From the IMG/VR virus record IMGVR_UViG_3300029533_000034: a stretch of 64,000 nt of DNA. The stretch is one strand, 5' to 3'. How positions within the stretch are numbered: position 1 is the first letter of the stretch; each line of letters starts with the position of its first letter. A program made the position numbers and the translations under genes. Below the pieces are notes generated by a model that was not told where the DNA came from, searched no databases, and worked only from the letters and a program-made list of their open reading frames with translations. Shown here one piece after another: positions 1-64,000 of the stretch. This stretch comes from a virus (taxonomy: Duplodnaviria; Heunggongvirae; Uroviricota; Caudoviricetes).

Positions 1-689
1 CGTCCCGGGCAGTACTTGCAGTCGTTTCCTTCACAGGTAATTCCCTGGAGGCGTTCTTCATACTCGGCTTTCGCCTTGTCATCCTGTTCGGACGTGATCC
101 CCTCCGGAAGCGGCCAGACGTCATCCTGAATAGATTGTGTTTTCCCGATATTCACCTCGATGTAGGAGCAGGCGATTGTACGGGATTCATTCTCCGGAAC
201 CAGGGTTCTGCCATACAGGATTGCGTTGTACATGGTTGGAAGAAATTCATTCCCAAGCACATAACTCTTTCCTGTTTTGATATATGCGACAGTAAGTGTT
301 TCCCCATCGTCATATATCAGATCTGGGCGGATATCAATTTCATCCCCACTGTACGGAAGTGTTACTGTAACTGGCGAAGTAATCACCGATACCGGCTTTT
401 CTCCATGTGTCAGTGTGAAGAATGTTTTTACCATTCTTTTTGCACTAGCTTTGATTGCTTCATCTTCCGCAGGAAGTGTGGAAAGCTGTCCAGCCGTGTC
501 AATGATGTTCGATGCCTCGCTGGAATCATATTCTCCGGATAAAATACCCTTGATCGTTTCCGTAACGATAGAGTATATTGTCAACGAGTTGGAAATTTCC
601 GATTTTGTCTCAATCTCTCCAAATGAGTACTTTCCTCTGTTTTCACAGAATGCCTCTTTGGATAAGTCTCTTTTTAAAATTTTTGCCAT
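1..689 (-). CDS. Partial CDS running off the window start; possible PD-(D/E)XK-like nuclease domain with a Cys cluster
   Basis: Not in the ORF track. ATG at 689 follows a class A motif and GAAAGGAG. Reads MAKILKRD...DIRPDLIYDDGETLTVAYIKTGK...TCEGNDCKYCPG. RPDLI..IKTG and C-x4-CxxC resemble RecB/AddB/Cas4-type nucleases. Confidence 0.55.
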   Translation of the reverse strand, partial: MAKILKRDLSKEAFCENRGKYSFGEIETKSEISNSLTIYSIVTETIKGILSGEYDSSEASNIIDTAGQLSTLPAEDEAIKASAKRMVKTFFTLTHGEKPVSVITSPVTVTLPYSGDEIDIRPDLIYDDGETLTVAYIKTGKSYVLGNEFLPTMYNAILYGRTLVPENESRTIACSYIEVNIGKTQSIQDDVWPLPEGITSEQDDKAKAEYEERLQGITCEGNDCKYCPG

Positions 690-868
690 AGTAGTAGCTC
701 CTTTCGAATTTTAAATTTGTTTACATCAGGAATATGAGATGAGAAAAAAATGTTGTGTGGGAAGCGAAGAAATGCAGGATATGCTATTGGAGTACCAGAT
801 ACAAAATGATGTATTCTACACACAAAAAAAGGAACCACATTTCAGCAGTCCCTTAATTTTTCTCTTTT

Positions 869-2185
869 CTATTGGTACTCGATCAGATACTTGATGGAAC
901 TCTGATGCTCGTTGTAAACAACGACCTCATCGTGACATAAGTAATTGATTCCTCCATACGCCCACAGACAGTCATAATCCGGACTGATTGCATGAAGCTG
1001 TGCTTCATTATCCGGAGTCCCTTTCCCTTCTCTGTAAATGTCATACGGTTTTCCGGTTGCGACATCAAAGATTCCAAGGAAAATAGAACCTACGTGTCCG
1101 GAGTTGTCGCGCCATAAATTTGACCCAGACGTATAGCTAAATGACTTCTGGGATGATGGGGCAAAATACGTTCCATGTCCAAACGCAGAGCCGCAATACG
1201 CAGCATTTGGACGAAGTACCAGACCGTTGATCATGATTGACCACCAGTTTTCCGTACCTGATCCATGGAAGAGTCTTGTCAGACCGTTATCATATCCGGT
1301 AATTCCACGTTTTTCGCAGAAATCATTCAGATTTTTTCTTGTTTCCCAGTTTGTGACCTTCCATGCTCTCTTATAACGGTTGCGATTATCGTAAGTATCC
1401 CCGCCGCCAGCATTTCCATGGAGCATGTCCATGATCTCGGCTTTTTCCTCTGCGGTTACAGGGCGCATTTCAATTCCATGCGCATCACAGATAGTTTCCT
1501 TTGCAGAAGAGACAATTCCCTTTCTTGCCTCAGCAATTTTTTCTTCCATAAGGTTGATTGCGTCTGTCTCCCGCTTGATGATTGTCTGGAAATCTTTCGG
1601 TTTCCGTGCGACCAATTTCCAAAGGTTGTCGATACGTCTCGGAAGAACCTCATACACAATGCATAAGCTGTCATTAAATTCCTTTACTGACATTGTTTTT
1701 AAGTTCTTCTCCATGACGAGCAGCATATTTCTGGCGGTGTCAATGGAAATCTGGGGAATATCCGTAATACGTTTGGTATCTACGGTATAATAATCCTCAA
1801 ATGCCTGTCTGGACACTTCAACGAGGCTTGATACGATGTCTTCTGTATCCACATCCGGCATCTTCTTGTATTTCCCGTTTCCTTTTACAACAAGTTCTGA
1901 CGGTGCCCTGTCGAATGTCAGACGGAATCCTCTTCTAATGAGCTTTCCATACTCATTCTGGAATTCTTCAATCGGGTATGGTCCAATCGCGTGTGCTTTC
2001 TGCAGCCCTACACGCACACCTTCCCTTCCCCTGATGATGGAAAATGTCTTTCCGTCTTCTCCTGCAACCAGCTTGATCTGTTCATTGATGCCTTTTTTGA
2101 CATCCAGCGCAACGTGGTGCATATCGGCATAACAGGTATTTGGAGGAGTTAATTCCTCCGGTGTAAAATTCATATTTTTTCTCAT
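869..2185 (-). CDS. Poly(ADP-ribose) polymerase-like ADP-ribosyltransferase
   Basis: LFHGS, AFGHGTYFA..SQKSFSY and DEVVVY give the H-Y-E triad. An upstream helical region resembles the PARP regulatory domain, and there is a weak WGR-like N-terminus (IIRGREG). Confidence 0.85.
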   Translation of the reverse strand: MRKNMNFTPEELTPPNTCYADMHHVALDVKKGINEQIKLVAGEDGKTFSIIRGREGVRVGLQKAHAIGPYPIEEFQNEYGKLIRRGFRLTFDRAPSELVVKGNGKYKKMPDVDTEDIVSSLVEVSRQAFEDYYTVDTKRITDIPQISIDTARNMLLVMEKNLKTMSVKEFNDSLCIVYEVLPRRIDNLWKLVARKPKDFQTIIKRETDAINLMEEKIAEARKGIVSSAKETICDAHGIEMRPVTAEEKAEIMDMLHGNAGGGDTYDNRNRYKRAWKVTNWETRKNLNDFCEKRGITGYDNGLTRLFHGSGTENWWSIMINGLVLRPNAAYCGSAFGHGTYFAPSSQKSFSYTSGSNLWRDNSGHVGSIFLGIFDVATGKPYDIYREGKGTPDNEAQLHAISPDYDCLWAYGGINYLCHDEVVVYNEHQSSIKYLIEYQ

Positions 2186-2367
2186 AGTTACAAATCTCCT
2201 TTCGATGTTGAAACTGTTTACATCTGTAATATGAGATGAGAAAACTTCCGGACCTTAACTTTAAAAACTTTGTGATTTCTTTTGACGATTTTTCAAATGG
2301 CTTAATATGTATAAAGAAGGCATAAAGGATCATTCTACAGTTGCTTGTACAAAGGAGGGAAAAAGAG

Positions 2368-2658
2368 ATGGACGAGGAAATTGTTAGGGAGGAATACGAA
2401 AGGTTAATCAGGGAAATTGAGGAAGGAAAATCGGATGCGGTACACCGTGTCATGAAAGAAGATGAGTACGAAGATGAGTTTTCGCACAATGCAATCGATA
2501 AGATGCACGGCGTACTTTTCGACATGACAAAAGAATACCTCCACCAGAAACATCCAGGCGAGTATATTGTGGGTATCGACTGGGGTGTGTTTGTTTTATC
2601 TGCGGAAGAGGCAAGGAGACGCGGACTTACAAAAAATGGCGTAAGAACCGTATATTAA
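2368..2658 (+). CDS. Hypothetical protein
   Basis: AAGGAGG RBS, class B motif upstream, terminator hairpin at ~2670-2700. Confidence 0.7.
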   Translation: MDEEIVREEYERLIREIEEGKSDAVHRVMKEDEYEDEFSHNAIDKMHGVLFDMTKEYLHQKHPGEYIVGIDWGVFVLSAEEARRRGLTKNGVRTVY

Positions 2659-3042
2659 CACCACCTTTTAAGGGCGGAATTTTCCGCCCTTATTTTTTTG
2701 GGGGATTTTTTCAAAAAGTTTACAAAATCTTTTGACGATTTTTAAAATGGCGCAATATGTAAGGTGAGAGGGTGATAAAAAATCTTTTCCGTAACGATTG
2801 ATCATTTTTTTACCACAGAGGGGGGGTATGACATATGACACTGATTATTTTAATTATCTTAGTATTCATTCTTGATTAACTTGCATCGCAGTCAGTTTAA
2901 TGTGAGAAAGGAAATTTAAAATGTATTTTTGTCTTCGTATTTAAGAAGCTCGGATGAAAAAAATCTGGGCTTCTTTTTTTTGTGCGGACGTTTCTGCAAA
3001 GAAAATCCCCCGAAACCGGATGTCGGAATCAGGGGATTTTTC

Positions 3043-3390
3043 TTACGCTTCTGTGTCGAATTTTCCAGGATCAGAAGAGGCATACAGCAGCATTCCCGGA
3101 AGGACGTAGCCGAGATCGATGTCTGTTAACTCATCTTCCTCAAAGACTTCCATATTCAGGGAATCGCGTTTGCGTGCGCCAAGAATGGAACGGATGTCCG
3201 TTTCTGTTCCGCCATTGTTAAGGATACGGTGCAGTGTTTCCTCAATACAACCGGCAATATCGATCCGGTCGATCGACTGGTCTTTTGGAATGATAAAGCT
3301 GTACTCATCGTAGTCTCCCGTGAAAGCGTATGTTCCAATTGCTTCATTTGATCCAATATTTAATAGTTCAAGATATTTCTTTATTAACAT
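3043..3390 (-). CDS. Hypothetical protein
   Basis: Class A motif and GAAAGGAG precede the ATG at 3390. Confidence 0.7.
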   Translation of the reverse strand: MLIKKYLELLNIGSNEAIGTYAFTGDYDEYSFIIPKDQSIDRIDIAGCIEETLHRILNNGGTETDIRSILGARKRDSLNMEVFEEDELTDIDLGYVLPGMLLYASSDPGKFDTEA

Positions 3391-3507
3391 AGCAAATCTC
3401 CTTTCAATCCATGGTTTACGTTTCATCATTAATATGAGACAGAAAAATATTTCTGCATTTCATATTGGTGGTGTAAACAATTTTTTTAAACTGAAAGGAG
3501 TATTTTT

Positions 3508-4107
3508 ATGGGAAACAGAAACAAAACCAGAAAGAGAAAACTATTTGTTGTAATCGGCAAAACATCAACAGGGAAAGACACGGTCTGCAACTATATGAAG
3601 CAGAGATATGGTATTAAGCCGGTCGTCAGCTACTCCACCCGGGAAATGCGGTCATATGAAAAGAATGGTGTGCAGCACTATTTTGTCTCCGATCAGGAGA
3701 TGGATGAACTGGAAAAGCACGACGATCTTATCGCATGGACAAAATTTCCTAAAACCGGCATCCGGTACTGTGCAACCCTATCCAGTATTGGGGATGCGGA
3801 AACAGCAACCTATATTTTAAATCCCGATGGCATAGACTGGATGAGGGGACATGCAGATAACCTCAATGCGGAGATCATTGTTATTTACATGAATTTGCCA
3901 GAAGAAGCAATCCGCCAACGTGCCAGACTCCGCGGGGATGATCCGGAAAAGATCAAGGAACGTCTTGCCAGTGAATCGGAGGAATTCGATAAATTCTATG
4001 ACTCCGGTGCCTTTGATTTTGAAGTGGATGCCAATGTCTGCAAGGTGAAGCTCTTTGACCAGATTGACCAGATCCTGCAGGCCAACGAAGTTTTTCCGGT
4101 TGCGTAA
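3508..4107 (+). CDS. gmk: Guanylate kinase-like protein
   Basis: P-loop GKTSTGKDT and guanylate kinase signature STREMRSYEKNGVQHYFVS. Confidence 0.85.
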   Translation: MGNRNKTRKRKLFVVIGKTSTGKDTVCNYMKQRYGIKPVVSYSTREMRSYEKNGVQHYFVSDQEMDELEKHDDLIAWTKFPKTGIRYCATLSSIGDAETATYILNPDGIDWMRGHADNLNAEIIVIYMNLPEEAIRQRARLRGDDPEKIKERLASESEEFDKFYDSGAFDFEVDANVCKVKLFDQIDQILQANEVFPVA

Positions 4108-4256
4108 CAAGAAATATCAGAAGAAAAAAAGAGGGCAAACTGCAGTGTCCTCTTTTTTTTGAAATTTTTCCGCTATTTTCTTTGACGATTTTTCAAATGG
4201 CTCAATATATACCATATCAGGAAAGAAAGGAACGGGAAGCCGTGTGAGTACGACAT

Positions 4257-5327
4257 ATGGGGATACCTTCAGATTACAAAAAATATATGAGTAACTATGT
4301 GCCGCCTTCTCCTCTAAAGAAAAGGGCGGGCAGAAAGAAGAAGAAACGGGAGAAAAAGCGGAATGGTGTCATCCAGCAGCCGCAGGTAAATAACAAAGGG
4401 GTAATTCCTGATGATCTTCTGGAAATCCGTGTTGTCGGCATGGAACGTAAACCAGATCGGAAAGAAAAGGCAAGGCGGGCACGGACTGTACGTGACGGAA
4501 AACCGGAGGGAAAGCCCGGAAAAGAATTAACAGGGGAGCTAAAGAAGAAACCAGAGAAGAAACTGGAGAGGAAACCGGGGCGAATACCAGAGAGAAAATT
4601 AAAAAAGGAACCGGAAAAGAATCCTGAAGAAAAAACAGATGCACTTCCGGAAAAAACATCTTTCCTTGATTTTTTTCTTTCCCTTTGCGACATCCTTGGC
4701 GCCGTCTGCCTCATTTTGTGTATTCTGGCTGGGTTTTACCATGACATTTCGCAAGTTTCGGAAGCCGGCTACCAAACGCAGACGGCGGTGCAGCTTGTGG
4801 ATGTCACCCGCACGGGGACAAAGTGTATTGACGGCTATATGTATGACGCATTTACCATGGAGATTGCGGGAGATAAGACCTTTTACGCTCCGGAGAATTC
4901 CATCAAATGGAATAAAGAGGGGATCGGGAAAAAACGTTGCACCATCAATACCATGACCGTATCCGACAGTTTTTCGTTTACCGAAAGCCCGTTTTTCTTT
5001 GCAAAGACAAGGGAAACGATTGGGGGTACGGAAAATTTCGGAGATCAGTTAAAAACCGGAGATACCATTTCCGTCTCTGTCAACGAACACAAATCCTGGT
5101 TTCTTATAAGCCGGTATCAGGTCGATGTCCATATCATCCGCCAGCAATACTCTTTTGAAGGGGACAACAGTTTTACAGAGAAAGAGATACAGGATTCAAA
5201 AGAAATGGCAGAAAAGTTGTGTAAGAAAAAGAGAGCAAACGTCACTTCTTCTTTTCACTGTATCTTCAGTCAGCGAGTCCATGCCCCAGAAAAACGGGTA
5301 TGGAAGCACGCAACCTCGGTCGTGTGA
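4257..5327 (+). CDS. Membrane-anchored hypothetical protein with Lys/Glu/Pro-rich N-terminus
   Basis: Low-complexity KKPEKKLERKPG repeats followed by one hydrophobic segment (ILGAVCLILCILAGF). Class B motif upstream. Confidence 0.65.
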   Translation: MGIPSDYKKYMSNYVPPSPLKKRAGRKKKKREKKRNGVIQQPQVNNKGVIPDDLLEIRVVGMERKPDRKEKARRARTVRDGKPEGKPGKELTGELKKKPEKKLERKPGRIPERKLKKEPEKNPEEKTDALPEKTSFLDFFLSLCDILGAVCLILCILAGFYHDISQVSEAGYQTQTAVQLVDVTRTGTKCIDGYMYDAFTMEIAGDKTFYAPENSIKWNKEGIGKKRCTINTMTVSDSFSFTESPFFFAKTRETIGGTENFGDQLKTGDTISVSVNEHKSWFLISRYQVDVHIIRQQYSFEGDNSFTEKEIQDSKEMAEKLCKKKRANVTSSFHCIFSQRVHAPEKRVWKHATSVV

Positions 5328-5507
5328 GACTTCACGGAATTTTTCTGTTACATATTAATGAGGTACAGGGATTTCCCTGTATCTTGTACCCCTTTTCTTT
5401 ACCCGGTGCATTATCTGTGCCGGGTAATTTTTCTCGTACAGAAATGTTTTTTTATCTCATATTCCTAATGTAAACAAAATTTTCGAAATGAAAGGAGATA
5501 TGTAACT

Positions 5508-7721
5508 ATGAGAAATATAATTAAAAGAAACGGATCAGAAGCTGCTTTTGACCCGGAAAAAATCTTAAAGGCGATCCAGAAGGCGAATTCATCTGTAGAT
5601 GAGTTCGACCGTGCATCCAGAGGTGATGCTGAAGCTGTTGCAAAGCGGGTGGAGGAGTTGGTAGACTCTACAGAACATGCTCTTGGCGTTGAAGATGTCC
5701 AGGATGCTGTCGAGCAGGAACTCATGAAAGCCGGTCTGTATAAGCTGGCAAGAAATTATACCGTTTATCGGTATAAAAGAGAAATTGCCCGTAAGTCAAA
5801 TACAACAGATGAGCAGATTCTGTCCCTCATTGAAAGAAATAATGAGGAAGTAAAACAGGAAAACTCTAATAAGAACCCGACTATCAACAGTGTCCAGCGT
5901 GATTATATGGCTGGAGAGGTCAGTAAGGATCTTACAAAGAGATTTTTACTTCCTCCGGATATTGTGCAGGCACATGAAGAGGGATTAATTCATTTTCATG
6001 ATGCGGACTATTTCGCACAGCATATGCACAACTGTTGTCTGGTAAACTTAGAGGATATGCTCCAGAATGGTACTGTTATCAGTGGAACCGGTATTGATAC
6101 ACCACATAGTTTTTCTACTGCCTGCAATATTGCAACACAGGGGATTGCTCAGGTGGCAAGTTCACAGTATGGTGGACAGACGATTACTCTGTCACATTTG
6201 GCTCCGTTCGTACAGATCAGCCGTGAGAAATTCCGCAAGCAGGTAATTGCGGAATTTGAAGCAAACGGTATGGAGTACACAGACGAGCAGGTGAAAACAT
6301 CTACCGAAATGCGGGTGCGCGAGGAAATCAACCGCGGGGTGCAGATGATCCAGTATCAGGTGATTACCTTGATGACAACAAACGGACAGGCACCTTTCGT
6401 TACGGTATTTATGTATCTGGACGAAGTGCCGGAGGGACAGACTAGAGATGATTTGGCTGCAATCATTGAAGAAATGCTGCACCAGAGAATCAAGGGCGTA
6501 AAGAATGAGCAGGGAGTCTTTGTTACACCTGCATTTCCAAAGCTCATCTATGTGCTCGAAGAGGATAATATCCATGAAGATTCTAAATATTATTATCTTA
6601 CGAAGCTTGCAGCACAGTGTACTGCAAAGCGTATGGTTCCGGATTACATCTCGGAAAAGGTCATGAAGTCTATTAAGACCAATGACCAGGGTGAGGAATT
6701 CTGCTATCCGTCTATGGGCTGCCGCAGCTTCTTAACGGTAGACCGCTGCGAGGAAAATGTTGCAAATGCCGGAAACTGGAAGAAAGGACATAAATATTAT
6801 GGACGATTCAACCAGGGTGTTGTAACCATCAACCTTGTCGATGTGGCATGCTCCTCTGATGGAGATATGGATTTATTCTGGAAAATTCTGGATGAGCGTC
6901 TTGAATTATGCCACCGTGCATTAAGATGCCGCCACGAACGTCTTCTTGGAACACCGTCAGATGTTGCACCGATTCTGTGGCAGCATGGAGCACTTGCCCG
7001 TCTGAAAAAGGGGGAGCCAATTGACAAGCTGTTATATAATGGCTATTCAACCATTTCCCTTGGCTATGCCGGTCTGTGTGAAACCTGTAGGCGCATGCTT
7101 GGAGTTTCTCATACAGAAACTGAAAAGGGAATGCCATTTGCAAAAGCTGTAATGCAGTATCTTAACGATGCCTGTGCAAAGTGGAAAGCTGCGGAGAACA
7201 TTGATTACAGTGTATATGGAACTCCTCTTGAGTCTACCACATACAAATTTGCAAAGTGTCTGCAGAAACGTTTTGGCATCATTAAGGACGTAACTGATCA
7301 CAACTATATCACAAACAGTTATCACGTTTGTGTAAGGGAAAAGATCAACGCGTTTGAAAAGCTGAAATTCGAATCAGAGTTCCAGCCTCTTTCTCCGGGT
7401 GGTGCAATCAGCTATGTTGAGGTTCCAAATATGCAGAATAACATTCCTGCAGTATTATCAGTGGTCAAATTCATCTATGATAATATCATGTATGCGGAAC
7501 TGAATACGAAGAGTGATTACTGTATGGAATGCGGATATGACGGAGAAATCCAGATTGTCGAAGATGAACACAGCCATAAGCTTATCTGGGAATGTCCGAA
7601 ATGCGGAAACCGTGATCAGAATAAAATGAGCGTGGCTCGTCGTACTTGCGGATACATCGGTACGCAGTTCTGGAATCAGGGTAGAACGCAGGAAATCAAA
7701 GAAAGGGTATTGCATTTATAA
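5508..7721 (+). CDS. nrdD: Anaerobic (class III) ribonucleoside-triphosphate reductase
   Basis: N-terminal ATP cone (IIKRNG), HNCCL, SMGCRSFL, C-terminal CxxC pairs and glycyl-radical motif RRTCGYI. Confidence 0.97.
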   Translation: MRNIIKRNGSEAAFDPEKILKAIQKANSSVDEFDRASRGDAEAVAKRVEELVDSTEHALGVEDVQDAVEQELMKAGLYKLARNYTVYRYKREIARKSNTTDEQILSLIERNNEEVKQENSNKNPTINSVQRDYMAGEVSKDLTKRFLLPPDIVQAHEEGLIHFHDADYFAQHMHNCCLVNLEDMLQNGTVISGTGIDTPHSFSTACNIATQGIAQVASSQYGGQTITLSHLAPFVQISREKFRKQVIAEFEANGMEYTDEQVKTSTEMRVREEINRGVQMIQYQVITLMTTNGQAPFVTVFMYLDEVPEGQTRDDLAAIIEEMLHQRIKGVKNEQGVFVTPAFPKLIYVLEEDNIHEDSKYYYLTKLAAQCTAKRMVPDYISEKVMKSIKTNDQGEEFCYPSMGCRSFLTVDRCEENVANAGNWKKGHKYYGRFNQGVVTINLVDVACSSDGDMDLFWKILDERLELCHRALRCRHERLLGTPSDVAPILWQHGALARLKKGEPIDKLLYNGYSTISLGYAGLCETCRRMLGVSHTETEKGMPFAKAVMQYLNDACAKWKAAENIDYSVYGTPLESTTYKFAKCLQKRFGIIKDVTDHNYITNSYHVCVREKINAFEKLKFESEFQPLSPGGAISYVEVPNMQNNIPAVLSVVKFIYDNIMYAELNTKSDYCMECGYDGEIQIVEDEHSHKLIWECPKCGNRDQNKMSVARRTCGYIGTQFWNQGRTQEIKERVLHL

Positions 7722-8048
7722 TGCATGGAAAAACCCAAAAAAAAATTTTACGTAAAATGGAACGGGGTTCTAAATAAGGAACCCTGTTTTTTTTTGACAG
7801 TTTTTATTATATTTTTCAGATCAGTAAATAAAATAAAGTATATGAATCAAGACAATGTATACAAGAACAAAGTAAACATTGTAAACACAGTAGGTAAAAC
7901 TTGGTTCGTGATATGCTATAAAATCAATAGTTTATGGTAGATTATTCGAAAAAGATAATACGAAAATAACCACATGAAATGTAACATAAACTATTAATGT
8001 TGTAGACTTCTCAGATAAGTTAAATTGTTGACTATACTTTTTGTGTAA

Positions 8049-8057
8049 TGTGGATAA
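8049..8057 (-). promoter_or_regulatory. Consensus DnaA box in an AT-rich intergenic region
   Basis: TGTGGATAA is the reverse complement of TTATCCACA, within the AT-rich stretch 7730-8160. Confidence 0.45.
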
Positions 8058-8160
8058 CTTTAATTTTGGAAAATATGTTATTAATATTCTTAATTCTATT
8101 TTTGATACGACAAAAAGCCCATCCAGATGGGTGAGCTCTAATAAGTTATTAGTCTTCATA

Positions 8161-9132
8161 TCAAGTTTGTAACTCCCTTGCTTTAACTCTAACCAGTCCA
8201 GGCAGGTTTCTTATCGGTGCAATAAAATCGAAGTTTGTATAAATTTGTTTGATTGCAAGCTTAATATTATCGATGCTGTTAGTGCTCGCAATTTTACTCA
8301 TGTCCTTAAACTGTCGATCAGTTGGATTGATAGTGACAGATTTTGGAGCGAACTCTGAGTTAAGGATATCAAAGTAGTCGCGGATCTGTTTTTCAGCTTT
8401 AGCAAATTGATTTCTCTTTTCAGCATAAGCGTCATAGGTCTCAAGTAAACGAATCTTAAAATATTTAGAGGACTCAGATTGGCTGATCTTAAAGATAGAA
8501 TTTATAATATCATTAGACATAACCTTTATAATGTCTTTAACTTGAGTATATGTAGGAAACATTGTTTTAAGTTTAGACATATTGCAGCCATCGCTTAATT
8601 TCATGTTCTGTTTTCCAGGGACCTTATTCATTAAGCCACGAACAGTAAATCTAAGCTCGTTAATTCCCGGAAGTTTCTTAAGCTTGTCCAATAATATTTT
8701 AGACAGCACAATAAAGCCTTTACCACCAGCGTTGGCAGGTAAGGCTTTTGTGGTATAATAGTTTATAAAAATATCATAGGTACCATCCAAAGTGCCTGGG
8801 CAGAAACAGATATAATCTTTTCTGCTCAGTATTCTGAGATTATTTAGAATGGTTCTTTCTGGAAGATCAAGGTACTTGTGTGCTTGATATAGATCAAGTA
8901 CACAATGTGCTTCAGAATTTACATCAAGGAAGTGCAGGTACATATAGACAAGAAGAGCATTGCGATTTAAAGTGTTGCCATTTCCAAACGCATTATACTC
9001 ATTTATGTAAGTGACCTTGTTGTTTATGACTTCTACGCAGTTAGGTCGTAAGCCAACAGCTTTAACAAGAGCTTCAATGCTAATATTTACGCTGCTGGAA
9101 AGTCTTGGCTTTATAAGATTTATAGTTGACAT
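8161..9132 (-). CDS. Putative replication initiator / wHTH DNA-binding protein
   Basis: AAAGGAGG before the ATG at 9132. HTH-like LDLPERTILNNLRILSRKDYI; C-terminal IKLAIKQI...IRNLPGLVR resembles Rep/DnaD-type tails. Adjacent to the repeat array. Confidence 0.5.
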   Translation of the reverse strand: MSTINLIKPRLSSSVNISIEALVKAVGLRPNCVEVINNKVTYINEYNAFGNGNTLNRNALLVYMYLHFLDVNSEAHCVLDLYQAHKYLDLPERTILNNLRILSRKDYICFCPGTLDGTYDIFINYYTTKALPANAGGKGFIVLSKILLDKLKKLPGINELRFTVRGLMNKVPGKQNMKLSDGCNMSKLKTMFPTYTQVKDIIKVMSNDIINSIFKISQSESSKYFKIRLLETYDAYAEKRNQFAKAEKQIRDYFDILNSEFAPKSVTINPTDRQFKDMSKIASTNSIDNIKLAIKQIYTNFDFIAPIRNLPGLVRVKARELQT

Positions 9133-9200
9133 TGTACTTGCACCTCCTTTCATAATCACGATTTTTGCACAAATATGTAGATAAATCAAATTTATACAAG

Positions 9201-9885
9201 CACTTAAAAAATAGCGACAACTTGGAAATGGCACATTAGAAATAATGACATAGACCTGTTGCGCACTTGGAGGACAGTGACATTTTTGCGCAAACACTTA
9301 AGATTCAGTGACACTTTTTGCAAAGTTGGTGATTACACTTAGAAAATGGTGACAGATTTGCCAAAACACATGAGAAAAATAGACAAACTTGTAGGAAACA
9401 CTTAAGATTCAGTGACAGATATATCATTGCACTTAGATATTGACGACACATTTTTATTTTTTTATGATGCACTTACAAAGTGATGACAGATTTCCGAGAA
9501 CACTTAAAAATAAGCGACAAATTTCATTGGTAACACTTACAAATAATGGCATATTTTATGATAACACTTAAGAAATGATGACAGATTTATCTTTTTTTTG
9601 TAGGAATAGTACTTAGGAACCGGTGACAGATATATCATTGCACTTAGAAATTGACGACACATTTATAATAATGCAAAGAATCTAGTAATATGCTTATATA
9701 AACACTTAAAAATTTGTGCCATTTTTGTGCCAGCACTAAAAAAATGATGACACTTTTTCTAAAAATTAGTTTGCACTTAAGAACTGTGGACATTTTTTTA
9801 ATAGCACTTAGAAATTGACGACACAATAGAAACGGCACTTAAGAATTGGTGACATGTTTATATGTACACTTAAAAACCATAGACA
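9201..9885 (+). repeat. Array of 20 iteron-like direct repeats CACTTA-N9-GACA (probable origin or centromere)
   Basis: Starts at 9201, 9232, 9264, 9295, 9336, 9367, 9399, 9430, 9470, 9501, 9534, 9565, 9610, 9641, 9703, 9734, 9774, 9805, 9836, 9867. Spacing mostly 31-33, sometimes 40-45, once 62. Confidence 0.9.
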
Positions 9886-9944
9886 CTTTTTCATTTGCTT
9901 AAAAATACTGAAAACTATATAATAATTGCATTGGAGGGAAAACG

Positions 9945-11495
9945 ATGCAAAAAATTTCTGTAGCAATTTTAAATGATATTATTAGATATTTAGATAATGA
10001 TCTGATTGAATTTTATACAGACAATTATCAAAAGAATAAATATTTAAAAGAGTCGTTGTTTGATTATGTCTCCTACTATGTACAAACAGACATTCTGGAT
10101 AAGGATCCGGAAGGACTATCCAAGCTGTTGACATTAAAAATGAGAGCAAGAACTAGACGAAAGACGCGTTATTTGCAGAAATGTAAAGATGATGTTGATC
10201 TATGCATATGGGAACATACAGATAATCTTGAAAAGTTTTTTGCACGAAATAAAGTATACTCATATACTGCATTGAATGCAGAGCAGAGAGCAACAATTTA
10301 TGTAAATCAGACACTTGACGATATTATAGAAGAGTCATTGAAGCTTGTAGAAATTTGGTCGAAAGATGCCAAATCTAAAATGATTAAATGTCCCGGAACA
10401 GAATACATTACCGATAAAACAAAATGCAGCTATTTTGAGAACGATCTTTTGATAAATATATTACAAGTAATTAAAGAAAGATATCATTCTGACCTAAGTA
10501 GTCAGACCATGACATATTTAGATTATCTTGGTGATAAATCTATTCTTAGCGCATCAAGTACAAAGTTTCCGTTGAATGAAACTGGTGTGACACAAATTGA
10601 GATTAGAGATCCAATTAATTCTAATATAAAGACAGTGATTACTTATGATGGTACAAGTGCTGCTAAATATTATACATTATTAGATACGCTTGACGTAAAT
10701 ATAATCTCATACATAACGAATAAATCCATTCAGACTATCTCTGATTCAAGATCTATTTTGATTCCGGAGTCGGATTTGGTAAAAGCTGTTTTATTAAAAA
10801 ATGGAACAAACCGTATTCTCTCGCAGAGAGATAGGGAACGCGTTAGGGATCATATTTATAAACTTCAACATACAAGATTAGATGTATATCAGAATGACAC
10901 AATCATTGCTTCCTATGGTTTGCTAGGCGATACTAAATTTTCACAGATCAATGGGATCAATTATATAGAATCATTTTCTAATCAGTATATAACAAAACAA
11001 GTTGAGGATGGTCTAATTACGCGATTACCTACTTATGCTGTAGATCGTCTCGATGATAACACGGCACAATTACTGTATTTACCGTTAATGCAACAGCGCT
11101 ATAAGATCTACAGACTTATTAGGAATAAAGAGTATTCTTCCAGTAACGATTATACAGTAATTTTTAAAAGGATTGATTTTTCAAGATTTTTGAATTTTTC
11201 TAATTGTACAGTGACAAGAGAAAAAGAAATGATAGAGAATGCTTTACAGGATTATGTAAATAAAAATCTTTTTATAAAGGAATTTAAGTATTCAAGAGTA
11301 CAGGATGAATATAAAATAATTTTTTATGAGCTTTCTGAAGAAGAAATTGCTGACATTGAATACACATTTTATAATCAGGATCCTGCAAAGATATCTAATA
11401 TGATTGTTGGAAATGTGCTGTCTCCTAGTATAGTAGACGCTGCGGCAGCAAGCGCTATAGAAACAACGTTTACGGATACTGATCTAATTGAATGA
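9945..11495 (+). CDS. Putative plasmid replication initiator (Rep-like), 516 aa
   Basis: AT-rich ORF with GGAGG RBS directly after the repeat array and a terminator at ~11505-11535. Family assignment inferred mainly from context. Confidence 0.5.
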   Translation: MQKISVAILNDIIRYLDNDLIEFYTDNYQKNKYLKESLFDYVSYYVQTDILDKDPEGLSKLLTLKMRARTRRKTRYLQKCKDDVDLCIWEHTDNLEKFFARNKVYSYTALNAEQRATIYVNQTLDDIIEESLKLVEIWSKDAKSKMIKCPGTEYITDKTKCSYFENDLLINILQVIKERYHSDLSSQTMTYLDYLGDKSILSASSTKFPLNETGVTQIEIRDPINSNIKTVITYDGTSAAKYYTLLDTLDVNIISYITNKSIQTISDSRSILIPESDLVKAVLLKNGTNRILSQRDRERVRDHIYKLQHTRLDVYQNDTIIASYGLLGDTKFSQINGINYIESFSNQYITKQVEDGLITRLPTYAVDRLDDNTAQLLYLPLMQQRYKIYRLIRNKEYSSSNDYTVIFKRIDFSRFLNFSNCTVTREKEMIENALQDYVNKNLFIKEFKYSRVQDEYKIIFYELSEEEIADIEYTFYNQDPAKISNMIVGNVLSPSIVDAAAASAIETTFTDTDLIE

Positions 11496-11600
11496 AAAAA
11501 TGAAACCTTCGGTTGAACTTACCGGAGGTTTTTTTTGTGTAAAAAACTTTATCTCATATTCTTTATGAAACAAATTTCAGAATTGAAGGGAGAAAATGAG

Positions 11601-12602
11601 ATGAGTAAAGCAGACGAAGTGTTCGTTGCCATGTGCAACGATATCTTAACAAATGGAACAGACAATAAAGGAGAGGATGTACGCCCGGTATGGACGGATA
11701 CCAATGAGCCGGCGTATACGCTTGCAAGATTTGGTGTTGTCAACCGCTATGATCTGTCAAAGGAATTTCCAGCAATAACGCTCCGTCGTACTGCCATCAA
11801 GACCTGTACAGAGGAAATGTTGTGGATATGGCAGAGAAAATCCAACAACATCAATGACTTAAACAGCACCGTGTGGGATGAATGGGCGGATGAAAACGGT
11901 TCTATCGGGAAAGCCTATGGATACCAGCAAGCGAAAATGCACGGATATCCGGAAGTAACTGTTACAGGAATCGTAAAAGCATTTCCGGATGTAACAATGC
12001 TTCCATATTTTAACGGAAAGTCCTGTGCGAAGACACTCGCGGTTGTTGGCTGTACGAATGAGAATAGCCAGTTTACAGGTCGTGTAATTGGGGAAAGAAA
12101 TGGAGATATCTGGTACATGACACAGATTGACAAGGCGATTTATGATCTGGTCAACACCCCGTTCAGCCGCCGCATCATTGTTTCAATGTGGAATCCGGAG
12201 GAACAGAAAGATATGAATCTGGCTCCATGTGCATACGAAGTCACCTTTATGGTGACGGAGAAAAACGGGGAAAAATATTTGAATGCGGTCTTAAACCAGC
12301 GTTCCAATGACCTGCTTGCTGCTGGTAATTGGAATGTATGCCAGTATGCAGTTCTTGTGCATATGGTTGCAAGACATGTCGGAATGAAAGCCGGAGAGCT
12401 GGTGCATGTGATTGCGAACGCTCATATTTACGATCGGCATATTCCGATTGTGAAAGAACTGATCAAAAGGGAACAGCATCCGGCACCGGATTTCTGGTTA
12501 AATCCTGAGAAAACAAGCTTTTATAGTTTTACGGAGGATGATGTCCGTCTGGACAACTACCAGACGGGAGAGCAGGTGCGGAATATCCCAATCGCTGTCT
12601 GA
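11601..12602 (+). CDS. thyA: Thymidylate synthase with an internal insertion
   Basis: WDEWADENG, SRRIIVSMWNP, LAPC, QRSND, NAHIYDRH, C-terminal IAV. Confidence 0.95.
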   Translation: MSKADEVFVAMCNDILTNGTDNKGEDVRPVWTDTNEPAYTLARFGVVNRYDLSKEFPAITLRRTAIKTCTEEMLWIWQRKSNNINDLNSTVWDEWADENGSIGKAYGYQQAKMHGYPEVTVTGIVKAFPDVTMLPYFNGKSCAKTLAVVGCTNENSQFTGRVIGERNGDIWYMTQIDKAIYDLVNTPFSRRIIVSMWNPEEQKDMNLAPCAYEVTFMVTEKNGEKYLNAVLNQRSNDLLAAGNWNVCQYAVLVHMVARHVGMKAGELVHVIANAHIYDRHIPIVKELIKREQHPAPDFWLNPEKTSFYSFTEDDVRLDNYQTGEQVRNIPIAV

Positions 12603-12706
12603 TACAATTTCATAGCAATTTTAAGAGGAGTCTTTTAAGGCTTCTCTTTTTTTCATTTCATATTGGTATTGAAACGTAAACATATTGATTTGAAAGGAGA
12701 AAGAAT

Positions 12707-13471
12707 ATGAAAAGTATAGATACAGCAGAGTTGAAGGAGAGCGCGGATATCGTTTCTGTTGTGGAATCGACAGGAAGCCCAGTTCACAATGGAGAAAATA
12801 TCCTTTGTCTGTGCCCTTTCCATAATGACCGTCATCTTGGATCGGCCATGTTTGATAAAAAGACCGGATATTTCCACTGTTTTGCATGCGGAGCTGGAGG
12901 AAAGGGGAATACTGTTGATATCATCCGATATGTTCAGCAGGCGATGAACCTTGATTTTCGGGAATCCTGTGAATTTGTTGCAGAGTCATCATTTTCAGAT
13001 ATAAGCCAGTTTGAGACCGAATCGGAAGCACCGGATAAAAAGTTTCAGCGTATGAACCATAAGCGTTTGAAAGAACTGAGACTTGCCGGGGAAGAAAGGT
13101 GTGAGCCGGAATTTGATCCGAAAAACACGCAGGTTCCGGATGGCGATATCGTCAATTTTGTCACAACAAAAGAAGAGGTAATGGAATATGAGAAAAAGGG
13201 ATATTCTGCACAAAAACAGTGGCAGGAGATTGACGGTACAGTTGTTCTTGCTGGATGGCTTATTTACCAGAGGGTAAAAATGTCTACGGCGAAACTTGCC
13301 ATGGAAGATCCGGAAGCCTTTGCAGCTCTGTGCGCGTGGAAAAAACAGGAATTGCTTTATGAGATCAAGGAACAGAAAAAACAAGTAGAAGATACCGTTT
13401 TTGACCGTGATGAATATAACGATCTTATGAAGATCCTGAAAGCCCGTGAACAGCAGGTAGCAAAATTATAA
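12707..13471 (+). CDS. CHC2 zinc-finger (primase ZBD) protein without Toprim domain
   Basis: CPFHND...FHCFACG...DIIRYVQQAMNLDFRES. Confidence 0.8.
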   Translation: MKSIDTAELKESADIVSVVESTGSPVHNGENILCLCPFHNDRHLGSAMFDKKTGYFHCFACGAGGKGNTVDIIRYVQQAMNLDFRESCEFVAESSFSDISQFETESEAPDKKFQRMNHKRLKELRLAGEERCEPEFDPKNTQVPDGDIVNFVTTKEEVMEYEKKGYSAQKQWQEIDGTVVLAGWLIYQRVKMSTAKLAMEDPEAFAALCAWKKQELLYEIKEQKKQVEDTVFDRDEYNDLMKILKAREQQVAKL

Positions 13472-13518
13472 AAATTTAAGGTTTCTCTAGTTGGAGGAAC
13501 CTTTTTCTTGGGAAATTT

Positions 13519-13555
13519 GTTGCATTTTTATTTAAGGGATGTATATGGATTGAAA
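13519..13555 (+). repeat. Degenerate solitary CRISPR-like repeat
   Basis: GTTGCATTTTTATTTAAGGGATGTATATGGATTGAAA shares the GTTGCA start and TGGATTGAAA end with the mini-array repeats. Confidence 0.4.
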
Positions 13556-13630
13556 AGGTTTTTTAAAACATTTCAAAATCTTTTGACGATTTTCCAGATG
13601 GCGCAATATGTATCATGTAAAGATCATAAA

Positions 13631-13939
13631 CTGGGCTGCCAGGGTTACCGGCTGGCAAAAATCCTTTCGATATTTGTTTACGCTTCCGGGGAAACCCGGA
13701 AGGGATAGTGAGGACGCAGTGTAAGCTGTTTCCGGGTCCGATTCCCGGATATCCCTTTTCACTACCGCATATGGTTTTACTTTTTTGTATTTTCATTCAG
13801 CCGTCTGCGGTCTGTGGGATTTCCCACAGAACTAAAATAACGATAACCGCCAGAAAAGGATCGGGAGACTTTATCTTCCGTGCCGGACAGCAGCGTGCGT
13901 TGGCGTGGAAACTATCGGCGTACTTTGTAGACTCCTTTC
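13631..13939 (+). ncRNA. Structured ncRNA, copy 1 (hairpin / anti-leader / hairpin / tRNA-like module / 3' domain)
   Basis: Directly downstream of a class B motif. Closely similar inverted copy at 41662-41934 and a related copy at 18944-19255. Confidence 0.75.
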
Positions 13940-13991
13940 GTGCTTGGACGCTTTTGCGTCGGGCAAAATACTTCTCCTTTCGGGGAGGGGT

Positions 13992-14049
13992 ATGGGACAG
14001 CAGGTTGTATGGTAAGCACCACCTCGGGTTCGAGTCCCGGGTGTCCCAT
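13992..14049 (+). ncRNA. tRNA-like element lacking an anticodon arm
   Basis: ATGGGACA/TGTCCCAT stem and T-arm CTCGGG-TTCGAGT-CCCGGG, with only ~23 nt between them. Confidence 0.6.
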
Positions 14050-14260
14050 TTTGTCTCAACGGAATTCGTTGGATATTAACATGGCTTCGCAACCATTAAG
14101 ATAAGGCGTATTACTGCGGAAAGCGTTTTTTGTGTTTTGGTTTCCGTGGTTGAGTGCCTCTGTAGAGAAGATGTATCTCGCCTGCCAATGTAAGATCATG
14201 TTGGTGGGAGACCGCGAGTGGTAACGTGCCGCCGGGGGCGCAAAGCACAAACTTAATTTT

Positions 14261-14334
14261 GGACCGTTAGCTCAGTTGGTCAGAGCAGCCGGCTCATAAC
14301 CGGCCGGTCTGGGGCTCGAGTCCCCGACAGTCCA
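14261..14334 (+). tRNA. tRNA with CAT anticodon (Ile2-like body)
   Basis: Cloverleaf with GCCGG-CTCATAA-CCGGC. One acceptor-stem mismatch, T-loop CTCGAGT, no encoded CCA. Confidence 0.85.
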
Positions 14335-14359
14335 TTTTGAAAATTGAGAGGGAAATAAG

Positions 14360-14545
14360 ATGGAGAATTTGCTGTTTTTAAGAATTTTGGGAATTGCGGT
14401 GACATTTGCGTTTCTAGTGTATCAGGTGTATTTGTGCCAAAAATATTATGGATGGAAAGCTTCGGTCTGGCACAAAATCTTTTCGGTTCTGTTTGCGGCT
14501 GTAGTGGTTGGAATCCTTGTGGTTACAATTTCGTATGCCGATTAA
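14360..14545 (+). CDS. Small two-TM membrane protein
   Basis: 61 aa, two hydrophobic segments, GAGGG RBS. Confidence 0.55.
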   Translation: MENLLFLRILGIAVTFAFLVYQVYLCQKYYGWKASVWHKIFSVLFAAVVVGILVVTISYAD

Positions 14546-14806
14546 GACGGGCTTAAAGTTTTGCAAAGGAGTATTAAGCAAAAGGGGAAAGTTGAAGGAA
14601 TACGGGTAAAAGAGGAATATCTGATTTGCATTAAGGGAATTTTTGTCGAGGTAATGCTGGCAATATTAATTCTGCCGTTCATTCTTTATCACGGGTTCAA
14701 TGATTTTAAAACGGCAGGCTGGAAAACAGGAGAAGTTCCAGCCTGTTTTTTTATCTCATATTCTTGATGCAAACAAAATTTTACCATCGAAAGGAGATTA
14801 AAAATT

Positions 14807-17800
14807 ATGAACGGACAAGAAATAACAAAAGAAGAAGTGTTGGAACTGAGCGGGCAATATAACAGCTCATTCCATAACCATACTGAGGTGAGCCTTGGTG
14901 ATGGAGTTACAACAGCAGAACAGCTCGTAAAGCGTGCCGTTGAGATCGGAGCAGAGGTAATTGGTGTTTCCGATCATGGCAACTGTGCAAACTGGCTTCC
15001 TGTTTATAATGCTGCAAAGGCAGCCGGAATCCGATCTGCACTGGGAGTTGAGGTATATCTTGAAAACGAGCAGAATCCTGGAAGATATAACCATTTTCTT
15101 TGTACTGCAAAAAACTACGAGGGAATCCAGGATATCAGCCGCCTGGTATCAGCTGCAAACCGTAACCTGCAGAAGCGTCGTAACGGTGACATGATCCCGG
15201 TTGTGACGGATCAGATGTTAAAAAAAATTGCAACCGGAAATGTAATCGTAACAAGTGCCTGTATTGCCGGACCTGTTGCAGATCCACTTATGGACTGGAC
15301 AAGGGTTGACCGTGAGATTACAAAAGAAGTCAAAAAGATGGAAAAGCTTGTAATCCCGGAAGAAGCTCTGGAAGCAAAAAAAGTCGTTGAAGGATTTAAT
15401 GATGAACTTGGGAAAATCAGGGATAAAATTAAATGGCTTCGTCCACAGACAAAAGTTCCATCCTTTAAAAAGACGGAAAATAAAATCGCAAAGATGGAAG
15501 AGGGCGCAGATAAAGCGTTTCTACTGAAATCTCTGGAGAATGAAAAAACAGAAGCGGTAGAAAAAGCTGAAAGAGCAGCGAAAGAACTTGAAAAACTGAA
15601 GACTGAAATTGATGAAATCAAACAGTCTGATGATTATAAGGATGCAAAAAAGCAGGTAAAGAAAGCTGTTGATATCCAGAAGAAAATTGATTGGTATAAG
15701 GAGAAGATTGAGGAGCTGGAAGTGTCCAAAAAAACAGAAGATGATATGATGCACGAAGCAATAAAGATCGCCCGTCATTATCAGAAGCTTTTCGGTGATG
15801 ATTTTTATATGGAAGTCCAGTACCATGGTATTCCTGCGGAGTCGTTTGTTTACCCAAGAGAAGTAAAAGTTGCCCGGGAGCTTGGTATCAAGCTGATCGC
15901 CGCAAATGATTCCCATATTCCAACAAAGGAATATATGGAAGTCCGGACGATGCTTGAAAACATTCGTTATATCAAGAATGCAAAAGAGTATAAGAAGGAA
16001 CAGGTTGGCGATTCGGAGTTGTACATTAAGTCTGGAAGAGAGGTTGCAGAAGCACTGCTTCAGATCCTTGAACCTGATGAAGTGCTGGAAGCATTGGAAA
16101 ATACAAAGGCGGTTGCTGATCAGATCAATATTGTATGGTCTGATAAAAAGCATTACCCAAGTTTTGAAAATGCAAAGGGATTACTCCGCAGCTATTGTGA
16201 AAAAGGCGTCAGGAAACGTTATCCGGGATGCTTTACAGCAGAAATGCGTAAGCAGATGGAGTACGAGCTTGGGGTGATCGACCAGATGGGATATAACGAT
16301 TACTTCTGTGAAGTAATTGATTTCATCAAATACGCCAAAGACCACGCACTTAGAACCGAAGATGGAAAGTTTATCTCTGTAGAGATTGGACCTGGACGTG
16401 GATCGGGTGCCGGCTCTATCGTATGCTATCTGACAGGAATCACGGAAATTGATCCAATGAAATACGGATTGAAGTTCGAGCGATTCTTAAACCCAGACCG
16501 TGTATCCATGCCGGATATTGATACCGACTTTTCAAAACATGCGAGAGAAATTACGATCAAGTATGTAACAGAGAAGTATGGTTCTGCATCCGTTGCCGGT
16601 ATCATGACAAGAAACAGCATGGGCGCAAGAAATGCGATCGATTATGCTGCCAAAGTGCTTGGACTTAAGAACTGTAGCGAGAAGCGGACGTATGTGCCAC
16701 TTGCTACATCCATGAAAAAAGTACTACCGGATAAGCCGGATGTGACACTGGTAAAATACAGAAGCGTCATCGAAGAAAGTTTCGGAGGAAATGAGATCGC
16801 AGCGGAAATTCTGCGCAGAGCGGAACTTCTGGAAGGTCTTACCACATCTTTCGGGAAACATGCGGCTGGAATTATCATTGGAGATGGATCAGCACTGGAA
16901 AATTATATTCCGATCATGTGTACGGTAGATAAGGATGGTGAAAAATCCTTCGTCATTCAGGCAGATATGGTACAGGCGGAAGCACAGCTTGGTTTTATCA
17001 AGATGGATTTCCTTGGGCTTAAGAACCTGAATATTATTTCCTATTGTATGCAGGAGATCATGAAGAATAAGGGGGAAGTGATTGATCAGTACCACCTTCC
17101 GTTCGAGGATGAAGTTTTCAAAAATATTTTTGCAGAAGGCGATACGAACTTTGTATTTCAGTTTGAGTCTGCCGGCATGAAGAGAATGTTAAAAGAATTC
17201 AAACCAACCTGTTTTGAGGATATTATCCTTCTGGTTGCATGTTACCGTCCGGGTCCAATGCAGTTTTTGCAGGATGAGGGCAACAGCGTAAATGTAATCA
17301 AGGTAAAGAACGGCATCACTCCGGTAACTTATCTTGTACCGGAATTGGAACCGATCTTAAAAGATACTTACGGGGGAATCATTTACCAGGAGCAGGTTAT
17401 GACGATTTGTGTGCAGCTTGCCGGTTATTCGATTGCGCAGGCGGATGAAGTCCGCCGGTATATGAGCAAGAAGAAGACGGATAAGTTGGAGCATGAGAAG
17501 CCGGTATTCATTTATGGTGACGAAAGCCGCGGCATTCCAGGATGTGTGGCAAAAGGAATTCCTGCGGATAAAGCGGATGAACTTTTTACCATGATGGAGG
17601 ATTTTGGACGTTATGCGTTCAACAAAGCCCACGCAGCCTGCTACGCACTTGTTTCTTATAACACTGCATACCTGAAGTATCATTATTTTAGAGAGTATAT
17701 GTGCGGTGCCATGACAGAGCAGGGAGATAAGACTGCGCAGCTCGTGGAGGACTGCCGTAAACGGCACGTACGGATCTATGCACCGGATATCAATATCTCT

Positions 17801-18814
17801 GATGTAAATTTCCATTTATATCAGGATGGCATTATTTTTGGACTCACAAACATCAAGCAGGTGAATAACTTTGCTGAGAAGATTGTTGAGGAAAGAAAAG
17901 AAAATGGTGTATTCAATTCTATCGAAGATTTCGTACAGAGAATGCGTCCGGATGCGGGAGCTCTTGAAGCTCTTTGTATGTCAGGTGCCATGGATGTTTT
18001 TGGGATTGACCGTGCAGTGCTGCATGATTACTGCAAGAAATATTCTGAATGTTACAAAAATGAACAGGTCTGTAAAGAAAAACTTGAAAATCTGAATGCA
18101 GTTGATATTACAGATTTTGATGAGAAAGAGATCAAGAAACATAACGGGTCTGTAAAAACAGCAGAAGGTAATCTTGCAGAGGCGTCTCGTGAACTTTCTG
18201 AAGTAACATACGATCGTTCCCTTGTAATGGAAACCTCTGAAAAACTGGATGGAGAGATGGAATTTCTCGGACTCTGGGTATCAGGAAATCCTCTGGATGA
18301 TTATAATCTTACAGGATATTCCACATGCAATGTGGAAGAGGGAAAAGCGACGGTTGCGGGAATTGTTTCCGGACTTAAGACCATGCAGAGAAAATCGGAT
18401 GGTTCCGTAGTGGGAATGAAATTTACCTTAACGGACAAAGATTCCGGTAAAATCAGCGTTGTGATTTTTAACAAAAATTACGAGGAAGTGAAGGACATCC
18501 TCAAAGACGGAGCGGTTCTTGCTGTTGAAGGCAAAATTCAGGACGACCCGGACTGGGGAAAGCAGATGACGTCATATTCAGTAGCACCGATTGCCAAAAA
18601 GGATACTTACATTCTCTTTACCGTAAAGGATTATGAGGAGAAAGCAAAATTGTATGATCTGCTCCAGGGATACAAGGATGTTTCTGGATGCTGTATTCTG
18701 ATTTTTAATGAGATGATGCAGGAAACACAGTCTGCATCATTCCGTGTAAACAAAGATATTTTAAACCGTCAGTCTGTAAAAGCAAGAATGCTTCCGATGG
18801 CTATGGCGGGTTAA
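14807..18814 (+). CDS. dnaE: DNA polymerase III alpha subunit (DnaE-type) with a coiled-coil insertion in the PHP domain
   Basis: HNHTEVS..DG, SDHG, GRGSGAGS, FERFLNPDRVSMPDIDTD, KMDFLGL, FNKAHA, C-terminal OB fold. Confidence 0.97.
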   Translation: MNGQEITKEEVLELSGQYNSSFHNHTEVSLGDGVTTAEQLVKRAVEIGAEVIGVSDHGNCANWLPVYNAAKAAGIRSALGVEVYLENEQNPGRYNHFLCTAKNYEGIQDISRLVSAANRNLQKRRNGDMIPVVTDQMLKKIATGNVIVTSACIAGPVADPLMDWTRVDREITKEVKKMEKLVIPEEALEAKKVVEGFNDELGKIRDKIKWLRPQTKVPSFKKTENKIAKMEEGADKAFLLKSLENEKTEAVEKAERAAKELEKLKTEIDEIKQSDDYKDAKKQVKKAVDIQKKIDWYKEKIEELEVSKKTEDDMMHEAIKIARHYQKLFGDDFYMEVQYHGIPAESFVYPREVKVARELGIKLIAANDSHIPTKEYMEVRTMLENIRYIKNAKEYKKEQVGDSELYIKSGREVAEALLQILEPDEVLEALENTKAVADQINIVWSDKKHYPSFENAKGLLRSYCEKGVRKRYPGCFTAEMRKQMEYELGVIDQMGYNDYFCEVIDFIKYAKDHALRTEDGKFISVEIGPGRGSGAGSIVCYLTGITEIDPMKYGLKFERFLNPDRVSMPDIDTDFSKHAREITIKYVTEKYGSASVAGIMTRNSMGARNAIDYAAKVLGLKNCSEKRTYVPLATSMKKVLPDKPDVTLVKYRSVIEESFGGNEIAAEILRRAELLEGLTTSFGKHAAGIIIGDGSALENYIPIMCTVDKDGEKSFVIQADMVQAEAQLGFIKMDFLGLKNLNIISYCMQEIMKNKGEVIDQYHLPFEDEVFKNIFAEGDTNFVFQFESAGMKRMLKEFKPTCFEDIILLVACYRPGPMQFLQDEGNSVNVIKVKNGITPVTYLVPELEPILKDTYGGIIYQEQVMTICVQLAGYSIAQADEVRRYMSKKKTDKLEHEKPVFIYGDESRGIPGCVAKGIPADKADELFTMMEDFGRYAFNKAHAACYALVSYNTAYLKYHYFREYMCGAMTEQGDKTAQLVEDCRKRHVRIYAPDINISDVNFHLYQDGIIFGLTNIKQVNNFAEKIVEERKENGVFNSIEDFVQRMRPDAGALEALCMSGAMDVFGIDRAVLHDYCKKYSECYKNEQVCKEKLENLNAVDITDFDEKEIKKHNGSVKTAEGNLAEASRELSEVTYDRSLVMETSEKLDGEMEFLGLWVSGNPLDDYNLTGYSTCNVEEGKATVAGIVSGLKTMQRKSDGSVVGMKFTLTDKDSGKISVVIFNKNYEEVKDILKDGAVLAVEGKIQDDPDWGKQMTSYSVAPIAKKDTYILFTVKDYEEKAKLYDLLQGYKDVSGCCILIFNEMMQETQSASFRVNKDILNRQSVKARMLPMAMAG

Positions 18815-18943
18815 AAATTATTGAAATGGCTGCCTTTGGGCGGCCATTTTTTTTACGGGGAATAAGGTTGATATTTTTGTATTTCATATTGATGGTAAGA
18901 AGGAAAACGGGCGTTATTTAACGATCGTCTGTGTTCTTTCTGA

Positions 18944-19255
18944 CTATCATCATAAGATGATAGCCGTTAAGATTTCTTCTTTCAATCGTGAATGTTTACA
19001 ACCTTGGAACGCGAAAGTGTTCAGGGAACAGTGCTGGCACACGTACCGGACAGGAGACTGCCTGGTATTTCCGGTTCGATTCCGGAATGTTCCCTTTGCG
19101 CGGCATCTGCCGCGCATGAATTTCTAATTTTTTTCATAATCAATTATCTCTTTTAAATAACGATTCAATCGCCAGGAAAGGATCGGGAGATTTATCTTCC
19201 GTGCCGAACTGTGCCCGTGCATTGGCGTCAAAGAAATCGGTGTACGGCTTTCTCC
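18944..19255 (+). ncRNA. Structured ncRNA, copy 3 (includes tRNA-like module 19023-19095)
   Basis: Same order of parts as copy 1. Shares AAATAACGAT..CGCCAG..AAAGGATCGGGAGA..TATCTTCCGTGCCG..TTGGCGT..ATCGG.GTAC. Confidence 0.65.
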
Positions 19256-19353
19256 ATCTATCCCCGCGTGTTCTTCGGAATATGCGGGGTAGTTGTTTTT
19301 TATTTCATATTAAAGGTGTAAACACTAAAGCCAACGAAAGGAGAAAAGAGAAA

Positions 19354-19563
19354 ATGATGAGTAAAGGATATTACACTATTATTCGAGAATATTATGGGTT
19401 TCCAGATTACTTGAATACGGATTTGTCGAAAAAGGAAGATTGCTTTGCTTTTGATACGGAGTATGAAGCGAATCAATGTTTACGAGATATATTCGAAAAT
19501 GGTGAATGGATGGAGGATGAAAGGTATGGGAAAATAAGACATTATGTAGAGAGGAAAATATAA
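19354..19563 (+). CDS. Small hypothetical protein, paralog of 60650-60862
   Basis: Class A motif and RBS. Shared pattern YY..R...G.P..L...F.F.T...A..CL...F.NG...D..YG...HY. Confidence 0.7.
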   Translation: MMSKGYYTIIREYYGFPDYLNTDLSKKEDCFAFDTEYEANQCLRDIFENGEWMEDERYGKIRHYVERKI

Positions 19564-19671
19564 AAACTTCTATCAAGATAACAAACAGGATAAAGACGCG
19601 GCTCCGGCTGTGTCTTTTTTTTATTTCATATTGTAGGTGCAAATAAAACACAATTGAAAGGAGATTAAACA

Positions 19672-20347
19672 ATGGAAGGATACGAATTTTATAAGAAAAT
19701 CAGAGAGGCTTTGCCGGAGAATTTTGTGGATTACCACGAGGGGAACATACCGGGTGCTGGAGACTTGTATGTTAAGAAAACCGCAGAGTCGGAAAAATTG
19801 GTCAGACAGTACGATTATTCATCAAGTGTATCTACTTTTGAAAGCCAGACGGAGCCGCTTGGTGTCTGGTATGAGATTTTCGGTGGATGGTGTGAGGAGT
19901 ATGAAGCTCGGTATCAGAAACTTCAAATCGAAAGCCTCCGCGCGGAAAACGTGACGCTTAAGGAGAAAAATGAGCATCTGCTGGATCACATGCGGCACGA
20001 GACGATTACCACAGAGGGAACCGTCTGCATTGAGGTAGTTTCCGGCAGACATTACAATTCCTGGGAAATTAACACCTCGTCCATCCTTACGAAGCTCATC
20101 CAGGAGGCAGGACGCTGGTGCGAAAGCTATGCATCCGATCTTTTCATCCGGTGGGGAGTAATCCAGAAGGGTCTTGAGAACGCAACGGTTGAGCCGGGAA
20201 AGCGGAGTGGATGGAAACCGTGAGTATAAGAATTACTCCGATGCTTACGGTTCTTACGGTTCCTGCGGCTATTACCGCGCTGTGTGGATTCTGGATATTT
20301 CCATTTTAGAAGACACAATTACCATGCAGTTGAGAAAGAAAATTTAA
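19672..20347 (+). pseudogene. Hypothetical protein with an apparent frameshift near 20195
   Basis: The ORF stops at 20223, but a shifted frame continues RESGVDGNREY...MQLRKKI to TAA at 20347, just before a terminator. Confidence 0.5.
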
Positions 20348-20749
20348 TCCAAAACCGTCGGAATTTCCGGCGGTTTTTCTTTGGATACTCTGGTATATCA
20401 CAGGTATACTTTACACACTGCTTCATCCATGGTAAGATAAAACCATCAAAAACAAACAGCGCAGGAAGCGCAGAAAGGAAATGAGTCATGAGAACAGTAT
20501 TTACAAACCTTGAATTGCATCGCGAACGATTACACTCTGCAGATGAACTCCATCTTGAAGAGTTAAAAGTTGTGCCTTGCAGTTTAATGCCGTAAGTACG
20601 CCCGGATCTTTTCTTTTCCGTGTATTACCGTTTCATTTTCTGCCAAGGCAGGGAATCGGAACGGTATTTTTATATGCAGAATTTTTTGAAAGTACCGTAT
20701 TACCGTTTTGGAGTAGTACGGTACTTTTGTATTTTGGGAGGAAAAGATC

Positions 20750-20971
20750 ATGCCAACAATCGATATGCAGGCAACAGGAGAGAACATTAAGAAAATAATA
20801 GCGGATAGCGGAATGGGTATCCAGAAAGTGCAGGACGCATTTGGATTCCGGACACCGCAGGCGATATACAAGTGGTACCGGGGAGCAGCGATGCCAACTG
20901 TTGACAACCTGGTGATTCTGGCATCGCTGTGCAAAGTCAAAATCGACGATATTATTATTATCAATAAATAA
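20750..20971 (+). CDS. XRE-family HTH regulator
   Basis: GENIKKII...TPQAIYKWYRGAAMPTVDNLVILA. Confidence 0.85.
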   Translation: MPTIDMQATGENIKKIIADSGMGIQKVQDAFGFRTPQAIYKWYRGAAMPTVDNLVILASLCKVKIDDIIIINK

Positions 20972-20975
20972 TAAA

Positions 20976-21050
20976 CGTTCCATCAAACTAACAGGAATAG
21001 GTGGCCGGCCTTTCAAGCCGGAGATGCGGGTTCGAGTCCCGTTGGGACGA
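20976..21050 (+). tRNA. tRNA-Glu(TTC)
   Basis: CGTTCCA/TGGGACG acceptor, CCGGC-CTTTCAA-GCCGG, GCGGG-TTCGAGT-CCCGT. Confidence 0.85.
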
Positions 21051-21054
21051 TTTT

Positions 21055-21126
21055 GGTCCGTTGGACAAAAGGGAAAGTCGCGTGCCCCTCAAGCACGAAG
21101 AACAGGTTCGATTCCTGTACGGATCA
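21055..21126 (+). tRNA. tRNA-Glu(CTC), atypical C33
   Basis: GGTCCGT/ACGGATC acceptor, CGTGC-CCCTCAA-GCACG, ACAGG-TTCGATT-CCTGT. Confidence 0.75.
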
Positions 21127-21191
21127 GTGTGTGTGTAGCTCAAATGGCAGAGCAGCGGATTGTGGTTCCGCTTGTTGCGGGTTCGAGTCCC

Positions 21192-21476
21192 GTGATACCT
21201 CACCGGGCAATAAAGAGCATTGGCCGGCGCTTCCCATTCTTTAGGGCCGGGAGTACCAGTGCCTACTGACAAACTATTACGCTGCTACAGGTTTAGCTCC
21301 CCGTCCCGCAGGACGGTTCACCACACAAGAGCTGCCAACAGGCAGGCGCGATATGGTATCTTCGACAACGGCAGGAACTTTTGCCTTGCCGTGCCACCAC
21401 CCCCTTACTGCCCTTGCGGGTTTATACGGGTGTGGATTTTATTTACAGTCACACAGGTTTACAGTTACATTTATAC
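21192..21476 (-). ncRNA. Putative TnpB omegaRNA scaffold
   Basis: GC-rich structured region 3' of tnpB. An internal GATACC can pair with the terminal GGTATC (pseudoknot-like). Confidence 0.6.
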
Positions 21477-22895
21477 TTAAGCGGCTTTTTCACCGCTGCT
21501 GTATAACAACGTCAAAAGGGTATCCAGTGTACGCATCGGCACCGGAGGGAGTTTCGGGCAGCCATCCAGCTTCTCATACTCCCGGAGGAAGAACCGTGCC
21601 CCGATGTTATACGATGCATTGAGATCACAGTTGTATATCTTCCCGTTCTGGAACTTACATACACTGTAGTTATACTTTTTGTTACCGTGTTCGTAGTGGT
21701 AAACACTGCGGCGGTTGGTGGTGCCGCTTCCGTCAAAGGCGTACTTTGAGGTGCCCCATGCACAGACGCGGGAGATCCGCATACCCATGCGGTGCGCCTG
21801 CAGCTCCACTCTGGACTGCACATCGTTGGCACGCCACATATGGATACGTTCGCGGTACTTTCTGCCTTTCTTTTTACCAGTAAAGTCAAGGTACTCGAAC
21901 ACGATGCAGTCCACATCGTATGCGACTGCGGTATCCATGATGGCTTTTGCCGTGTCAATGGACAGCTGCTGGTTGGCAGATGTGATGGCACGGTAGATGT
22001 TTTTGCTTTTCTTTCCCGCCTGCTGGTACATGCGCTTGCGGTTGATCCTGCGGTTCAGACGGTCTTCATCACGGCCGAGGTGGATGACACCCCTGGCATG
22101 GACAGTACCGTCTGCCGTAAGGACGGACCACGAAGCAGGTGCATTGATCCCGAGGTCTACCACAAGGATGCGGTATTTTAACGGGCATTCATTCTGCACC
22201 AGCTGGCGTTTCTCTTCAAAGCAGAAACGGACACGGTATTTCTCTTTGACTTTTTCCACCACCGGGGAAAGGAGTTTTCTTGTTTTTGACATCTTTGCGA
22301 TATACTCAGACTCGGACTTATTGATACGGAACGCGTACCAGTCCCACTTCGTGCCGTCATACAGTTTGAGTTCCATGACACCTTCACTGAAATTAAGCCT
22401 GCGCTCCTGCTTATAGAAAGTAAGCTCGTATATCGTTGGAAACCCCATCTTCGGTTCTGCGCCTCTTTCCGCAGGGGAAAGTGCCTCCCAGTTCTTATGG
22501 TTGGACTTGTATGAACGGACGATGCCTAATGCATCTGCAACGATTGCCCGCCTTGTGTATGACGGCATGTATGGAAACTTTTCGTCAAACTCCGGGTACT
22601 TTGCAATGCTGTCCTTTGTTGTATGGATCAGCACTTCACATCTGCTTTTCATCTCAAGGGACTGCAGACCTTTCAGATTTTCCCACTCTTTAAGGAATAA
22701 CTCTGCACAGAACTTTAATGCGTCAAGGCATACTTTCCTTGTAGCACGCATGAGCGATTCATCTACCCTGCGGCTACCGGTAACTTCGCCTTTTTCTGTG
22801 ACAAGCTGGCTTTTAATATCTACAACGTAGCAGGTATGGATCGTCATTGGTTTCGGCTGCGATGTTGCCTTTGTTGCTGTTTTCTGTTCTGCCAT
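21477..22895 (-). CDS. tnpB: TnpB-family RNA-guided nuclease
   Basis: RuvC-I VDLG, RuvC-II VFEYL and RuvC-III NCDLNAS all intact. GGAGG RBS and class B motif upstream. Confidence 0.9.
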   Translation of the reverse strand: MAEQKTATKATSQPKPMTIHTCYVVDIKSQLVTEKGEVTGSRRVDESLMRATRKVCLDALKFCAELFLKEWENLKGLQSLEMKSRCEVLIHTTKDSIAKYPEFDEKFPYMPSYTRRAIVADALGIVRSYKSNHKNWEALSPAERGAEPKMGFPTIYELTFYKQERRLNFSEGVMELKLYDGTKWDWYAFRINKSESEYIAKMSKTRKLLSPVVEKVKEKYRVRFCFEEKRQLVQNECPLKYRILVVDLGINAPASWSVLTADGTVHARGVIHLGRDEDRLNRRINRKRMYQQAGKKSKNIYRAITSANQQLSIDTAKAIMDTAVAYDVDCIVFEYLDFTGKKKGRKYRERIHMWRANDVQSRVELQAHRMGMRISRVCAWGTSKYAFDGSGTTNRRSVYHYEHGNKKYNYSVCKFQNGKIYNCDLNASYNIGARFFLREYEKLDGCPKLPPVPMRTLDTLLTLLYSSGEKAA

Positions 22896-23224
22896 CGGTT
22901 ATTCCTCCTTCCCTTTGTGGCTTATTTACCCTTACAGTATGTATATTGCGCCATTTAAAAAATCGTCAAAGGATTTTGGAAAGTTTTTTAATTTTTTTCA
23001 AAAAAGTTTACGGAAACGTAAAACAGCAGACAGAATCGCCAGAATACATGGGAAATACCTGCCCGAAAGAAAAGAAAAACAGCCTGAAACATGGCTGGTA
23101 ATTAAAATGACTTACTGACGGAAGCTTAGTGCTGTGCGGTACCCTTACAGGGTATCGCAGTCCCCGGGCGATTCCATCGACACAGGGCTTGCACACTTAG
23201 GGTCTTCGATCATGCACCTCATAT

Positions 23225-23306
23225 GCATCAGTGGCGGAAAGGCATACGCATGCGGTTTAAGCCCGCACGCCGGAATGGATTGAGGGTTCAAATCCCTCCT
23301 GATGCA
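23225..23306 (+). tRNA. tRNA-Leu(TAA)
   Basis: GCATCAG/CTGATGC, TGCGG-TTTAAGC-CCGCA, extended variable region. Confidence 0.8.
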
Positions 23307-23312
23307 CTTTTT

Positions 23313-23384
23313 CTCCGCATAGTTCAGGGGACAGAATACCAGGCTACGAACCGGGAGCCGCAGGTTCGATTCCTGCTGTGGAGA
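23313..23384 (+). tRNA. tRNA-Arg(ACG)
   Basis: CTCCGCA/TGTGGAG, CTACGAA loop, GCAGG-TTCGATT-CCTGC. Confidence 0.8.
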
Positions 23385-23389
23385 TTAAT

Positions 23390-23462
23390 GTCGGAATGGC
23401 GCAATGGAAGACGCGGGATACTCAAAATATCTTTCCTGCGGGTTCGAATCCCGCTTCCGACA
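23390..23462 (+). tRNA. tRNA-Leu(CAA) with short variable loop
   Basis: GTCGGAA/TTCCGAC, GGATA-CTCAAAA-TATCT, 5-nt variable loop. Confidence 0.8.
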
Positions 23463-23466
23463 CTAT

Positions 23467-23547
23467 GCCGGTGCATCCGAAAGGCACAGGAGCCTGCCCT
23501 AGAAGCAGGTGGCGAGCAGCTTGCGGGTTCGAATCCCGCCGCCGGTA
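23467..23547 (+). tRNA. Atypical tRNA, TAG anticodon on a Ser-like body
   Basis: GCCGGTG/CGCCGGT, CCTGC-CCTAGAA-GCAGG, C8 and C33. Followed by a terminator. Confidence 0.65.
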
Positions 23548-23589
23548 CTACAAAAAAAGAGGGAAACGATCCCTCTTTTTCTTGTGTTT

Positions 23590-24135
23590 TCAGCTATGTA
23601 CGGCAAACCTCTTTTCGATGTAGTTGTATACACGGATCTGGTTGCCATATTTTTCGGCAAGCTTAAAATTGGTAGCTGTACCACGGCTTTTTCCATCCCA
23701 GAAAGCAAGTGCTCCGCGGTTCGGGAAATGGGAGATAAAGCGGTGCATCTGTTCGTTCCGGACAGGTCCTGCTTTCTTCCCAAGATTGTCCCAGTCTGCC
23801 TCCATGACGATCAGATGGTAGCCGTGTTCCTTGGCGTAGCGTTCTGCCATCTGATCGGCACCTTTTGCGCCACCGGAAACAATTATGATTTCCTGTCCCT
23901 GTTTGGAGGATAAAGCTTTATCGACGATTTTTGAGAAAGTCTCGTAATCATCGTATGTCCGGCTTCCCACGATTAAACAGAAGAACGTCATGTGCTCATC
24001 AATTTCCATAGCATCTTCGTCTTCCCCTACCGGGCAGACGGTAGTGCGCCCGAGGGCGTGGTTCATGTCATCCATGGAAAAGATGCATGGTTCCACATAC
24101 TCCGGACAGGTTTTGTGGCTGCAGATAAACAACAT
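23590..24135 (-). CDS. SLOG-superfamily (YspA/DUF2493-like) protein
   Basis: IVGSRTY, VSGGAKGAD, AGPVRNEQM, AFWDGKSRGT. Confidence 0.85.
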   Translation of the reverse strand: MLFICSHKTCPEYVEPCIFSMDDMNHALGRTTVCPVGEDEDAMEIDEHMTFFCLIVGSRTYDDYETFSKIVDKALSSKQGQEIIIVSGGAKGADQMAERYAKEHGYHLIVMEADWDNLGKKAGPVRNEQMHRFISHFPNRGALAFWDGKSRGTATNFKLAEKYGNQIRVYNYIEKRFAVHS

Positions 24136-24136
24136 C

Positions 24137-24733
24137 CTATCTTTCCTCCTTTTCTCTGATTATATCCCCAATGGTATATTCCCCGTTTTCCAGTTTAACA
24201 TGGAACAGCTTCCGTGCAGAATAATCTTTGACGGTAATACTTTTGGCTTGAAATCCTTTTTCGATAAGGCGGGTCTGGATGATCTTGGGCAGTTCTTTCT
24301 TATCGCTGGCAATAAAACCAACGCATGGTTTCTGCATGGCACTGAATACAACATATCCGTTCCATGTAAAATCTTCCCATTCCTTCCTTAAAAACCGGTA
24401 CGTCTCAATTACAAGTGCGGCATTTAATTTTCCCATAAGGTACATTGCATCGTCACTCTCGCACAGAGTTTTCACGCTCCCAATGTGGATGGTTTCGTCC
24501 GCTTGTCCGGGATTTCCTGACAGATTTCCACGGATACGAAAATCAAGGTAAATCCCCTCATTTCCGCCGTAATCAATACTGATCTCTGGGGAGAACTGGT
24601 CAGACCGGATTTCCTGTTCGCGGGATGAAGCAAGAGAGTAATCAATGATTTCTTTGATGTCCGGGTGCTCGTCCAGTACGTTCTCTGTAATGGTGTCGAA
24701 AAATTCTTTTGTGGTGTATGGTTTCTTTCTCAT
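24137..24733 (-). CDS. Hypothetical protein
   Basis: Class A motif and GAAAGGAG before the ATG at 24733. Confidence 0.7.
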   Translation of the reverse strand: MRKKPYTTKEFFDTITENVLDEHPDIKEIIDYSLASSREQEIRSDQFSPEISIDYGGNEGIYLDFRIRGNLSGNPGQADETIHIGSVKTLCESDDAMYLMGKLNAALVIETYRFLRKEWEDFTWNGYVVFSAMQKPCVGFIASDKKELPKIIQTRLIEKGFQAKSITVKDYSARKLFHVKLENGEYTIGDIIREKEER

Positions 24734-25011
24734 AATATTTTCTCCTTTCGGTTTTAAAATTTGGTTTACATATTTAATATGAGATGGGAAAACTGTTCCA
24801 TTTTTTTCAGAGTGGTTAAAGGTTTCCCAAAAATAAAATAAAAAACTTTTCAAAATCCTTTGACGATTTTTCAAATGGCGCAATATGTGTATTGTATGGG
24901 TATAAAAGAACGCTTTACAAAATCCCAGCTGGCTGTACGGAAGGACATGATGTGTAAGAAAAACAGCGGTGTTAAGCGGGGGGAAAAGTAGGAGATATCT
25001 TTAAATTAAAA

Positions 25012-25374
25012 ATGGAGGTGACGGGTTTCATGGAAACAGATTGTATTATTGCCTTAATTGCGGGAATCATGGTTCTCGTAAGTGGGAGTGTTATAGGATT
25101 TTACTCATGGGATAAGGCATATGGTGGGCGGAATGTAATAACAGGTATTGGAGTGATGGTCCTGGGTGCTGTTCTAATAGCGGGTTCTTTTAGTGCAAAC
25201 AATTCTGCAAAAGAGCGAAAGGCTCGTGAGTCAGAAGTAGTGGAAAAATACAAAGAGGGAACCGATTTGTATATCAATGGCGTGAAAAAGGATAACATCG
25301 ACTTAAACGGTGTCAATCTGGATAACTACGACATTACTGTAGAGAAAGATAAGATCTACCTTAAAGAAAAATAG
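25012..25374 (+). CDS. Two-TM hypothetical membrane protein
   Basis: Two hydrophobic helices; class B motif upstream. Confidence 0.65.
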   Translation: MEVTGFMETDCIIALIAGIMVLVSGSVIGFYSWDKAYGGRNVITGIGVMVLGAVLIAGSFSANNSAKERKARESEVVEKYKEGTDLYINGVKKDNIDLNGVNLDNYDITVEKDKIYLKEK

Positions 25375-25411
25375 AAAGGAGAAACCGGGAAAATTCCGGG
25401 GTGAAGAGACT

Positions 25412-26206
25412 ATGTTAATGTATATTACAACTTCCGAAATGCTTGAGGAAGAACGTATGCAGGAAATTCTGCGCGCGGATACAAAGAAGGAAAGAAGGCT
25501 GTGTCTGTTCTGTAAAAAGGATGACACGTTTTCTTTTGAAGATGTTGCGGGGCTGCTTCCGGCAGCAAAGAAAATGGAAATCCTGCCAAAATGCTGTGCT
25601 TCGAGCGAAGATATGCTTTTACAGATTGGTATGATGGCAGCTCAGAAAAAGAACTCTGATTCCGTTTTTACGGTTCTGCCAACGGAAGAATTTGATGAGA
25701 CGCTTTCATTGTATGGAATCGAGAGATACGATGGGAAAACACAGAAAACGTCAACGGGGTCTGTAAAGAGACAGTCACGGAAGAGGAAGGAAAATGAAAA
25801 GCCGCGCGCTGTACAAACGATATCTGATTGTGACCCAATGATGGATACATCGATGAATCCGCCGGTTTCCCTTCATGTAAAAACTGATGAAAAGATTGAT
25901 CCGGCTGATGATTTAGCTGGTGAAGATATTCCGCGTCCAAGCATTCCGGATAATTCAACAGACCGGAAGATTTTTCTTTCTATTTTGGAAATGAAAGCAT
26001 CAGATGCTGGATTTGATGGAACAGATGAGAAATTTGCGCTTGCTATTGCAGATTGCATGGAACAGTTTGAAATCAACAAACGTCCACTCAAACCGGCAAT
26101 TTTTCAGAAATTCGGGGAAGAAAACGGAGAAAAGGTATACAATCAATTGAAAGAGAAGTATGTATATCTTGTTAATTCCCTTACCTGCAAAAAACAGGAA
26201 AAGTGA
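25412..26206 (+). CDS. Hypothetical protein
   Basis: 264-aa ORF co-oriented in an operon. Confidence 0.65.
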   Translation: MLMYITTSEMLEEERMQEILRADTKKERRLCLFCKKDDTFSFEDVAGLLPAAKKMEILPKCCASSEDMLLQIGMMAAQKKNSDSVFTVLPTEEFDETLSLYGIERYDGKTQKTSTGSVKRQSRKRKENEKPRAVQTISDCDPMMDTSMNPPVSLHVKTDEKIDPADDLAGEDIPRPSIPDNSTDRKIFLSILEMKASDAGFDGTDEKFALAIADCMEQFEINKRPLKPAIFQKFGEENGEKVYNQLKEKYVYLVNSLTCKKQEK

Positions 26207-26222
26207 TTTTACGGAGGAATTC

Positions 26223-27080
26223 ATGTTTGAACAAAATACATTGATTTTTGAAAAGACAGGAAAAGATACACAGGTTCCTGAATGTACGGGAATAAAAAGT
26301 ATTGATCAATTTCAGTTAAAAGAAAAAATCCACCATTTTGTTAAGAATAGTACAGATAAAGTGCAAGTGATCGTTGTCGATACGGAAGGCGATTTATTGT
26401 CATTAACAGACACGACGGATAGCAATATCATTTCCAGAGAAATTGGGGATGGAACTATTTTGGAATTGATTCCGTATTTTGGAGAGGATTTGACGCTTTC
26501 TATTTTAAGCAATTTGTCGTTTGTTGTTGCTTTGTGCGAACAGCTGTGCAACGAACCGATTTCGCCACGTTCCGTGAGCGTTATGAATATGGCGATAAAC
26601 AAGCTGTACGAACAAAAAAGGACTACCCCAAGTATGTGTGAGTATCTTAAAATATTGGGTATATCCAGAGACAACCCGGAAATTAATCATATTTGTGAAT
26701 GCATCAAAAGTGTATGCCGACCTGATGCGAAAAAAGTTTCAGGTATCTCCTTGAAGAAAAAACTTAATATTTATGATTTACATGCAGTTTCACAAACTGA
26801 CCTCGGTGCGGCTTATATTTTCTGTCTTTCGGATATTTTTCATCAAATTCAGAAAAATTATCCAAATGGCATTAGAACATGTGTATATTTAAACGGCGTG
26901 CAAAATTTACTTTCATTTGAAAGTAGCGCAGATGTTCTTGTAGGTATATTAAAAAGAGCACGGCCTTTCAACGCATGTATTTACTGCGAAGTTAGAAACA
27001 TGAGTGATTACATGGGGACATATGGCGGAGAGAGTTCAATGTGTTGTTTCTCTAACATTTTTGAACTCACAAAAAATTAA
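26223..27080 (+). CDS. Degenerate VirB4/TraE-like ATPase C-terminal region
   Basis: VIVVDTEGDL, RTCVYLNGVQNLL (Walker B-like position with DE lost), LKRARPFNA. No Walker A. Confidence 0.45.
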   Translation: MFEQNTLIFEKTGKDTQVPECTGIKSIDQFQLKEKIHHFVKNSTDKVQVIVVDTEGDLLSLTDTTDSNIISREIGDGTILELIPYFGEDLTLSILSNLSFVVALCEQLCNEPISPRSVSVMNMAINKLYEQKRTTPSMCEYLKILGISRDNPEINHICECIKSVCRPDAKKVSGISLKKKLNIYDLHAVSQTDLGAAYIFCLSDIFHQIQKNYPNGIRTCVYLNGVQNLLSFESSADVLVGILKRARPFNACIYCEVRNMSDYMGTYGGESSMCCFSNIFELTKN

Positions 27081-27166
27081 GTTGGTGTGCTATGGCACAT
27101 TTTTTAAAATTTCTTTGGATTACTTGACGGTTTCTAAAATGGCATAATATATATATCGTAAGAAAA

Positions 27167-27548
27167 AAACTGTGTTTCCTAATTGGAGGAAGAAATTAAA
27201 GGCTCGATTCCTTTTGCAGTTTAACTCTGTTCGAACGATACAAGAACAGAGATCTTATTTATTGTCCTCAATTTTTGGGCGGTTATCCGTCCGGCATCCA
27301 TCCGGTGGGGGGAGCACGGAATGTAAATTCTGTGTAGGGGTGGTTCGACTCCATCTGGATGTCATTCTGTAGGTCCCATATAAGCCTACAGAACTTTTCC
27401 TAATTACTTACATCCAACGCTGCTGTGGCAGGACATGTTTGTGTGTTGCGGGAATCAAAACCCGCCGTTGGTTTACTCACCAGGGAAATACATTTTCCGG
27501 AAACCTAAACCTTGCAACTATTTCCGGGTTCGACTCCCGGCTGGTGAG
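27167..27548 (+). ncRNA. Tandem of three tRNA-like modules (27167-27222, 27293-27364, 27476-27548) with intervening hairpins, in the clpX leader
   Basis: Each has an 8-bp closing stem stacked on a 5-bp T-arm with a (T/C)TCGA(C/T)T loop. Directly downstream of a class B motif. Confidence 0.65.
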
Positions 27549-27689
27549 CTCGGAGGGTATATGCTCTCCAAACAACCATTGACGATATGGCTTTTGGGAT
27601 TCCTCCGTCTGCAGATCCAGCTAATCTGCGAAAAGAATCCCTGTTTTTGAAGAGACTAAGAAAATATCAATACAGAGGAGAAGAAAGAA

Positions 27690-28952
27690 ATGGCAGAGAA
27701 AATTAAAAACGGAATTCGCTGTTCGTTTTGTGGAAAAAAGCAGGAACAGATTGACCGGATGATTTCGGGATCAAACGGTGCATATATTTGCAATGAGTGC
27801 GTGGATATTTGTAGGGGGATTCTGGATGAGGAATATGCCGGGATGAATGAGGCACTTGATCAGATTAATCTCATCAAACCGAAAGAAATGAAGGAATTTC
27901 TGGATGAGTATGTAATTGGTCAGGATCAGGCGAAGAAAGTCCTTTCTGTTGCGGTGTATAACCATTACAAGCTTGCGGTGTATAACCATTACAAGAGTGT
28001 TCTCGCAAGCAGGGATATCAATATTGAGTTACAGAAGAGTAATGTTTTGATGCTTGGTCCGACCGGTTCCGGCAAAACGCTTCTGGCGCAGACGCTTGCC
28101 CGCATCTTAAACGTACCGTTTGCGATCGTGGATGCAACCACACTTACGGAAGCTGGATATGTCGGGGAAGATGTTGAGAACATCCTTCTGAAACTGATCC
28201 AGGCGGCAGACGGTGATGTGGAACGCGCGCAGCATGGCATCATCTATATTGATGAGATTGATAAGATTACCAAGAAATCAGAGAATGTTTCCATTTCTCG
28301 CGATGTTTCCGGTGAGGGCGTCCAGCAGGCGCTGCTTAAGATCTTAGAGGGCACGGTTGCATCGGTTCCACCACAGGGCGGACGCAAGCATCCGCAGCAG
28401 GAAACGATCCCGATTGACACCACAAATATTCTTTTCATCTGCGGAGGGGCTTTTGACGGGCTGGAGAAAATTATCGAATCACGAATGGATACCTCTTCCA
28501 TTGGGTTTGGAGCTGATGTAAAATCAAAGACGGAAATTGATGTAAGTGATTTGTTTAAGCGTGCGCAGCCACAGGATTTTGTAAAATTTGGTCTGATCCA
28601 GGAGTTTATCGGCCGTGTGCCGGTTACCGTTTCGCTGGAATCCCTTGACCGGCAGGCACTTGTCCGTATTTTAAGGGAGCCGAAGAATTCGCTCGTAAAA
28701 CAGTATAAGAAACTTCTGGATTTGGACGGGGTTGCACTGAATTTTACTAAGGATGCCATCGGCATGATCGCAGATGAAGCATTACAGAGGAAAACCGGTG
28801 CAAGAGGACTCCGCGCGATCATGGAAGCCGTGATGTTGGATCTGATGTATCATGTGCCATCCGACGATTCTATAAAGGAATGTGTGGTTGATGCAGATAT
28901 GGTTGATGGTATTCTGCATGGAAACAAGGATTTGGAGAAACTTGCCTCATAA
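27690..28952 (+). CDS. clpX: ATP-dependent Clp protease ATP-binding subunit
   Basis: C4 zinc finger [29 protein letters not shown] loop, GARGL. Confidence 0.97.
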
Positions 28953-29127
28953 ACATATCAGTAATTAATTTAAGAAACCAATACACAAAGCGGTGGGTAT
29001 TCCATCGCTTTTCTTCAAGCAGGAAATTTAAAAAATTTCTTTCATTCTCTTTGACGATTTCCTATATGGCACAATATGTATGTTTTAAGAAGAAAACGAA
29101 AGAAATGATGGGAGGAGCACAAAAGAT

Positions 29128-31143
29128 ATGGGAAAGAAAAATGATGGTTCCTTTTTTCAACAGAATAAAAAACTGATGAGGGAAATCTTCGATGAATGGA
29201 ACTCAAAATACCGGCAGGAAATGCGGGATGATGTTTATGGAAAGATTTGTCATTTTGCAGAAACCGATATCCTGTATTACAAGAGAAAAGACGGGAAGGT
29301 TAAGCTGGATGGCAACATGATCGCAAAGATGGAGATGGAGAGCTCAACTCTGTATCTGTATGACAACGTTTACGTACAGCGTGAGGATGGGGAGTACATG
29401 GGTGTCATCCCGTATGCATTTGGACTTGCGTACCAGTTTTTTGCCCGAACGATACTGGAGTTCGTCCCGAGAAGCGACAAGGCGTTCGTCAATCCATGCT
29501 GGGCTATGGCGAAAAGTTTTCTCGGACAGGACCGTACCATCATCGTGCCGGATGCAAAAACACTGATCGACTGTCTCGGGAAAAACCCGAACTATAAACA
29601 GCTTAAATTTTTCAAGAGGAGACAGCAGGTGCTTGACCATATCCCGTCGGATATGACAGAGCTTTTTCCGGAAGCCAGAAGCATCGACCGACATTTTATC
29701 CTCCATGTGGGTGATACGAATACCGGAAAGACTTATGAGGCAATGCAGGCGCTTGCAGCTGCTCCATCCGGCGGGTACTTTGCCCCTCTGCGCCTGCTTG
29801 CGCTGGAAGGGCAGGAGAAACTTCTTGATGCGGGCGTAAGCTGTTCCATGCTGACCGGAGAAGAGGAGGATATCCGCAAAGGCTCCACACATATCAGCTG
29901 TACCATGGAAATGATGGATCCGGCTCATTACTACGATGTTGCTGTCATAGACGAAGCGCAGATGATTGCGGATGACGACCGTGGGTATGCGTGGACAAAA
30001 GGAATTCTTGGATGCTATTGTCCGCAGATCCATGTATGCATGTCCGAAAATGCCTTGAATCTTATCATCAAGATGATTGAATCCTGTGGGGATACCTATG
30101 AGGTAAAGCGTCATACAAGAAATACGGAACTTAAGTTTGAGGAAGGCTACTTTGTGTTCCCGAAGAGTGTCCGTAAAAACGATGCCCTTATCGTGTTCTC
30201 CCGGAAGGATGTCCTTGCTGCGGCAGCTGAACTTGAGAGTGCCGGATGGAAACCGTCTGTCATTTACGGTTCGCTTCCGTATAGTGCCCGCAAGGAAGAA
30301 ATGAGAAGATTTGCGGAACACGAGACGAATGTCGTTGTTGCAACGGACGCGATCGGTATGGGAATCAACATGCCGATCCACAGGGTTGTGTTCTTAAAGA
30401 CGGAAAAGTATGACGGTACGGGCGTGCGTGACCTTACTTCCCCGGAGATCAAACAGATTGCCGGGCGTGCCGGACGCCGTGGCATCTTTGACGAGGGATA
30501 CGTAAGCACAGCGTCCAAATCGAAGATGGTAAGAAAGCGTCTGGAAGAGCCTTATGAGGATCTTGAGTATGCCGGGGTGCAGATCCCGGATTCTCTGTTT
30601 GCGCTTCCGATGAAGCTTTCGGATATCCTGACAGAATGGATGAAGCTTAAGGACAGGGGAATTTACAGGAAGGCTTCCAATGAATACCGCTTGCAGATGT
30701 GCAAGTGGCTGGAGAAGAACTATCCGGATTTCTCCAAGGAAGCGATGTGGGGTTTTTTGTGTATTTCCTATGACGAGAAGAATATGTTTCTCCAGGAAGA
30801 ATGGAAGAATATCATCGGGAAGATCAGCCGGAAAGAACGTATTGACACCGGTTTTGCCCCGAAAAGTATATCAAATTCGGGACTGAATGAGTGCGAACAG
30901 TATTACAAATATCTGGATCTGTATTTTTCCTTTGCCCGCACGCTCGGGTACGTTCACGAGGGTTTCCGGCATCGTCTGATGAAGGAAAAAGAACTTACCG
31001 CGACAAGGATCATGGAAAAGTTAAAGGAGAGTAAGAGAATCAACCAGAAGACATGCCGGCGCTGTGGAAAACCACTGCCTTTTTTGTATCCTTACGGATA
31101 TTGCCAGCGGTGCCATGATGAGGAATATTACGAATGGTATTAA
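29128..31143 (+). CDS. SUV3-like SF2 helicase with C-terminal zinc ribbon
   Basis: GDTNTGKT, PLRLLA, DEAQM, ATDAIGMG, QIAGRAGR, CRRC..CQRC. Confidence 0.9.
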   Translation: MGKKNDGSFFQQNKKLMREIFDEWNSKYRQEMRDDVYGKICHFAETDILYYKRKDGKVKLDGNMIAKMEMESSTLYLYDNVYVQREDGEYMGVIPYAFGLAYQFFARTILEFVPRSDKAFVNPCWAMAKSFLGQDRTIIVPDAKTLIDCLGKNPNYKQLKFFKRRQQVLDHIPSDMTELFPEARSIDRHFILHVGDTNTGKTYEAMQALAAAPSGGYFAPLRLLALEGQEKLLDAGVSCSMLTGEEEDIRKGSTHISCTMEMMDPAHYYDVAVIDEAQMIADDDRGYAWTKGILGCYCPQIHVCMSENALNLIIKMIESCGDTYEVKRHTRNTELKFEEGYFVFPKSVRKNDALIVFSRKDVLAAAAELESAGWKPSVIYGSLPYSARKEEMRRFAEHETNVVVATDAIGMGINMPIHRVVFLKTEKYDGTGVRDLTSPEIKQIAGRAGRRGIFDEGYVSTASKSKMVRKRLEEPYEDLEYAGVQIPDSLFALPMKLSDILTEWMKLKDRGIYRKASNEYRLQMCKWLEKNYPDFSKEAMWGFLCISYDEKNMFLQEEWKNIIGKISRKERIDTGFAPKSISNSGLNECEQYYKYLDLYFSFARTLGYVHEGFRHRLMKEKELTATRIMEKLKESKRINQKTCRRCGKPLPFLYPYGYCQRCHDEEYYEWY

Positions 31144-31307
31144 CGCAATTTTAAAGACTAACAGGCTTGCAGGAATGTAGGCCTGCTTTTTTTGAAAATT
31201 GACAAAAATTAAAAGAATTTAAAAAAATTCCCCAAAATCTTTTGACGGATTTTCAAATGGCGCAATATGTGTATTGAAGGGCAAAGTGTAATCTTACGTT
31301 TTGCTCT

Positions 31308-31467
31308 TCCACGAGACACTTTTCTTGTGGACCTTCTTAAAGTATATTGTTTTCGCGCCCTTGTTTTTAAGACACGGCATTATGCAGGGCGCGGGAGAGG
31401 ATCTTGCAGATATGACATTTGTTTGGTGAAAATGGTCTGCCTCCCGGTTCGAGTCCGGGGAGATCCT
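31308..31467 (+). ncRNA. Modular ncRNA with tRNA-like module (31398-31467) in the recG leader
   Basis: Hairpin, pyrimidine-rich segment, hairpin, then AGGATCT/AGATCCT stem with T-arm CCGG-TTCGAGT-CCGG. Confidence 0.6.
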
Positions 31468-31544
31468 TTTGGCAGGATTACATTCTTATAGGAATTGTTT
31501 AATAGTTTGGCGGACAGGATGGCTAATTCATGTTCATATTTACA

Positions 31545-31577
31545 GCTGTATCCCACGAGTGGTGCATGGATTGAAAT
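31545..31577 (+). repeat. Solitary type I-C-like CRISPR repeat
   Basis: GCTGTATCCCACGAGTGGTGCATGGATTGAAAT, 31 nt upstream of the recG start. Confidence 0.65.
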
Positions 31578-31608
31578 CATGCATAAGTCAGGAAAGAAAG
31601 GAAAACAT

Positions 31609-34017
31609 ATGGAATTACAGGAATTAGGGCTTTCTGATATTCAGATGAGAGCTTTGGAAAAAAAGAAGGTTGTATCCGTGGAGGCGCTGCTCCGGCGTCC
31701 GCCTCTGCATTACTATGATTTTTCAAAAACCTATCCATTATCGCTAAAAAATCCAGAAACGGCAGAGATGCTTGAAAAGAATCGTCCATTTGCTGTAAGC
31801 GGAGAATGCATCCGGTTTGGGCTTGGAGAAGCCAACCATGCCAAATGCATTAAGCTGGTAATCGAAGATGAGAATACGAAAAGCGGATTTGCGGGCAGTA
31901 AGGGGCAGGTTCTATATGTCAATATCCTTGGATATGACCAGTTCCGGCAGACATTTTTAAATGACTGCAAGGACAGCCCGCACCGGATGGAAATCCATAT
32001 TCCGGATGGGGTGGATGCTTATTACCAGGGAGAAAAAAGACAGGTAAATGATTCCTGCAGGAAGCGTATTGAGTTTCTGAATTCTCTCGACGAGACTGCC
32101 GTCCGTGATTTTATTGCAGTGAAAACAAATGGTGTGGATGGATGGTCGAGAAGCAAAATTTCGGATATTGCGGATGAAGATACGGTTCGCTTTCTGGAAC
32201 AGTATTTTGACATGAGGGAAGATATCCTTCGTGTGTTGAAATGGTATGCAAGAGGAATGCGCCTTGACTTTGCCATCAAAAAGACGCTGATTGATGATAC
32301 CGATACACTCCGGAAACTGATTTTACATAAGCGTTTTCTTGTCGGTGGATTTATCCGGTATGACGAGCCGCGCAAGTTTTTCAGCGTATTAAACCCGGTT
32401 GCTTTTTCCTCCAATTTTGAGCGGTTCGAAAAGTATGATGTCCAGTACGGGCAGGTGAAAGGGGTCACACCGGACCGGTACGAGGAATTGATCAAGCGTG
32501 CTTCTGAGGGGATCAGTTCCATGGATTTCCTGCCGGCATCTGTCTGCAGGCAGTATAATGTCCCAGCATTTAAGGAATCCGTCATGATGATGCATTATCC
32601 GAACACCTACGGACAGGTGAAAAAGGCAAAGGAGCGTACGCTTGTCGAAGATTTGCTCTACTTTGCATTAAAGCTTGAGGTGTCTAATAAGAGAAACGAT
32701 GATATTGAAGGGGTCCGGATGGATGATTTCTTTCTTGTAGAGAAATACGTTTCCTCTCTTCCTTATGACCTTACCGGAGACCAGAAGAGGAGCGTGGAAA
32801 CCATCTGCAGGAAAATGGCTTCCGGCAGCCCGGTAAATGCTCTTGTACAGGGTGATGTCGGTACCGGTAAAACAGCGGTAGCCTTCTGCCTGCTCCTTGC
32901 TGCGGCAGGAAGCGGATACCAGGCTGCGCTTGCGGCACCATATACCACGCTTGCGTTTCAGCACTGTCGGGATATGGAAAAGATTGCAGAAATGGTCGGG
33001 GTGAAAGTCGCATTCCTTACCTCGGATATTAAAGGGAAAAAGAAGAAGGAAACACTGGAAATGATCCGGTCTGGGGAGGCGCAGGTCATCATCGGGACCC
33101 ACAGCATTTTCTCGTCAGATGTGGAATACAAAAACCTTGCCCTTATCATCACGGATGAGGAGCACAAGTTCGGTGTTGTGCACCGTGACAGCTTCCGTGA
33201 AAAAGCGCTGGAGGGCTTCCATCAGATCACCATGTCGGCGACACCTATTCCAAAGTCGATCGCGGCAACCCTGTATGACGATACGATGGACATTATTTCC
33301 ATAAAGGACAAGCCGGCAAACCGTATTCCGGTGCAGACCGCTGTCTGCCAGAAAGACATTACGGCTTTGAAGTTTATGGAACAGCAGATCGGTCAGGGAC
33401 GCCAGTGTTATGTTGTCTGCCCGGCTATTGAGAAGAATGACAAGGCTGAAAAGATGGCTTCCATTACAGAGAAGGAGGAAGTATACCGGAGATATCTGGA
33501 GAGCAAGGGAATGAGCCTTGCGGTAGTGACCGGTAAGTTAAAGACTGCGGAGAAACAGCAGATCATGGAAGATTTTACCTCTGGAAAAATTGATGTGCTT
33601 ATGGCAACCACGGTGATCGAGGTCGGCATTAATGTTCCGAACGCAACAGTAATGGTGATCACTGGCGCGGAGCGGTTTGGATTCTCCACCCTGCACCAGC
33701 TCCGTGGGCGTGTCGGGCGAGGGGAGTACAAGTCGTATTGTATTTTACAGACGATAGAACCGAATGAAAAGCTGCAGTTTATGTGCGATACCACGGACGG
33801 TTTTAAGATTGCGGAAAAGGATCTGGAACTCCGTGGACCGGGTTCCATGTTTGGTGAGCGGCAGAGTGGTGACAATTACTACGTATCCTTGATGCTCGCC
33901 AACCAGGAATTATTTAAGAAGTTAAAGGAAACTGCAAAGAAGCTTTGCAAGGATGCTACAGGCAGGGATATCATCCGCAGGTATGAGGAGATTTTCCGGG
34001 CAGAAGAGGAAAGATAG
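31609..34017 (+). CDS. recG: ATP-dependent DNA helicase RecG
   Basis: [50 protein letters not shown]. Confidence 0.95.
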
Positions 34018-34028
34018 GAGGATGTGGG

Positions 34029-34553
34029 ATGGAAGAGTTACAGGATGTTTTCGGAACGCGGTTAAAGCGGTTTATGCAGGAGAAGAACATGACGCAGCGG
34101 AAACTTGCGAAAGCGACAGGACTTACGGATGTCACCATTTCCAGATATACCAACGGAACCAGGCTTCCCGGGGCGGATGAACTGTTAAAACTTTCCAACG
34201 CGTTGTCCGTCAGTGCAGATGACTTAATCGGCATTGGAAAAGCGGGAGAGACAAGGGGTATCCACCCGGGTGACATCGTGCAGTATTTCAAGCGGCAGAG
34301 ACTCATCAATCCCGGGCAGATGTACCTGTACCGGATCATTGCATTCGGGGAACATACAGAAACGAAAGAAAAGGAAGTCATTTACCAGGCTTTGTATGAG
34401 GATACTGATCTTGGTGTACATTTCGGGATATATGTCCGGCCGTTTGACATGTTTTTCTCAGAGGTTGACCGCGTCAAGTATCCGGAAAATGAGTATCCGG
34501 AAATTACGCAGAAGTACCGGTTTGAGAAATACAACAGGCAAAGAGTTTGTTGA
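34029..34553 (+). CDS. XRE HTH fused to a DUF1653-like domain
   Basis: N-terminal HTH, then YFK...[15 protein letters not shown]...[15 protein letters not shown]...QKYRF. Confidence 0.85.
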
Positions 34554-34580
34554 TTTCTCTTTTATAAGAGAAACACAGTT

Positions 34581-34681
34581 GATACATCCAGTGATGGATG
34601 TATGGGTTGAAATATGGCAGGATGAGACGTCGATATAAAGTCTCTACAGTTACATCCCTTATGGGATGTATGGATTGAAAT
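34581..34681 (+). CRISPR. Orphan CRISPR mini-array (two 33-nt repeats, one 35-nt spacer), type I-C-like
   Basis: GATACATCCAGTGATGGATGTATGGGTTGAAAT (34581-34613) and GTTACATCCCTTATGGGATGTATGGATTGAAAT (34649-34681). Confidence 0.7.
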
Positions 34682-35046
34682 GCAGCGTATGCATCAGAGA
34701 GACTTCGATATTTGTTTGTGCTCCGGGGAAGTCCGGAAGAAATGTTGGATTATAAAAGGGCTCCTCTGGCAGAGCGGTGGTACTGGCCGGCGCGTCAACT
34801 GTTGTGACCTGCAGCCATACTTACTGAGGCATACCTATGCTGGTATACCAGGGTATTTTAAAAATAATATTGAAAGGATAATTTTGATATGGAAGAAAAA
34901 TATACTATTGAGCAGATAATTGATGCAATTGTGCAGTGCGACAGCGAGATTGTATATGCACTACAGCATAAAGATAGAAAAATTCTTACGGAAGTTCTCA
35001 CAGATACCCTCAAAGAATACCTTCCAGAGAAAGGAGGCATAAAAGA

Positions 35047-36828
35047 ATGAGAAATTCATTAAATAGGAAATTGACCTTTATTTTTTCAGGAATTGTACTT
35101 GTTGCATGTCTGCTTCTACTTGGTACATGTTCATGGATATTCAGGAGTGTCGAAAGTACAGTTAAGAATATTAGATATGATGATATTCTCAGTGGATATA
35201 AGACGGAAGTTAAAGCGGAAGTCGAGACGGCGTTAAGTATCGTCCAGCATTATTATGGTCTTTCGCAGTCTGGAAAAATTACGGAAGATCAGGCGAAAAG
35301 TGATGCTGAAGAAGCACTTCGTGATTTTAGATATGGTGATGATGGAAGCGGATACGTATGGATTGACGATACTGATTATACACTTGTTATGCATCCGATT
35401 CTGCCAGATCAGGAAGGAGCTAACCGTAAGGGTCTGGAAGACAAGAATGGAGTTATGATTATCCAGGAAATCATGAAAGTTGCCGATAAAGGCGGATATA
35501 ACGAGTTTATGTTTACAAAATCCGATGGAAAAACAGTAGCTCCAAAGATTGCGTATAGCAAGGCATTCCCACAATGGAACTGGGTAATTACAACTGGCTG
35601 TTATACAGATGATATCAAAGGAAATATTGCCGGAAGTCACAATAATATTCGAATTAACAAATTGTTTAAAGGCTCTACGATATTTATGATAGTTGAAAGC
35701 ATCGTGATCGTATTTGCTATGGTAATCATTTCAACTCTGGTAATTAAGAAAGTGACGAAAGAAATAAATCGTATTAAAGACCGGTTGGGTATGGTTGCAG
35801 ATGGAGATCTTTCCGTAAGTCTTGATCAGATAAAAAGAACAGATGAACTTGGACAGATGCTTAGCCATACAAATCTTGCAATTGGAAAATTCAAAGATGT
35901 AATCAAGAAAAGTCTTTCCACATCAAAGGATGTTGAAAAAACAGGGAAGGAAGTAAAAACAATCGCTTCTTCTGTTGCAGATGCATCAGATCAAATATCT
36001 ACTGCCATTGAGGGAATTGCTGGAGAAGCAACTAACCAGGCATCTGCAATTAATACAGTAACATCTGCAGTTAAAGAAATGCAAGAAAATACAGATAATA
36101 TTAGTTCATCTATTCAGCAGATCGGAAGATCATCAGATTCTTTACTGAAAAATTCTGGAGAAATGAAGAAGCATATCTCTGTTATGCAGTGTAGCAGCGG
36201 AGATATGACAGAGCAAATTAATGATATTGCAAAAAAGATTGTAGAAACGAGTGATACTGTTGAGCAGATGTCTGGAATTGTGAACAGCATTGAAAATATC
36301 GCAAACCAGACAAACCTTCTTGCGTTAAATGCATCCATTGAGGCTGCAAGAGCGGGAGAGGCCGGAAAAGGTTTTGCGGTAGTGGCTGATAGTATCAAAG
36401 GACTTTCAGAAGATACCTCGTCGGAATTGGCAAATATAAAAGCAATTATTAATGATCTGGTAGATAAATTTGGGCTGTGTACAGAAAATATCGGGTATGT
36501 GGTGGAAAGCAATGCTTCCAATATGGAAGATACTAAAGAAGTAATGGATGCGTTTGATGTACTGGATAAGGGGATCACCGAAACGTCAGATATTGTTCTT
36601 AGAATTAATTCTATCATAAAAAGATCTGTGGAACAAATCACATCTATTAGTAATCAGATTGTAGATATTCAGCGTGGAGCGGAAAGTTCTGCGGCAGCAA
36701 GCGAAGAAGTAACCGCTTCTGTAGAAGAGTTAACTGCTTTAATGAATACATTGGATTCAAATTCAGAGGAGCTTACGCAAAAAGCTGATAATCTTGTAAA
36801 TGAACTGGAATATTTCAAAGTTGATTAG
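35047..36828 (+). CDS. Methyl-accepting chemotaxis protein (Cache, HAMP, MCP signal)
   Basis: Two TM helices, Cache motif [43 protein letters not shown]. Confidence 0.95.
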
Positions 36829-36879
36829 AGAAGTATTTTATTGTATAGGATCAACCAAACTATTTTAAGGAGAGATTTT

Positions 36880-37677
36880 ATGTTAGTAAGATTTATGCCG
36901 GAATTGGGAAAATACGCTATGAATTCATTAACGGTAATGCTTTTATTTTTGCTTGTGTTTGTGTCGACGGTTACGAAAGATATTCTTGAGGCAAAGAAGT
37001 TGCTAAAAAGATATGAGGCATTTTGGATATACCCTTTCCTGAGTGTTGTATTATTAATTGGATTTGCATTAAATACGGATATAATACTTGATTTATTCAT
37101 TATGTTGGAGTTGGCAGCTTGTGTTAACTTATGGATATTGGAATACAGACGGTATAAAAAAGCAAGAAATGGTATGGAATCTTGTACTCTTTATATACCT
37201 ATATTGCCGGATAATACAGTTATCGTTGAAAATCCTATGATGGATGGTGAGATGAAGGTATTGGGATTCATGTTTTACAATACAAGAACCATGGAATACG
37301 AAACTTACGGGACTGTATCGGATGAGACACTTGCGAATGTCAGAGATAATGATCCAGAGTTATATAAAAAGATCATGGATAATGAACCAGTTAATGCACA
37401 AGATTGTCCATTGTCATGCGTATGGGAAAGTAATATTCCAAATGAACATGATGAGTTGCTGCAATACATAATTGTGGAATGTATTTCTTTGTATTCTCAA
37501 CAGCTTGTAGAGTTTTGCAAATACTTAAGTGAAGATTCAATAATTATTTTCCGGCTTTGTGGCAAGAGAAATGATGAAGTAAGTGTATCATGTGATAAGT
37601 ATTTTTCAGATGAGACAATGACAAAATTTATTGACAAAATTGATGAAGAATATAGGAAAATGAGGGAGAATTCGTGA
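36880..37677 (+). CDS. Hypothetical membrane protein
   Basis: AAGGAG RBS and three N-terminal hydrophobic segments. Confidence 0.65.
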   Translation: MLVRFMPELGKYAMNSLTVMLLFLLVFVSTVTKDILEAKKLLKRYEAFWIYPFLSVVLLIGFALNTDIILDLFIMLELAACVNLWILEYRRYKKARNGMESCTLYIPILPDNTVIVENPMMDGEMKVLGFMFYNTRTMEYETYGTVSDETLANVRDNDPELYKKIMDNEPVNAQDCPLSCVWESNIPNEHDELLQYIIVECISLYSQQLVEFCKYLSEDSIIIFRLCGKRNDEVSVSCDKYFSDETMTKFIDKIDEEYRKMRENS

Positions 37678-37682
37678 AAAAA

Positions 37683-38009
37683 ATTGTGCTGCTAAATTTA
37701 AAAAATGCTACAGCATGGAAAAGGATTTTATTGAATGGACAAAAGAAAATAAAATCAAAGTGTTAAACAGTGGGATTAAAACCGCATGACTATATATCAG
37801 GGAGACTGACTATGCTTCCTTGCCGCTAGACAGAAATTTACCGAAAAACAACTAGATTTCTTACATAATAATGTGGCCGTAGGCTGCTTGGTAATAAAGT
37901 CCTTGCTTAAAATAGACTATACCTGTATTCCAAAGCCTGCAAATGGTGTACGATTACAGGCCAAACTTGAATGCAAGAACCCCACAGGCTTGTCTGTGGG
38001 AGTAGTCAG
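37683..38009 (+). mobile_element. IS605 remnant: tnpB 3' tip, omegaRNA and right end
   Basis: Homologous to 52935-53278; ends CCCACAGGCTTGTCTGTGGGAGTAGTCAG. Confidence 0.85.
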
Positions 38010-38034
38010 TTATAAGAGAAAAGAGGGAACGAAA

Positions 38035-38199
38035 ATGGATTTATTATTGGTGTTGCTGTGTATAGCATTATTTTGCGTGCTTTGTGTTGTAGTATGGAAG
38101 TATAATCATATGAATTACACTGCAAAAGTAGTTCTTATTGTATGCAGCTTGATAGTATTTGTCAGTTTTCTGAAAAAATATGCATTTATGCGTTTGTGA
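38035..38199 (+). CDS. Small membrane protein
   Basis: GAGGG RBS; 54 aa with two hydrophobic segments. Confidence 0.5.
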   Translation: MDLLLVLLCIALFCVLCVVVWKYNHMNYTAKVVLIVCSLIVFVSFLKKYAFMRL

Positions 38200-38377
38200 A
38201 GGAGCTGAGTTGACCTCTGGATTATGGATATGCCAAACTGTGACAAAGATCCTGTTAGACATGGGAGGACGATAAACGAAATTTTGCAAGTTTATCGCAA
38301 AGAAAGGAAGATAAGAGAAATATACATACTTACTGTATCCTACAGAGTGTAGGGATTGAAATAAATGGAGGAACCAT

Positions 38378-38767
38378 ATGAGAAAGAAATTACTGCTTGC
38401 AGGTCTCTGCACCGCAGCTGTGCTGTTATTTACGGCATGTGCGGGTGCAGAGCTGGACGGGGAAGAAGTGGATACACAAAATACACAAAAATTCGAGGAC
38501 GTTGTGAGGTTGATGGAGGAGACAGCTGCTCAGGAAGCGGAGACAGAAGATGAAATCCATTACACGGTGTACGTATATAACGAGGATGGGACGATCAAGA
38601 AATCGTACAATGACGTGTTTGATGTTGCGGTTCTGCACAACGGGGCTGTTCAGATCAGCATGGATAAGGAAGGAAAGGAAACCCGTCTGCTGGTAAATGA
38701 GCAGGTGGAGATTGTTCAAAAGAGGGTTACAAACATTGGCCAAAAAACAAAGAAAACAGAAGAATAG
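38378..38767 (+). CDS. Putative lipoprotein
   Basis: MRKKLLLAGLCTAAVLLFTAC signal peptide with lipobox; GGAGG RBS. Confidence 0.7.
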   Translation: MRKKLLLAGLCTAAVLLFTACAGAELDGEEVDTQNTQKFEDVVRLMEETAAQEAETEDEIHYTVYVYNEDGTIKKSYNDVFDVAVLHNGAVQISMDKEGKETRLLVNEQVEIVQKRVTNIGQKTKKTEE

Positions 38768-38787
38768 GGAAGAGGTGAAGGAAGATC

Positions 38788-39183
38788 ATGGATATGTATT
38801 CGCGGGTATGCGTTGTATGCAAACAGAAAAATTCATCGCGGAACTTAAATCAGCTGCGTGTGATTGAGCAGTTTGTTAAGCAGAAGATAAGTGCAAAAGG
38901 GAAGAAGTCAAAAGACAGCGATCTTACAGAAAGAATACAGTTCATCCAGGCGATGACGATGTATTCGCATGAAAATTGCCAATATGGTTTGTACTGTTCA
39001 ATTTTAAGCGATCGGAGGGTCAAGTTCAATCAAATGGCAGAGGATATTGCGGAGGATATTCTTTGGTATATTCAGTCTGCTGATAAAGCGGAGATACAGG
39101 AACTTCTTCGGTATTTTCAGGGGTACTTTCCTGCTGGGTATAAGTGGATCGAGCGGTACTGGCATTCCATAGAAAAGAAGTAA
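38788..39183 (+). CDS. Hypothetical protein
   Basis: 131-aa co-oriented ORF with RBS. Confidence 0.6.
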   Translation: MDMYSRVCVVCKQKNSSRNLNQLRVIEQFVKQKISAKGKKSKDSDLTERIQFIQAMTMYSHENCQYGLYCSILSDRRVKFNQMAEDIAEDILWYIQSADKAEIQELLRYFQGYFPAGYKWIERYWHSIEKK

Positions 39184-39356
39184 TAAGAGGTAGCAAGCAT
39201 GAAAAGATATATCATTGCATTTGGAGTTTCATTTTTATTATTGGTTGTATGTGGCGTATTTCTGTTTGGATCTCGATATGGTCTATATGCATCGTTTTTC
39301 CCGTATTTTGTGTGTTTGGTATAGCGTTTATGCTCAAAAGAAGAAAGGATTTGCTT

Positions 39357-39806
39357 ATGACGGAACATCAAAAAGAGATTTTGTATAAAAAACTATATGG
39401 CGAAAAAATCAAAGAATGGAAACGGGATACTGTATTTGTAGTGATGTGTTCTGTATGTTCATTAATTTTGTTTACATATCTTTTAGTTTTTATTGCAAAA
39501 GTGCTAGGAAAATATAAATTATTTCAATTAATGGTAATTATTATACTTATTTTGGGTATATTTGGTCTTGTAATGGATGCATTGTGCTTTGTTCTTTGTA
39601 TTTCTACAATCATGTATTATCAAAAATTGTCAAAAGATTTTACAGAATATATTAATGCAGGGCTTTGCAGTGTTAACGAAAAACAGGATTGTAACGGACA
39701 ACAGATTTTTTGTGTAGATATGGGGAAATATTTGCAAAAGGAGATTTCGGTGAAAAATATGGAAGAGTATATCGGAAACTTTAAAATGGAAAAGATGGGA
39801 AAATAG
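39357..39806 (+). CDS. Hypothetical membrane protein
   Basis: AAAGGA before the ATG at 39357; two TM segments. Confidence 0.55.
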   Translation: MTEHQKEILYKKLYGEKIKEWKRDTVFVVMCSVCSLILFTYLLVFIAKVLGKYKLFQLMVIIILILGIFGLVMDALCFVLCISTIMYYQKLSKDFTEYINAGLCSVNEKQDCNGQQIFCVDMGKYLQKEISVKNMEEYIGNFKMEKMGK

Positions 39807-40051
39807 CAATGTCAGAATTAACGTCGGAAGAACGGCATAAAAAACAGCTGGCAAAGATTCAAAGTCAATCCTACTGTTGAAAAACTTGGAAAACAAAAAG
39901 AGCTGCCGTCGCAGCTCTTTTTTGCATTGGATAAATACCTTTAATTACATACAGTCACGTTTTGCAATTTGTTTAGGTACTAAAATTAATCTTCCACAAC
40001 TTTTCATTTCGAAAGATTATACACAAAGTATATCATTTACCATGGATTCTG

Positions 40052-40342
40052 TCAAGAGTTAAGAAGATAGTCGTATTCTTCTTTTGTATCCCTTACCTGT
40101 ATTGTCCAGACATGGCGGGAGTAGTTGTAGCCGAGGTAGAACTTAATTTCCCGGTTGTACTGCCTGACTGAGCACAGAAAATTAACATCCATCTGTTTAT
40201 CACTTCTTTTGATCACATTAACTTCCGAATATGTCTGAATTTCTCCGGATGCCGGATCTTTGAATCGGACGCGCAGCGGAGTCACGCTTCCGTCTGTATC
40301 CGTGATTGAGATTACCTGTGCGGGGATGTTAATTACTGGCAT
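40052..40342 (-). CDS. Hypothetical protein
   Basis: AGGAGG RBS; 96 aa, beta-rich. Confidence 0.65.
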   Translation of the reverse strand: MPVINIPAQVISITDTDGSVTPLRVRFKDPASGEIQTYSEVNVIKRSDKQMDVNFLCSVRQYNREIKFYLGYNYSRHVWTIQVRDTKEEYDYLLNS

Positions 40343-40446
40343 ACATACGTACCTCCTGTTTGGTGTATTACAGAAAGCATAGCAGATTCCGGAGAAAAAT
40401 GCAAAAAGAAAACGCCCCGGTGAGGGGCGTTTGCTGCTTGCCGATC

Positions 40447-40833
40447 TTACAGGCTTGCAATAATTTTCTCAAGTTCTTTCTTTACTGCAGCATTCTGTTC
40501 TGTCTTATCTGCATCTTTCAGACCTTTTTTCTGGATGATGATTTCCGGAATGATGTCTGGAGTATTGCAGACGATGGAAGCATAATACTGTGCTTTTGTC
40601 ATGGTAGGAGCAAGTTTTCTTGCATATGTCTTTACGGTTTTCTCCAGTCCGGCAACTTCCAGGAATCCGTCTGTGGAAAGAGCCTGTACGGTCTTAAACA
40701 GTGTTACATTGTTCCATCCGGCGGGCGCCAGTTTCTCTGCCATTTTATTGGCAGTCATTGGTTCGTTTGCTTCCCAAAGAAATTCCATAAGTTCTGTCTG
40801 TCTTGGGGTTAATGTTCCTTCTTTTACTCTCAT
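40447..40833 (-). CDS. BlaI/MecI/CopY-family wHTH repressor
   Basis: LTPRQTELMEFLWEANEPMT...TLFKTVQALSTDGFL. Confidence 0.8.
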   Translation of the reverse strand: MRVKEGTLTPRQTELMEFLWEANEPMTANKMAEKLAPAGWNNVTLFKTVQALSTDGFLEVAGLEKTVKTYARKLAPTMTKAQYYASIVCNTPDIIPEIIIQKKGLKDADKTEQNAAVKKELEKIIASL

Positions 40834-41030
40834 AGCTTATTTTTCCTTCTTTCTTCTTACATGTTTTTATTTTGTGTTATATCCATTTGTTGGATCAGTG
40901 CATCCCAATGAGGGAAAGCATTTTTGTTTCGTTTTGTGTTATTGTTGATCTGCGAAGAAGGGGATCCCCTTACTTCTGTCGTTGAGACTGATTGTTTCTT
41001 TTCTTCCATATTAGTTCTCCTGTTTCTTTG

Positions 41031-41537
41031 TTATCTTTGTTGTCTGTGCATAAGCCGGTATGCGGAATCGTGTAGGTCTTTAATGTATGCTTTTGTAAAA
41101 CGAGGTGAGGTATCAATGGTTCCCCATGCGCCGATGACTGCGAGCACAGCGGCAAGTATAATGCACGGACTCTTCAACGAACTTGCCGCGGAAGTAAGTC
41201 CATAGATAACAAGTCCAAGTGCAGCTATTACACAGATAACGGATACAACGGTATTATTTTTCCCTTTGTGTGCTTTCATCTGTTTTAGGCACATATAGTA
41301 GATTCTCCGGCTCTGTGTCTTAAGATCCTTATCCTTGAAATTATCCTTAAGAACATCATCTGCAATAGCACGGATTGGTATTTCACAATATGGAATTTTC
41401 TTAGATTCCCACATTGCAATGTGAATCTGTTGGCATAAATCCTCCAGTTCTTCTTTTTCGTCTTTTGTTAATTTTTCACTTTTTTTATTTATTTTTACGT
41501 TGCTTTTTATTAGTATCTGTTTTTCTCCCTTTTTCAT
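41031..41537 (-). CDS. Hypothetical membrane protein
   Basis: AAGGAG RBS; two C-terminal TM segments. Confidence 0.6.
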   Translation of the reverse strand: MKKGEKQILIKSNVKINKKSEKLTKDEKEELEDLCQQIHIAMWESKKIPYCEIPIRAIADDVLKDNFKDKDLKTQSRRIYYMCLKQMKAHKGKNNTVVSVICVIAALGLVIYGLTSAASSLKSPCIILAAVLAVIGAWGTIDTSPRFTKAYIKDLHDSAYRLMHRQQR

Positions 41538-41661
41538 AGTTTTTTCTCCTTATTGTTTTGTAAATGTATTTTAACCTTGTTGTATTGTCGCACCATCTTA
41601 TGTAACTCGTCAAGATAGTCACCAATATTTATCTTGCTTGCACAAATGATGCGTGCTTTTT

Positions 41662-41934
41662 GAAAGGAGATTCCTGTACGCCGATAGTTCTCACGCCAAC
41701 GCACGCTGCTGTTATTCTGGCGGTTATCGTTATTTTGGTTCAGTGGAGAATCCCACAGGCCGCATCCGGTCAGTGAAAATGTTAAACGAAACTGCATGCG
41801 GCAGTGAAAAGGGATAACCGGGAGTCGGACCCGGAACAGCTTACGCTGCGTCCACATTATCCCTTCCGGGTTTCCCCGGAAGCGTAAACAAATATCGAAA
41901 GGATTTCTGCCAGCCGGTAACCCTGGCAGCTCAG
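41662..41934 (-). ncRNA. Structured ncRNA, copy 2
   Basis: Inverted homolog of 13631-13939 lacking the ~30-nt AAGGATCGGGAGA..GTGCCGG segment. Directly downstream of the class B motif at 41957-41983(-). Confidence 0.75.
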
Positions 41935-42018
41935 CTATTTGACTCTTACACTATAGATATTGCGCCATCTGCCATTTCGTCAAAGTATTTTTGAAAACTT
42001 TTTGAATTTCTTTGCGTC

Positions 42019-42154
42019 GCAACATATATTGTCTGGCTATTGTCATATATCCACTTGGTTCAATCCATGCACCCTCGCGGGGTGCAACAAAATATCAAAT
42101 TGGTTCACATTTCCGCTTATAAATTTCAATCCATACACCCTGAAGGGGCACAAC
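42019..42154 (-). CRISPR. Orphan CRISPR mini-array, type I-C-like (two 32-nt repeats, 34-nt spacer, possible second 33-nt spacer and truncated third repeat)
   Basis: Minus strand: GTTGTGCCCCTTCAGGGTGTATGGATTGAAAT (42154-42123), GTTGCACCCCGCGAGGGTGCATGGATTGAACC (42088-42057), then GTTGC at 42023. Class B motif ~35 nt upstream. Confidence 0.8.
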
Positions 42155-42304
42155 TTAATGACGAATGTCAATATTTTCATCTTCATTATGTATATTGCGC
42201 CTTTTGAAAAATCGTCAAATAATTTCCGGGAACTTTTTTGAAATATTTTTAACGTTTCATATTACTGATGTAAAATATTTTCAAATATGAAAGGAGAAAA
42301 CATT

Positions 42305-42985
42305 ATGATGAAAGAAAAAAAGAGTCCATACGTGCTGGATGGCAATAAGGTTGCTGTCCGCGATGCTGCCGGAGATATTCTGGAGATGGTTGAGAATGTG
42401 CTTGACCGCTACGGCATTCATGTTCCGGATGAAGACCAGACACTGGATGAAAATAACGCCTGTCTTTACGGTATGACGTATAGTTTGCTGATGGACAGCA
42501 TTGCGTCCGTTGTGGCGGATATTGTGAAGGATGTCAACCCTGAGTATACCATTGAGGATTGTTTCGCGGGAAAGATGGGAAATCAGGAAGAATATTTCCC
42601 GATAGGCAGACTCCAGCTGGTATCAGGGGAATTTACGCAGATGCTTACAATCAGCACCATGCATATTTCTCCGAAAACAGTAGATCTGTTGGATCAGACA
42701 TGCGACCTCGTTTCGAAAAACCCGTTCCCTCCAAAATGTCTGCACTGTGGAAAGGAGATTGAAGTTACAAATAATCTTCCGCCTGTATTCGAGAAGGATG
42801 GATACGGATGGTTTATATTTGTTGATCCGGACACGATGAATGATAAGATCCCGGCTGATCTGTATCAGGCAATGGAATATACTGCAGAACAGGGATGTAC
42901 TTGGCTCTGCCTTGATGCGGATGCGGAAACCGTTCCGGGGCTTCCAACTTACGAGCGTAAGGATGGAGGTGAGGATCATGAGTAA
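42305..42985 (+). CDS. Hypothetical protein
   Basis: Class A motif and RBS; C-terminal MLTISTMHI...YGWFI..IPADL..GCTWLCLDAD. Confidence 0.7.
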   Translation: MMKEKKSPYVLDGNKVAVRDAAGDILEMVENVLDRYGIHVPDEDQTLDENNACLYGMTYSLLMDSIASVVADIVKDVNPEYTIEDCFAGKMGNQEEYFPIGRLQLVSGEFTQMLTISTMHISPKTVDLLDQTCDLVSKNPFPPKCLHCGKEIEVTNNLPPVFEKDGYGWFIFVDPDTMNDKIPADLYQAMEYTAEQGCTWLCLDADAETVPGLPTYERKDGGEDHE

Positions 42986-43484
42986 TGTTACAATTAAAGA
43001 TTTCCACGTTGGAGAATCTGCGTGGTCCATTGAACATTTCGGAAATACAAAGGAAATTGTTGAGGGAAAAGTAGTTAAAGTTGGCAGAAAGTATGTCACG
43101 ATGGATGGATTCGGACGGCAATATGCCGAGCTTCCCGGAGGTGGGGAGTATCTTACAGACCATGCTTCCTGTGGATACACTTCCTGCCTGTTTCCTTCAG
43201 AACAGGCTGCACAGGAATTTATCCAGAAAAAAGAGCTGATTTTAAAACTCCGAAGAAAAGTTGACCATATTTCTTCATCTGGTGAGGAATATACCTTAAC
43301 GGAGCTCAAAAAGGTTTACGAAATCTTAAATGGTGAAGCTAATCAGGAAAGTGGTGAACCGGAAACAACAAAAATAGTTGATGGCGTCACCGAATGCTGT
43401 GGCTACGATTTTGGAACGGACCAGTTCGATGAGGGCATTAAATATTGCCCGATGTGTGGCCGGAAGATTGTGAAGCGCGTTTAA
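42978..43484 (+). CDS. Hypothetical protein with C-terminal zinc ribbon
   Basis: GGAGG RBS; ECCG...YCPMCGRKI. Confidence 0.7.
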   Translation: MSNVTIKDFHVGESAWSIEHFGNTKEIVEGKVVKVGRKYVTMDGFGRQYAELPGGGEYLTDHASCGYTSCLFPSEQAAQEFIQKKELILKLRRKVDHISSSGEEYTLTELKKVYEILNGEANQESGEPETTKIVDGVTECCGYDFGTDQFDEGIKYCPMCGRKIVKRV

Positions 43485-43583
43485 AACAGGAATGAGAAAG
43501 AGGAACCTTCGGGTTCTTCTTTTTTTTGTTTCATATTAAAAATGTAAAACAAATATTTCAAATTTGAAAGGAGAAAATAAACC

Positions 43584-43874
43584 ATGGAAGAAGTACGAGA
43601 AAACAAGAAAATCAATGAGGAAGCAAAGTCTCAGGGACGTCCGCAGTATATCGACGTTAATGTGCCGGGAGGTTTCATTCGCGCAACTGCATGCATTGAC
43701 CCGGATTACCCAGGAATCGATATTGAATTCGTTCCGGATAAAAATGGTAATCCGGAGGCATTGTCCCTTCCAAGGGTTCTTTTTGAGAAACCGGTGGAGG
43801 ATGGGAAACTTCGTGCAATCGTCTGGGGAGATGAAATGAAAGAAGACCCGACTCTCAAGGTTGAGTTTCTTTAG
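43584..43874 (+). CDS. Hypothetical protein
   Basis: Class A motif and GAAAGGAG. Confidence 0.65.
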   Translation: MEEVRENKKINEEAKSQGRPQYIDVNVPGGFIRATACIDPDYPGIDIEFVPDKNGNPEALSLPRVLFEKPVEDGKLRAIVWGDEMKEDPTLKVEFL

Positions 43875-43904
43875 AATCAGGCTTACCGGAAGGAGAAATG
43901 TGGT

Positions 43905-44243
43905 ATGTATTACAGATATGAGGCACGGCGCACGGATGGGGAAGATCATGAATTTAAAGGCATCTTCCACATCTTTACGTCCAGCCAGCGGAGAAAGTGG
44001 TATTGTCTGGCAGTACCAAAATGGTATGAGAAAAATCCGAATGTCGAGAGTCAGGCATGGTTTACCCAGCATGGCTACAACAAATGGCATGAGACGATGG
44101 AAGAGACGATACTCGAGTTTTTGGATTGGTTTGCCGAAGGCACTTACGAGATACGGCTTTTAAAAAAAGAAACGCTGGAAAATGTTGTCTTCAAAGGGAA
44201 AACACAATGCATTATCAAATTGCCAGTAAAAGAGTCTGCGTAA
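43905..44243 (+). CDS. Hypothetical protein
   Basis: AAGGAG RBS. Confidence 0.6.
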   Translation: MYYRYEARRTDGEDHEFKGIFHIFTSSQRRKWYCLAVPKWYEKNPNVESQAWFTQHGYNKWHETMEETILEFLDWFAEGTYEIRLLKKETLENVVFKGKTQCIIKLPVKESA

Positions 44244-44291
44244 TACAGACTCTTTCAGATAGTTAACATGAACTTTACCGGAGGTATATAC

Positions 44292-44552
44292 ATGAGAATT
44301 GCAAAGAATTTTGATAATTTTGTTTCAGAGTGTCCATATTTCAATGGGAACGCGGATGTTAATAATGGATATGGATGTGAACATAAAGCACAAAAAGAAG
44401 TCGAAAATGGACAGGGAAAATGCTACTGTTGGTCATGTCCATGTGGTTATCCTGCAGACGAAGAAAGTTTACAGGAAAATGATATTACCTGGGAAGGTGG
44501 AAAGCCGGAAGAGGGGAGTATGGAAGAAGATTCATACATCATTTTGTCCTAA
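44292..44552 (+). CDS. Small Cys-rich hypothetical protein
   Basis: GGAGG RBS; CPYF..GC.H..KCYCWSCPCG. Confidence 0.6.
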   Translation: MRIAKNFDNFVSECPYFNGNADVNNGYGCEHKAQKEVENGQGKCYCWSCPCGYPADEESLQENDITWEGGKPEEGSMEEDSYIILS

Positions 44553-44711
44553 TAAATAAGAAAAATCAAAAGAGTTCGTAATACTTGCGGGCTCTTTTTT
44601 TTTGCATATTTTTCAAAAATTTCTCCAGAAATTTTGACGAATTTCCATATGACGCAATATATACAGTGAAGATATAAAACGACAAATTTTCGAAGAAAGG
44701 AAAAGAAAAAT

Positions 44712-45530
44712 ATGGAAGAGAAGAAGTATAAATCGGATCTTGAGATGGTCCGTGAAGGTTCTATCTTAAAAGAGTATAACATCAAGAAAAATTTTGTAAA
44801 TGTTACGCCAGCACCGACGATCGGGAAAGTAAAAATCTCCATTGTTGCCTTAAATTCCGGAGGAAAGGATTATACTGATTTTTATCTTGATATTGAAGAA
44901 TTCCGGCAGTTCTGTGTGGAGATTGAAAACGGCATTGCGCAGAAGAAAATCATGGCTGACAATAACCAGTACCCATCTGCTTACAAGTGGACAGCAGGTA
45001 ATAATGGATGCCGTCATTTTAATATTGGCAAAGGGCGTGCGGGAGTTGTTTTCCAGGTACAGAATACATCAAAAAAGCAGAATAAGATGGTCGCTGTTAC
45101 CCCGCATTCATTAAAAAAGATGGCATTTTTGTTCCGTCTTTTAATGGGGCTGGTTCCGGTGACGCCAAAGACGTATTACAGCAACCTTATTTATGAATTC
45201 TATGTAAACGAAGCAAAGCGCAGCTCCTATTATAAGAAGGATATCCAGAACGGGGATTTCGATGCAAACGATTCCCTTGATGCTCCGGGGGAAACCCATG
45301 CAGAGTCCGGACAGCAGGCGCAGTCTCCATTGCCACAACAGCCCACGGGGCAGGATGATCCGTTTACAGGAAGGAATAACCAGGCACCTGCCCCGGTGCA
45401 GCCTGCGGCGCCATCCGGTGGTAATTCGGCAGACGATAAGGATCCATTTGCAATTTTTAATGACGACAGTGAGGAATCAGATCCGTTCATTCCGGGAACA
45501 AACGGGCTTGCCGGATGGGGGAAAAACTAG
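44712..45530 (+). CDS. Hypothetical protein with disordered acidic DPF-repeat tail (possible ssDNA-binding protein)
   Basis: Class B motif upstream; tail DDPF..DKDPF..ESDPF..AGW; directly upstream of recA. Confidence 0.6.
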   Translation: MEEKKYKSDLEMVREGSILKEYNIKKNFVNVTPAPTIGKVKISIVALNSGGKDYTDFYLDIEEFRQFCVEIENGIAQKKIMADNNQYPSAYKWTAGNNGCRHFNIGKGRAGVVFQVQNTSKKQNKMVAVTPHSLKKMAFLFRLLMGLVPVTPKTYYSNLIYEFYVNEAKRSSYYKKDIQNGDFDANDSLDAPGETHAESGQQAQSPLPQQPTGQDDPFTGRNNQAPAPVQPAAPSGGNSADDKDPFAIFNDDSEESDPFIPGTNGLAGWGKN

Positions 45531-45592
45531 GAAGAGAAAAATAAAACAGGCTGGCGTTTCTGCCAGTCTGATAAAAAAGGAGAATATGACAG

Positions 45593-46687
45593 ATGGCAAA
45601 AGAAGTAAAAGAAGAAAAGAACAGCAAGATTGCGGCACTTGAGGCAGCAATTGACCATATAAATAAGCAATATGGTGCAGGCGCCGTCATGAAGCTGGGG
45701 GAGAACACCCATATGACAGTTGAAACAATCTCGACCGGTTCCCTGTCCCTTGACCTTGCACTTGGAGTCGGGGGAGTACCAAAGGGACGTATTATTGAGA
45801 TTTATGGTCCAGAGTCCGGTGGAAAGACAACGATGGCACTGCATATGGTAGCAGAGGTGCAGAAAACCGGAGGAGTAGCTGCCTTCATTGATGCGGAGCA
45901 TGCGCTTGATCCTTCCTATGCAAGAAATATCGGGGTTGATATTGACGATCTTTACGTTTCCCAGCCGGACTGTGGGGAACAGGCACTGGAAATTACAGAG
46001 ACCATGGTGCGTTCCGGCGCAGTGGATATTGTCGTTGTTGACTCTGTTGCTGCCCTGACGCCAAAGGCGGAGATTGACGGGGATATGGGAGACCCGCATG
46101 TCGGGCTGCAGGCGCGTCTGATGAGTCAGGCATTAAGAAAACTTACGGGTGTGATTGCGAATACCAAATGTACTGTTGTATTCATCAATCAGTTGAGAGA
46201 AAAGGTCGGCATTATGTTTGGAAACCCGGAGACAACGGCAGGCGGGCGTGCACTCAAATTCTATGCTTCCGTCCGTCTGGATGTAAGAAAAACAGAGACG
46301 GTAAAGAAAGAGGGGCAGGCGGTTTCTAACCGTGTGAAGGTTAAGGTGGTCAAAAATAAGGTTGCACCGCCATTCAAGGAAGCCATGACGGAGATCGTAT
46401 TCGGACAGGGCATTGATATTTATGGGGAAATCGTGGACCTCGGAACAGACCGTGGAATCATTTCTAAACGTGGTGCGTGGTTTACCATGCCGGATGGAAA
46501 GCAGTGCCAGGGACGTGATGGATCAAATGGAGCAAAACAGTATCTGAAGGAGCATCCGGATATTGCAGAAGCGATTAAGGATGAAATTCTTGGAAAGAAT
46601 ATGGATACAGAAATGGCGGATGACAGTGCTCCGGCGGAAGTGGGTACAGCAGACGGAACCCTTGAACCGGAAGAAATGGAAGCTTAA
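45593..46687 (+). CDS. recA: Recombinase RecA
   Basis: [44 protein letters not shown]. Confidence 0.98.
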
Positions 46688-46843
46688 GCGGCGAGCAGTA
46701 AGAAGAAAGATCATTTTTTTTGGTCTTTCTTCTTATTTTTTTTTCAATTTTCTCACAAAAACCATTCATCACAAACTTTTTTTCATTTCATATTGATAAA
46801 TGTACAAAACATTATTTTTTATTATCGAAAGGAGAATGAAATT

Positions 46844-47194
46844 ATGAAGGTATCAGAAGTAAGAATTATACCGGTGAAATCCGGTAATGGATCAACAAAG
46901 GCATATGCTTCAATTAACTTAGACGGGGTATTCGCAGTCAATGATATCCGTGTCGTTGAGGGGAAGAAGGGATTATTTATTTCCCTCCCAAACCGTAAAG
47001 GTAAAGATAAGGATGGCAATGAGAAATATTATGATATTGCCTTCCCGACAACTGCCGAACTCCGTAAGGAGATTAGTGATGCTGTTATTGCTAAGTACAA
47101 TGAGACATTGCAGTCTCAGCCACAGTCGAATGCTGACGGAGCTTCGCAGCCTGCAGATGATGATGATCCGTTCTCAGGTGTAGCAGGATGGTAA
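46844..47194 (+). CDS. spoVG: SpoVG-family nucleic acid-binding protein with acidic tail
   Basis: KAYASINLDGVFAVNDIRVVEGKKGLFISLP...YYDIAFP. Confidence 0.9.
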   Translation: MKVSEVRIIPVKSGNGSTKAYASINLDGVFAVNDIRVVEGKKGLFISLPNRKGKDKDGNEKYYDIAFPTTAELRKEISDAVIAKYNETLQSQPQSNADGASQPADDDDPFSGVAGW

Positions 47195-47283
47195 GAAAGA
47201 AAAGGAGGGCTTCGGCTCTTCTTTTTTTTTTTCATATTAAAGATGTAAAACAAATATTTCAAATTCGAAAGGAGAAAACAATT

Positions 47284-48069
47284 ATGGTAAACAGAAATGA
47301 AAGATATTGGAAGAACAAAGGGGAAAGAGCAGCTGCCGCAAAGAATCATCTGGCTTATGTTTCAGAGAAATATAAAGAAGAGATCAGCGAGCAGGTGGTA
47401 AATACTGTCATGTACGATGCCCGAGTGATGCAGAGATCAGATAAGAGTGGGAAACCACGGCAATTTTTTTTGTCAGCAGATACAGTAACAGCTATTTTTA
47501 CCGCTAAGCGTAGCAAAGATACCGGTAAAGTGGCAGCGTTGAATTTTGCGTCATTCAAAAATCCCGGCGGAATGTTTCTTGCTGGAAGCAAGGCACAGGA
47601 AGAATGCCTTTGTATGGATTCAACACTGTATCCGGTACTTAACAGCTTCCGTGGAACATATTACGAACCAAATAAAAAGCTTTTGAATCGGTCATTGTAT
47701 ACAGATCGCGCATTGTATACGCCAGATGTCGTTTTTGAAAACGAGGAGTGTACGGTCAAAGCAGACATCATAACCTGTGCTGCGCCAAATAAGTATGCCG
47801 CGCAGAAATACCAGAAGGTCAGCGACGAGGAAAATGAGAAAGTCTTGATAAATCGGCTTCTTTTCATCCGGGATATCGTAGCCGATCAGGGTGTCGATAC
47901 ATTAATTCTCGGTGCTTTTGGCTGTGGTGTGTTTGGACAGGATCCACAGCAGGTTGCAGAACTGATGGATGAAATTTTTGGTGTTGCCTCTATTGAGAAT
48001 ATTGTGTATGCTGTACCTGGGTATGATAAAACGGCCATGGTATTTGAGAAACATTTTTCCGAGAAGTAG
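47284..48069 (+). CDS. Microbial-type PARG (TIGR02452/DUF2263 macrodomain)
   Basis: LNFASFKNPGGMFLAGSKAQEECLC, LYTPDV, ITCAAPN, LILGAFGCGVF. Confidence 0.9.
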   Translation: MVNRNERYWKNKGERAAAAKNHLAYVSEKYKEEISEQVVNTVMYDARVMQRSDKSGKPRQFFLSADTVTAIFTAKRSKDTGKVAALNFASFKNPGGMFLAGSKAQEECLCMDSTLYPVLNSFRGTYYEPNKKLLNRSLYTDRALYTPDVVFENEECTVKADIITCAAPNKYAAQKYQKVSDEENEKVLINRLLFIRDIVADQGVDTLILGAFGCGVFGQDPQQVAELMDEIFGVASIENIVYAVPGYDKTAMVFEKHFSEK

Positions 48070-48084
48070 GGCAGGGGGTACTGG

Positions 48085-48768
48085 ATGAGATATTTTTTGA
48101 ACAGCAAAGGTGGTATTGTTAAATACTATGATTCGGATCTTGCCCTCGTACAGACTGTTTCCAAACGGGACCTTTTACATGGGCTTGGTGTAGTTAAGGA
48201 AGACTATGAAACCTGCAAGTTAATGGAAGGTTACTATGCTATTCGGTATTTAGGGGGAAGACCTACACGTTTCTGGGGTGACACCCGGCTTACAGCATCG
48301 CTGATCGAAAAAACCTGTGGTATTTCGATTAACCGCATCCGGTTTGCTTCTGTGGCATCCCGGATACAGGAAGGGGCGGCATTGGATGACATTGTTTCTC
48401 TTTACGTGGAAATCCCGGCGATTTTGGAGGAAATCAAGGAAAAGACTGTCAAGAAACTGCCGGCTCCATATGTCTGCCACATCCGCCCAATACGGATTGA
48501 ACGCGCTACTGAAAATAAGGATACAAATACCTTTGATTTTATCCGTCTTGAGTATGTCCTGTATACGGGCGTTAAGAAGGAAGATGTGCTTAAGGATGTG
48601 CGGGAACATACACGAAAGTATGTTGACTGCGCGACAGAGTACATTGCATCCCAGAAGAAATTCCAGAAATTCGGTGTGCCGGTCAATGTACTCCGGCTGG
48701 CGAAAGCAACATTAACACGCGACATGACGCTTGAATTCCTTTTTGAACTCAAGAAGCCATCCGTGTGA
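48085..48768 (+). CDS. Hypothetical protein
   Basis: 227-aa ORF after PARG, followed by a terminator. Confidence 0.6.
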   Translation: MRYFLNSKGGIVKYYDSDLALVQTVSKRDLLHGLGVVKEDYETCKLMEGYYAIRYLGGRPTRFWGDTRLTASLIEKTCGISINRIRFASVASRIQEGAALDDIVSLYVEIPAILEEIKEKTVKKLPAPYVCHIRPIRIERATENKDTNTFDFIRLEYVLYTGVKKEDVLKDVREHTRKYVDCATEYIASQKKFQKFGVPVNVLRLAKATLTRDMTLEFLFELKKPSV

Positions 48769-48872
48769 TACCTTAACAAAAAACACAAAAAGGGTTCGCA
48801 GAAATGCGGGCTCTTTTTTTGTCTCATATTTTCTTATGGAAACAATTTTTCAGAACCGAAAGGAGAGACAAT

Positions 48873-50018
48873 ATGAGAAATGAAAAGAATCCGGATGCCT
48901 CGCGTATGGTATTCCCGGGCATGCTTGATGGTGTCGGGATCAATCCGATGGTGGCAAAACGATTTGGCATTCAAAATGAGTCCCAGCTTCTGGATATGGC
49001 AAGTACCGGACGGGAATTGCTCCGGGAGTACAACGTTGCATTACTATGTGCAGGAATCGCGATGTCTCGCGCAGAGATCAAGACGAAAAACCGGATTGAT
49101 CTGCGCGGCCTGTGTACCTACGAAAAGTACAAAGGGAAAGCAGATGAGAAGAACCGTATCCCGGATATTGACGGGAAACGCCTTACGAGTGAATTCCTGT
49201 ATAGCAATTACTGGTACTGCTATATCCCGTGTTTTTCAGAAGGTGCCATGCAGCTTAATACAGACCGGTATGTGTACTGGAAGGTTGCAAAGGTTGACAC
49301 TACAGAGGGTGCCATGGATGTGTTTATCTGCGATTACAACCGGATAGGCAGTGTCTGGCAGATGGGAGTAAGTACAGATGTGCATTACCAGTTCTGGGAT
49401 GCCGACAAGGTCCGGGAGCGGTATACCGTAGATACCGTCCGCTACGTTACCGTTTCAGGCGGTGTCAACGTGCAGCTGGATAACTGCCGGGAATATTCTA
49501 AAATATACCGTCTTTTGCCTATGGACAGTTTTTCGTGGTCAGAGAAAGAAAGAGAGATTTGGAACAAATTCATTGCGAATGCCGAGACAGACGAAAAGCA
49601 GAATCTTTCCTTAAAGGGAAGCAACAGCTGCTATGAGCTTTCGAAGATCTTTACCCACTTTGTCATGCTTTCCAATCAGGAGTTGTGGCTTAATAAGCCA
49701 AAAGCTGTCCGGAGCGGACGAAACGTTTCTGGTGAAACAAGGAAAACAGAGGTAGGCGATGAGAAAGAGATCAAGAGAATTGTTCGTACTGTAGGCGGTA
49801 TCAAGATGACTTCCCAAAAACCGCCGAGACTGCCATCCGCAAATTCCATCGTCCACTACAAAACAGCTGTATGGACTGCCCGTGGCGGTGTGCGCCGCAT
49901 GAAGAGCGGGAAGCTCGTTCCATTCAAAGAGTCCGTGCGGCACCGTAAGTGTTTACAGAAAACGGGTGACCAGGCGCCGCAGACAACGATCCTGTTGAGG
50001 GGAACGACGCAGAAGTAA
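48873..50018 (+). CDS. Hypothetical protein with basic C-terminus
   Basis: Class A motif and RBS; C-terminal WTARGGVRRMKSGKLVP. Confidence 0.7.
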   Translation: MRNEKNPDASRMVFPGMLDGVGINPMVAKRFGIQNESQLLDMASTGRELLREYNVALLCAGIAMSRAEIKTKNRIDLRGLCTYEKYKGKADEKNRIPDIDGKRLTSEFLYSNYWYCYIPCFSEGAMQLNTDRYVYWKVAKVDTTEGAMDVFICDYNRIGSVWQMGVSTDVHYQFWDADKVRERYTVDTVRYVTVSGGVNVQLDNCREYSKIYRLLPMDSFSWSEKEREIWNKFIANAETDEKQNLSLKGSNSCYELSKIFTHFVMLSNQELWLNKPKAVRSGRNVSGETRKTEVGDEKEIKRIVRTVGGIKMTSQKPPRLPSANSIVHYKTAVWTARGGVRRMKSGKLVPFKESVRHRKCLQKTGDQAPQTTILLRGTTQK

Positions 50019-50267
50019 GAAGAGAAAGAAGAGCCTTTTGGGGTTCTTCTTTTTTGTGTGTGCGTGGATGGCAGAGATGTAATACAAAAACACATTTGAT
50101 GGTTGTGGGAAGAAGATGGTTACTCATTTCCGAGAAATGTGCATAGTTGCAATTTTATGGCGAAAAGCCCACAGGCTTGTCTGTGGGATGAAAGCTCCCA
50201 TTTTCCACTTGATTTTTGCATAGATTTGATATACAATATATGTATAAATAGGAGGGACTTAATTCAA

Positions 50268-50438
50268 ATGGGAAGACCTAAATCAAATAACGTACAAATA
50301 AACATATCCATTCCTTTGGAGTGGAAAACAGAACTGGAGAACCTTGCGCGTATTTATTCTGTCGAGGAAGGAAAAACAGTAACTTTCCTTGATTTAATGC
50401 GCAGGGGTATCAAAGAAAAATATCAACTTGGAGAATAA
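50268..50438 (+). CDS. Small ribbon-helix-helix-like protein inside the IS
   Basis: GGAGG RBS; MGRPKSNNVQINISIPLEWK. Confidence 0.55.
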   Translation: MGRPKSNNVQINISIPLEWKTELENLARIYSVEEGKTVTFLDLMRRGIKEKYQLGE

Positions 50439-50859
50439 GATCATGGGTGACACACAGTACCACAGCGCTTCATATTGTAAATATCTGATACAGTATCACA
50501 TCATCTGGTGCCCGAAATTCAGGTTCTCTGTATTGCACGACAACGTAGATGTTGCATTAAAGAAAATACTGCAGGAAATATGTAATAAATACAAATATCA
50601 TATAAAAGCACTTGAAGTAATGTCGGACCATATCCACATATTTGTGGATGTCCCACAGACGGTTGCCCCATGTGATGTCGTAAGGACGCTGAAAAGCATA
50701 AGTGCCATTGAATTGTTCAAAGCATATCCACAGTTAAAGCGTTTCTATGCAAAGTGCGGAGTTTTGTGGTCAAGAGGATATTTTATTTCAACAGTCGGAC
50801 ACATAAGTGAAGCTACAGTGATCAAATATATCGAGGAGCAGAAAACGAATGGAAGCTGA
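50428..50859 (+). CDS. tnpA: IS200/IS605 Y1 HUH transposase
   Basis: YHIIWCPKFR, DHIHIF, LWSRGYF, IKYIEEQ. Confidence 0.95.
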   Translation: MENKIMGDTQYHSASYCKYLIQYHIIWCPKFRFSVLHDNVDVALKKILQEICNKYKYHIKALEVMSDHIHIFVDVPQTVAPCDVVRTLKSISAIELFKAYPQLKRFYAKCGVLWSRGYFISTVGHISEATVIKYIEEQKTNGS

Positions 50860-53042
50860 CGAGTACAAAAAACTTCTGAAAAAATTCCATAAACTTTCTG
50901 ACCGGCATATCCTGGTCGCTGAGGCGGATATGTCCTATCCTGATGTGCAGAAGGTCGTCAACCTTTCCAACAGGATCCGGAAAGCCGGCAATGAGCTTGT
51001 AGGTGTCATGAAAAAGAATTACGAACAGCTCATGCGTACCAAAAAGTACCGCAAGCTGCTTCAGCTGTATGGTTCCACTGAGGACAAGAAGAAACGCAAA
51101 ACATATGCCGGACAGCTCAATGAGATGCAGGAACAGTACAATCTTACAAAAGAGTCCTGCCGGACGTTAATGATACCTATTGGTAAAAAGTATGGCATTG
51201 ATGCCATATTTGCCCTCACGAAAGCCGAGGATGTATGGCACGGCGTTGAAAAATGTCTTTATGGGAATGGGAAAACGCTTCATTTCTCCAAATATGGGGA
51301 TCTGCCATGCATCCGGGCAAAGCAGATCAACCGAGGTATCCCGATGTCTGTAAAAAACAATGAACTGAAGTTTAAGCTTGGGAAATTAGTTTTCGGGATA
51401 CAGGTCAAAGACCGGTTCCAGACAGATGAAGTCAATGTTGTCCTGGATTATCTGGCACAGCCGGAAGTCATAGACAACAAGGCAGTAAAGACTCTTCAGG
51501 ATGAAGCGTGCTGTATCAGCACGTACCGGCCTTGCTACGCAACGCTCGTACCGAAATTCATCCGTGGGAAATACAGGGTATACCTGCATCTCGTCATTGA
51601 GGGCAGGGCAAAACCTAAATACGACAGATTTGGCAATCCCCGACCTAAATACGGCACAGGTATTATTGGCGCTGATATCGGCACACAGACGGTGGCTTAT
51701 ACTTCTGACACAGAGGCAGGACTTAAGAACCTGTCGGAAAGAGGCAACAGCATACAGAAGTCTGAACATATGGAAAGACTTTATTACCGTGCTATGGACC
51801 GTAGCAGACGTACGATGAACCCGCAGAATTATAATGCCGATGGCACCATTAAGAAAGGGAAGAAGAAGTGGACTTACTCCAGACGTTACAAAAAGCTGAA
51901 AACAAAGCACACGGAACTCTGCCGCATAAATGCCATAAACAGGAAGCTTGCCATAAATGAGGATGTAAACCACCTGCGTTGTCTCGGAGATACATTTGTC
52001 ACGGAACCTAAAAATGCAGCCAGGCTCATGAAACGTTCGAAAGAGACAACCGTTAATAACAAAGGCAAAATTAACAGGAAGAAACGTTTTGGAAAGTCGG
52101 TAAAGAACCGGTGCCCGGGCGGTTTCCAGACTGCCGTGGAAAATAAGTTCAAAACATCCGGCGGTACATATATAGAAGTACCCAATAATTACAGGGCAAG
52201 CCAGTTTGACCACACGGCAGATGATTACATAAATTAGAGTTGTAGAAAGGATATATGAATGATTCTAACAGAACATGAACAGGTAATTATTAACAATATG
52301 AGACACCCATCAATTCGTACAGTAACGGCGAGCAAATCGTATAAAGATTTATCCGATGAAGAGCTTACTTCACTAATTGGCAAAATAGATGACTATGTGA
52401 ATGAAATTGGTGAAACACAGAGAGCTTTCGGTAATTATGATGAATTTTACGTATTAGAATTTGATTCGATTAAGGCTCATCTAGTAGATGAATGTCAACG
52501 CAGAAAAATTATGCTTAGAATGCAAGGCGATAAATTTGACGTTTATCGAAAAGAATATAATGAAATAGTAAATAGCGCAATGAATCATCCTGTTGGATGC
52601 AGCCAGACTCATGAAACGGGCGAAAGAGACAACTGTTAATAACAAAGGCAAGATCAACAGGAAGAAACGTTTTGGAAAGTCGGTAAAGAACCGGTGCCCG
52701 GGCGGTTTCCAGGCTGCCGTGGAAAATAAGTTCAAAACATCCGGCGGTACATACATAGAAGTACCCAATAATTACAGAGCAAGCCAGTATGATCACACGG
52801 CAGATGATTACATTAAAAAGAAACTGTCTGACAGGATGTATAAACTTGCAGACGGAATACTGGTACAGAGGGACTGGTACTCATCATTCCTGTTGTACTG
52901 CTACAATTACAGAACCAATGATATAGATAAAAAGAAATGTGCTGCAGAATTTAAAAAATGCTACAGCATGGAAAAGGATTTCATTGAATGGATTAAAAAA
53001 CATAAAATCAAGGTATTAAACATTGGAATTAAAATAGCATAA
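50849..53042 (+). pseudogene. tnpB: tnpB split into 50849-52237 and 52593-53042
   Basis: RuvC-I GADIG and RuvC-II VTEP lie in the first part, RuvC-III QRDWYS only in the second. A 217-bp segment is present twice. Confidence 0.85.
52259..52639 (+). CDS. AT-rich hypothetical gene captured inside tnpB
   Basis: AAAGGA upstream; lies between the duplicated tnpB segments. Confidence 0.55.
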   Translation: MILTEHEQVIINNMRHPSIRTVTASKSYKDLSDEELTSLIGKIDDYVNEIGETQRAFGNYDEFYVLEFDSIKAHLVDECQRRKIMLRMQGDKFDVYRKEYNEIVNSAMNHPVGCSQTHETGERDNC

Positions 53043-53367
53043 CTAAAACGCATTAGGGAGACTGACTATACTTCCTTGCTGTAAAGCAGAAATTTACCGA
53101 AACACAACTAGCTTTCTTTACATAATAATGTGGCCTTTGGGCTGCTTGGTAATAAAAGTTCTTACTCAAACAGACTTATACCTGTATTCCAAAGCCTATG
53201 AAAATATTCGTATGGTGCACGATTACAGGCTAAACTTGGCAGTAAGAACCCCACAGGCTTGCCTGTGGGAGTAGTCAGTGTAAAATGAGAAAAAGAGGGT
53301 CCAATGGGAAAACTTTTTTGTTTCATATTAAAGATGTAAACAAAAACGTATCTGAAAGGAGAAAAAT

Positions 53368-53700
53368 ATGAAAAAAGAAGAATTGAATGGAGTCGCAAGA
53401 GTCCGTTTCTGCGACTATTCGCAATACGAGTCCGAGAAATCCAGCAACGGTGGCTGCTATGGATTCTGGACCGACTATACCCGGCAGGAAGACGGAAACT
53501 GGGAGGTATCTTACGGTACTACAGCAGATTTTCCGTTTTGCCCGGTATGTGGCGACTTCAATGATCATTACGAAGGTGATGATTGCCGCTTCGAATCCGG
53601 GTATAGCTGTGGCGATTATGAAATTGTCACAGAGGAAGAACTCCTTAAGCTCATCAACGAGTTTAAGGAAACAGAGGATGAGTACATCGAATTCAAGTAA
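53368..53700 (+). CDS. Hypothetical protein
   Basis: Class A motif and RBS; CPVCG. Confidence 0.7.
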   Translation: MKKEELNGVARVRFCDYSQYESEKSSNGGCYGFWTDYTRQEDGNWEVSYGTTADFPFCPVCGDFNDHYEGDDCRFESGYSCGDYEIVTEEELLKLINEFKETEDEYIEFK

Positions 53701-53798
53701 TGGACTCATCTTTTAAGACATGGCTTCGGCTGTGTCTTTTTTTTGTTCCATATTGTAGGTGTAAACAAAATTTTAAGCCAATGAAAGGAGAAAAAATA

Positions 53799-55868
53799 AT
53801 GAATGAGACAAAAAAGAAAGAGATGGAGGCATTAATCAAAGCATTGAATGAGGCATCTTCTGCTTATTACAACGGAGGGACATCTTCGATGTCTGACCGC
53901 GAGTGGGATGCCATGTTCGACCAGCTTAAGAAGATGGAAGAGGAAACAGGAGTTGTTTACCCGAATTCACCGACACAGGGAGTCGGTGCCCCGGTCAAAG
54001 TTGATAAGTTGCTGGAAGTCAGACACGAATTTCCTGCACGGTCGCTGGACAAGACAAAGGATATTTCCGTGTTCCCAAAGATTTTCGGGAAAAGGGCGGC
54101 AGGCATGGCAGTTGTCATGTGGAAACTGGACGGCAGTACGATCGTCCTTACCTATGATGACGGGCAGCTGGCTCTTGCTGCTACCCGTGGCAACGGCGAA
54201 ACAGGGACGGATATCACGCATAACGCACCGTATATTGCCGGTATCCCGCAGAAGATTCCGTACAAGGGACATCTGGTAGTCCGCGGGGAAGCAGTCATGT
54301 CCTACAAAGAGTTTGAACGGCTCAACAATTCGCGCCCGGAAGGGGTGGAAGAATACGCAAATCCGCGTAATCTTGCAAATTCAACGGTGGGCATGAAAGA
54401 CTCAGAAGAAATGAGAAAACGTAAGATTCAGTTCTTCGCGTTTACGCTTGTCCATATGGATGACCAGATTCCGGATGATCAGGATACCTTCATGGGACGC
54501 CTGAATTACCTGGATTCCCTTGGATTCGACACGGTGTACCGTCTTTACGGAGACAGCCAGAGCGATCTAATTGAGGTTATGAACGGATTTTCTGATGCAG
54601 TTGAGCAGTTTGAGTATCCGGTGGATGGACTTGTTGTTGCATCGGATGACGTCCGGTACGCTGAGACTCTGCCGGGAACCGGGCACAATCCGGATCCACT
54701 CGTAGGTTATGCCTTAAAGTGGCAGGATGAGATCGTGAAAACGGTGCTTCGGAAGATTGAATGGAGTCTTGGACGTACTGGTGCAATTACTCCGGTGGCA
54801 TTTTTTGACCCGGTGGAGCTGGAAGGCACCACGGTCAGCCGTGCGAGCGTACACAACGTCAGTATCATGAAGAAATACCGGTTGCGTGTGGGAGATACAA
54901 TCGGTGTATATAAGGCAAACAAGATTATTCCGCAGGTTGCAGTGAACTATACCGCAGATGAGAATCATACGCCGGCTCTTAAATACAAGGAAAGCCATAG
55001 CGTGCATTGTCCGTGCTGTGGAATGGAAACAGAATCACATATTTCCGATGACGGAACAACGGAAATCGAAGTATGTGTCAATCCGAAATGTCCAGCAAAA
55101 GATGTAAAGAAGTTCGCGCATTTCGTTGAGCGCGACTGTATGAACATCAAAGGACTGTCGGAGGCAACACTGCAGAAATTCCTTGATTCCGGTTTTCTGC
55201 ATGAGTTCGCGGATCTGTACCATTTGGATAGATACAAGGACCAGATCGTTTCGATGGAAGGCTTTGGACAAAAATCATACGACAACCTGATCGACTCCGT
55301 TGAGAAAAGCCGTAGGACTTCCTTTGTTCCATTCATCCATTCCCTCGGTATTCCTAATATCGGGAAAGGGCAGGCAAAACTGTTTGACAAGGAATATAAT
55401 GGAGATGTTGAGAAGTTTTTCGTTGATGTATTCCAAAGACATGACTTTACCCACATTGAAGGTATCGGGGAAGTTTTAAACGACAACCTTTGGAAGTGGG
55501 GGAATGAGTATCTGAGATACATCCCATTTGGAGACTATTATGACAGGGTATATCCGTTTCTTAATCTGGAGGTTTGCCACCTGCTTAAAGAAGTGAAAAT
55601 CCAGGTTCCGAAGGAATCGTCAGTGGATGCAGCTCCCCTTGCCGGGAAAACATTTGTAATTACCGGAAAGTTGAAGCATTTCGCAAACCGGGATGCACTG
55701 GTGGCAAAGATTGAGGGACTTGGAGGAAAGACTTCTGGTTCGGTGTCAAAGAACACTTCGTATCTGATCAACAACGATGTAGAGAGTACATCAGGAAAGA
55801 ACAAGAAAGCAAAAGAACTTGGAGTGCCAGTTATTTCGGAAGACGAGTTTCTGGAAATGATAAAATAA
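53799..55868 (+). CDS. ligA: NAD-dependent DNA ligase
   Basis: KLDG, ATRGNG, VRGE, GRTGAITPV, C4 zinc finger, HhH motifs, BRCT. Confidence 0.97.
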   Translation: MNETKKKEMEALIKALNEASSAYYNGGTSSMSDREWDAMFDQLKKMEEETGVVYPNSPTQGVGAPVKVDKLLEVRHEFPARSLDKTKDISVFPKIFGKRAAGMAVVMWKLDGSTIVLTYDDGQLALAATRGNGETGTDITHNAPYIAGIPQKIPYKGHLVVRGEAVMSYKEFERLNNSRPEGVEEYANPRNLANSTVGMKDSEEMRKRKIQFFAFTLVHMDDQIPDDQDTFMGRLNYLDSLGFDTVYRLYGDSQSDLIEVMNGFSDAVEQFEYPVDGLVVASDDVRYAETLPGTGHNPDPLVGYALKWQDEIVKTVLRKIEWSLGRTGAITPVAFFDPVELEGTTVSRASVHNVSIMKKYRLRVGDTIGVYKANKIIPQVAVNYTADENHTPALKYKESHSVHCPCCGMETESHISDDGTTEIEVCVNPKCPAKDVKKFAHFVERDCMNIKGLSEATLQKFLDSGFLHEFADLYHLDRYKDQIVSMEGFGQKSYDNLIDSVEKSRRTSFVPFIHSLGIPNIGKGQAKLFDKEYNGDVEKFFVDVFQRHDFTHIEGIGEVLNDNLWKWGNEYLRYIPFGDYYDRVYPFLNLEVCHLLKEVKIQVPKESSVDAAPLAGKTFVITGKLKHFANRDALVAKIEGLGGKTSGSVSKNTSYLINNDVESTSGKNKKAKELGVPVISEDEFLEMIK

Positions 55869-55878
55869 GGAGAACGAT

Positions 55879-56469
55879 ATGTCAGAAATTAATGGAATCC
55901 ATATCTCCTTCGATATTGTGGACGAATTTACTCCCCGGGTGCCGCGTCAGCGGTGTCCTGGAGAAGATGAGACAGTTCCGCGGATCTGTGTTGCGGAAGA
56001 CATCCTGAATGCTGTTAATGCGGTCCCACAGGCAGGGCTTGTTATGGAGAATATGAAAAATCTCGGTCTTCCTGTCATAATCCATGCTTATTACCTTACA
56101 GGAGAGGGCATGGGAAAAGAGGAAGTGCAGAACTACGTTCCGGATGCAAAGCTGACAGGGGAGTTCTGGCTGACAGAAAAACCCCGGGAAGTACGGCGTG
56201 TGGACTACGAGATTGTGGATTTTACAACGGAAACGGTTAAGGATCCGTTTGGACACGATCTTACGGCTGTTGTGATTATTTCTTTCAATAAATGTGAATA
56301 TCAGGACAATGTGGAAAATTTCCTGCATTCCATGAACGGATGTGGGGACGTATCCAAAGAGCGCATGGAAAGAGCACGGAAAATTTTCAAGGAATATTCG
56401 TTCCGTACCGTAATATCGAATATCGGAGATTTAATTACGAAAAACGGAGATGCAATTACGAAGAAATAA
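55879..56469 (+). CDS. Hypothetical protein, possible ADP-ribosyltransferase-like fold
   Basis: HIS..FTPRVP..PRICVA..YVPDA..TGEFW pattern; directly after ligA. The fold call is speculative. Confidence 0.45.
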   Translation: MSEINGIHISFDIVDEFTPRVPRQRCPGEDETVPRICVAEDILNAVNAVPQAGLVMENMKNLGLPVIIHAYYLTGEGMGKEEVQNYVPDAKLTGEFWLTEKPREVRRVDYEIVDFTTETVKDPFGHDLTAVVIISFNKCEYQDNVENFLHSMNGCGDVSKERMERARKIFKEYSFRTVISNIGDLITKNGDAITKK

Positions 56470-56583
56470 GAGAAAAGAGGAACCTGCGGGTTCTTCTTTT
56501 TTTCCATCTTAAGCGGTCAGTGCAGGAATTTTATTTCATATTGTAGGTGTAAACAAAAATGTTTCAGCGAAAGGAGAAAACTT

Positions 56584-57111
56584 ATGAAAAAAGAAATTGA
56601 AAGATATGAGCAGGAGATGCAGGAAAAACACAACGCTTCTGTACTTCAGGCAATTAAGGAACTGGATCAGAAGATATGGAAAAAATATCATCCGGATTAC
56701 AATGGAGAAAACGAACCGTCTTTACAGTTGGCTCCAACATGGTTGAAAACGGATGTAATTTCTGTTCTTATGGATTTCCCGGAAAGCGAAGGGGATGTCT
56801 TGTCCATGATCCAAAAATCGGCATATGCTGATGAAATTTTCAAGAAGTATCTTGCTATGGAAGAGGTCAGAAGACAGATTGCTGTCAGAAACGATTTTAA
56901 GGCGGCCTTTAATTCAGTCAAACATGGATGGGAGCTTTCCAGTGATCTTGATTACTCCATGTCGAAAAAGGACTTGTCCAATCTTGCAAAACTGCATAAA
57001 GCTGGAAAATGTAGAAGAAAAATAGAGGAACTGCTCACAGACTGTAATTTCCATTCAGCGTGTGGAGCGTTTTGCAAGCACGACTACGATGAGTTTTTAT
57101 CAGAAAATTAA
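56584..57111 (+). CDS. Hypothetical protein
   Basis: Class A motif and RBS; C-terminal IEELLTDCNFH. Confidence 0.7.
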   Translation: MKKEIERYEQEMQEKHNASVLQAIKELDQKIWKKYHPDYNGENEPSLQLAPTWLKTDVISVLMDFPESEGDVLSMIQKSAYADEIFKKYLAMEEVRRQIAVRNDFKAAFNSVKHGWELSSDLDYSMSKKDLSNLAKLHKAGKCRRKIEELLTDCNFHSACGAFCKHDYDEFLSEN

Positions 57112-57352
57112 TAAGAAAAGAGAGAAACTTGCAACCTGCGGGTTTCTCTTTTTTTTGCCTTCCCATCTTAAGCGGTTAGTGCGGAAATTTTGTTTCATAT
57201 TGGTAGTGTAAACGAAACTATTTCAAAAGCGAAAGGAGAAAAAAGACTATGCGAAAAAAGAAAATAAAAATCATCGAAAAACCTCATCGGTCTTGAAATT
57301 TTTGTATAAGTAAGAAAACAAAAGTTTCAATAGAAAATTGGAGGAAAATATT

Positions 57353-57670
57353 ATGGTACAAACAATTAAAATACCAAGCAAAGAAATGGAATTAATTAAT
57401 GATTTGCTAAACCTCACAGGAGATGAGATTTATCAGAAATATGGATATAAGCGAGACGAAACAATTACACATACTGCCAAATTCCCAAATGGAATTGAAG
57501 CAGATATTAAGTTAGTAATTTGTGAAGAAGAAGCTCCATATACAGAAGGTATATTATTCCATAATGGATTTGAACTAACATGCACAGAACCAGATTGTAC
57601 ATATGACGGTGAATGGAACTTCGAACATAATGGAATTGAATACACTGTTCTCGTGGAAGTGGAAAATTGA
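57353..57670 (+). CDS. Hypothetical protein
   Basis: GGAGG RBS. Confidence 0.65.
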   Translation: MVQTIKIPSKEMELINDLLNLTGDEIYQKYGYKRDETITHTAKFPNGIEADIKLVICEEEAPYTEGILFHNGFELTCTEPDCTYDGEWNFEHNGIEYTVLVEVEN

Positions 57671-57714
57671 AGAAACGATGGCTTAACAGATTAAGATTTA
57701 AAAGAGGGAAACAA

Positions 57715-57963
57715 ATGCAAATAAATGTTAAATATAATGTTGGAGAAAAAATAAAAAGACCACGTAATTGTTTTGCCACTACATCTCATTCTGGTTCAAG
57801 CGCAGAACAAATTCTCAGAGTTGAAAGAATAATTATTGAAAGAGGAAATTCTTTCAACGGTTGGAAAACAAAATTCTACTATGAGTGCCAAGATGAGCAG
57901 AATGGTAATTTTGTCACATTGGATGATGAAGAAATAGATAAATGTAGTAGTATGAAACGATGA
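57715..57963 (+). CDS. Hypothetical protein
   Basis: GAGGG RBS; KYNVGEKI start. Confidence 0.55.
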   Translation: MQINVKYNVGEKIKRPRNCFATTSHSGSSAEQILRVERIIIERGNSFNGWKTKFYYECQDEQNGNFVTLDDEEIDKCSSMKR

Positions 57964-58074
57964 TTTCATCAAGAAAATAAACAGGATAAAGGCACGGCTT
58001 CGGCTGTGTCTTTTTTTTTGTATTTCATATTAAAAATGTAGAGATTTTTTTTTGTGAAAGGAGAAAGAGAAAAT

Positions 58075-59457
58075 ATGAAAAAAGAAGAATTAATACCGGA
58101 TGTCTGCACGCGGGAAGATATTGACCGGCTATATCAGGTGTTTACCGCATCAGGATATCAGCTGTATCCCGTTGGGGGCTGTGTGAGGGATGCTGTAGCC
58201 GGAACAGCACCACACGACTACGATATGTGTACAAATGCTGTTCCGGCGCGGGTCATTCAGATTTTGCAGGACGGGCAGATTCCGTTCCATGCACCGGGGA
58301 TCGACTTTGGTACGGTCATTGCAGATGTAAGAGGGAATTCCTACGAAATTACGAGCTTCCGGTCAGAAAGAGAATATACCGATGGCCGGCATCCGGGTAA
58401 GATCGTATTTGAGAAGGAGATAAATAAGGATCTTTCCAGAAGAGACTTTACGATCAATGCGATGGCTTACGATCTGCAGTCCGAAACGGTCATTGACCCA
58501 TTCAACGGCATCAGCGACCTACAGAACGGCATCATTAAATGTGTTGGAGACCCTTTCGAGCGCTTTCAGGAGGACGGGCTTCGGATTGTCCGGGCACTTC
58601 GATTTGCAATCCGCTATGGGGCAGATTTTGATGGGAAAACGGCGGAAGCAATCCATGAGAACCTTGGAATGCTGCAGAACGTTTCAAAAGAACGTATCCT
58701 TATGGAATTTAGGAAAATCCTGAGTATGGATAAACCGGTTTCCAGAGTTTTTGTGGAATATGCAGATGTAATTACCTGCCTTATTCCGGAATTAAAGTCG
58801 TGCGTACATTTCAATCAGAACAACAGATACCATAAGCATGATGTGTACGAGCATCTGCTCGCTGTAACAGATCTGTGTCAGACCACAAAATTTGAGATTA
58901 AGATGGCAGCACTGCTTCACGATATTGGAAAGCCGGACAGCTACATGGAAGATGAGAACGGACATGGTCATTTTTACGGGCATCCGGCAGTATCCGCGGA
59001 GATTGCAAAGGGAGTTCTGAAAACGGATTTTAAGGGGTTGAAGACGGAAGAATATGACCGTATCGTCGCGCTTGTGAAAACGCACGACAAATCAATTTCG
59101 TCGTCAAGAAAATCCGTAAAAAGATTCATCGCTGCTCATGGGGCGGATTTCCTCGATGACTGGGCTGTTTTAAAGAAAGCAGATTTCGATGACCACATTT
59201 TCCCGTCAGAACCGCCAAAAAACTGGTTTACGGATATTCCAGAGGTATTGAAAATTCGTGATGAATTAGTGGCTGAGGAGACGTGCTTTTCTTTGAAAGA
59301 TCTGGCGGTTAATGGAAAAGATCTGATGAAAGAACTTGGATTGAAGCCGGGGAAGAAGATCGGTGATATTCTTCAGCAGATGCTGGAGGCGGTCCTTAAC
59401 GAAACGACAGCAAACGATCGGGAGGAACTTCTTTCTCTCGCGCAGAAACTTATTTGA
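58075..59457 (+). CDS. cca: CCA-adding tRNA nucleotidyltransferase / poly(A) polymerase family with HD domain
   Basis: VGGCVRD..DYD, RRDFTINAMA, EDGLRIVRALRF, H..LLHDIGK. Confidence 0.9.
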   Translation: MKKEELIPDVCTREDIDRLYQVFTASGYQLYPVGGCVRDAVAGTAPHDYDMCTNAVPARVIQILQDGQIPFHAPGIDFGTVIADVRGNSYEITSFRSEREYTDGRHPGKIVFEKEINKDLSRRDFTINAMAYDLQSETVIDPFNGISDLQNGIIKCVGDPFERFQEDGLRIVRALRFAIRYGADFDGKTAEAIHENLGMLQNVSKERILMEFRKILSMDKPVSRVFVEYADVITCLIPELKSCVHFNQNNRYHKHDVYEHLLAVTDLCQTTKFEIKMAALLHDIGKPDSYMEDENGHGHFYGHPAVSAEIAKGVLKTDFKGLKTEEYDRIVALVKTHDKSISSSRKSVKRFIAAHGADFLDDWAVLKKADFDDHIFPSEPPKNWFTDIPEVLKIRDELVAEETCFSLKDLAVNGKDLMKELGLKPGKKIGDILQQMLEAVLNETTANDREELLSLAQKLI

Positions 59458-59688
59458 GACAAAAAAAGAAAGCCTGTATCCCAGACTTTCTTTTTCTTTC
59501 CCTATTTTGCTTCGATAATGAGTACATTGTCAGTTATCGGTTTTCCGTAGCCGTTTTTTGCGGTGCTGAACAGCACGGCCGATTCATTTCACGATTTCCC
59601 ATCGCGGCAGTCATAAACTGCGTAATTGCAATTTGCATCAAAATCGTCCGAATAAATAAGATCTCCAACCAGCATATGTTTTCCCCTC

Positions 59689-60192
59689 CTACCCGTAGTA
59701 TTCCTGTTTGAGAAAATCTGGTTTTCCTTCAATTCCAAGTTCGTCCATATATTTCTTGTAAATGGAATCAAGCTTTTCTCTGGTTAAGTTCTTTTCTGTT
59801 TCGTTGTGTTTCCATGGAAAAGATTCCTGGAAAATGACAGCTGGATAAGTGTCGCAATTCCCATCTGCTCCGTAGTAAGCAAACCAGATACCTGTTTCAC
59901 GGGTCATAATGTTGCTAATCACAGCGCCTACGCCCTGTGCTCCGGAACACTGGCAGCTGTAAGACTCGAAATTACTTTCGACAAGATCCTCCAGCTCGGA
60001 TTTCTCAAATGTCTTTGGATTTTCATTCTCGTCTTTGACATCGAGTTGTTCGAAAAAGTGGTTGAAACGTTCTGTTTCGTCATCACTTTGACAGAAAGAC
60101 GAGGCATGGTTCTTAATAAACTCCTTAAATTTTTCCGCATCACAGTCGCAGTTAAATCCAATGCCGTAGTAAATGATTGAGTTCATACTCAT
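59689..60192 (-). CDS. Hypothetical protein
   Basis: Class A motif and GAAAGGAG on the minus strand. Confidence 0.7.
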   Translation of the reverse strand: MSMNSIIYYGIGFNCDCDAEKFKEFIKNHASSFCQSDDETERFNHFFEQLDVKDENENPKTFEKSELEDLVESNFESYSCQCSGAQGVGAVISNIMTRETGIWFAYYGADGNCDTYPAVIFQESFPWKHNETEKNLTREKLDSIYKKYMDELGIEGKPDFLKQEYYG

Positions 60193-60328
60193 ATTTTGTA
60201 TCTCCTTTCGATAATGAAATTTTTTGGTTTACGTCTTTAATATGGAATAAAAAAGTTTCGTCCTGTGAGTGTTTTTCCATTTCATATTGTTGGTGTAAAC
60301 AAAAACCTGTGCGAAAGGAGAAAATGAG

Positions 60329-60637
60329 ATGGAAAAGAAAGAGATTGGAACGATGAGAGAGAAGGAATTCAAAGATGCCCTGCAGGAATCCAGAGAATAT
60401 CTCTCAGACTATATTTGTGTTAGCAAAGATGTAATCAGGGCAATCCAGCGGCATGCAAAGCGCTATGGCATCATGCCTGGAATCTGTGCATGGTATCTCG
60501 ACTGGGAAGATTTTTGTTCTGACTGGTGTGATCAGTGTGGATATACGCGAACGCAGGCAAGAAAACTGTTGCATGGAGGAATCGGGGAATTTCAGGTTTT
60601 GCCAAATGGAAACGGAATAATCCGGTATACATTGTAA
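60329..60637 (+). CDS. Hypothetical protein
   Basis: Class A motif and RBS. Confidence 0.7.
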   Translation: MEKKEIGTMREKEFKDALQESREYLSDYICVSKDVIRAIQRHAKRYGIMPGICAWYLDWEDFCSDWCDQCGYTRTQARKLLHGGIGEFQVLPNGNGIIRYTL

Positions 60638-60649
60638 GAGGAGAAAACT

Positions 60650-60862
60650 ATGAATAAGACTTATTATATTTTTCGACACCGTGTTGGCGTACCAAGGCAT
60701 CTGGATGTCTGCCTTGCGGATGAGAAGAATGGAAGTAATTTCATTTTCCAGACGAAAGATGCCTCTCAGAGATGTCTTGAGAAAGAATTCCGTAATGGGA
60801 GAGCGTTTCATGACCAAAAATATGGATATGTAAAGCATTACATTCGGTATTTTTACAGTTAA
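60650..60862 (+). CDS. Small hypothetical protein, paralog of 19354-19563
   Basis: GAGGAG RBS and visible similarity to the 19354 protein. Confidence 0.65.
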   Translation: MNKTYYIFRHRVGVPRHLDVCLADEKNGSNFIFQTKDASQRCLEKEFRNGRAFHDQKYGYVKHYIRYFYS

Positions 60863-60959
60863 GCGTATGCGAAAGAGTTCCTTTTTTAGAGGGGGGCTCT
60901 TTTTTTGTTTCATATTACTGATGTAAACTTTTTAAGACTATTCGAAAGGAGAAAATAAG

Positions 60960-61763
60960 ATGAAAGTAAAGAAATTAGCGGATGGAACAATACAGTTCCA
61001 AAAAGATGAGCGCGATTATGAGGACGTTGTTTACACCGTTTTCTTTGAAACAAATTTACTGCTTCTTGGTTTGAAGAAAGAAGATACTTCTGAAACTGTG
61101 CAATTCTTTTACAGCATGGATACCGACAAGAAATACGGCACGGTTCATTTGCCGGAAGATCAGAAACGGTTTGATGCTGGCGAGGTATTAACTCTGTATC
61201 CGATGGATATGACGATGGATGACTATGAAGTTCTTTGCAATGAAAAACTTATGTTTGAGATGTCTGGAGGACAGGTAATGGATGCGTTCTCGATTAATGA
61301 GAAATCTTTTGTTTTGTGTCCGTACGTCGTTGTTCCACATAAGGAGAAACCTTCCTTCAAATGCCTTGTATTCGACTATGAAATGAATCCAGTGGATGGA
61401 TATGCGGATGTTTGTGGAGACAATCCTTTCACAGTTATGAAAAGGGTAATGGAAAAACTTGGGTTGGATGAGGAGAGTCCTGTATCGCGCATTGAAACAA
61501 CGTCTGCTTTAATGCGTGCTAGATATCGTAAATGGTTTTACACATACGGAAGCAGTAACCAGTTTCCTTTCCAGAGTGGCTGGACAGAGGTGCTTGCTAC
61601 TGATGCAAAACGAGCAAATCAAACTTTTCGTGGTGTTCACCCAGATGTAACTCCTGGTTATTTGAATTGTGCGTACATGTACAGTCAGGATGAGTTCCCA
61701 ATGAGTATGGCTTCCGCAGGAAATTATGGAAGCTGGACGCAGGAAACCCTGATTGCCAGATAG
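60960..61763 (+). CDS. Hypothetical protein
   Basis: Class A motif and RBS; C-terminal FYTYGS..FPFQSGWTEV..A..F..HPD..LNCAYMY. Confidence 0.7.
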   Translation: MKVKKLADGTIQFQKDERDYEDVVYTVFFETNLLLLGLKKEDTSETVQFFYSMDTDKKYGTVHLPEDQKRFDAGEVLTLYPMDMTMDDYEVLCNEKLMFEMSGGQVMDAFSINEKSFVLCPYVVVPHKEKPSFKCLVFDYEMNPVDGYADVCGDNPFTVMKRVMEKLGLDEESPVSRIETTSALMRARYRKWFYTYGSSNQFPFQSGWTEVLATDAKRANQTFRGVHPDVTPGYLNCAYMYSQDEFPMSMASAGNYGSWTQETLIAR

Positions 61764-61864
61764 TTGAAAAAGAAGAAAAAGCTGTGCATATTTGCATGGC
61801 TTTTTTTTGTGTGTGGGTGTGAGAAATGGAGAAAAAGTTTCATTTCATATTCCTTATGTGAACA

Positions 61865-62701
61865 TTTTTACAAAGATATCTGCCAAATAAAAGATGCCGT
61901 AAATTAAGAGAGCGTGCTGTCAGCAAAGATGTTGATATTGAGGTTTGCGAGGTTACCAAGGAAGAATTTCCGGTTGCGTTTGTAATACATGACTATGAGA
62001 GTGTGTATGAAGGTGCAAAGTCATATAGCGATTTTGAAGGAAACGGAGATTACAGGATGTTTTCAGAAGAGATCAGGACATATAATGGGAAACTGTACAA
62101 GCCTCTCCGTGTTACGTACGGCACAGCAATTAGTACAAACTTTGAGACATTGGATACTTTAAAATATAAGCTGCAGGAACAGGCTCCATACTGGAAAGGC
62201 GGAGAGGATTATTCAGAAGAATCCATCATTAAGGAAAGCAATTTTAATGAGAAAATGAATTCCGCGAATAAAAGGGCCGAGGTTTATATTGTATGTGACG
62301 GTGTCATCTGGGAAACTTGTGGAGAACCGATGTATGTTATAAATACATTTGGTCTTGGACACAACCATGGTGGGACAGGATTTTTTATTGAATATTTTTA
62401 TAATGACAATATTTCAGCCCAAAACTACTTCAACGCCTTGCAGCGCGAGGAAGCGATTACCTATGGCAAAAACGTAGCTCTTGGACGTGGGGATGACAAA
62501 AGCGTGGATGGCATGGGAGACCACGACATCATTGAGGTCAAGATGCCGGAAATGGTTAAGAGATGCCCACAGAAAGATCATGGGGATGGAGATCCATTTT
62601 TAAACGAGCTTGAAGGTATCATTTCCCATAGCGACAGCATTGGCGAAGCGGGGCTTCTTACAGTTCTTACGACAATGGCAGAGTGCAACGCAGAAAAATA
62701 A
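61865..62701 (+). pseudogene. Hypothetical gene whose RBS and start appear deleted
   Basis: The frame of the 62003-62701 ORF stays open upstream to the class A motif at 61843, but no GAAAGGAG or in-frame ATG intervenes. Confidence 0.5.
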
Positions 62702-62899
62702 GATTAAAAGGGTTCGTCTGATGGCGGACTCTTTTTTTTATGGCAACCTTCGGTGGCAATTTTCCCTATATTTTCTCTTTTCCCAAGATTCTTTCAAAAC
62801 TTTGTAAAAAAATTTTTCAAAATCCTTTGACGATTTTTCAAATGGCGCAATATGTGTATTGAAAGGGTAAACAGAGGGGTGATGATCCTCTATCCTTCC

Positions 62900-63593
62900 T
62901 TGTGGGGCGGGTTCCTCCACAAACCTCCTAATTTAATAATATCGTTTCTGCACCACGTTCACGACGTTATAAATTTATGGCGAAAAACCCATAGGCTTGC
63001 CTGTGGGATGAAAGCCCTTTTTCCTACTTTCTTTTTGTATAAATTAAACATATAACAGTATGAACAGAAAGAATATACATAAATATCGTACAAAAAACAC
63101 TTAAAGGGGTCAAATACATTGAGGAGCAGACTGTTGTACTGCTACGATCACAGAACCAAAGATATAGATAAAAATGAAATGTGCTGCAGAATTTAAAAAA
63201 TGCTACGGCATGGAAAAGGAATTCATTGAATGGATAAAAGAAAATAAAATCAAAGTGCTGAACAGCGGAATTAAAACCGCATAACTATATATCCGTAGGG
63301 AGACTGACTATGCTTCCTTGTCGCCAGACAGAAATTTACCGAAAAACAACTAGCTTTCTTACATAATAATGTGGCCGTAGGGCTGCATGGTAATAAAGTC
63401 CTTGCTTAAAACAGACTATACCTGTATTCCAAAGCCTGCAAATGGTGTACGATTACAGGCAAAACTTGAGAGTAAGAACCCCACAGGCTTGCCTGTGGGA
63501 GTAGTCAGTTGTAGTGCAGGAGGGGAGCCACAGGACTGTAGTTGTCTATGCAGAAATGGCCTGTTCATCCGGTTCGAGTCCGGAGGATTCCTT
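62900..63593 (+). ncRNA. Modular ncRNA with tRNA-like module (63521-63593), interrupted by a mini-IS
   Basis: Class B motif, hairpin, ACCTCCT segment, stem CTGCAC/GTGCAG spanning the mini-IS, then T-arm TCCGG-TTCGAGT-CCGGA. Confidence 0.55.
62979..63508 (+). mobile_element. Non-autonomous miniature IS605 derivative
   Basis: TTTAT then left-end hairpin; tnpA 3' fragment joined to tnpB 3' fragment; omegaRNA and right end GTAGTCAG. Confidence 0.9.
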
Positions 63594-63618
63594 TAAAAAA
63601 AAGAAAGAGAGGAAAACA

Positions 63619-63861
63619 ATGAGCAGGGAATCATTAACTTTGGAAGAATTAAGAGAAATGCAGGGACAACCTGTATGGTGTCCAGAACTGAATTCATATG
63701 GGATTATTAAGTGTGACACTTCCGGAAAATGGAAGGGGATTCCATATATTCATGGTTCGCAGTTTATTCCGGAATATGGGATTTCAACGGATTTTGAGTA
63801 CAACATCCAGGATCGTAGTCTGGTGTGCCAGCGTGTGCCACCGAATCTTATGAATGAATAA
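63619..63861 (+). CDS. Hypothetical protein
   Basis: GAGGA RBS; LTLEELREMQGQPVW. Confidence 0.6.
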   Translation: MSRESLTLEELREMQGQPVWCPELNSYGIIKCDTSGKWKGIPYIHGSQFIPEYGISTDFEYNIQDRSLVCQRVPPNLMNE

Positions 63862-64000
63862 AGAATTTGCATAGTGAAGAGGAGGAAAATGAAAAATGCT
63901 AAATAAGTATCTTGAGTTGCTGCAGCACGCAACGGAAGTGATGACGAGTGTCGGAAAGTCCGGAGCGGGCGCTGCCGAATATTTTCAGGCTGTTGGGTAT

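Follow-up and report, generated by a model that had tools for sequence, protein, structure and literature searches.

A tnpB-only IS605-type element that splits a tRNA-His gene and is predicted to target the uninterrupted alleles of that gene

Introduction

An IS605-type element of 2,017 bp (21192-23208, minus strand) splits a tRNA-His gene in the window, the 64,000-nucleotide stretch of DNA analysed here. It is probable, judging from sequence comparisons, that this is a tnpA-less IS605 insertion whose TnpB, with a guide against the tRNA T-arm and the TAM ATGAC, cuts the uninterrupted tRNA-His gene of sister replicons, and that the element persists by homing or exclusion. It would most likely be a tnpB-only member of the IS605 group driving against element-free alleles, a behaviour that is already known, and such selfish drive, rather than domestication, is the likely explanation. 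The element is set above an ordinary insertion by its natural pair of filled and empty alleles at a universally conserved site and by a testable code connecting guide, residue and TAM. The pair is widespread and offers a means of testing the published model of TnpB drive at an unusually conserved site.

Filled and empty alleles of the tRNA-His gene

The tRNA cluster (20976-23548) comprises Glu(TTC), Glu(CTC), the interrupted His(GTG), Leu(TAA), Arg(ACG), Leu(CAA) and Leu(TAG), all on the plus strand. The two tRNA-Glu genes lie upstream of the insertion (20976-21127), while the last four genes (23225-23548) lie downstream and adjoin tRNA-His in empty alleles. The 5' part of tRNA-His, positions 1-63, occupies 21129-21191 and, in empty alleles, runs on directly into the 3' part. 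The right-end cleavage motif of the element, TCAC (21192-21195, minus strand), supplies G64-U65 of the T-stem from its plus strand, and tRNA-His sequence spans 21129 to T65 at 21193, the end of the T-arm. An earlier note on this DNA had described a tRNA-His lacking its 3' acceptor strand, with that strand about 2 kb away; the displaced strand and discriminator, CATGCAC+C, were seen at 23211-23218 (plus strand).

The earlier note had also predicted how an insertion-free site would be joined, and empty alleles joining 21192/21193 to 23210/23211 were found in five of the eight runs compared (X7, X10, X12, X16 and X17), a proportion that is not a frequency, as the runs were picked and low-share ones included to expose empty alleles. 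The five empty alleles come from five studies, although X10, X12 and X17 share variants and may be one lineage. The empty allele of X16 skips 2,017 bases; no target duplication is present at the empty sites, and one left-flank base differs. The filled state is documented across both junctions in X6, at the left junction in X4 and at the right junction in L014 and L015. A pattern search for the tRNA-His gene found no relative in GTDB or viral contigs, a scan of metagenomes returned two filled alleles only, and no empty site was found for the relative L001.

The assignment of the minus-strand end to an IS605-type hairpin followed by TCAC, made in the earlier note, is borne out by relatives. TCAC is the right end in 92 of 95 distinct right ends of the family, and all nine aligned scaffolds of the closest subfamily end in GAGGYATCAC and diverge beyond it. 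The right end carries the DNA guide GAAG and a subterminal hairpin (21203-21233, minus strand), and the left end the DNA guide CAAG (23191-23188) and a second subterminal hairpin (together 23162-23191, minus strand). This layout matches relatives at both ends; the hairpins alone fold no better than shuffles (z -0.3 and -0.2). An offset register, with target ATGA^C and element T...TCA, was considered and rejected, as family ends read TCAC, the bases that follow it vary, and left flanks obey the guide rule described below.

The interrupted tRNA-His

ARAGORN at default settings called the rejoined tRNA-His and left the interrupted gene uncalled. The rejoined tRNA forms 7/7 acceptor pairs, while the interrupted form, borrowing the element end as a substitute 3' strand (21192-21201, plus strand), could form 5/7, with U2-C71 and G7-G66 mismatched and C73 retained. 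With the Rfam tRNA model the interrupted gene nevertheless reaches 41.6 bits (gathering score 29), because the element end partly substitutes for the missing acceptor strand. This mimicry of a tRNA 3' strand is likely a coincidence, since the identical motif is conserved in relatives outside tRNAs, and weak residual function of the interrupted tRNA is possible. No intron family was detected in it at E values up to 1, and the element lies antisense to it, which leaves no room for rescue by splicing. The filled allele probably yields no tRNA-His or a crippled one, with the host's own tRNA-His making up for it. An integrase-type tRNA island was rejected as a description of the locus: only tnpB lies inside, and the tRNA 3' strand is displaced rather than duplicated.

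Bacterial tRNA-His genes normally encode G at position -1. Even the intact gene is atypical here, since this position (window 21128) is T instead, and likewise in the empty alleles as far as they were listed. Among its neighbours, the variable arm of Leu(CAA) at 23390 is short and the D arm of tRNA-Glu(TTC) is unusual. T-arms are also present in other tRNA-like sequences, at 13987-14048, 27477-27549, 31398-31468 and 63500-63590, which ARAGORN calls only at a relaxed threshold or never.

The TnpB protein and its predicted guide

The tnpB gene (21477-22895, minus strand) encodes 472 amino acids, with the triad D247/E334/D424, Ser84 in the second REC helix and no zinc-finger cysteine pairs. The intact D-E-D triad described earlier holds up, as all three residues are invariant across 29 aligned sequences, and so does the absence of tnpA from the insert, with no tnpA-like sequence found within the element. 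The protein scores 55.5 bits (E 5.5e-15) against the NCBIfam model NF040570 (guided_TnpB), below its curated cut-off of 100, and by this measure belongs to a clade related to, but outside, that model. It matches PF27142 among precomputed hits, with no match in a scan of the Pfam library. A structure model (pLDDT 87.6) has the TnpB/Cas12f fold and aligns with ISDra2 TnpB (8h1j) at Z 16.0 over 332 residues (rmsd 8.2). Among solved structures, searching by sequence found a single weak match, to Cas12f. The identical protein occurs on 157 contigs.

The omegaRNA scaffold (21192-21440, minus strand, 5' limit approximate) is indicated by covariation in nine sequences, with compensatory change at 36 of 64 predicted pairs; single-sequence folding gave a z of -1.78. 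A GATRC/GYATC helix found in the scaffold is nested in the predicted model and is therefore no evidence of a pseudoknot. The RuvC D-E-D triad, the TnpB/Cas12f fold of the model and a predicted structured omegaRNA ending at the right end are features expected of an active RNA-guided TnpB, whose TAM-dependent DNA cleavage is here a prediction.

TnpB guides derive from the DNA flanking the right end, according to the accessible part of a review (PMC13565253). From this origin and the conserved TCAC at the scaffold end, the guide is predicted to be GGGACTCGAACCCGCAACAA (21172-21191, minus strand), antisense to the T-arm and variable loop, which agrees with the earlier note. The partial match to tRNA-Glu(TTC) reported there is real and has a different flank, CCAAC, that lacks the TAM, but it extends to 16 guide bases (21025-21040) rather than 14-15. 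The guide match at the filled junction has the flank ATCAC, which differs from ATGAC by one base; 17 sites of the window match with two or fewer mismatches in the seed, and none of them carries ATGAC. A tRNA-like right-end flank occurs in only one of 95 distinct flanks of the family; targeting of tRNAs is therefore not characteristic of the family.

Target recognition and a predicted residue code for the TAM

In the window, the left target pentamer (23209-23213, minus strand) is ATGAT; on the element strand, the corresponding sequence in each of the five empty alleles is ATGAC|GGG. The position-by-position rule for pairing of guide and target comes from IS608. Base 4 of the guide and the final base of the target are complementary in 52 of 55 distinct left ends of related loci (a count that includes a probable false end, L047), against a mean of 21.6 and a maximum of 34 in 10,000 shuffles; these ends are only partly independent. 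The left guide of the window, CAAG, predicts TGAC, and the flank now found there, TGAT, fits except in its final base; all 11 other left ends with a guide ending in G carry TGAC. That IS200/IS605 elements read their targets with a DNA guide located at the base of the left-end hairpin, and that the TAM covaries with this guide, is already published (Meers et al., bioRxiv 10.1101/2023.03.14.532601, available text).

The protein varies along with the target. The alignment column of Ser84 shows the top covariation with the last target base (z 10.1), and the residue at this position agrees with the flank in 33 of 36 relatives, an analysis that omits L047, L062, nine short ORFs and near-duplicates over 90% identity. 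Arg, Lys or Gln occurs with T in 18/19, Ser or Thr with C in 7/8, and Asn with A in 8/9. On a quick tree built without the residue-84 column the last target base changes at least 10 times. None of the independent pairs runs in the opposite direction; the A and T classes provide six pairs each (p 0.03-0.06) and the C class three pairs only (p 0.25). In the structure model Ser84 is part of the second long REC helix, which spans residues 79-90. In ISDra2, REC residues Y52 and S56 contact TAM position -1 (PMC10097598, in the part available), and judged by helix order in the model, the Ser84 helix would correspond to the contacting helix of ISDra2.

The empty alleles, the CAAG guide and Ser84 all point to ATGAC, which is therefore the predicted target and TAM; the TAM of ATGAT or CATGA proposed in the earlier note is probably wrong. 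The ATGAT of the window is probably a later change, either C-to-T or a one-base insertion, and may hinder excision. Intact tRNA-His alleles, matching the guide and bearing the predicted TAM, are predicted to be perfect TnpB targets, which strengthens the earlier proposal that TnpB would cut them.

The TAM could instead be ATGAT, as the left flank reads, if the element inserted into a rare A64 allele, in which case the ATGAC empty alleles of today would be immune. The window flank itself reads this way, as do five of the six other left ends found in the subfamily (L019, L020, L021, L098 and L099; L016 has ATGAA), and Arg stands at position 84 in 82 of 120 homologs. We consider this very improbable: the ATGAT relatives have the guide CAAA and Arg or Lys, whereas this element has CAAG and Ser, and an A64 allele would be mismatched at C50-A64 and is absent from the five empty alleles.

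Guide base, REC-helix residue and TAM have repeatedly changed in concert in this clade, from which it is predicted that a single residue could switch the TAM among TGAT, TGAC and TGAA. The code could allow TAMs to be called from sequence even at mutated flanks, and is perhaps more useful than the insertion itself. Residue-84 class, base 4 of the left guide and last target base co-vary across loci L016-L174, which include a close natural pair of sister loci, L132 (Ser, TTGAC) and L147 (Asn, TTGAA). Guide and flank also disagree at the last base in L041 and L062; the L041 flank, TTGAC, agrees with its protein residue, Thr, against its guide.

Promoter-like motif, mobility and decay

Upstream of tnpB (22925-23000, minus strand) lies a promoter-like motif, TTTGACG-N11-GGCGCAATAT (22970-22943). 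The earlier note had reported a class B promoter-type motif here, and it is real: 13 copies occur in the window, against 0.12 in 50 shuffles. The motif also occurs in runs without the element and is found in none of 401 genomes of the G001 family; a search of five genomes likewise found none, and no viral contig matched it. The window copies, the element-free runs and the 401 genomes assign the motif to the replicon. A simple sigma-70 scan did not list it, and the left-end sequence likewise had no match in viral contigs. It occupies the place taken by tnpA and its intergenic promoter in relatives such as L098, and a ribosome-binding site accompanies it before tnpB.

This motif had suggested domestication to the earlier note, a proposal that the sequences do not support. 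Sibling copies at other sites (X7 record 28 and X4 record 15) include the promoter motif, and since they span it, promoter capture would be a trait of a lineage that went on moving rather than of the tRNA-His locus, with the siblings themselves implying mobility in the past only. The copy in X7 record 28 ends at 21192 and 23213, has foreign flanks and an 855-bp deletion in tnpB, and comes from a run that also has an empty tRNA-His. Lack of room for tnpA is not peculiar to this locus, as 22 of 55 left ends lie less than 350 bp from tnpB. Domesticated TnpB proteins are characterized by loss of the ends, fixation at a locus and a benefit to the host; here the ends are kept, damaged copies occur, and empty alleles and siblings exist.

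The damaged copies also bear on whether the element is a passive passenger, a single insertion hitchhiking in a successful lineage with a silent or ineffective TnpB that is slowly decaying. Such an account, which we think unlikely, would fit the X7 deletion, a frameshifted variant (P0007), a variant without the region bearing E334 (P0009), the occurrence of empty alleles across five studies, and L015, in which similarity to the omegaRNA scaffold stops 54 bp inside the right end. Set against it, the triad and Ser84 are kept in 9/9 full-length or 468-aa cluster members (among the 14 of 199 members listed, plus the query), the scaffold is intact, and the promoter-like motif and ribosome-binding site are in place. 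In L015, positions 1-49 contain a hairpin with the word ATGAAAGC, shared with the end of the second IS605-type element of the window; possibly, a further element was inserted into the omegaRNA of L015 and is cut off by the contig end.

A drive against element-free alleles is the preferred reading, and the following history can be proposed for it. An ancestor in the ATGAT subfamily would have changed its left guide from CAAA to CAAG, its REC residue 84 from Arg to Ser and its target to ATGAC. Having lost tnpA and acquired a replicon promoter module, it would then have moved in trans into ATGAC at positions 64-68 of tRNA-His, on the minus strand. The left flank would afterwards have become ATGAT, perhaps impairing excision, so that the element would spread chiefly by allelic drive. 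TnpB would cut uninterrupted tRNA-His genes on sister replicon copies, leading to homing or exclusion, while self-cutting would be avoided by the single base that separates ATCAC at the filled junction from ATGAC. The replicon carries its own recA. Any drive must be incomplete, because empty alleles are still common.

Predicted reach of the guide beyond tRNA-His

Other phages, and the host itself, could also come within range of the T-arm guide. ATGAC followed by 13 seed bases was found at 120 or more viral loci (at least 120; about 140 estimated) in 89 distinct contexts, in a scan run without a control pattern and covering viruses whose hosts were not linked to that of the replicon. Where called, the matches were mostly in tRNA-Asp, -Gly and -His; 31 contexts have 16 or more matching bases, and one has 20/20. 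The TAM with 15 exact bases was present in none of 301 sampled genomes of the G001 family, a likely host family. A one-mismatch site occurred in 25 of these 301 genomes, and in 23 of the 26 sites the mismatch falls at guide position 5; nine of the 12 sites fetched were tRNA-Gly(CCC). Binding has been reported to depend only weakly on the seed (Meers et al., bioRxiv 10.1101/2023.03.14.532601, available text), so the host may not be safe from this guide.

These matches could be taken to mean that the replicon has fixed the element as a domesticated weapon whose T-arm guide cuts rival phages and plasmids. The viral sites, the lack of exact sites in the sampled genomes of a likely host family, the replicon-type promoter and a left flank that no longer matches the DNA guide are in keeping with this. 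The promoter, however, lies within mobile siblings, both ends are retained, empty and broken alleles are common, tRNA-derived flanks are nearly absent from the family, the viral scan had neither a control pattern nor a demonstrated common host, and the one-mismatch sites are a possible cost; we therefore regard the weapon as distinctly unlikely. The same doubt attaches to a fuller version, in which the element would represent a first step from transposon to weapon against mobile elements: locked by its flank, driven by a replicon promoter and cutting tRNA-Asp, -Gly and -His of many unrelated phages and rival replicons, with most host tRNAs spared by one seed mismatch and with the REC residue (Arg/Lys/Gln, Ser/Thr or Asn) setting the last TAM base (T, C or A, respectively) in step with the DNA guide.

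Relation to known systems

The element has the features of the IS1341 type, namely end hairpins with guides, a fixed TCAC, insertion 3' of the target without duplication, tnpB without tnpA, and a left guide complementary to the target, in this case to the TGAC of the empty site. The tnpA-less ISGst, an IS200/IS605 tnpB-only element, shares subterminal hairpins, the TCAC right end, DNA guides that covary with the TAM, tnpB with an omegaRNA, and predicted mobilisation in trans, as far as the available text describes it (bioRxiv 10.1101/2023.03.14.532601). Unlike ISGst, the present element encodes a TnpB of a divergent clade (PF27142, below the NF040570 cut-off, without zinc-finger cysteine pairs) with the predicted TAM ATGAC, its left flank mismatches its own guide, and a replicon promoter module replaces tnpA.

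The homing or competition proposed in the earlier note is supported by empty alleles that are predicted targets, but it is not new. TnpB drive and exclusion of rival conjugative plasmids have been published, as has enrichment of IS605 in conserved plasmid regions (Mears et al., bioRxiv 10.1101/2025.02.20.638934, in the accessible portion), and the plasmid advantage from IS605 TnpB is independent of TnpA in the accessible part of the review cited above (PMC13565253). As in the plasmid drive described in that portion of Mears et al., insertion would re-aim the guide at IS-free copies of the same replicon. Unlike the site in those plasmids, the site here is a tRNA T-arm common to unrelated phages and near-matched in bacterial chromosomes, and, unlike in those experiments, the filled and empty alleles are natural and known from sequence alone.

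ISDra2 TnpB shares the fold, a 5-nt TAM with a TGA core and a REC helix contacting position -1 (PMC10097598, in the part available), but it has 14% identity, the TAM TTGAT as opposed to the predicted ATGAC, and another scaffold. IStrons share a TnpB element inside a gene and an intact TnpB without TnpA; assignment to this group was rejected, as no match to a group I intron was found and the insert runs antisense to its host gene. TldR repressors share a TnpB origin and RNA guidance, and were likewise rejected, as this element retains its catalytic triad and its transposon ends. Phage T4 SegB, unlike this element, is protein-guided and free-standing and leaves the tRNA uninterrupted. In common with it, SegB is reportedly a selfish nuclease that favours inheritance of the tRNA gene region of a mobile element. 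A literature search covering the titles and opening lines of abstracts of mostly open-access papers found neither a TnpB element inside a tRNA gene nor a residue code for the last TAM base, and a comparable insertion is absent from the available parts of PMC12934698, PMC12056005 and PMC3119063.

The replicon and a second IS605-type element

The window encodes DnaE, NrdD, ThyA, RecA, RecG, LigA, ClpX, a CCA-adding enzyme, PARP and PARG, and no capsid or conjugation family was found among the proteins scanned against Pfam and NCBIfam. The identical TnpB is also present on a contig of 385,989 bp. Named relatives of RecA, at 67-71%, belong to Lachnospiraceae or Clostridiaceae, and plasmid and phage records gave short matches only (2-4% of the query). 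We infer that the replicon is a large extrachromosomal element of gut Clostridia, either plasmid or phage. The PARP-domain protein and a microbial PARG (869-2185 and 47188-48069) are both encoded by it. A second repeated intergenic motif, unlike the one upstream of tnpB, is found many times, at 19580-19670 and 20390-20450, with copies near 13900, 53350, 57200 and 58000.

A second, unrelated IS605-type element lies at 50170-53100 and includes a small ORF at about 50256-50438. Its tnpA (50428-50859) matches NF033573 (E 1.4e-39) and is 31% identical to the cognate TnpA of L098. Its TnpB-like gene (50849-52237) is long and broken by an insert, and a duplicated segment is present at 52593-53042.

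Follow-up and report, generated by a model that had tools for sequence, protein, structure and literature searches.

The array locus and its repeats

The window, by which we mean the whole 64,000-nucleotide stretch of viral DNA analysed here, carries a compact CRISPR array beyond the end of a gene for an HTH/DUF1653 protein. Two full repeats, 68 nt apart, enclose a 35-nt spacer and are followed by a second, shorter spacer, a piece resembling part of a multi-copy small RNA (sRNA) gene of the same element (the trailer) and a tail (Table 1). The hairpin repeats, the 11-nt 3' handle of the TGGATTGAAAT type and the structurally conserved stem are those of a type I-C array. Both repeats are 33 nt long and end in the handle TGG[G/A]TTGAAAT, the stem being TACATCCA/TGGATGTA around the loop GTGA in repeat 1 and TACATCCC/GGGATGTA around TTAT in repeat 2.

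Table 1. Features of the array and of the comparison loci, in window coordinates
Feature	Position	Strand	Basis
AT-rich hairpin preceding repeat 1, after the HTH/DUF1653 gene (34029-34553)	34554..34573	+	palindrome, fold
Repeat 1, type I-C-like: 8-bp stem and 11-nt handle	34581..34613	+	sequence, stem covariation
Spacer 1, 35 nt, likely against an invader	34614..34648	+	metagenome contig loose ends
Repeat 2, type I-C-like; also a recombination point	34649..34681	+	sequence, stem covariation, L133 junction
Spacer 2, shortened to 24 nt; matches a 68-codon early phage gene, TTT PAM	34682..34705	+	IMG/VR matches
Trailer, homologous to the 3' part of the multi-copy anti-leader RNA	34704..34739	+	alignment; invariant in 6/6 loci
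Tail: begins AAATGTTGGATTATAAA, ends in a palindrome and a T/A run	34740..34864	+	no homologue found
First mini-array, same repeat family: two repeats, 34-nt spacer	42057..42154	-	sequence
Full anti-leader RNA gene, copy 1 (comparison locus)	13583..13860	+	promoter, antisense segment, GAAA hairpin, tRNA-like element
Second full copy of the anti-leader RNA gene, downstream of the array at 42057..42154 (for comparison)	41715..41983	-	

A sequence-only reading of this DNA had reported that the two repeat stems differ by a compensatory pair. They do, the A-T / C-G swap being the innermost pair; it is hardly informative alone, because that pair adjoins a completely changed loop. Across 12 aligned repeats, one of them from an unrelated genome, 98.8% of 84 stem cells are paired and 3 of the 7 stem pairs have changed on both sides. 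In cells paired, cells with changes to both sides and covariation score, none of 500 shuffles reached the observed value, and 3 of 500 did for the count of pairs changed on both sides; further pair types were not above shuffles (359 of 500 as high). Sliding the register of the same alignment lowered pairing to 23-62%. In an end-anchored count over 19 repeats, pairing held in 107 of 114 stem cells, where shuffles gave 100.1 (p 0.0002); because the repeats are related paralogues, these shuffle tests may be inflated. The closing pair is U-A in 18 of the 19 repeats counted, the one exception being a misfit of the end anchoring.

Type I-C-like repeats also occur singly, at 31545-31577, 38332-38362 and 13519-13556 of the window and at about 8463-8490 of one relative locus (L143). 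Three solitary repeats lie just upstream of start codons, those of recG and cas5d included, and it is possible that they are Cas5d processing or autoregulation sites in mRNAs.

A metagenome scan returned 20 matches in 18 loci, all of them close relatives. Comparison with these homologous loci, which the earlier reading had proposed as a check, found the array intact in five and the trailer unchanged in all six that carry it. The sixth, L133, joins a different upstream sequence at repeat 2, one that also appears as a loose end in metagenome contigs. The only variant across six loci in the AT-rich hairpin before repeat 1, a possible leader or attenuator element, is at 34564, within the loop. An open reading frame of 79 codons from the ATG at 34680 was set aside, being disrupted by the commonest allele, as was a true third repeat at 34714-34743, which has a repeat-like start and end around a core that is the sRNA hairpin.

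For the tail, no homologue was found in the window, PLSDB, INPHARED or Rfam, and the fetched loci held only orthologous copies; its palindrome and T/A run were not called as a terminator. The AAATGTTGGATTATAAA at its start is possibly a collapsed repeat. In Rfam the window gave tRNAs only and the array locus nothing.

The element and its cas genes

Window ORFs include nrdD, thyA, dnaE, recA, a ligase, helicases and IS200 genes, and there are tRNA genes as well. A Pfam scan of 51 of the 161 window ORFs found no Cas family, and a PHROGs scan of 30 proteins found no virion gene. The window belongs to a large gut mobile element, which may be a phage or a megaplasmid. Proteins neighbouring the array recur on up to 721 contigs, the longest of 350-450 kb, and one of them is named from a Lachnospiraceae MAG; at least half of the words of 33000-36500 are present in 19 of 24 sequencing runs, animal gut and wastewater included. 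Between divergent genes for 378-aa and 516-aa proteins, at 9200-9900, lie iteron-like CACTTA..GAC repeats, and this region is a possible replication origin; the 516-aa protein has only weak matches, on Paenibacillus megaplasmids. The element also encodes a PARP-domain protein (869-2185, minus strand) and a microbial PARG-domain protein (47188-48069, plus strand).

The cas genes came from relatives. In six relative loci a four-repeat array is followed by cas5d, and in L143 cas5d is overlapped by cas8c, which runs off the end of the locus. The Cas5c profile scores 177 bits against a cut-off of 85, and the Cas8c Pfam family scores 267 bits over the N-terminal 285 aa, the locus ending inside cas8c. 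The element's Cas5c-family protein is 63-66% identical to Lachnospiraceae homologues and, like the chromosomal ones, keeps Y47, W48 and K136; at the equivalent of H117 of Bacillus halodurans it has F, again as the chromosomal homologues do (numbering read from alignments). One relative, L144, joins window positions 9993-13518 (96.8%) to the cas5d-cas8c operon, and a member of the Cas5d cluster and a member of the cluster of the window's 516-aa protein have longest contigs of equal length, 354,582. Judged by the linkage through L144, cas5d and cas8c are on the same element as the array. An element-type promoter stands directly before cas5d, and the ORFs scanned upstream of this gene included no cas3.

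Two further spacers deserve mention. The cas-adjacent array holds one of 23 nt (L132 2045-2067, minus strand, and the same in L143), which has a repeat-handle-like sequence at its end. A spacer of a related mini-array (L138 4820-4831) resembles the element's cas8c over 12 nt of seed and is flanked there by ATT, a likeness within chance.

Databases of assembled genomes added little. Searching IMG/VR with the HTH/DUF1653 protein gave 77 loci with domain-level likeness only; the repeat motif had no match in IMG/VR and four unrelated loci in GTDB, the leader motif described below had three viral loci in IMG/VR with no repeats found in them, and GTDB held nothing for a neighbouring 278-aa gene. Neither the sRNA nor the array had a match in PLSDB. 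We found no published paper on the element, the spacer-sRNA fusion or the anti-leader RNA in literature searches that covered few subscription papers; supplementary tables on Racr, Cracr and huge phages might include the element.

Origins of the two spacers

Spacer 2 leads to a phage family, a relation absent from the sequence-only reading. A seed pattern taken from the sequence after repeat 2 matched 18 IMG/VR loci, and 11 of these belong to one phage family, with 24 of 24 positions identical in eight and 23 of 24 in three. All 11 matches begin at the first base after repeat 2 and each is preceded by TTT; the other seven cover fewer positions, have neither PAM nor extension, and were treated as chance. 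If the collection holds about 1e11 positions, some 0.0004 chance 24-mer matches would be expected. On this evidence we take the first 24 nt after repeat 2 to be phage-derived. In the sections of the two sources cited here, TTT is the second PAM of the Legionella I-C system (PMC5602111) and the Neisseria I-C PAM reads TTY (bioRxiv 2023.08.05.552134); TTT and TTC are thereby both known as PAMs of type I-C. A type I-C spacer length (about 33-37 nt), foreign origin and a 5'-TTY PAM are found at this array: TTT in 11 of 11 matches for spacer 2, of which 24 nt are left, and a TTC flank in one contig for spacer 1, which is 35 nt long.

The target phages are temperate and tailed (integrase, repressor, terminase, portal, capsid and tail sheath), 40-47 kb long and unrelated to the element, sharing nothing with the window besides the spacer at E 1e-3. 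Protospacer 2 is in the coding strand of a gene of 68 codons, part of the rightward (early) operon that lies beyond the repressor. One target record is a provirus; because its flank encodes a Roseburia faecis protein, this species is the likely host of both element and phage, judging from that flank, and no R. faecis-level match was found among 401 genomes of one family. Nor was the target phage gene found in those 401 genomes, and INPHARED gave for spacer 2 just five 17-nt cyanophage matches at E 4, treated as chance. Other spacers of the element had no match in the five phage genomes read, and that of the first mini-array had three chance matches. One of the target phages (G406) has a weaker likeness to spacer 2 at L184 5595-5619, 22 of 25 positions, with no TTY PAM.

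Five of six loci, and all three contigs that span the site, have T in place of C at 34683, which is seed position 2. This allele matches none of the 11 phage family records, and because the seed change departs from every one of them it suggests that spacer 2 is decaying.

Spacer 1 was traced through metagenome contigs. In one of four sequencing runs, a piece of a single contig aligns to the locus from 34614 to 34648 and no further, with a loose end on each side (both ends were assigned to that contig by inference), and its flanks are non-repeat, the upstream one ending in TTC. The piece passed the 80% threshold, with no differences listed inside it. Spacer 1 likely has, on this reading of the contig ends, a full-length, PAM-flanked match in foreign DNA. 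It is invariant in the five loci that carry it and pairs with 20 leaders at a mean duplex energy of -7.2 kcal/mol, against -6.8 kcal/mol in shuffles. No target for it was found in INPHARED or IMG/VR, and the 401 genomes gave one chance match.

The trailer and the anti-leader RNA

The trailer is homologous to part of an RNA gene of which the window holds two full copies (Table 1) and the relatives L132, L137 and L143 further ones. In order, the full gene has an element-type promoter, a segment complementary to the Shine-Dalgarno (SD) region and 5' end of the CATATT..GTAAAC..GAAAGGAG leaders, a GAAA hairpin and a tRNA-like element. The leader family has 18-20 copies in the window, and the full RNA pairs with 20 of them at a mean duplex energy of -18.1 kcal/mol, against -8.8 kcal/mol in 200 shuffles (p 0.005). 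This RNA has no Rfam family, its tRNA-like element showing a weak Y RNA likeness (E 0.16); its motif gave 50 loci at chance level in IMG/VR, and its gene 14 short chance matches in the 401 genomes. More unusual than the trailer fragment, it is probably the window's most unusual feature. The promoter type TTGACG..ATGGCGCAATAT has 13 copies window-wide, and together with the GAAAGGAG leader type it suggests two expression classes. Mimics of a tRNA T-arm and acceptor occur at about 13700-13760, 19071-19099, 27518-27540 and 31442-31472, where ARAGORN and Rfam call no tRNAs.

The likeness of the trailer to 13666-13702, noted in the earlier reading, is real. It extends over 32 of 37 columns (86.5%, E 1e-5 within the window) with a second identical match at 41899-41863 on the minus strand, and it stands clear of shuffled controls: its local alignment scored 48, while 60 shuffles averaged 26.2 and never exceeded 35. 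The TT at 34704-34705 is common to spacer 2 and the trailer, which leaves 34 nt (34706-34739) ending in a 6-bp hairpin at about 34722-34737. The motif GAGAC(G/T)TCGATAT, which that reading had found both in spacer 1 and after repeat 2, is also there, at 34624-34636 and 34699-34711; shuffling gives p 0.0008 or 0.004 depending on the scoring, for a motif picked after the fact. The second copy straddles the junction between phage and sRNA sequence, and the motif is either a coincidence or a template-switch scar. That spacer 1 is a diverged duplicate of the chimera is unlikely, given its end-to-end foreign match.

What the trailer keeps of the RNA is not predicted to behave as the RNA does. Because the phage match ends where the sRNA-like piece starts, the anti-SD bases are lost, and the TTGACG-type promoter, the 5' hairpin and the tRNA-like element are missing as well. 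The full RNA pairs with both the SD region and the leader 5' end; the trailer does not. Its mean duplex energy with 20 leaders is -9.4 kcal/mol, against -9.2 kcal/mol in shuffles (p 0.39), and pairing with leader 5' ends has fallen from -8.2 to -5.1 kcal/mol, a fall equalled by 35% of random three-base variants. The hairpin is as stable in a fraction of 0.335 of random two-base variants. The five positions at which the trailer differs from the closest sRNA copy all show A>G or C>T changes (simulated P 0.003). Across six loci the 34 nt have no variable site and the 525 nt of the upstream gene have 18, which is not significant at the upstream-gene rate, though it leaves room for selection. Most likely, the trailer is a relic and not a regulatory RNA.

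How it came to lie there has two nearly balanced answers. The most likely, by little more than an even chance, is that it was once a third, older spacer, acquired from a diverged sibling element's sRNA gene; one deletion would then have removed about 10 nt of spacer 2 and the intervening repeat, and the last repeat would have decayed. The 34 nt from 34706 fit the spacer range (33-38 nt in six of seven measured, the remaining one being 23 nt), TTT precedes the equivalent of 34706 in every sRNA copy, and the wobble-type differences fit this route because such changes could arise in the sibling's working RNA. No sibling sRNA gene with the trailer alleles was found, the 20 matches being six array copies, which have those alleles, and 14 ordinary sRNA copies. 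Almost as probable is plain recombination with an sRNA copy, which requires two junctions but accounts for the TT overlap; because of that overlap, the PAM then needs just one extra T. The trailer stops at the tRNA-like element's border, which is a natural boundary in the RNA and counts against an old spacer, and sRNA copies and repeats are points of rearrangement in L133, L144 and L146, with L133 and L146 lacking window positions 35350-40569.

Proposed mechanism and alternatives

We think it fairly probable that this is one of several scattered type I-C mini-arrays of a giant gut element, that the element's own Cas5d likely cleaves the array's repeats to make guides that act on invading DNA, and that the sRNA-like piece is a relic. 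A consensus scan found no element-type promoter directly upstream of the array; the nearest one precedes recG, at 31242. The end of the HTH gene overlaps with a terminator-like stem, and the array, if expressed, is probably transcribed by read-through from the recG-HTH operon. B. halodurans Cas5d is described as cutting at the stem base, after G21 (PMC3973291, in the part cited here), and by analogy the cuts would fall after 34602 and 34670. Guide 1 would be a normal 68-nt crRNA. Guide 2 would have the 11-nt handle and 24 matching bases and, with no third repeat, no 3' end made by Cas5d. Both would load into the element's Cascade. In the Neisseria I-C work, as far as the cited sections go, a single repeat-spacer unit represses without Cas3 (PMC10865793) and Cas3 binds the full R-loop only (bioRxiv 2023.08.05.552134), and for these reasons the most that guide 2 could do is bind and prevent transcription of the phage early operon; it should not license Cas3. 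It is probably in decay. Against cutting by this Cas5d we count the F at the H117 equivalent and a closing pair that is U-A instead of C-G.

The sequence-only reading had offered two ideas about function: that the repeats may be processing sites for the regulatory RNA, or that the crRNA may have a regulatory instead of a defensive role. Of the first, the processing sites stand, as Cas5d-type hairpins with covarying stems and a relative's cas5d-cas8c to go with them; the anti-leader RNA as their product falls with the lost leader pairing. The second is not supported, given the PAM-flanked phage target of spacer 2 and what is very likely a full-length, PAM-flanked target of spacer 1, and the check then suggested, for PAM-flanked seed matches in the element's own promoters, found none.

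The best-surviving alternative, which we consider unlikely, keeps the guide and gives the trailer a use: a maintained, chimeric, repression-only guide in which the sRNA hairpin replaces the third repeat and Cas3-less Cascade blocks the early operon of a prophage through a 24-nt R-loop, leaving the host chromosome uncut. The 6-bp hairpin is kept by way of a G-U pair, a retention matched, however, by the random two-base variants described above at a fraction of 0.335. The sRNA-like piece is invariant in 6/6 loci, the target belongs to a prophage's rightward early operon, and the cas-adjacent array has another short spacer, of 23 nt; the commonest allele nonetheless moves seed position 2 away from all 11 phage matches, and the stem begins about 40 nt after the repeat, against about 36. 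Published work, in the parts cited, points both ways: in Neisseria I-C CRISPRi a repeat-spacer unit represses as well as repeat-spacer-repeat, but within ORFs the non-template strand is preferred and this guide would pair with the template strand (PMC10865793). Truncated R-loops bind without cleavage in type I-F1 (PMC7296934), and in type I-C Cas3 is bound by the full R-loop only (bioRxiv 2023.08.05.552134). If this alternative were true, a hairpin borrowed from the element's own or a sibling's master regulatory RNA would silence a resident prophage, and the borrowed piece would record CRISPR warfare against a sibling's multi-copy gene for a translational regulator.

We give little credence to a Cas5d cut at repeat 2 that releases a regulatory RNA mimicking or competing with the anti-leader RNA. 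The trailer's homology to that RNA is real and its substitutions are all wobble-compatible (P 0.003), and because solitary repeats sit just upstream of start codons (31545-31577, 38332-38362 and before cas5d) repeats may process element mRNAs. The 5' part of the released RNA, however, would be the phage-matching spacer, phage sequence having replaced the anti-SD bases; the sRNA promoter, 5' hairpin and tRNA-like element are missing; whole-leader pairing equals that of shuffles (p 0.39); and the drop in pairing to leader 5' ends, to -5.1 kcal/mol, is what 35% of random variants show. Equally improbable is that the repeats act mainly as Racr decoys or Cracr-type silencers against a host type I-C system: such type I-C forms exist on mobile elements (portions of PMC10651486 and bioRxiv 2024.10.29.618823) and the element has many degenerate and some solitary repeats, but the locus has two repeats, foreign spacers and PAMs, the element has its own cas5d-cas8c, and neither the window nor 18 related loci showed a seed match of at least 11 nt to a cas promoter.

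Relation to known systems

The array processed by an element-borne Cas5d, the reading that we prefer, resembles several described arrangements, compared here through the parts of each paper that are cited. Like the partial type I systems of huge phages (Al-Shayeb et al. 2020, PMC7162821), it combines a very large element, compact arrays and a Cas5d-type enzyme; in that account most such systems have no acquisition genes and many no interference genes, their spacers match other phages, and repression without cleavage is proposed. Unlike them as described there, the arrays here have two to four mutually divergent repeats and lie tens of kilobases from the cas genes.

The mini-arrays of SPV1 and SPV2 (PMC11656645) likewise hold one or two spacers, stand far from cas genes and are aimed at mobile elements, and our array too has one or two spacers and no cas genes nearby. 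It differs from what is described for those viruses in that its element has its own Cascade genes and repeats that differ from each other, and in its targets: that of spacer 2 is an unrelated temperate phage and not a related virus, and just the trailer could be sibling-directed.

Degenerate repeats, short arrays and partial-complementarity guides are also features of crlRNA, CreR/CreA and viral Cracr arrays, as given in part of bioRxiv 10.1101/2024.10.29.618823; here, in contrast, 24 nt match inside a phage gene, in place of a short promoter seed, and neither in the window nor in the 18 related loci do spacers 1 and 2 have a Cracr-type PAM-proximal match of at least 11 nt to a cas or toxin promoter. 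RacrIC1 (Camara-Wilpert et al. 2023, PMC10651486) is a type I-C repeat mimic on a mobile element, to which the solitary copies in the window are similar; a Racr is a single repeat with no second within 100 nt, and the array, unlike RacrIC1 as described in that source, has two repeats and target-matching spacers. With canonical type I-C (Dvulg/Csd) repeats and Cas5d, in the portion of PMC3973291 used here, it shares a stem-loop followed by an 11-nt 3' handle, and it departs from B. halodurans, whose cut follows G21, in the U-A closing pair of 18 of 19 repeats.

The array is a known kind, a compact or viral mini-array; it differs in that its element has its own Cascade genes, in its divergent repeats and in an odd, probably relic trailer. 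The idea that CRISPR processing is the source of the element's regulatory RNA at this array is removed. The work connects a common gut element of 350-450 kb with Roseburia faecis as its likely host, and the phage family and PAMs identified here (TTT and TTC) could be used to test a stripped-down type I-C system. A natural shortened guide without a terminal repeat would also be useful for asking what Cascade needs to repress in the absence of Cas3.
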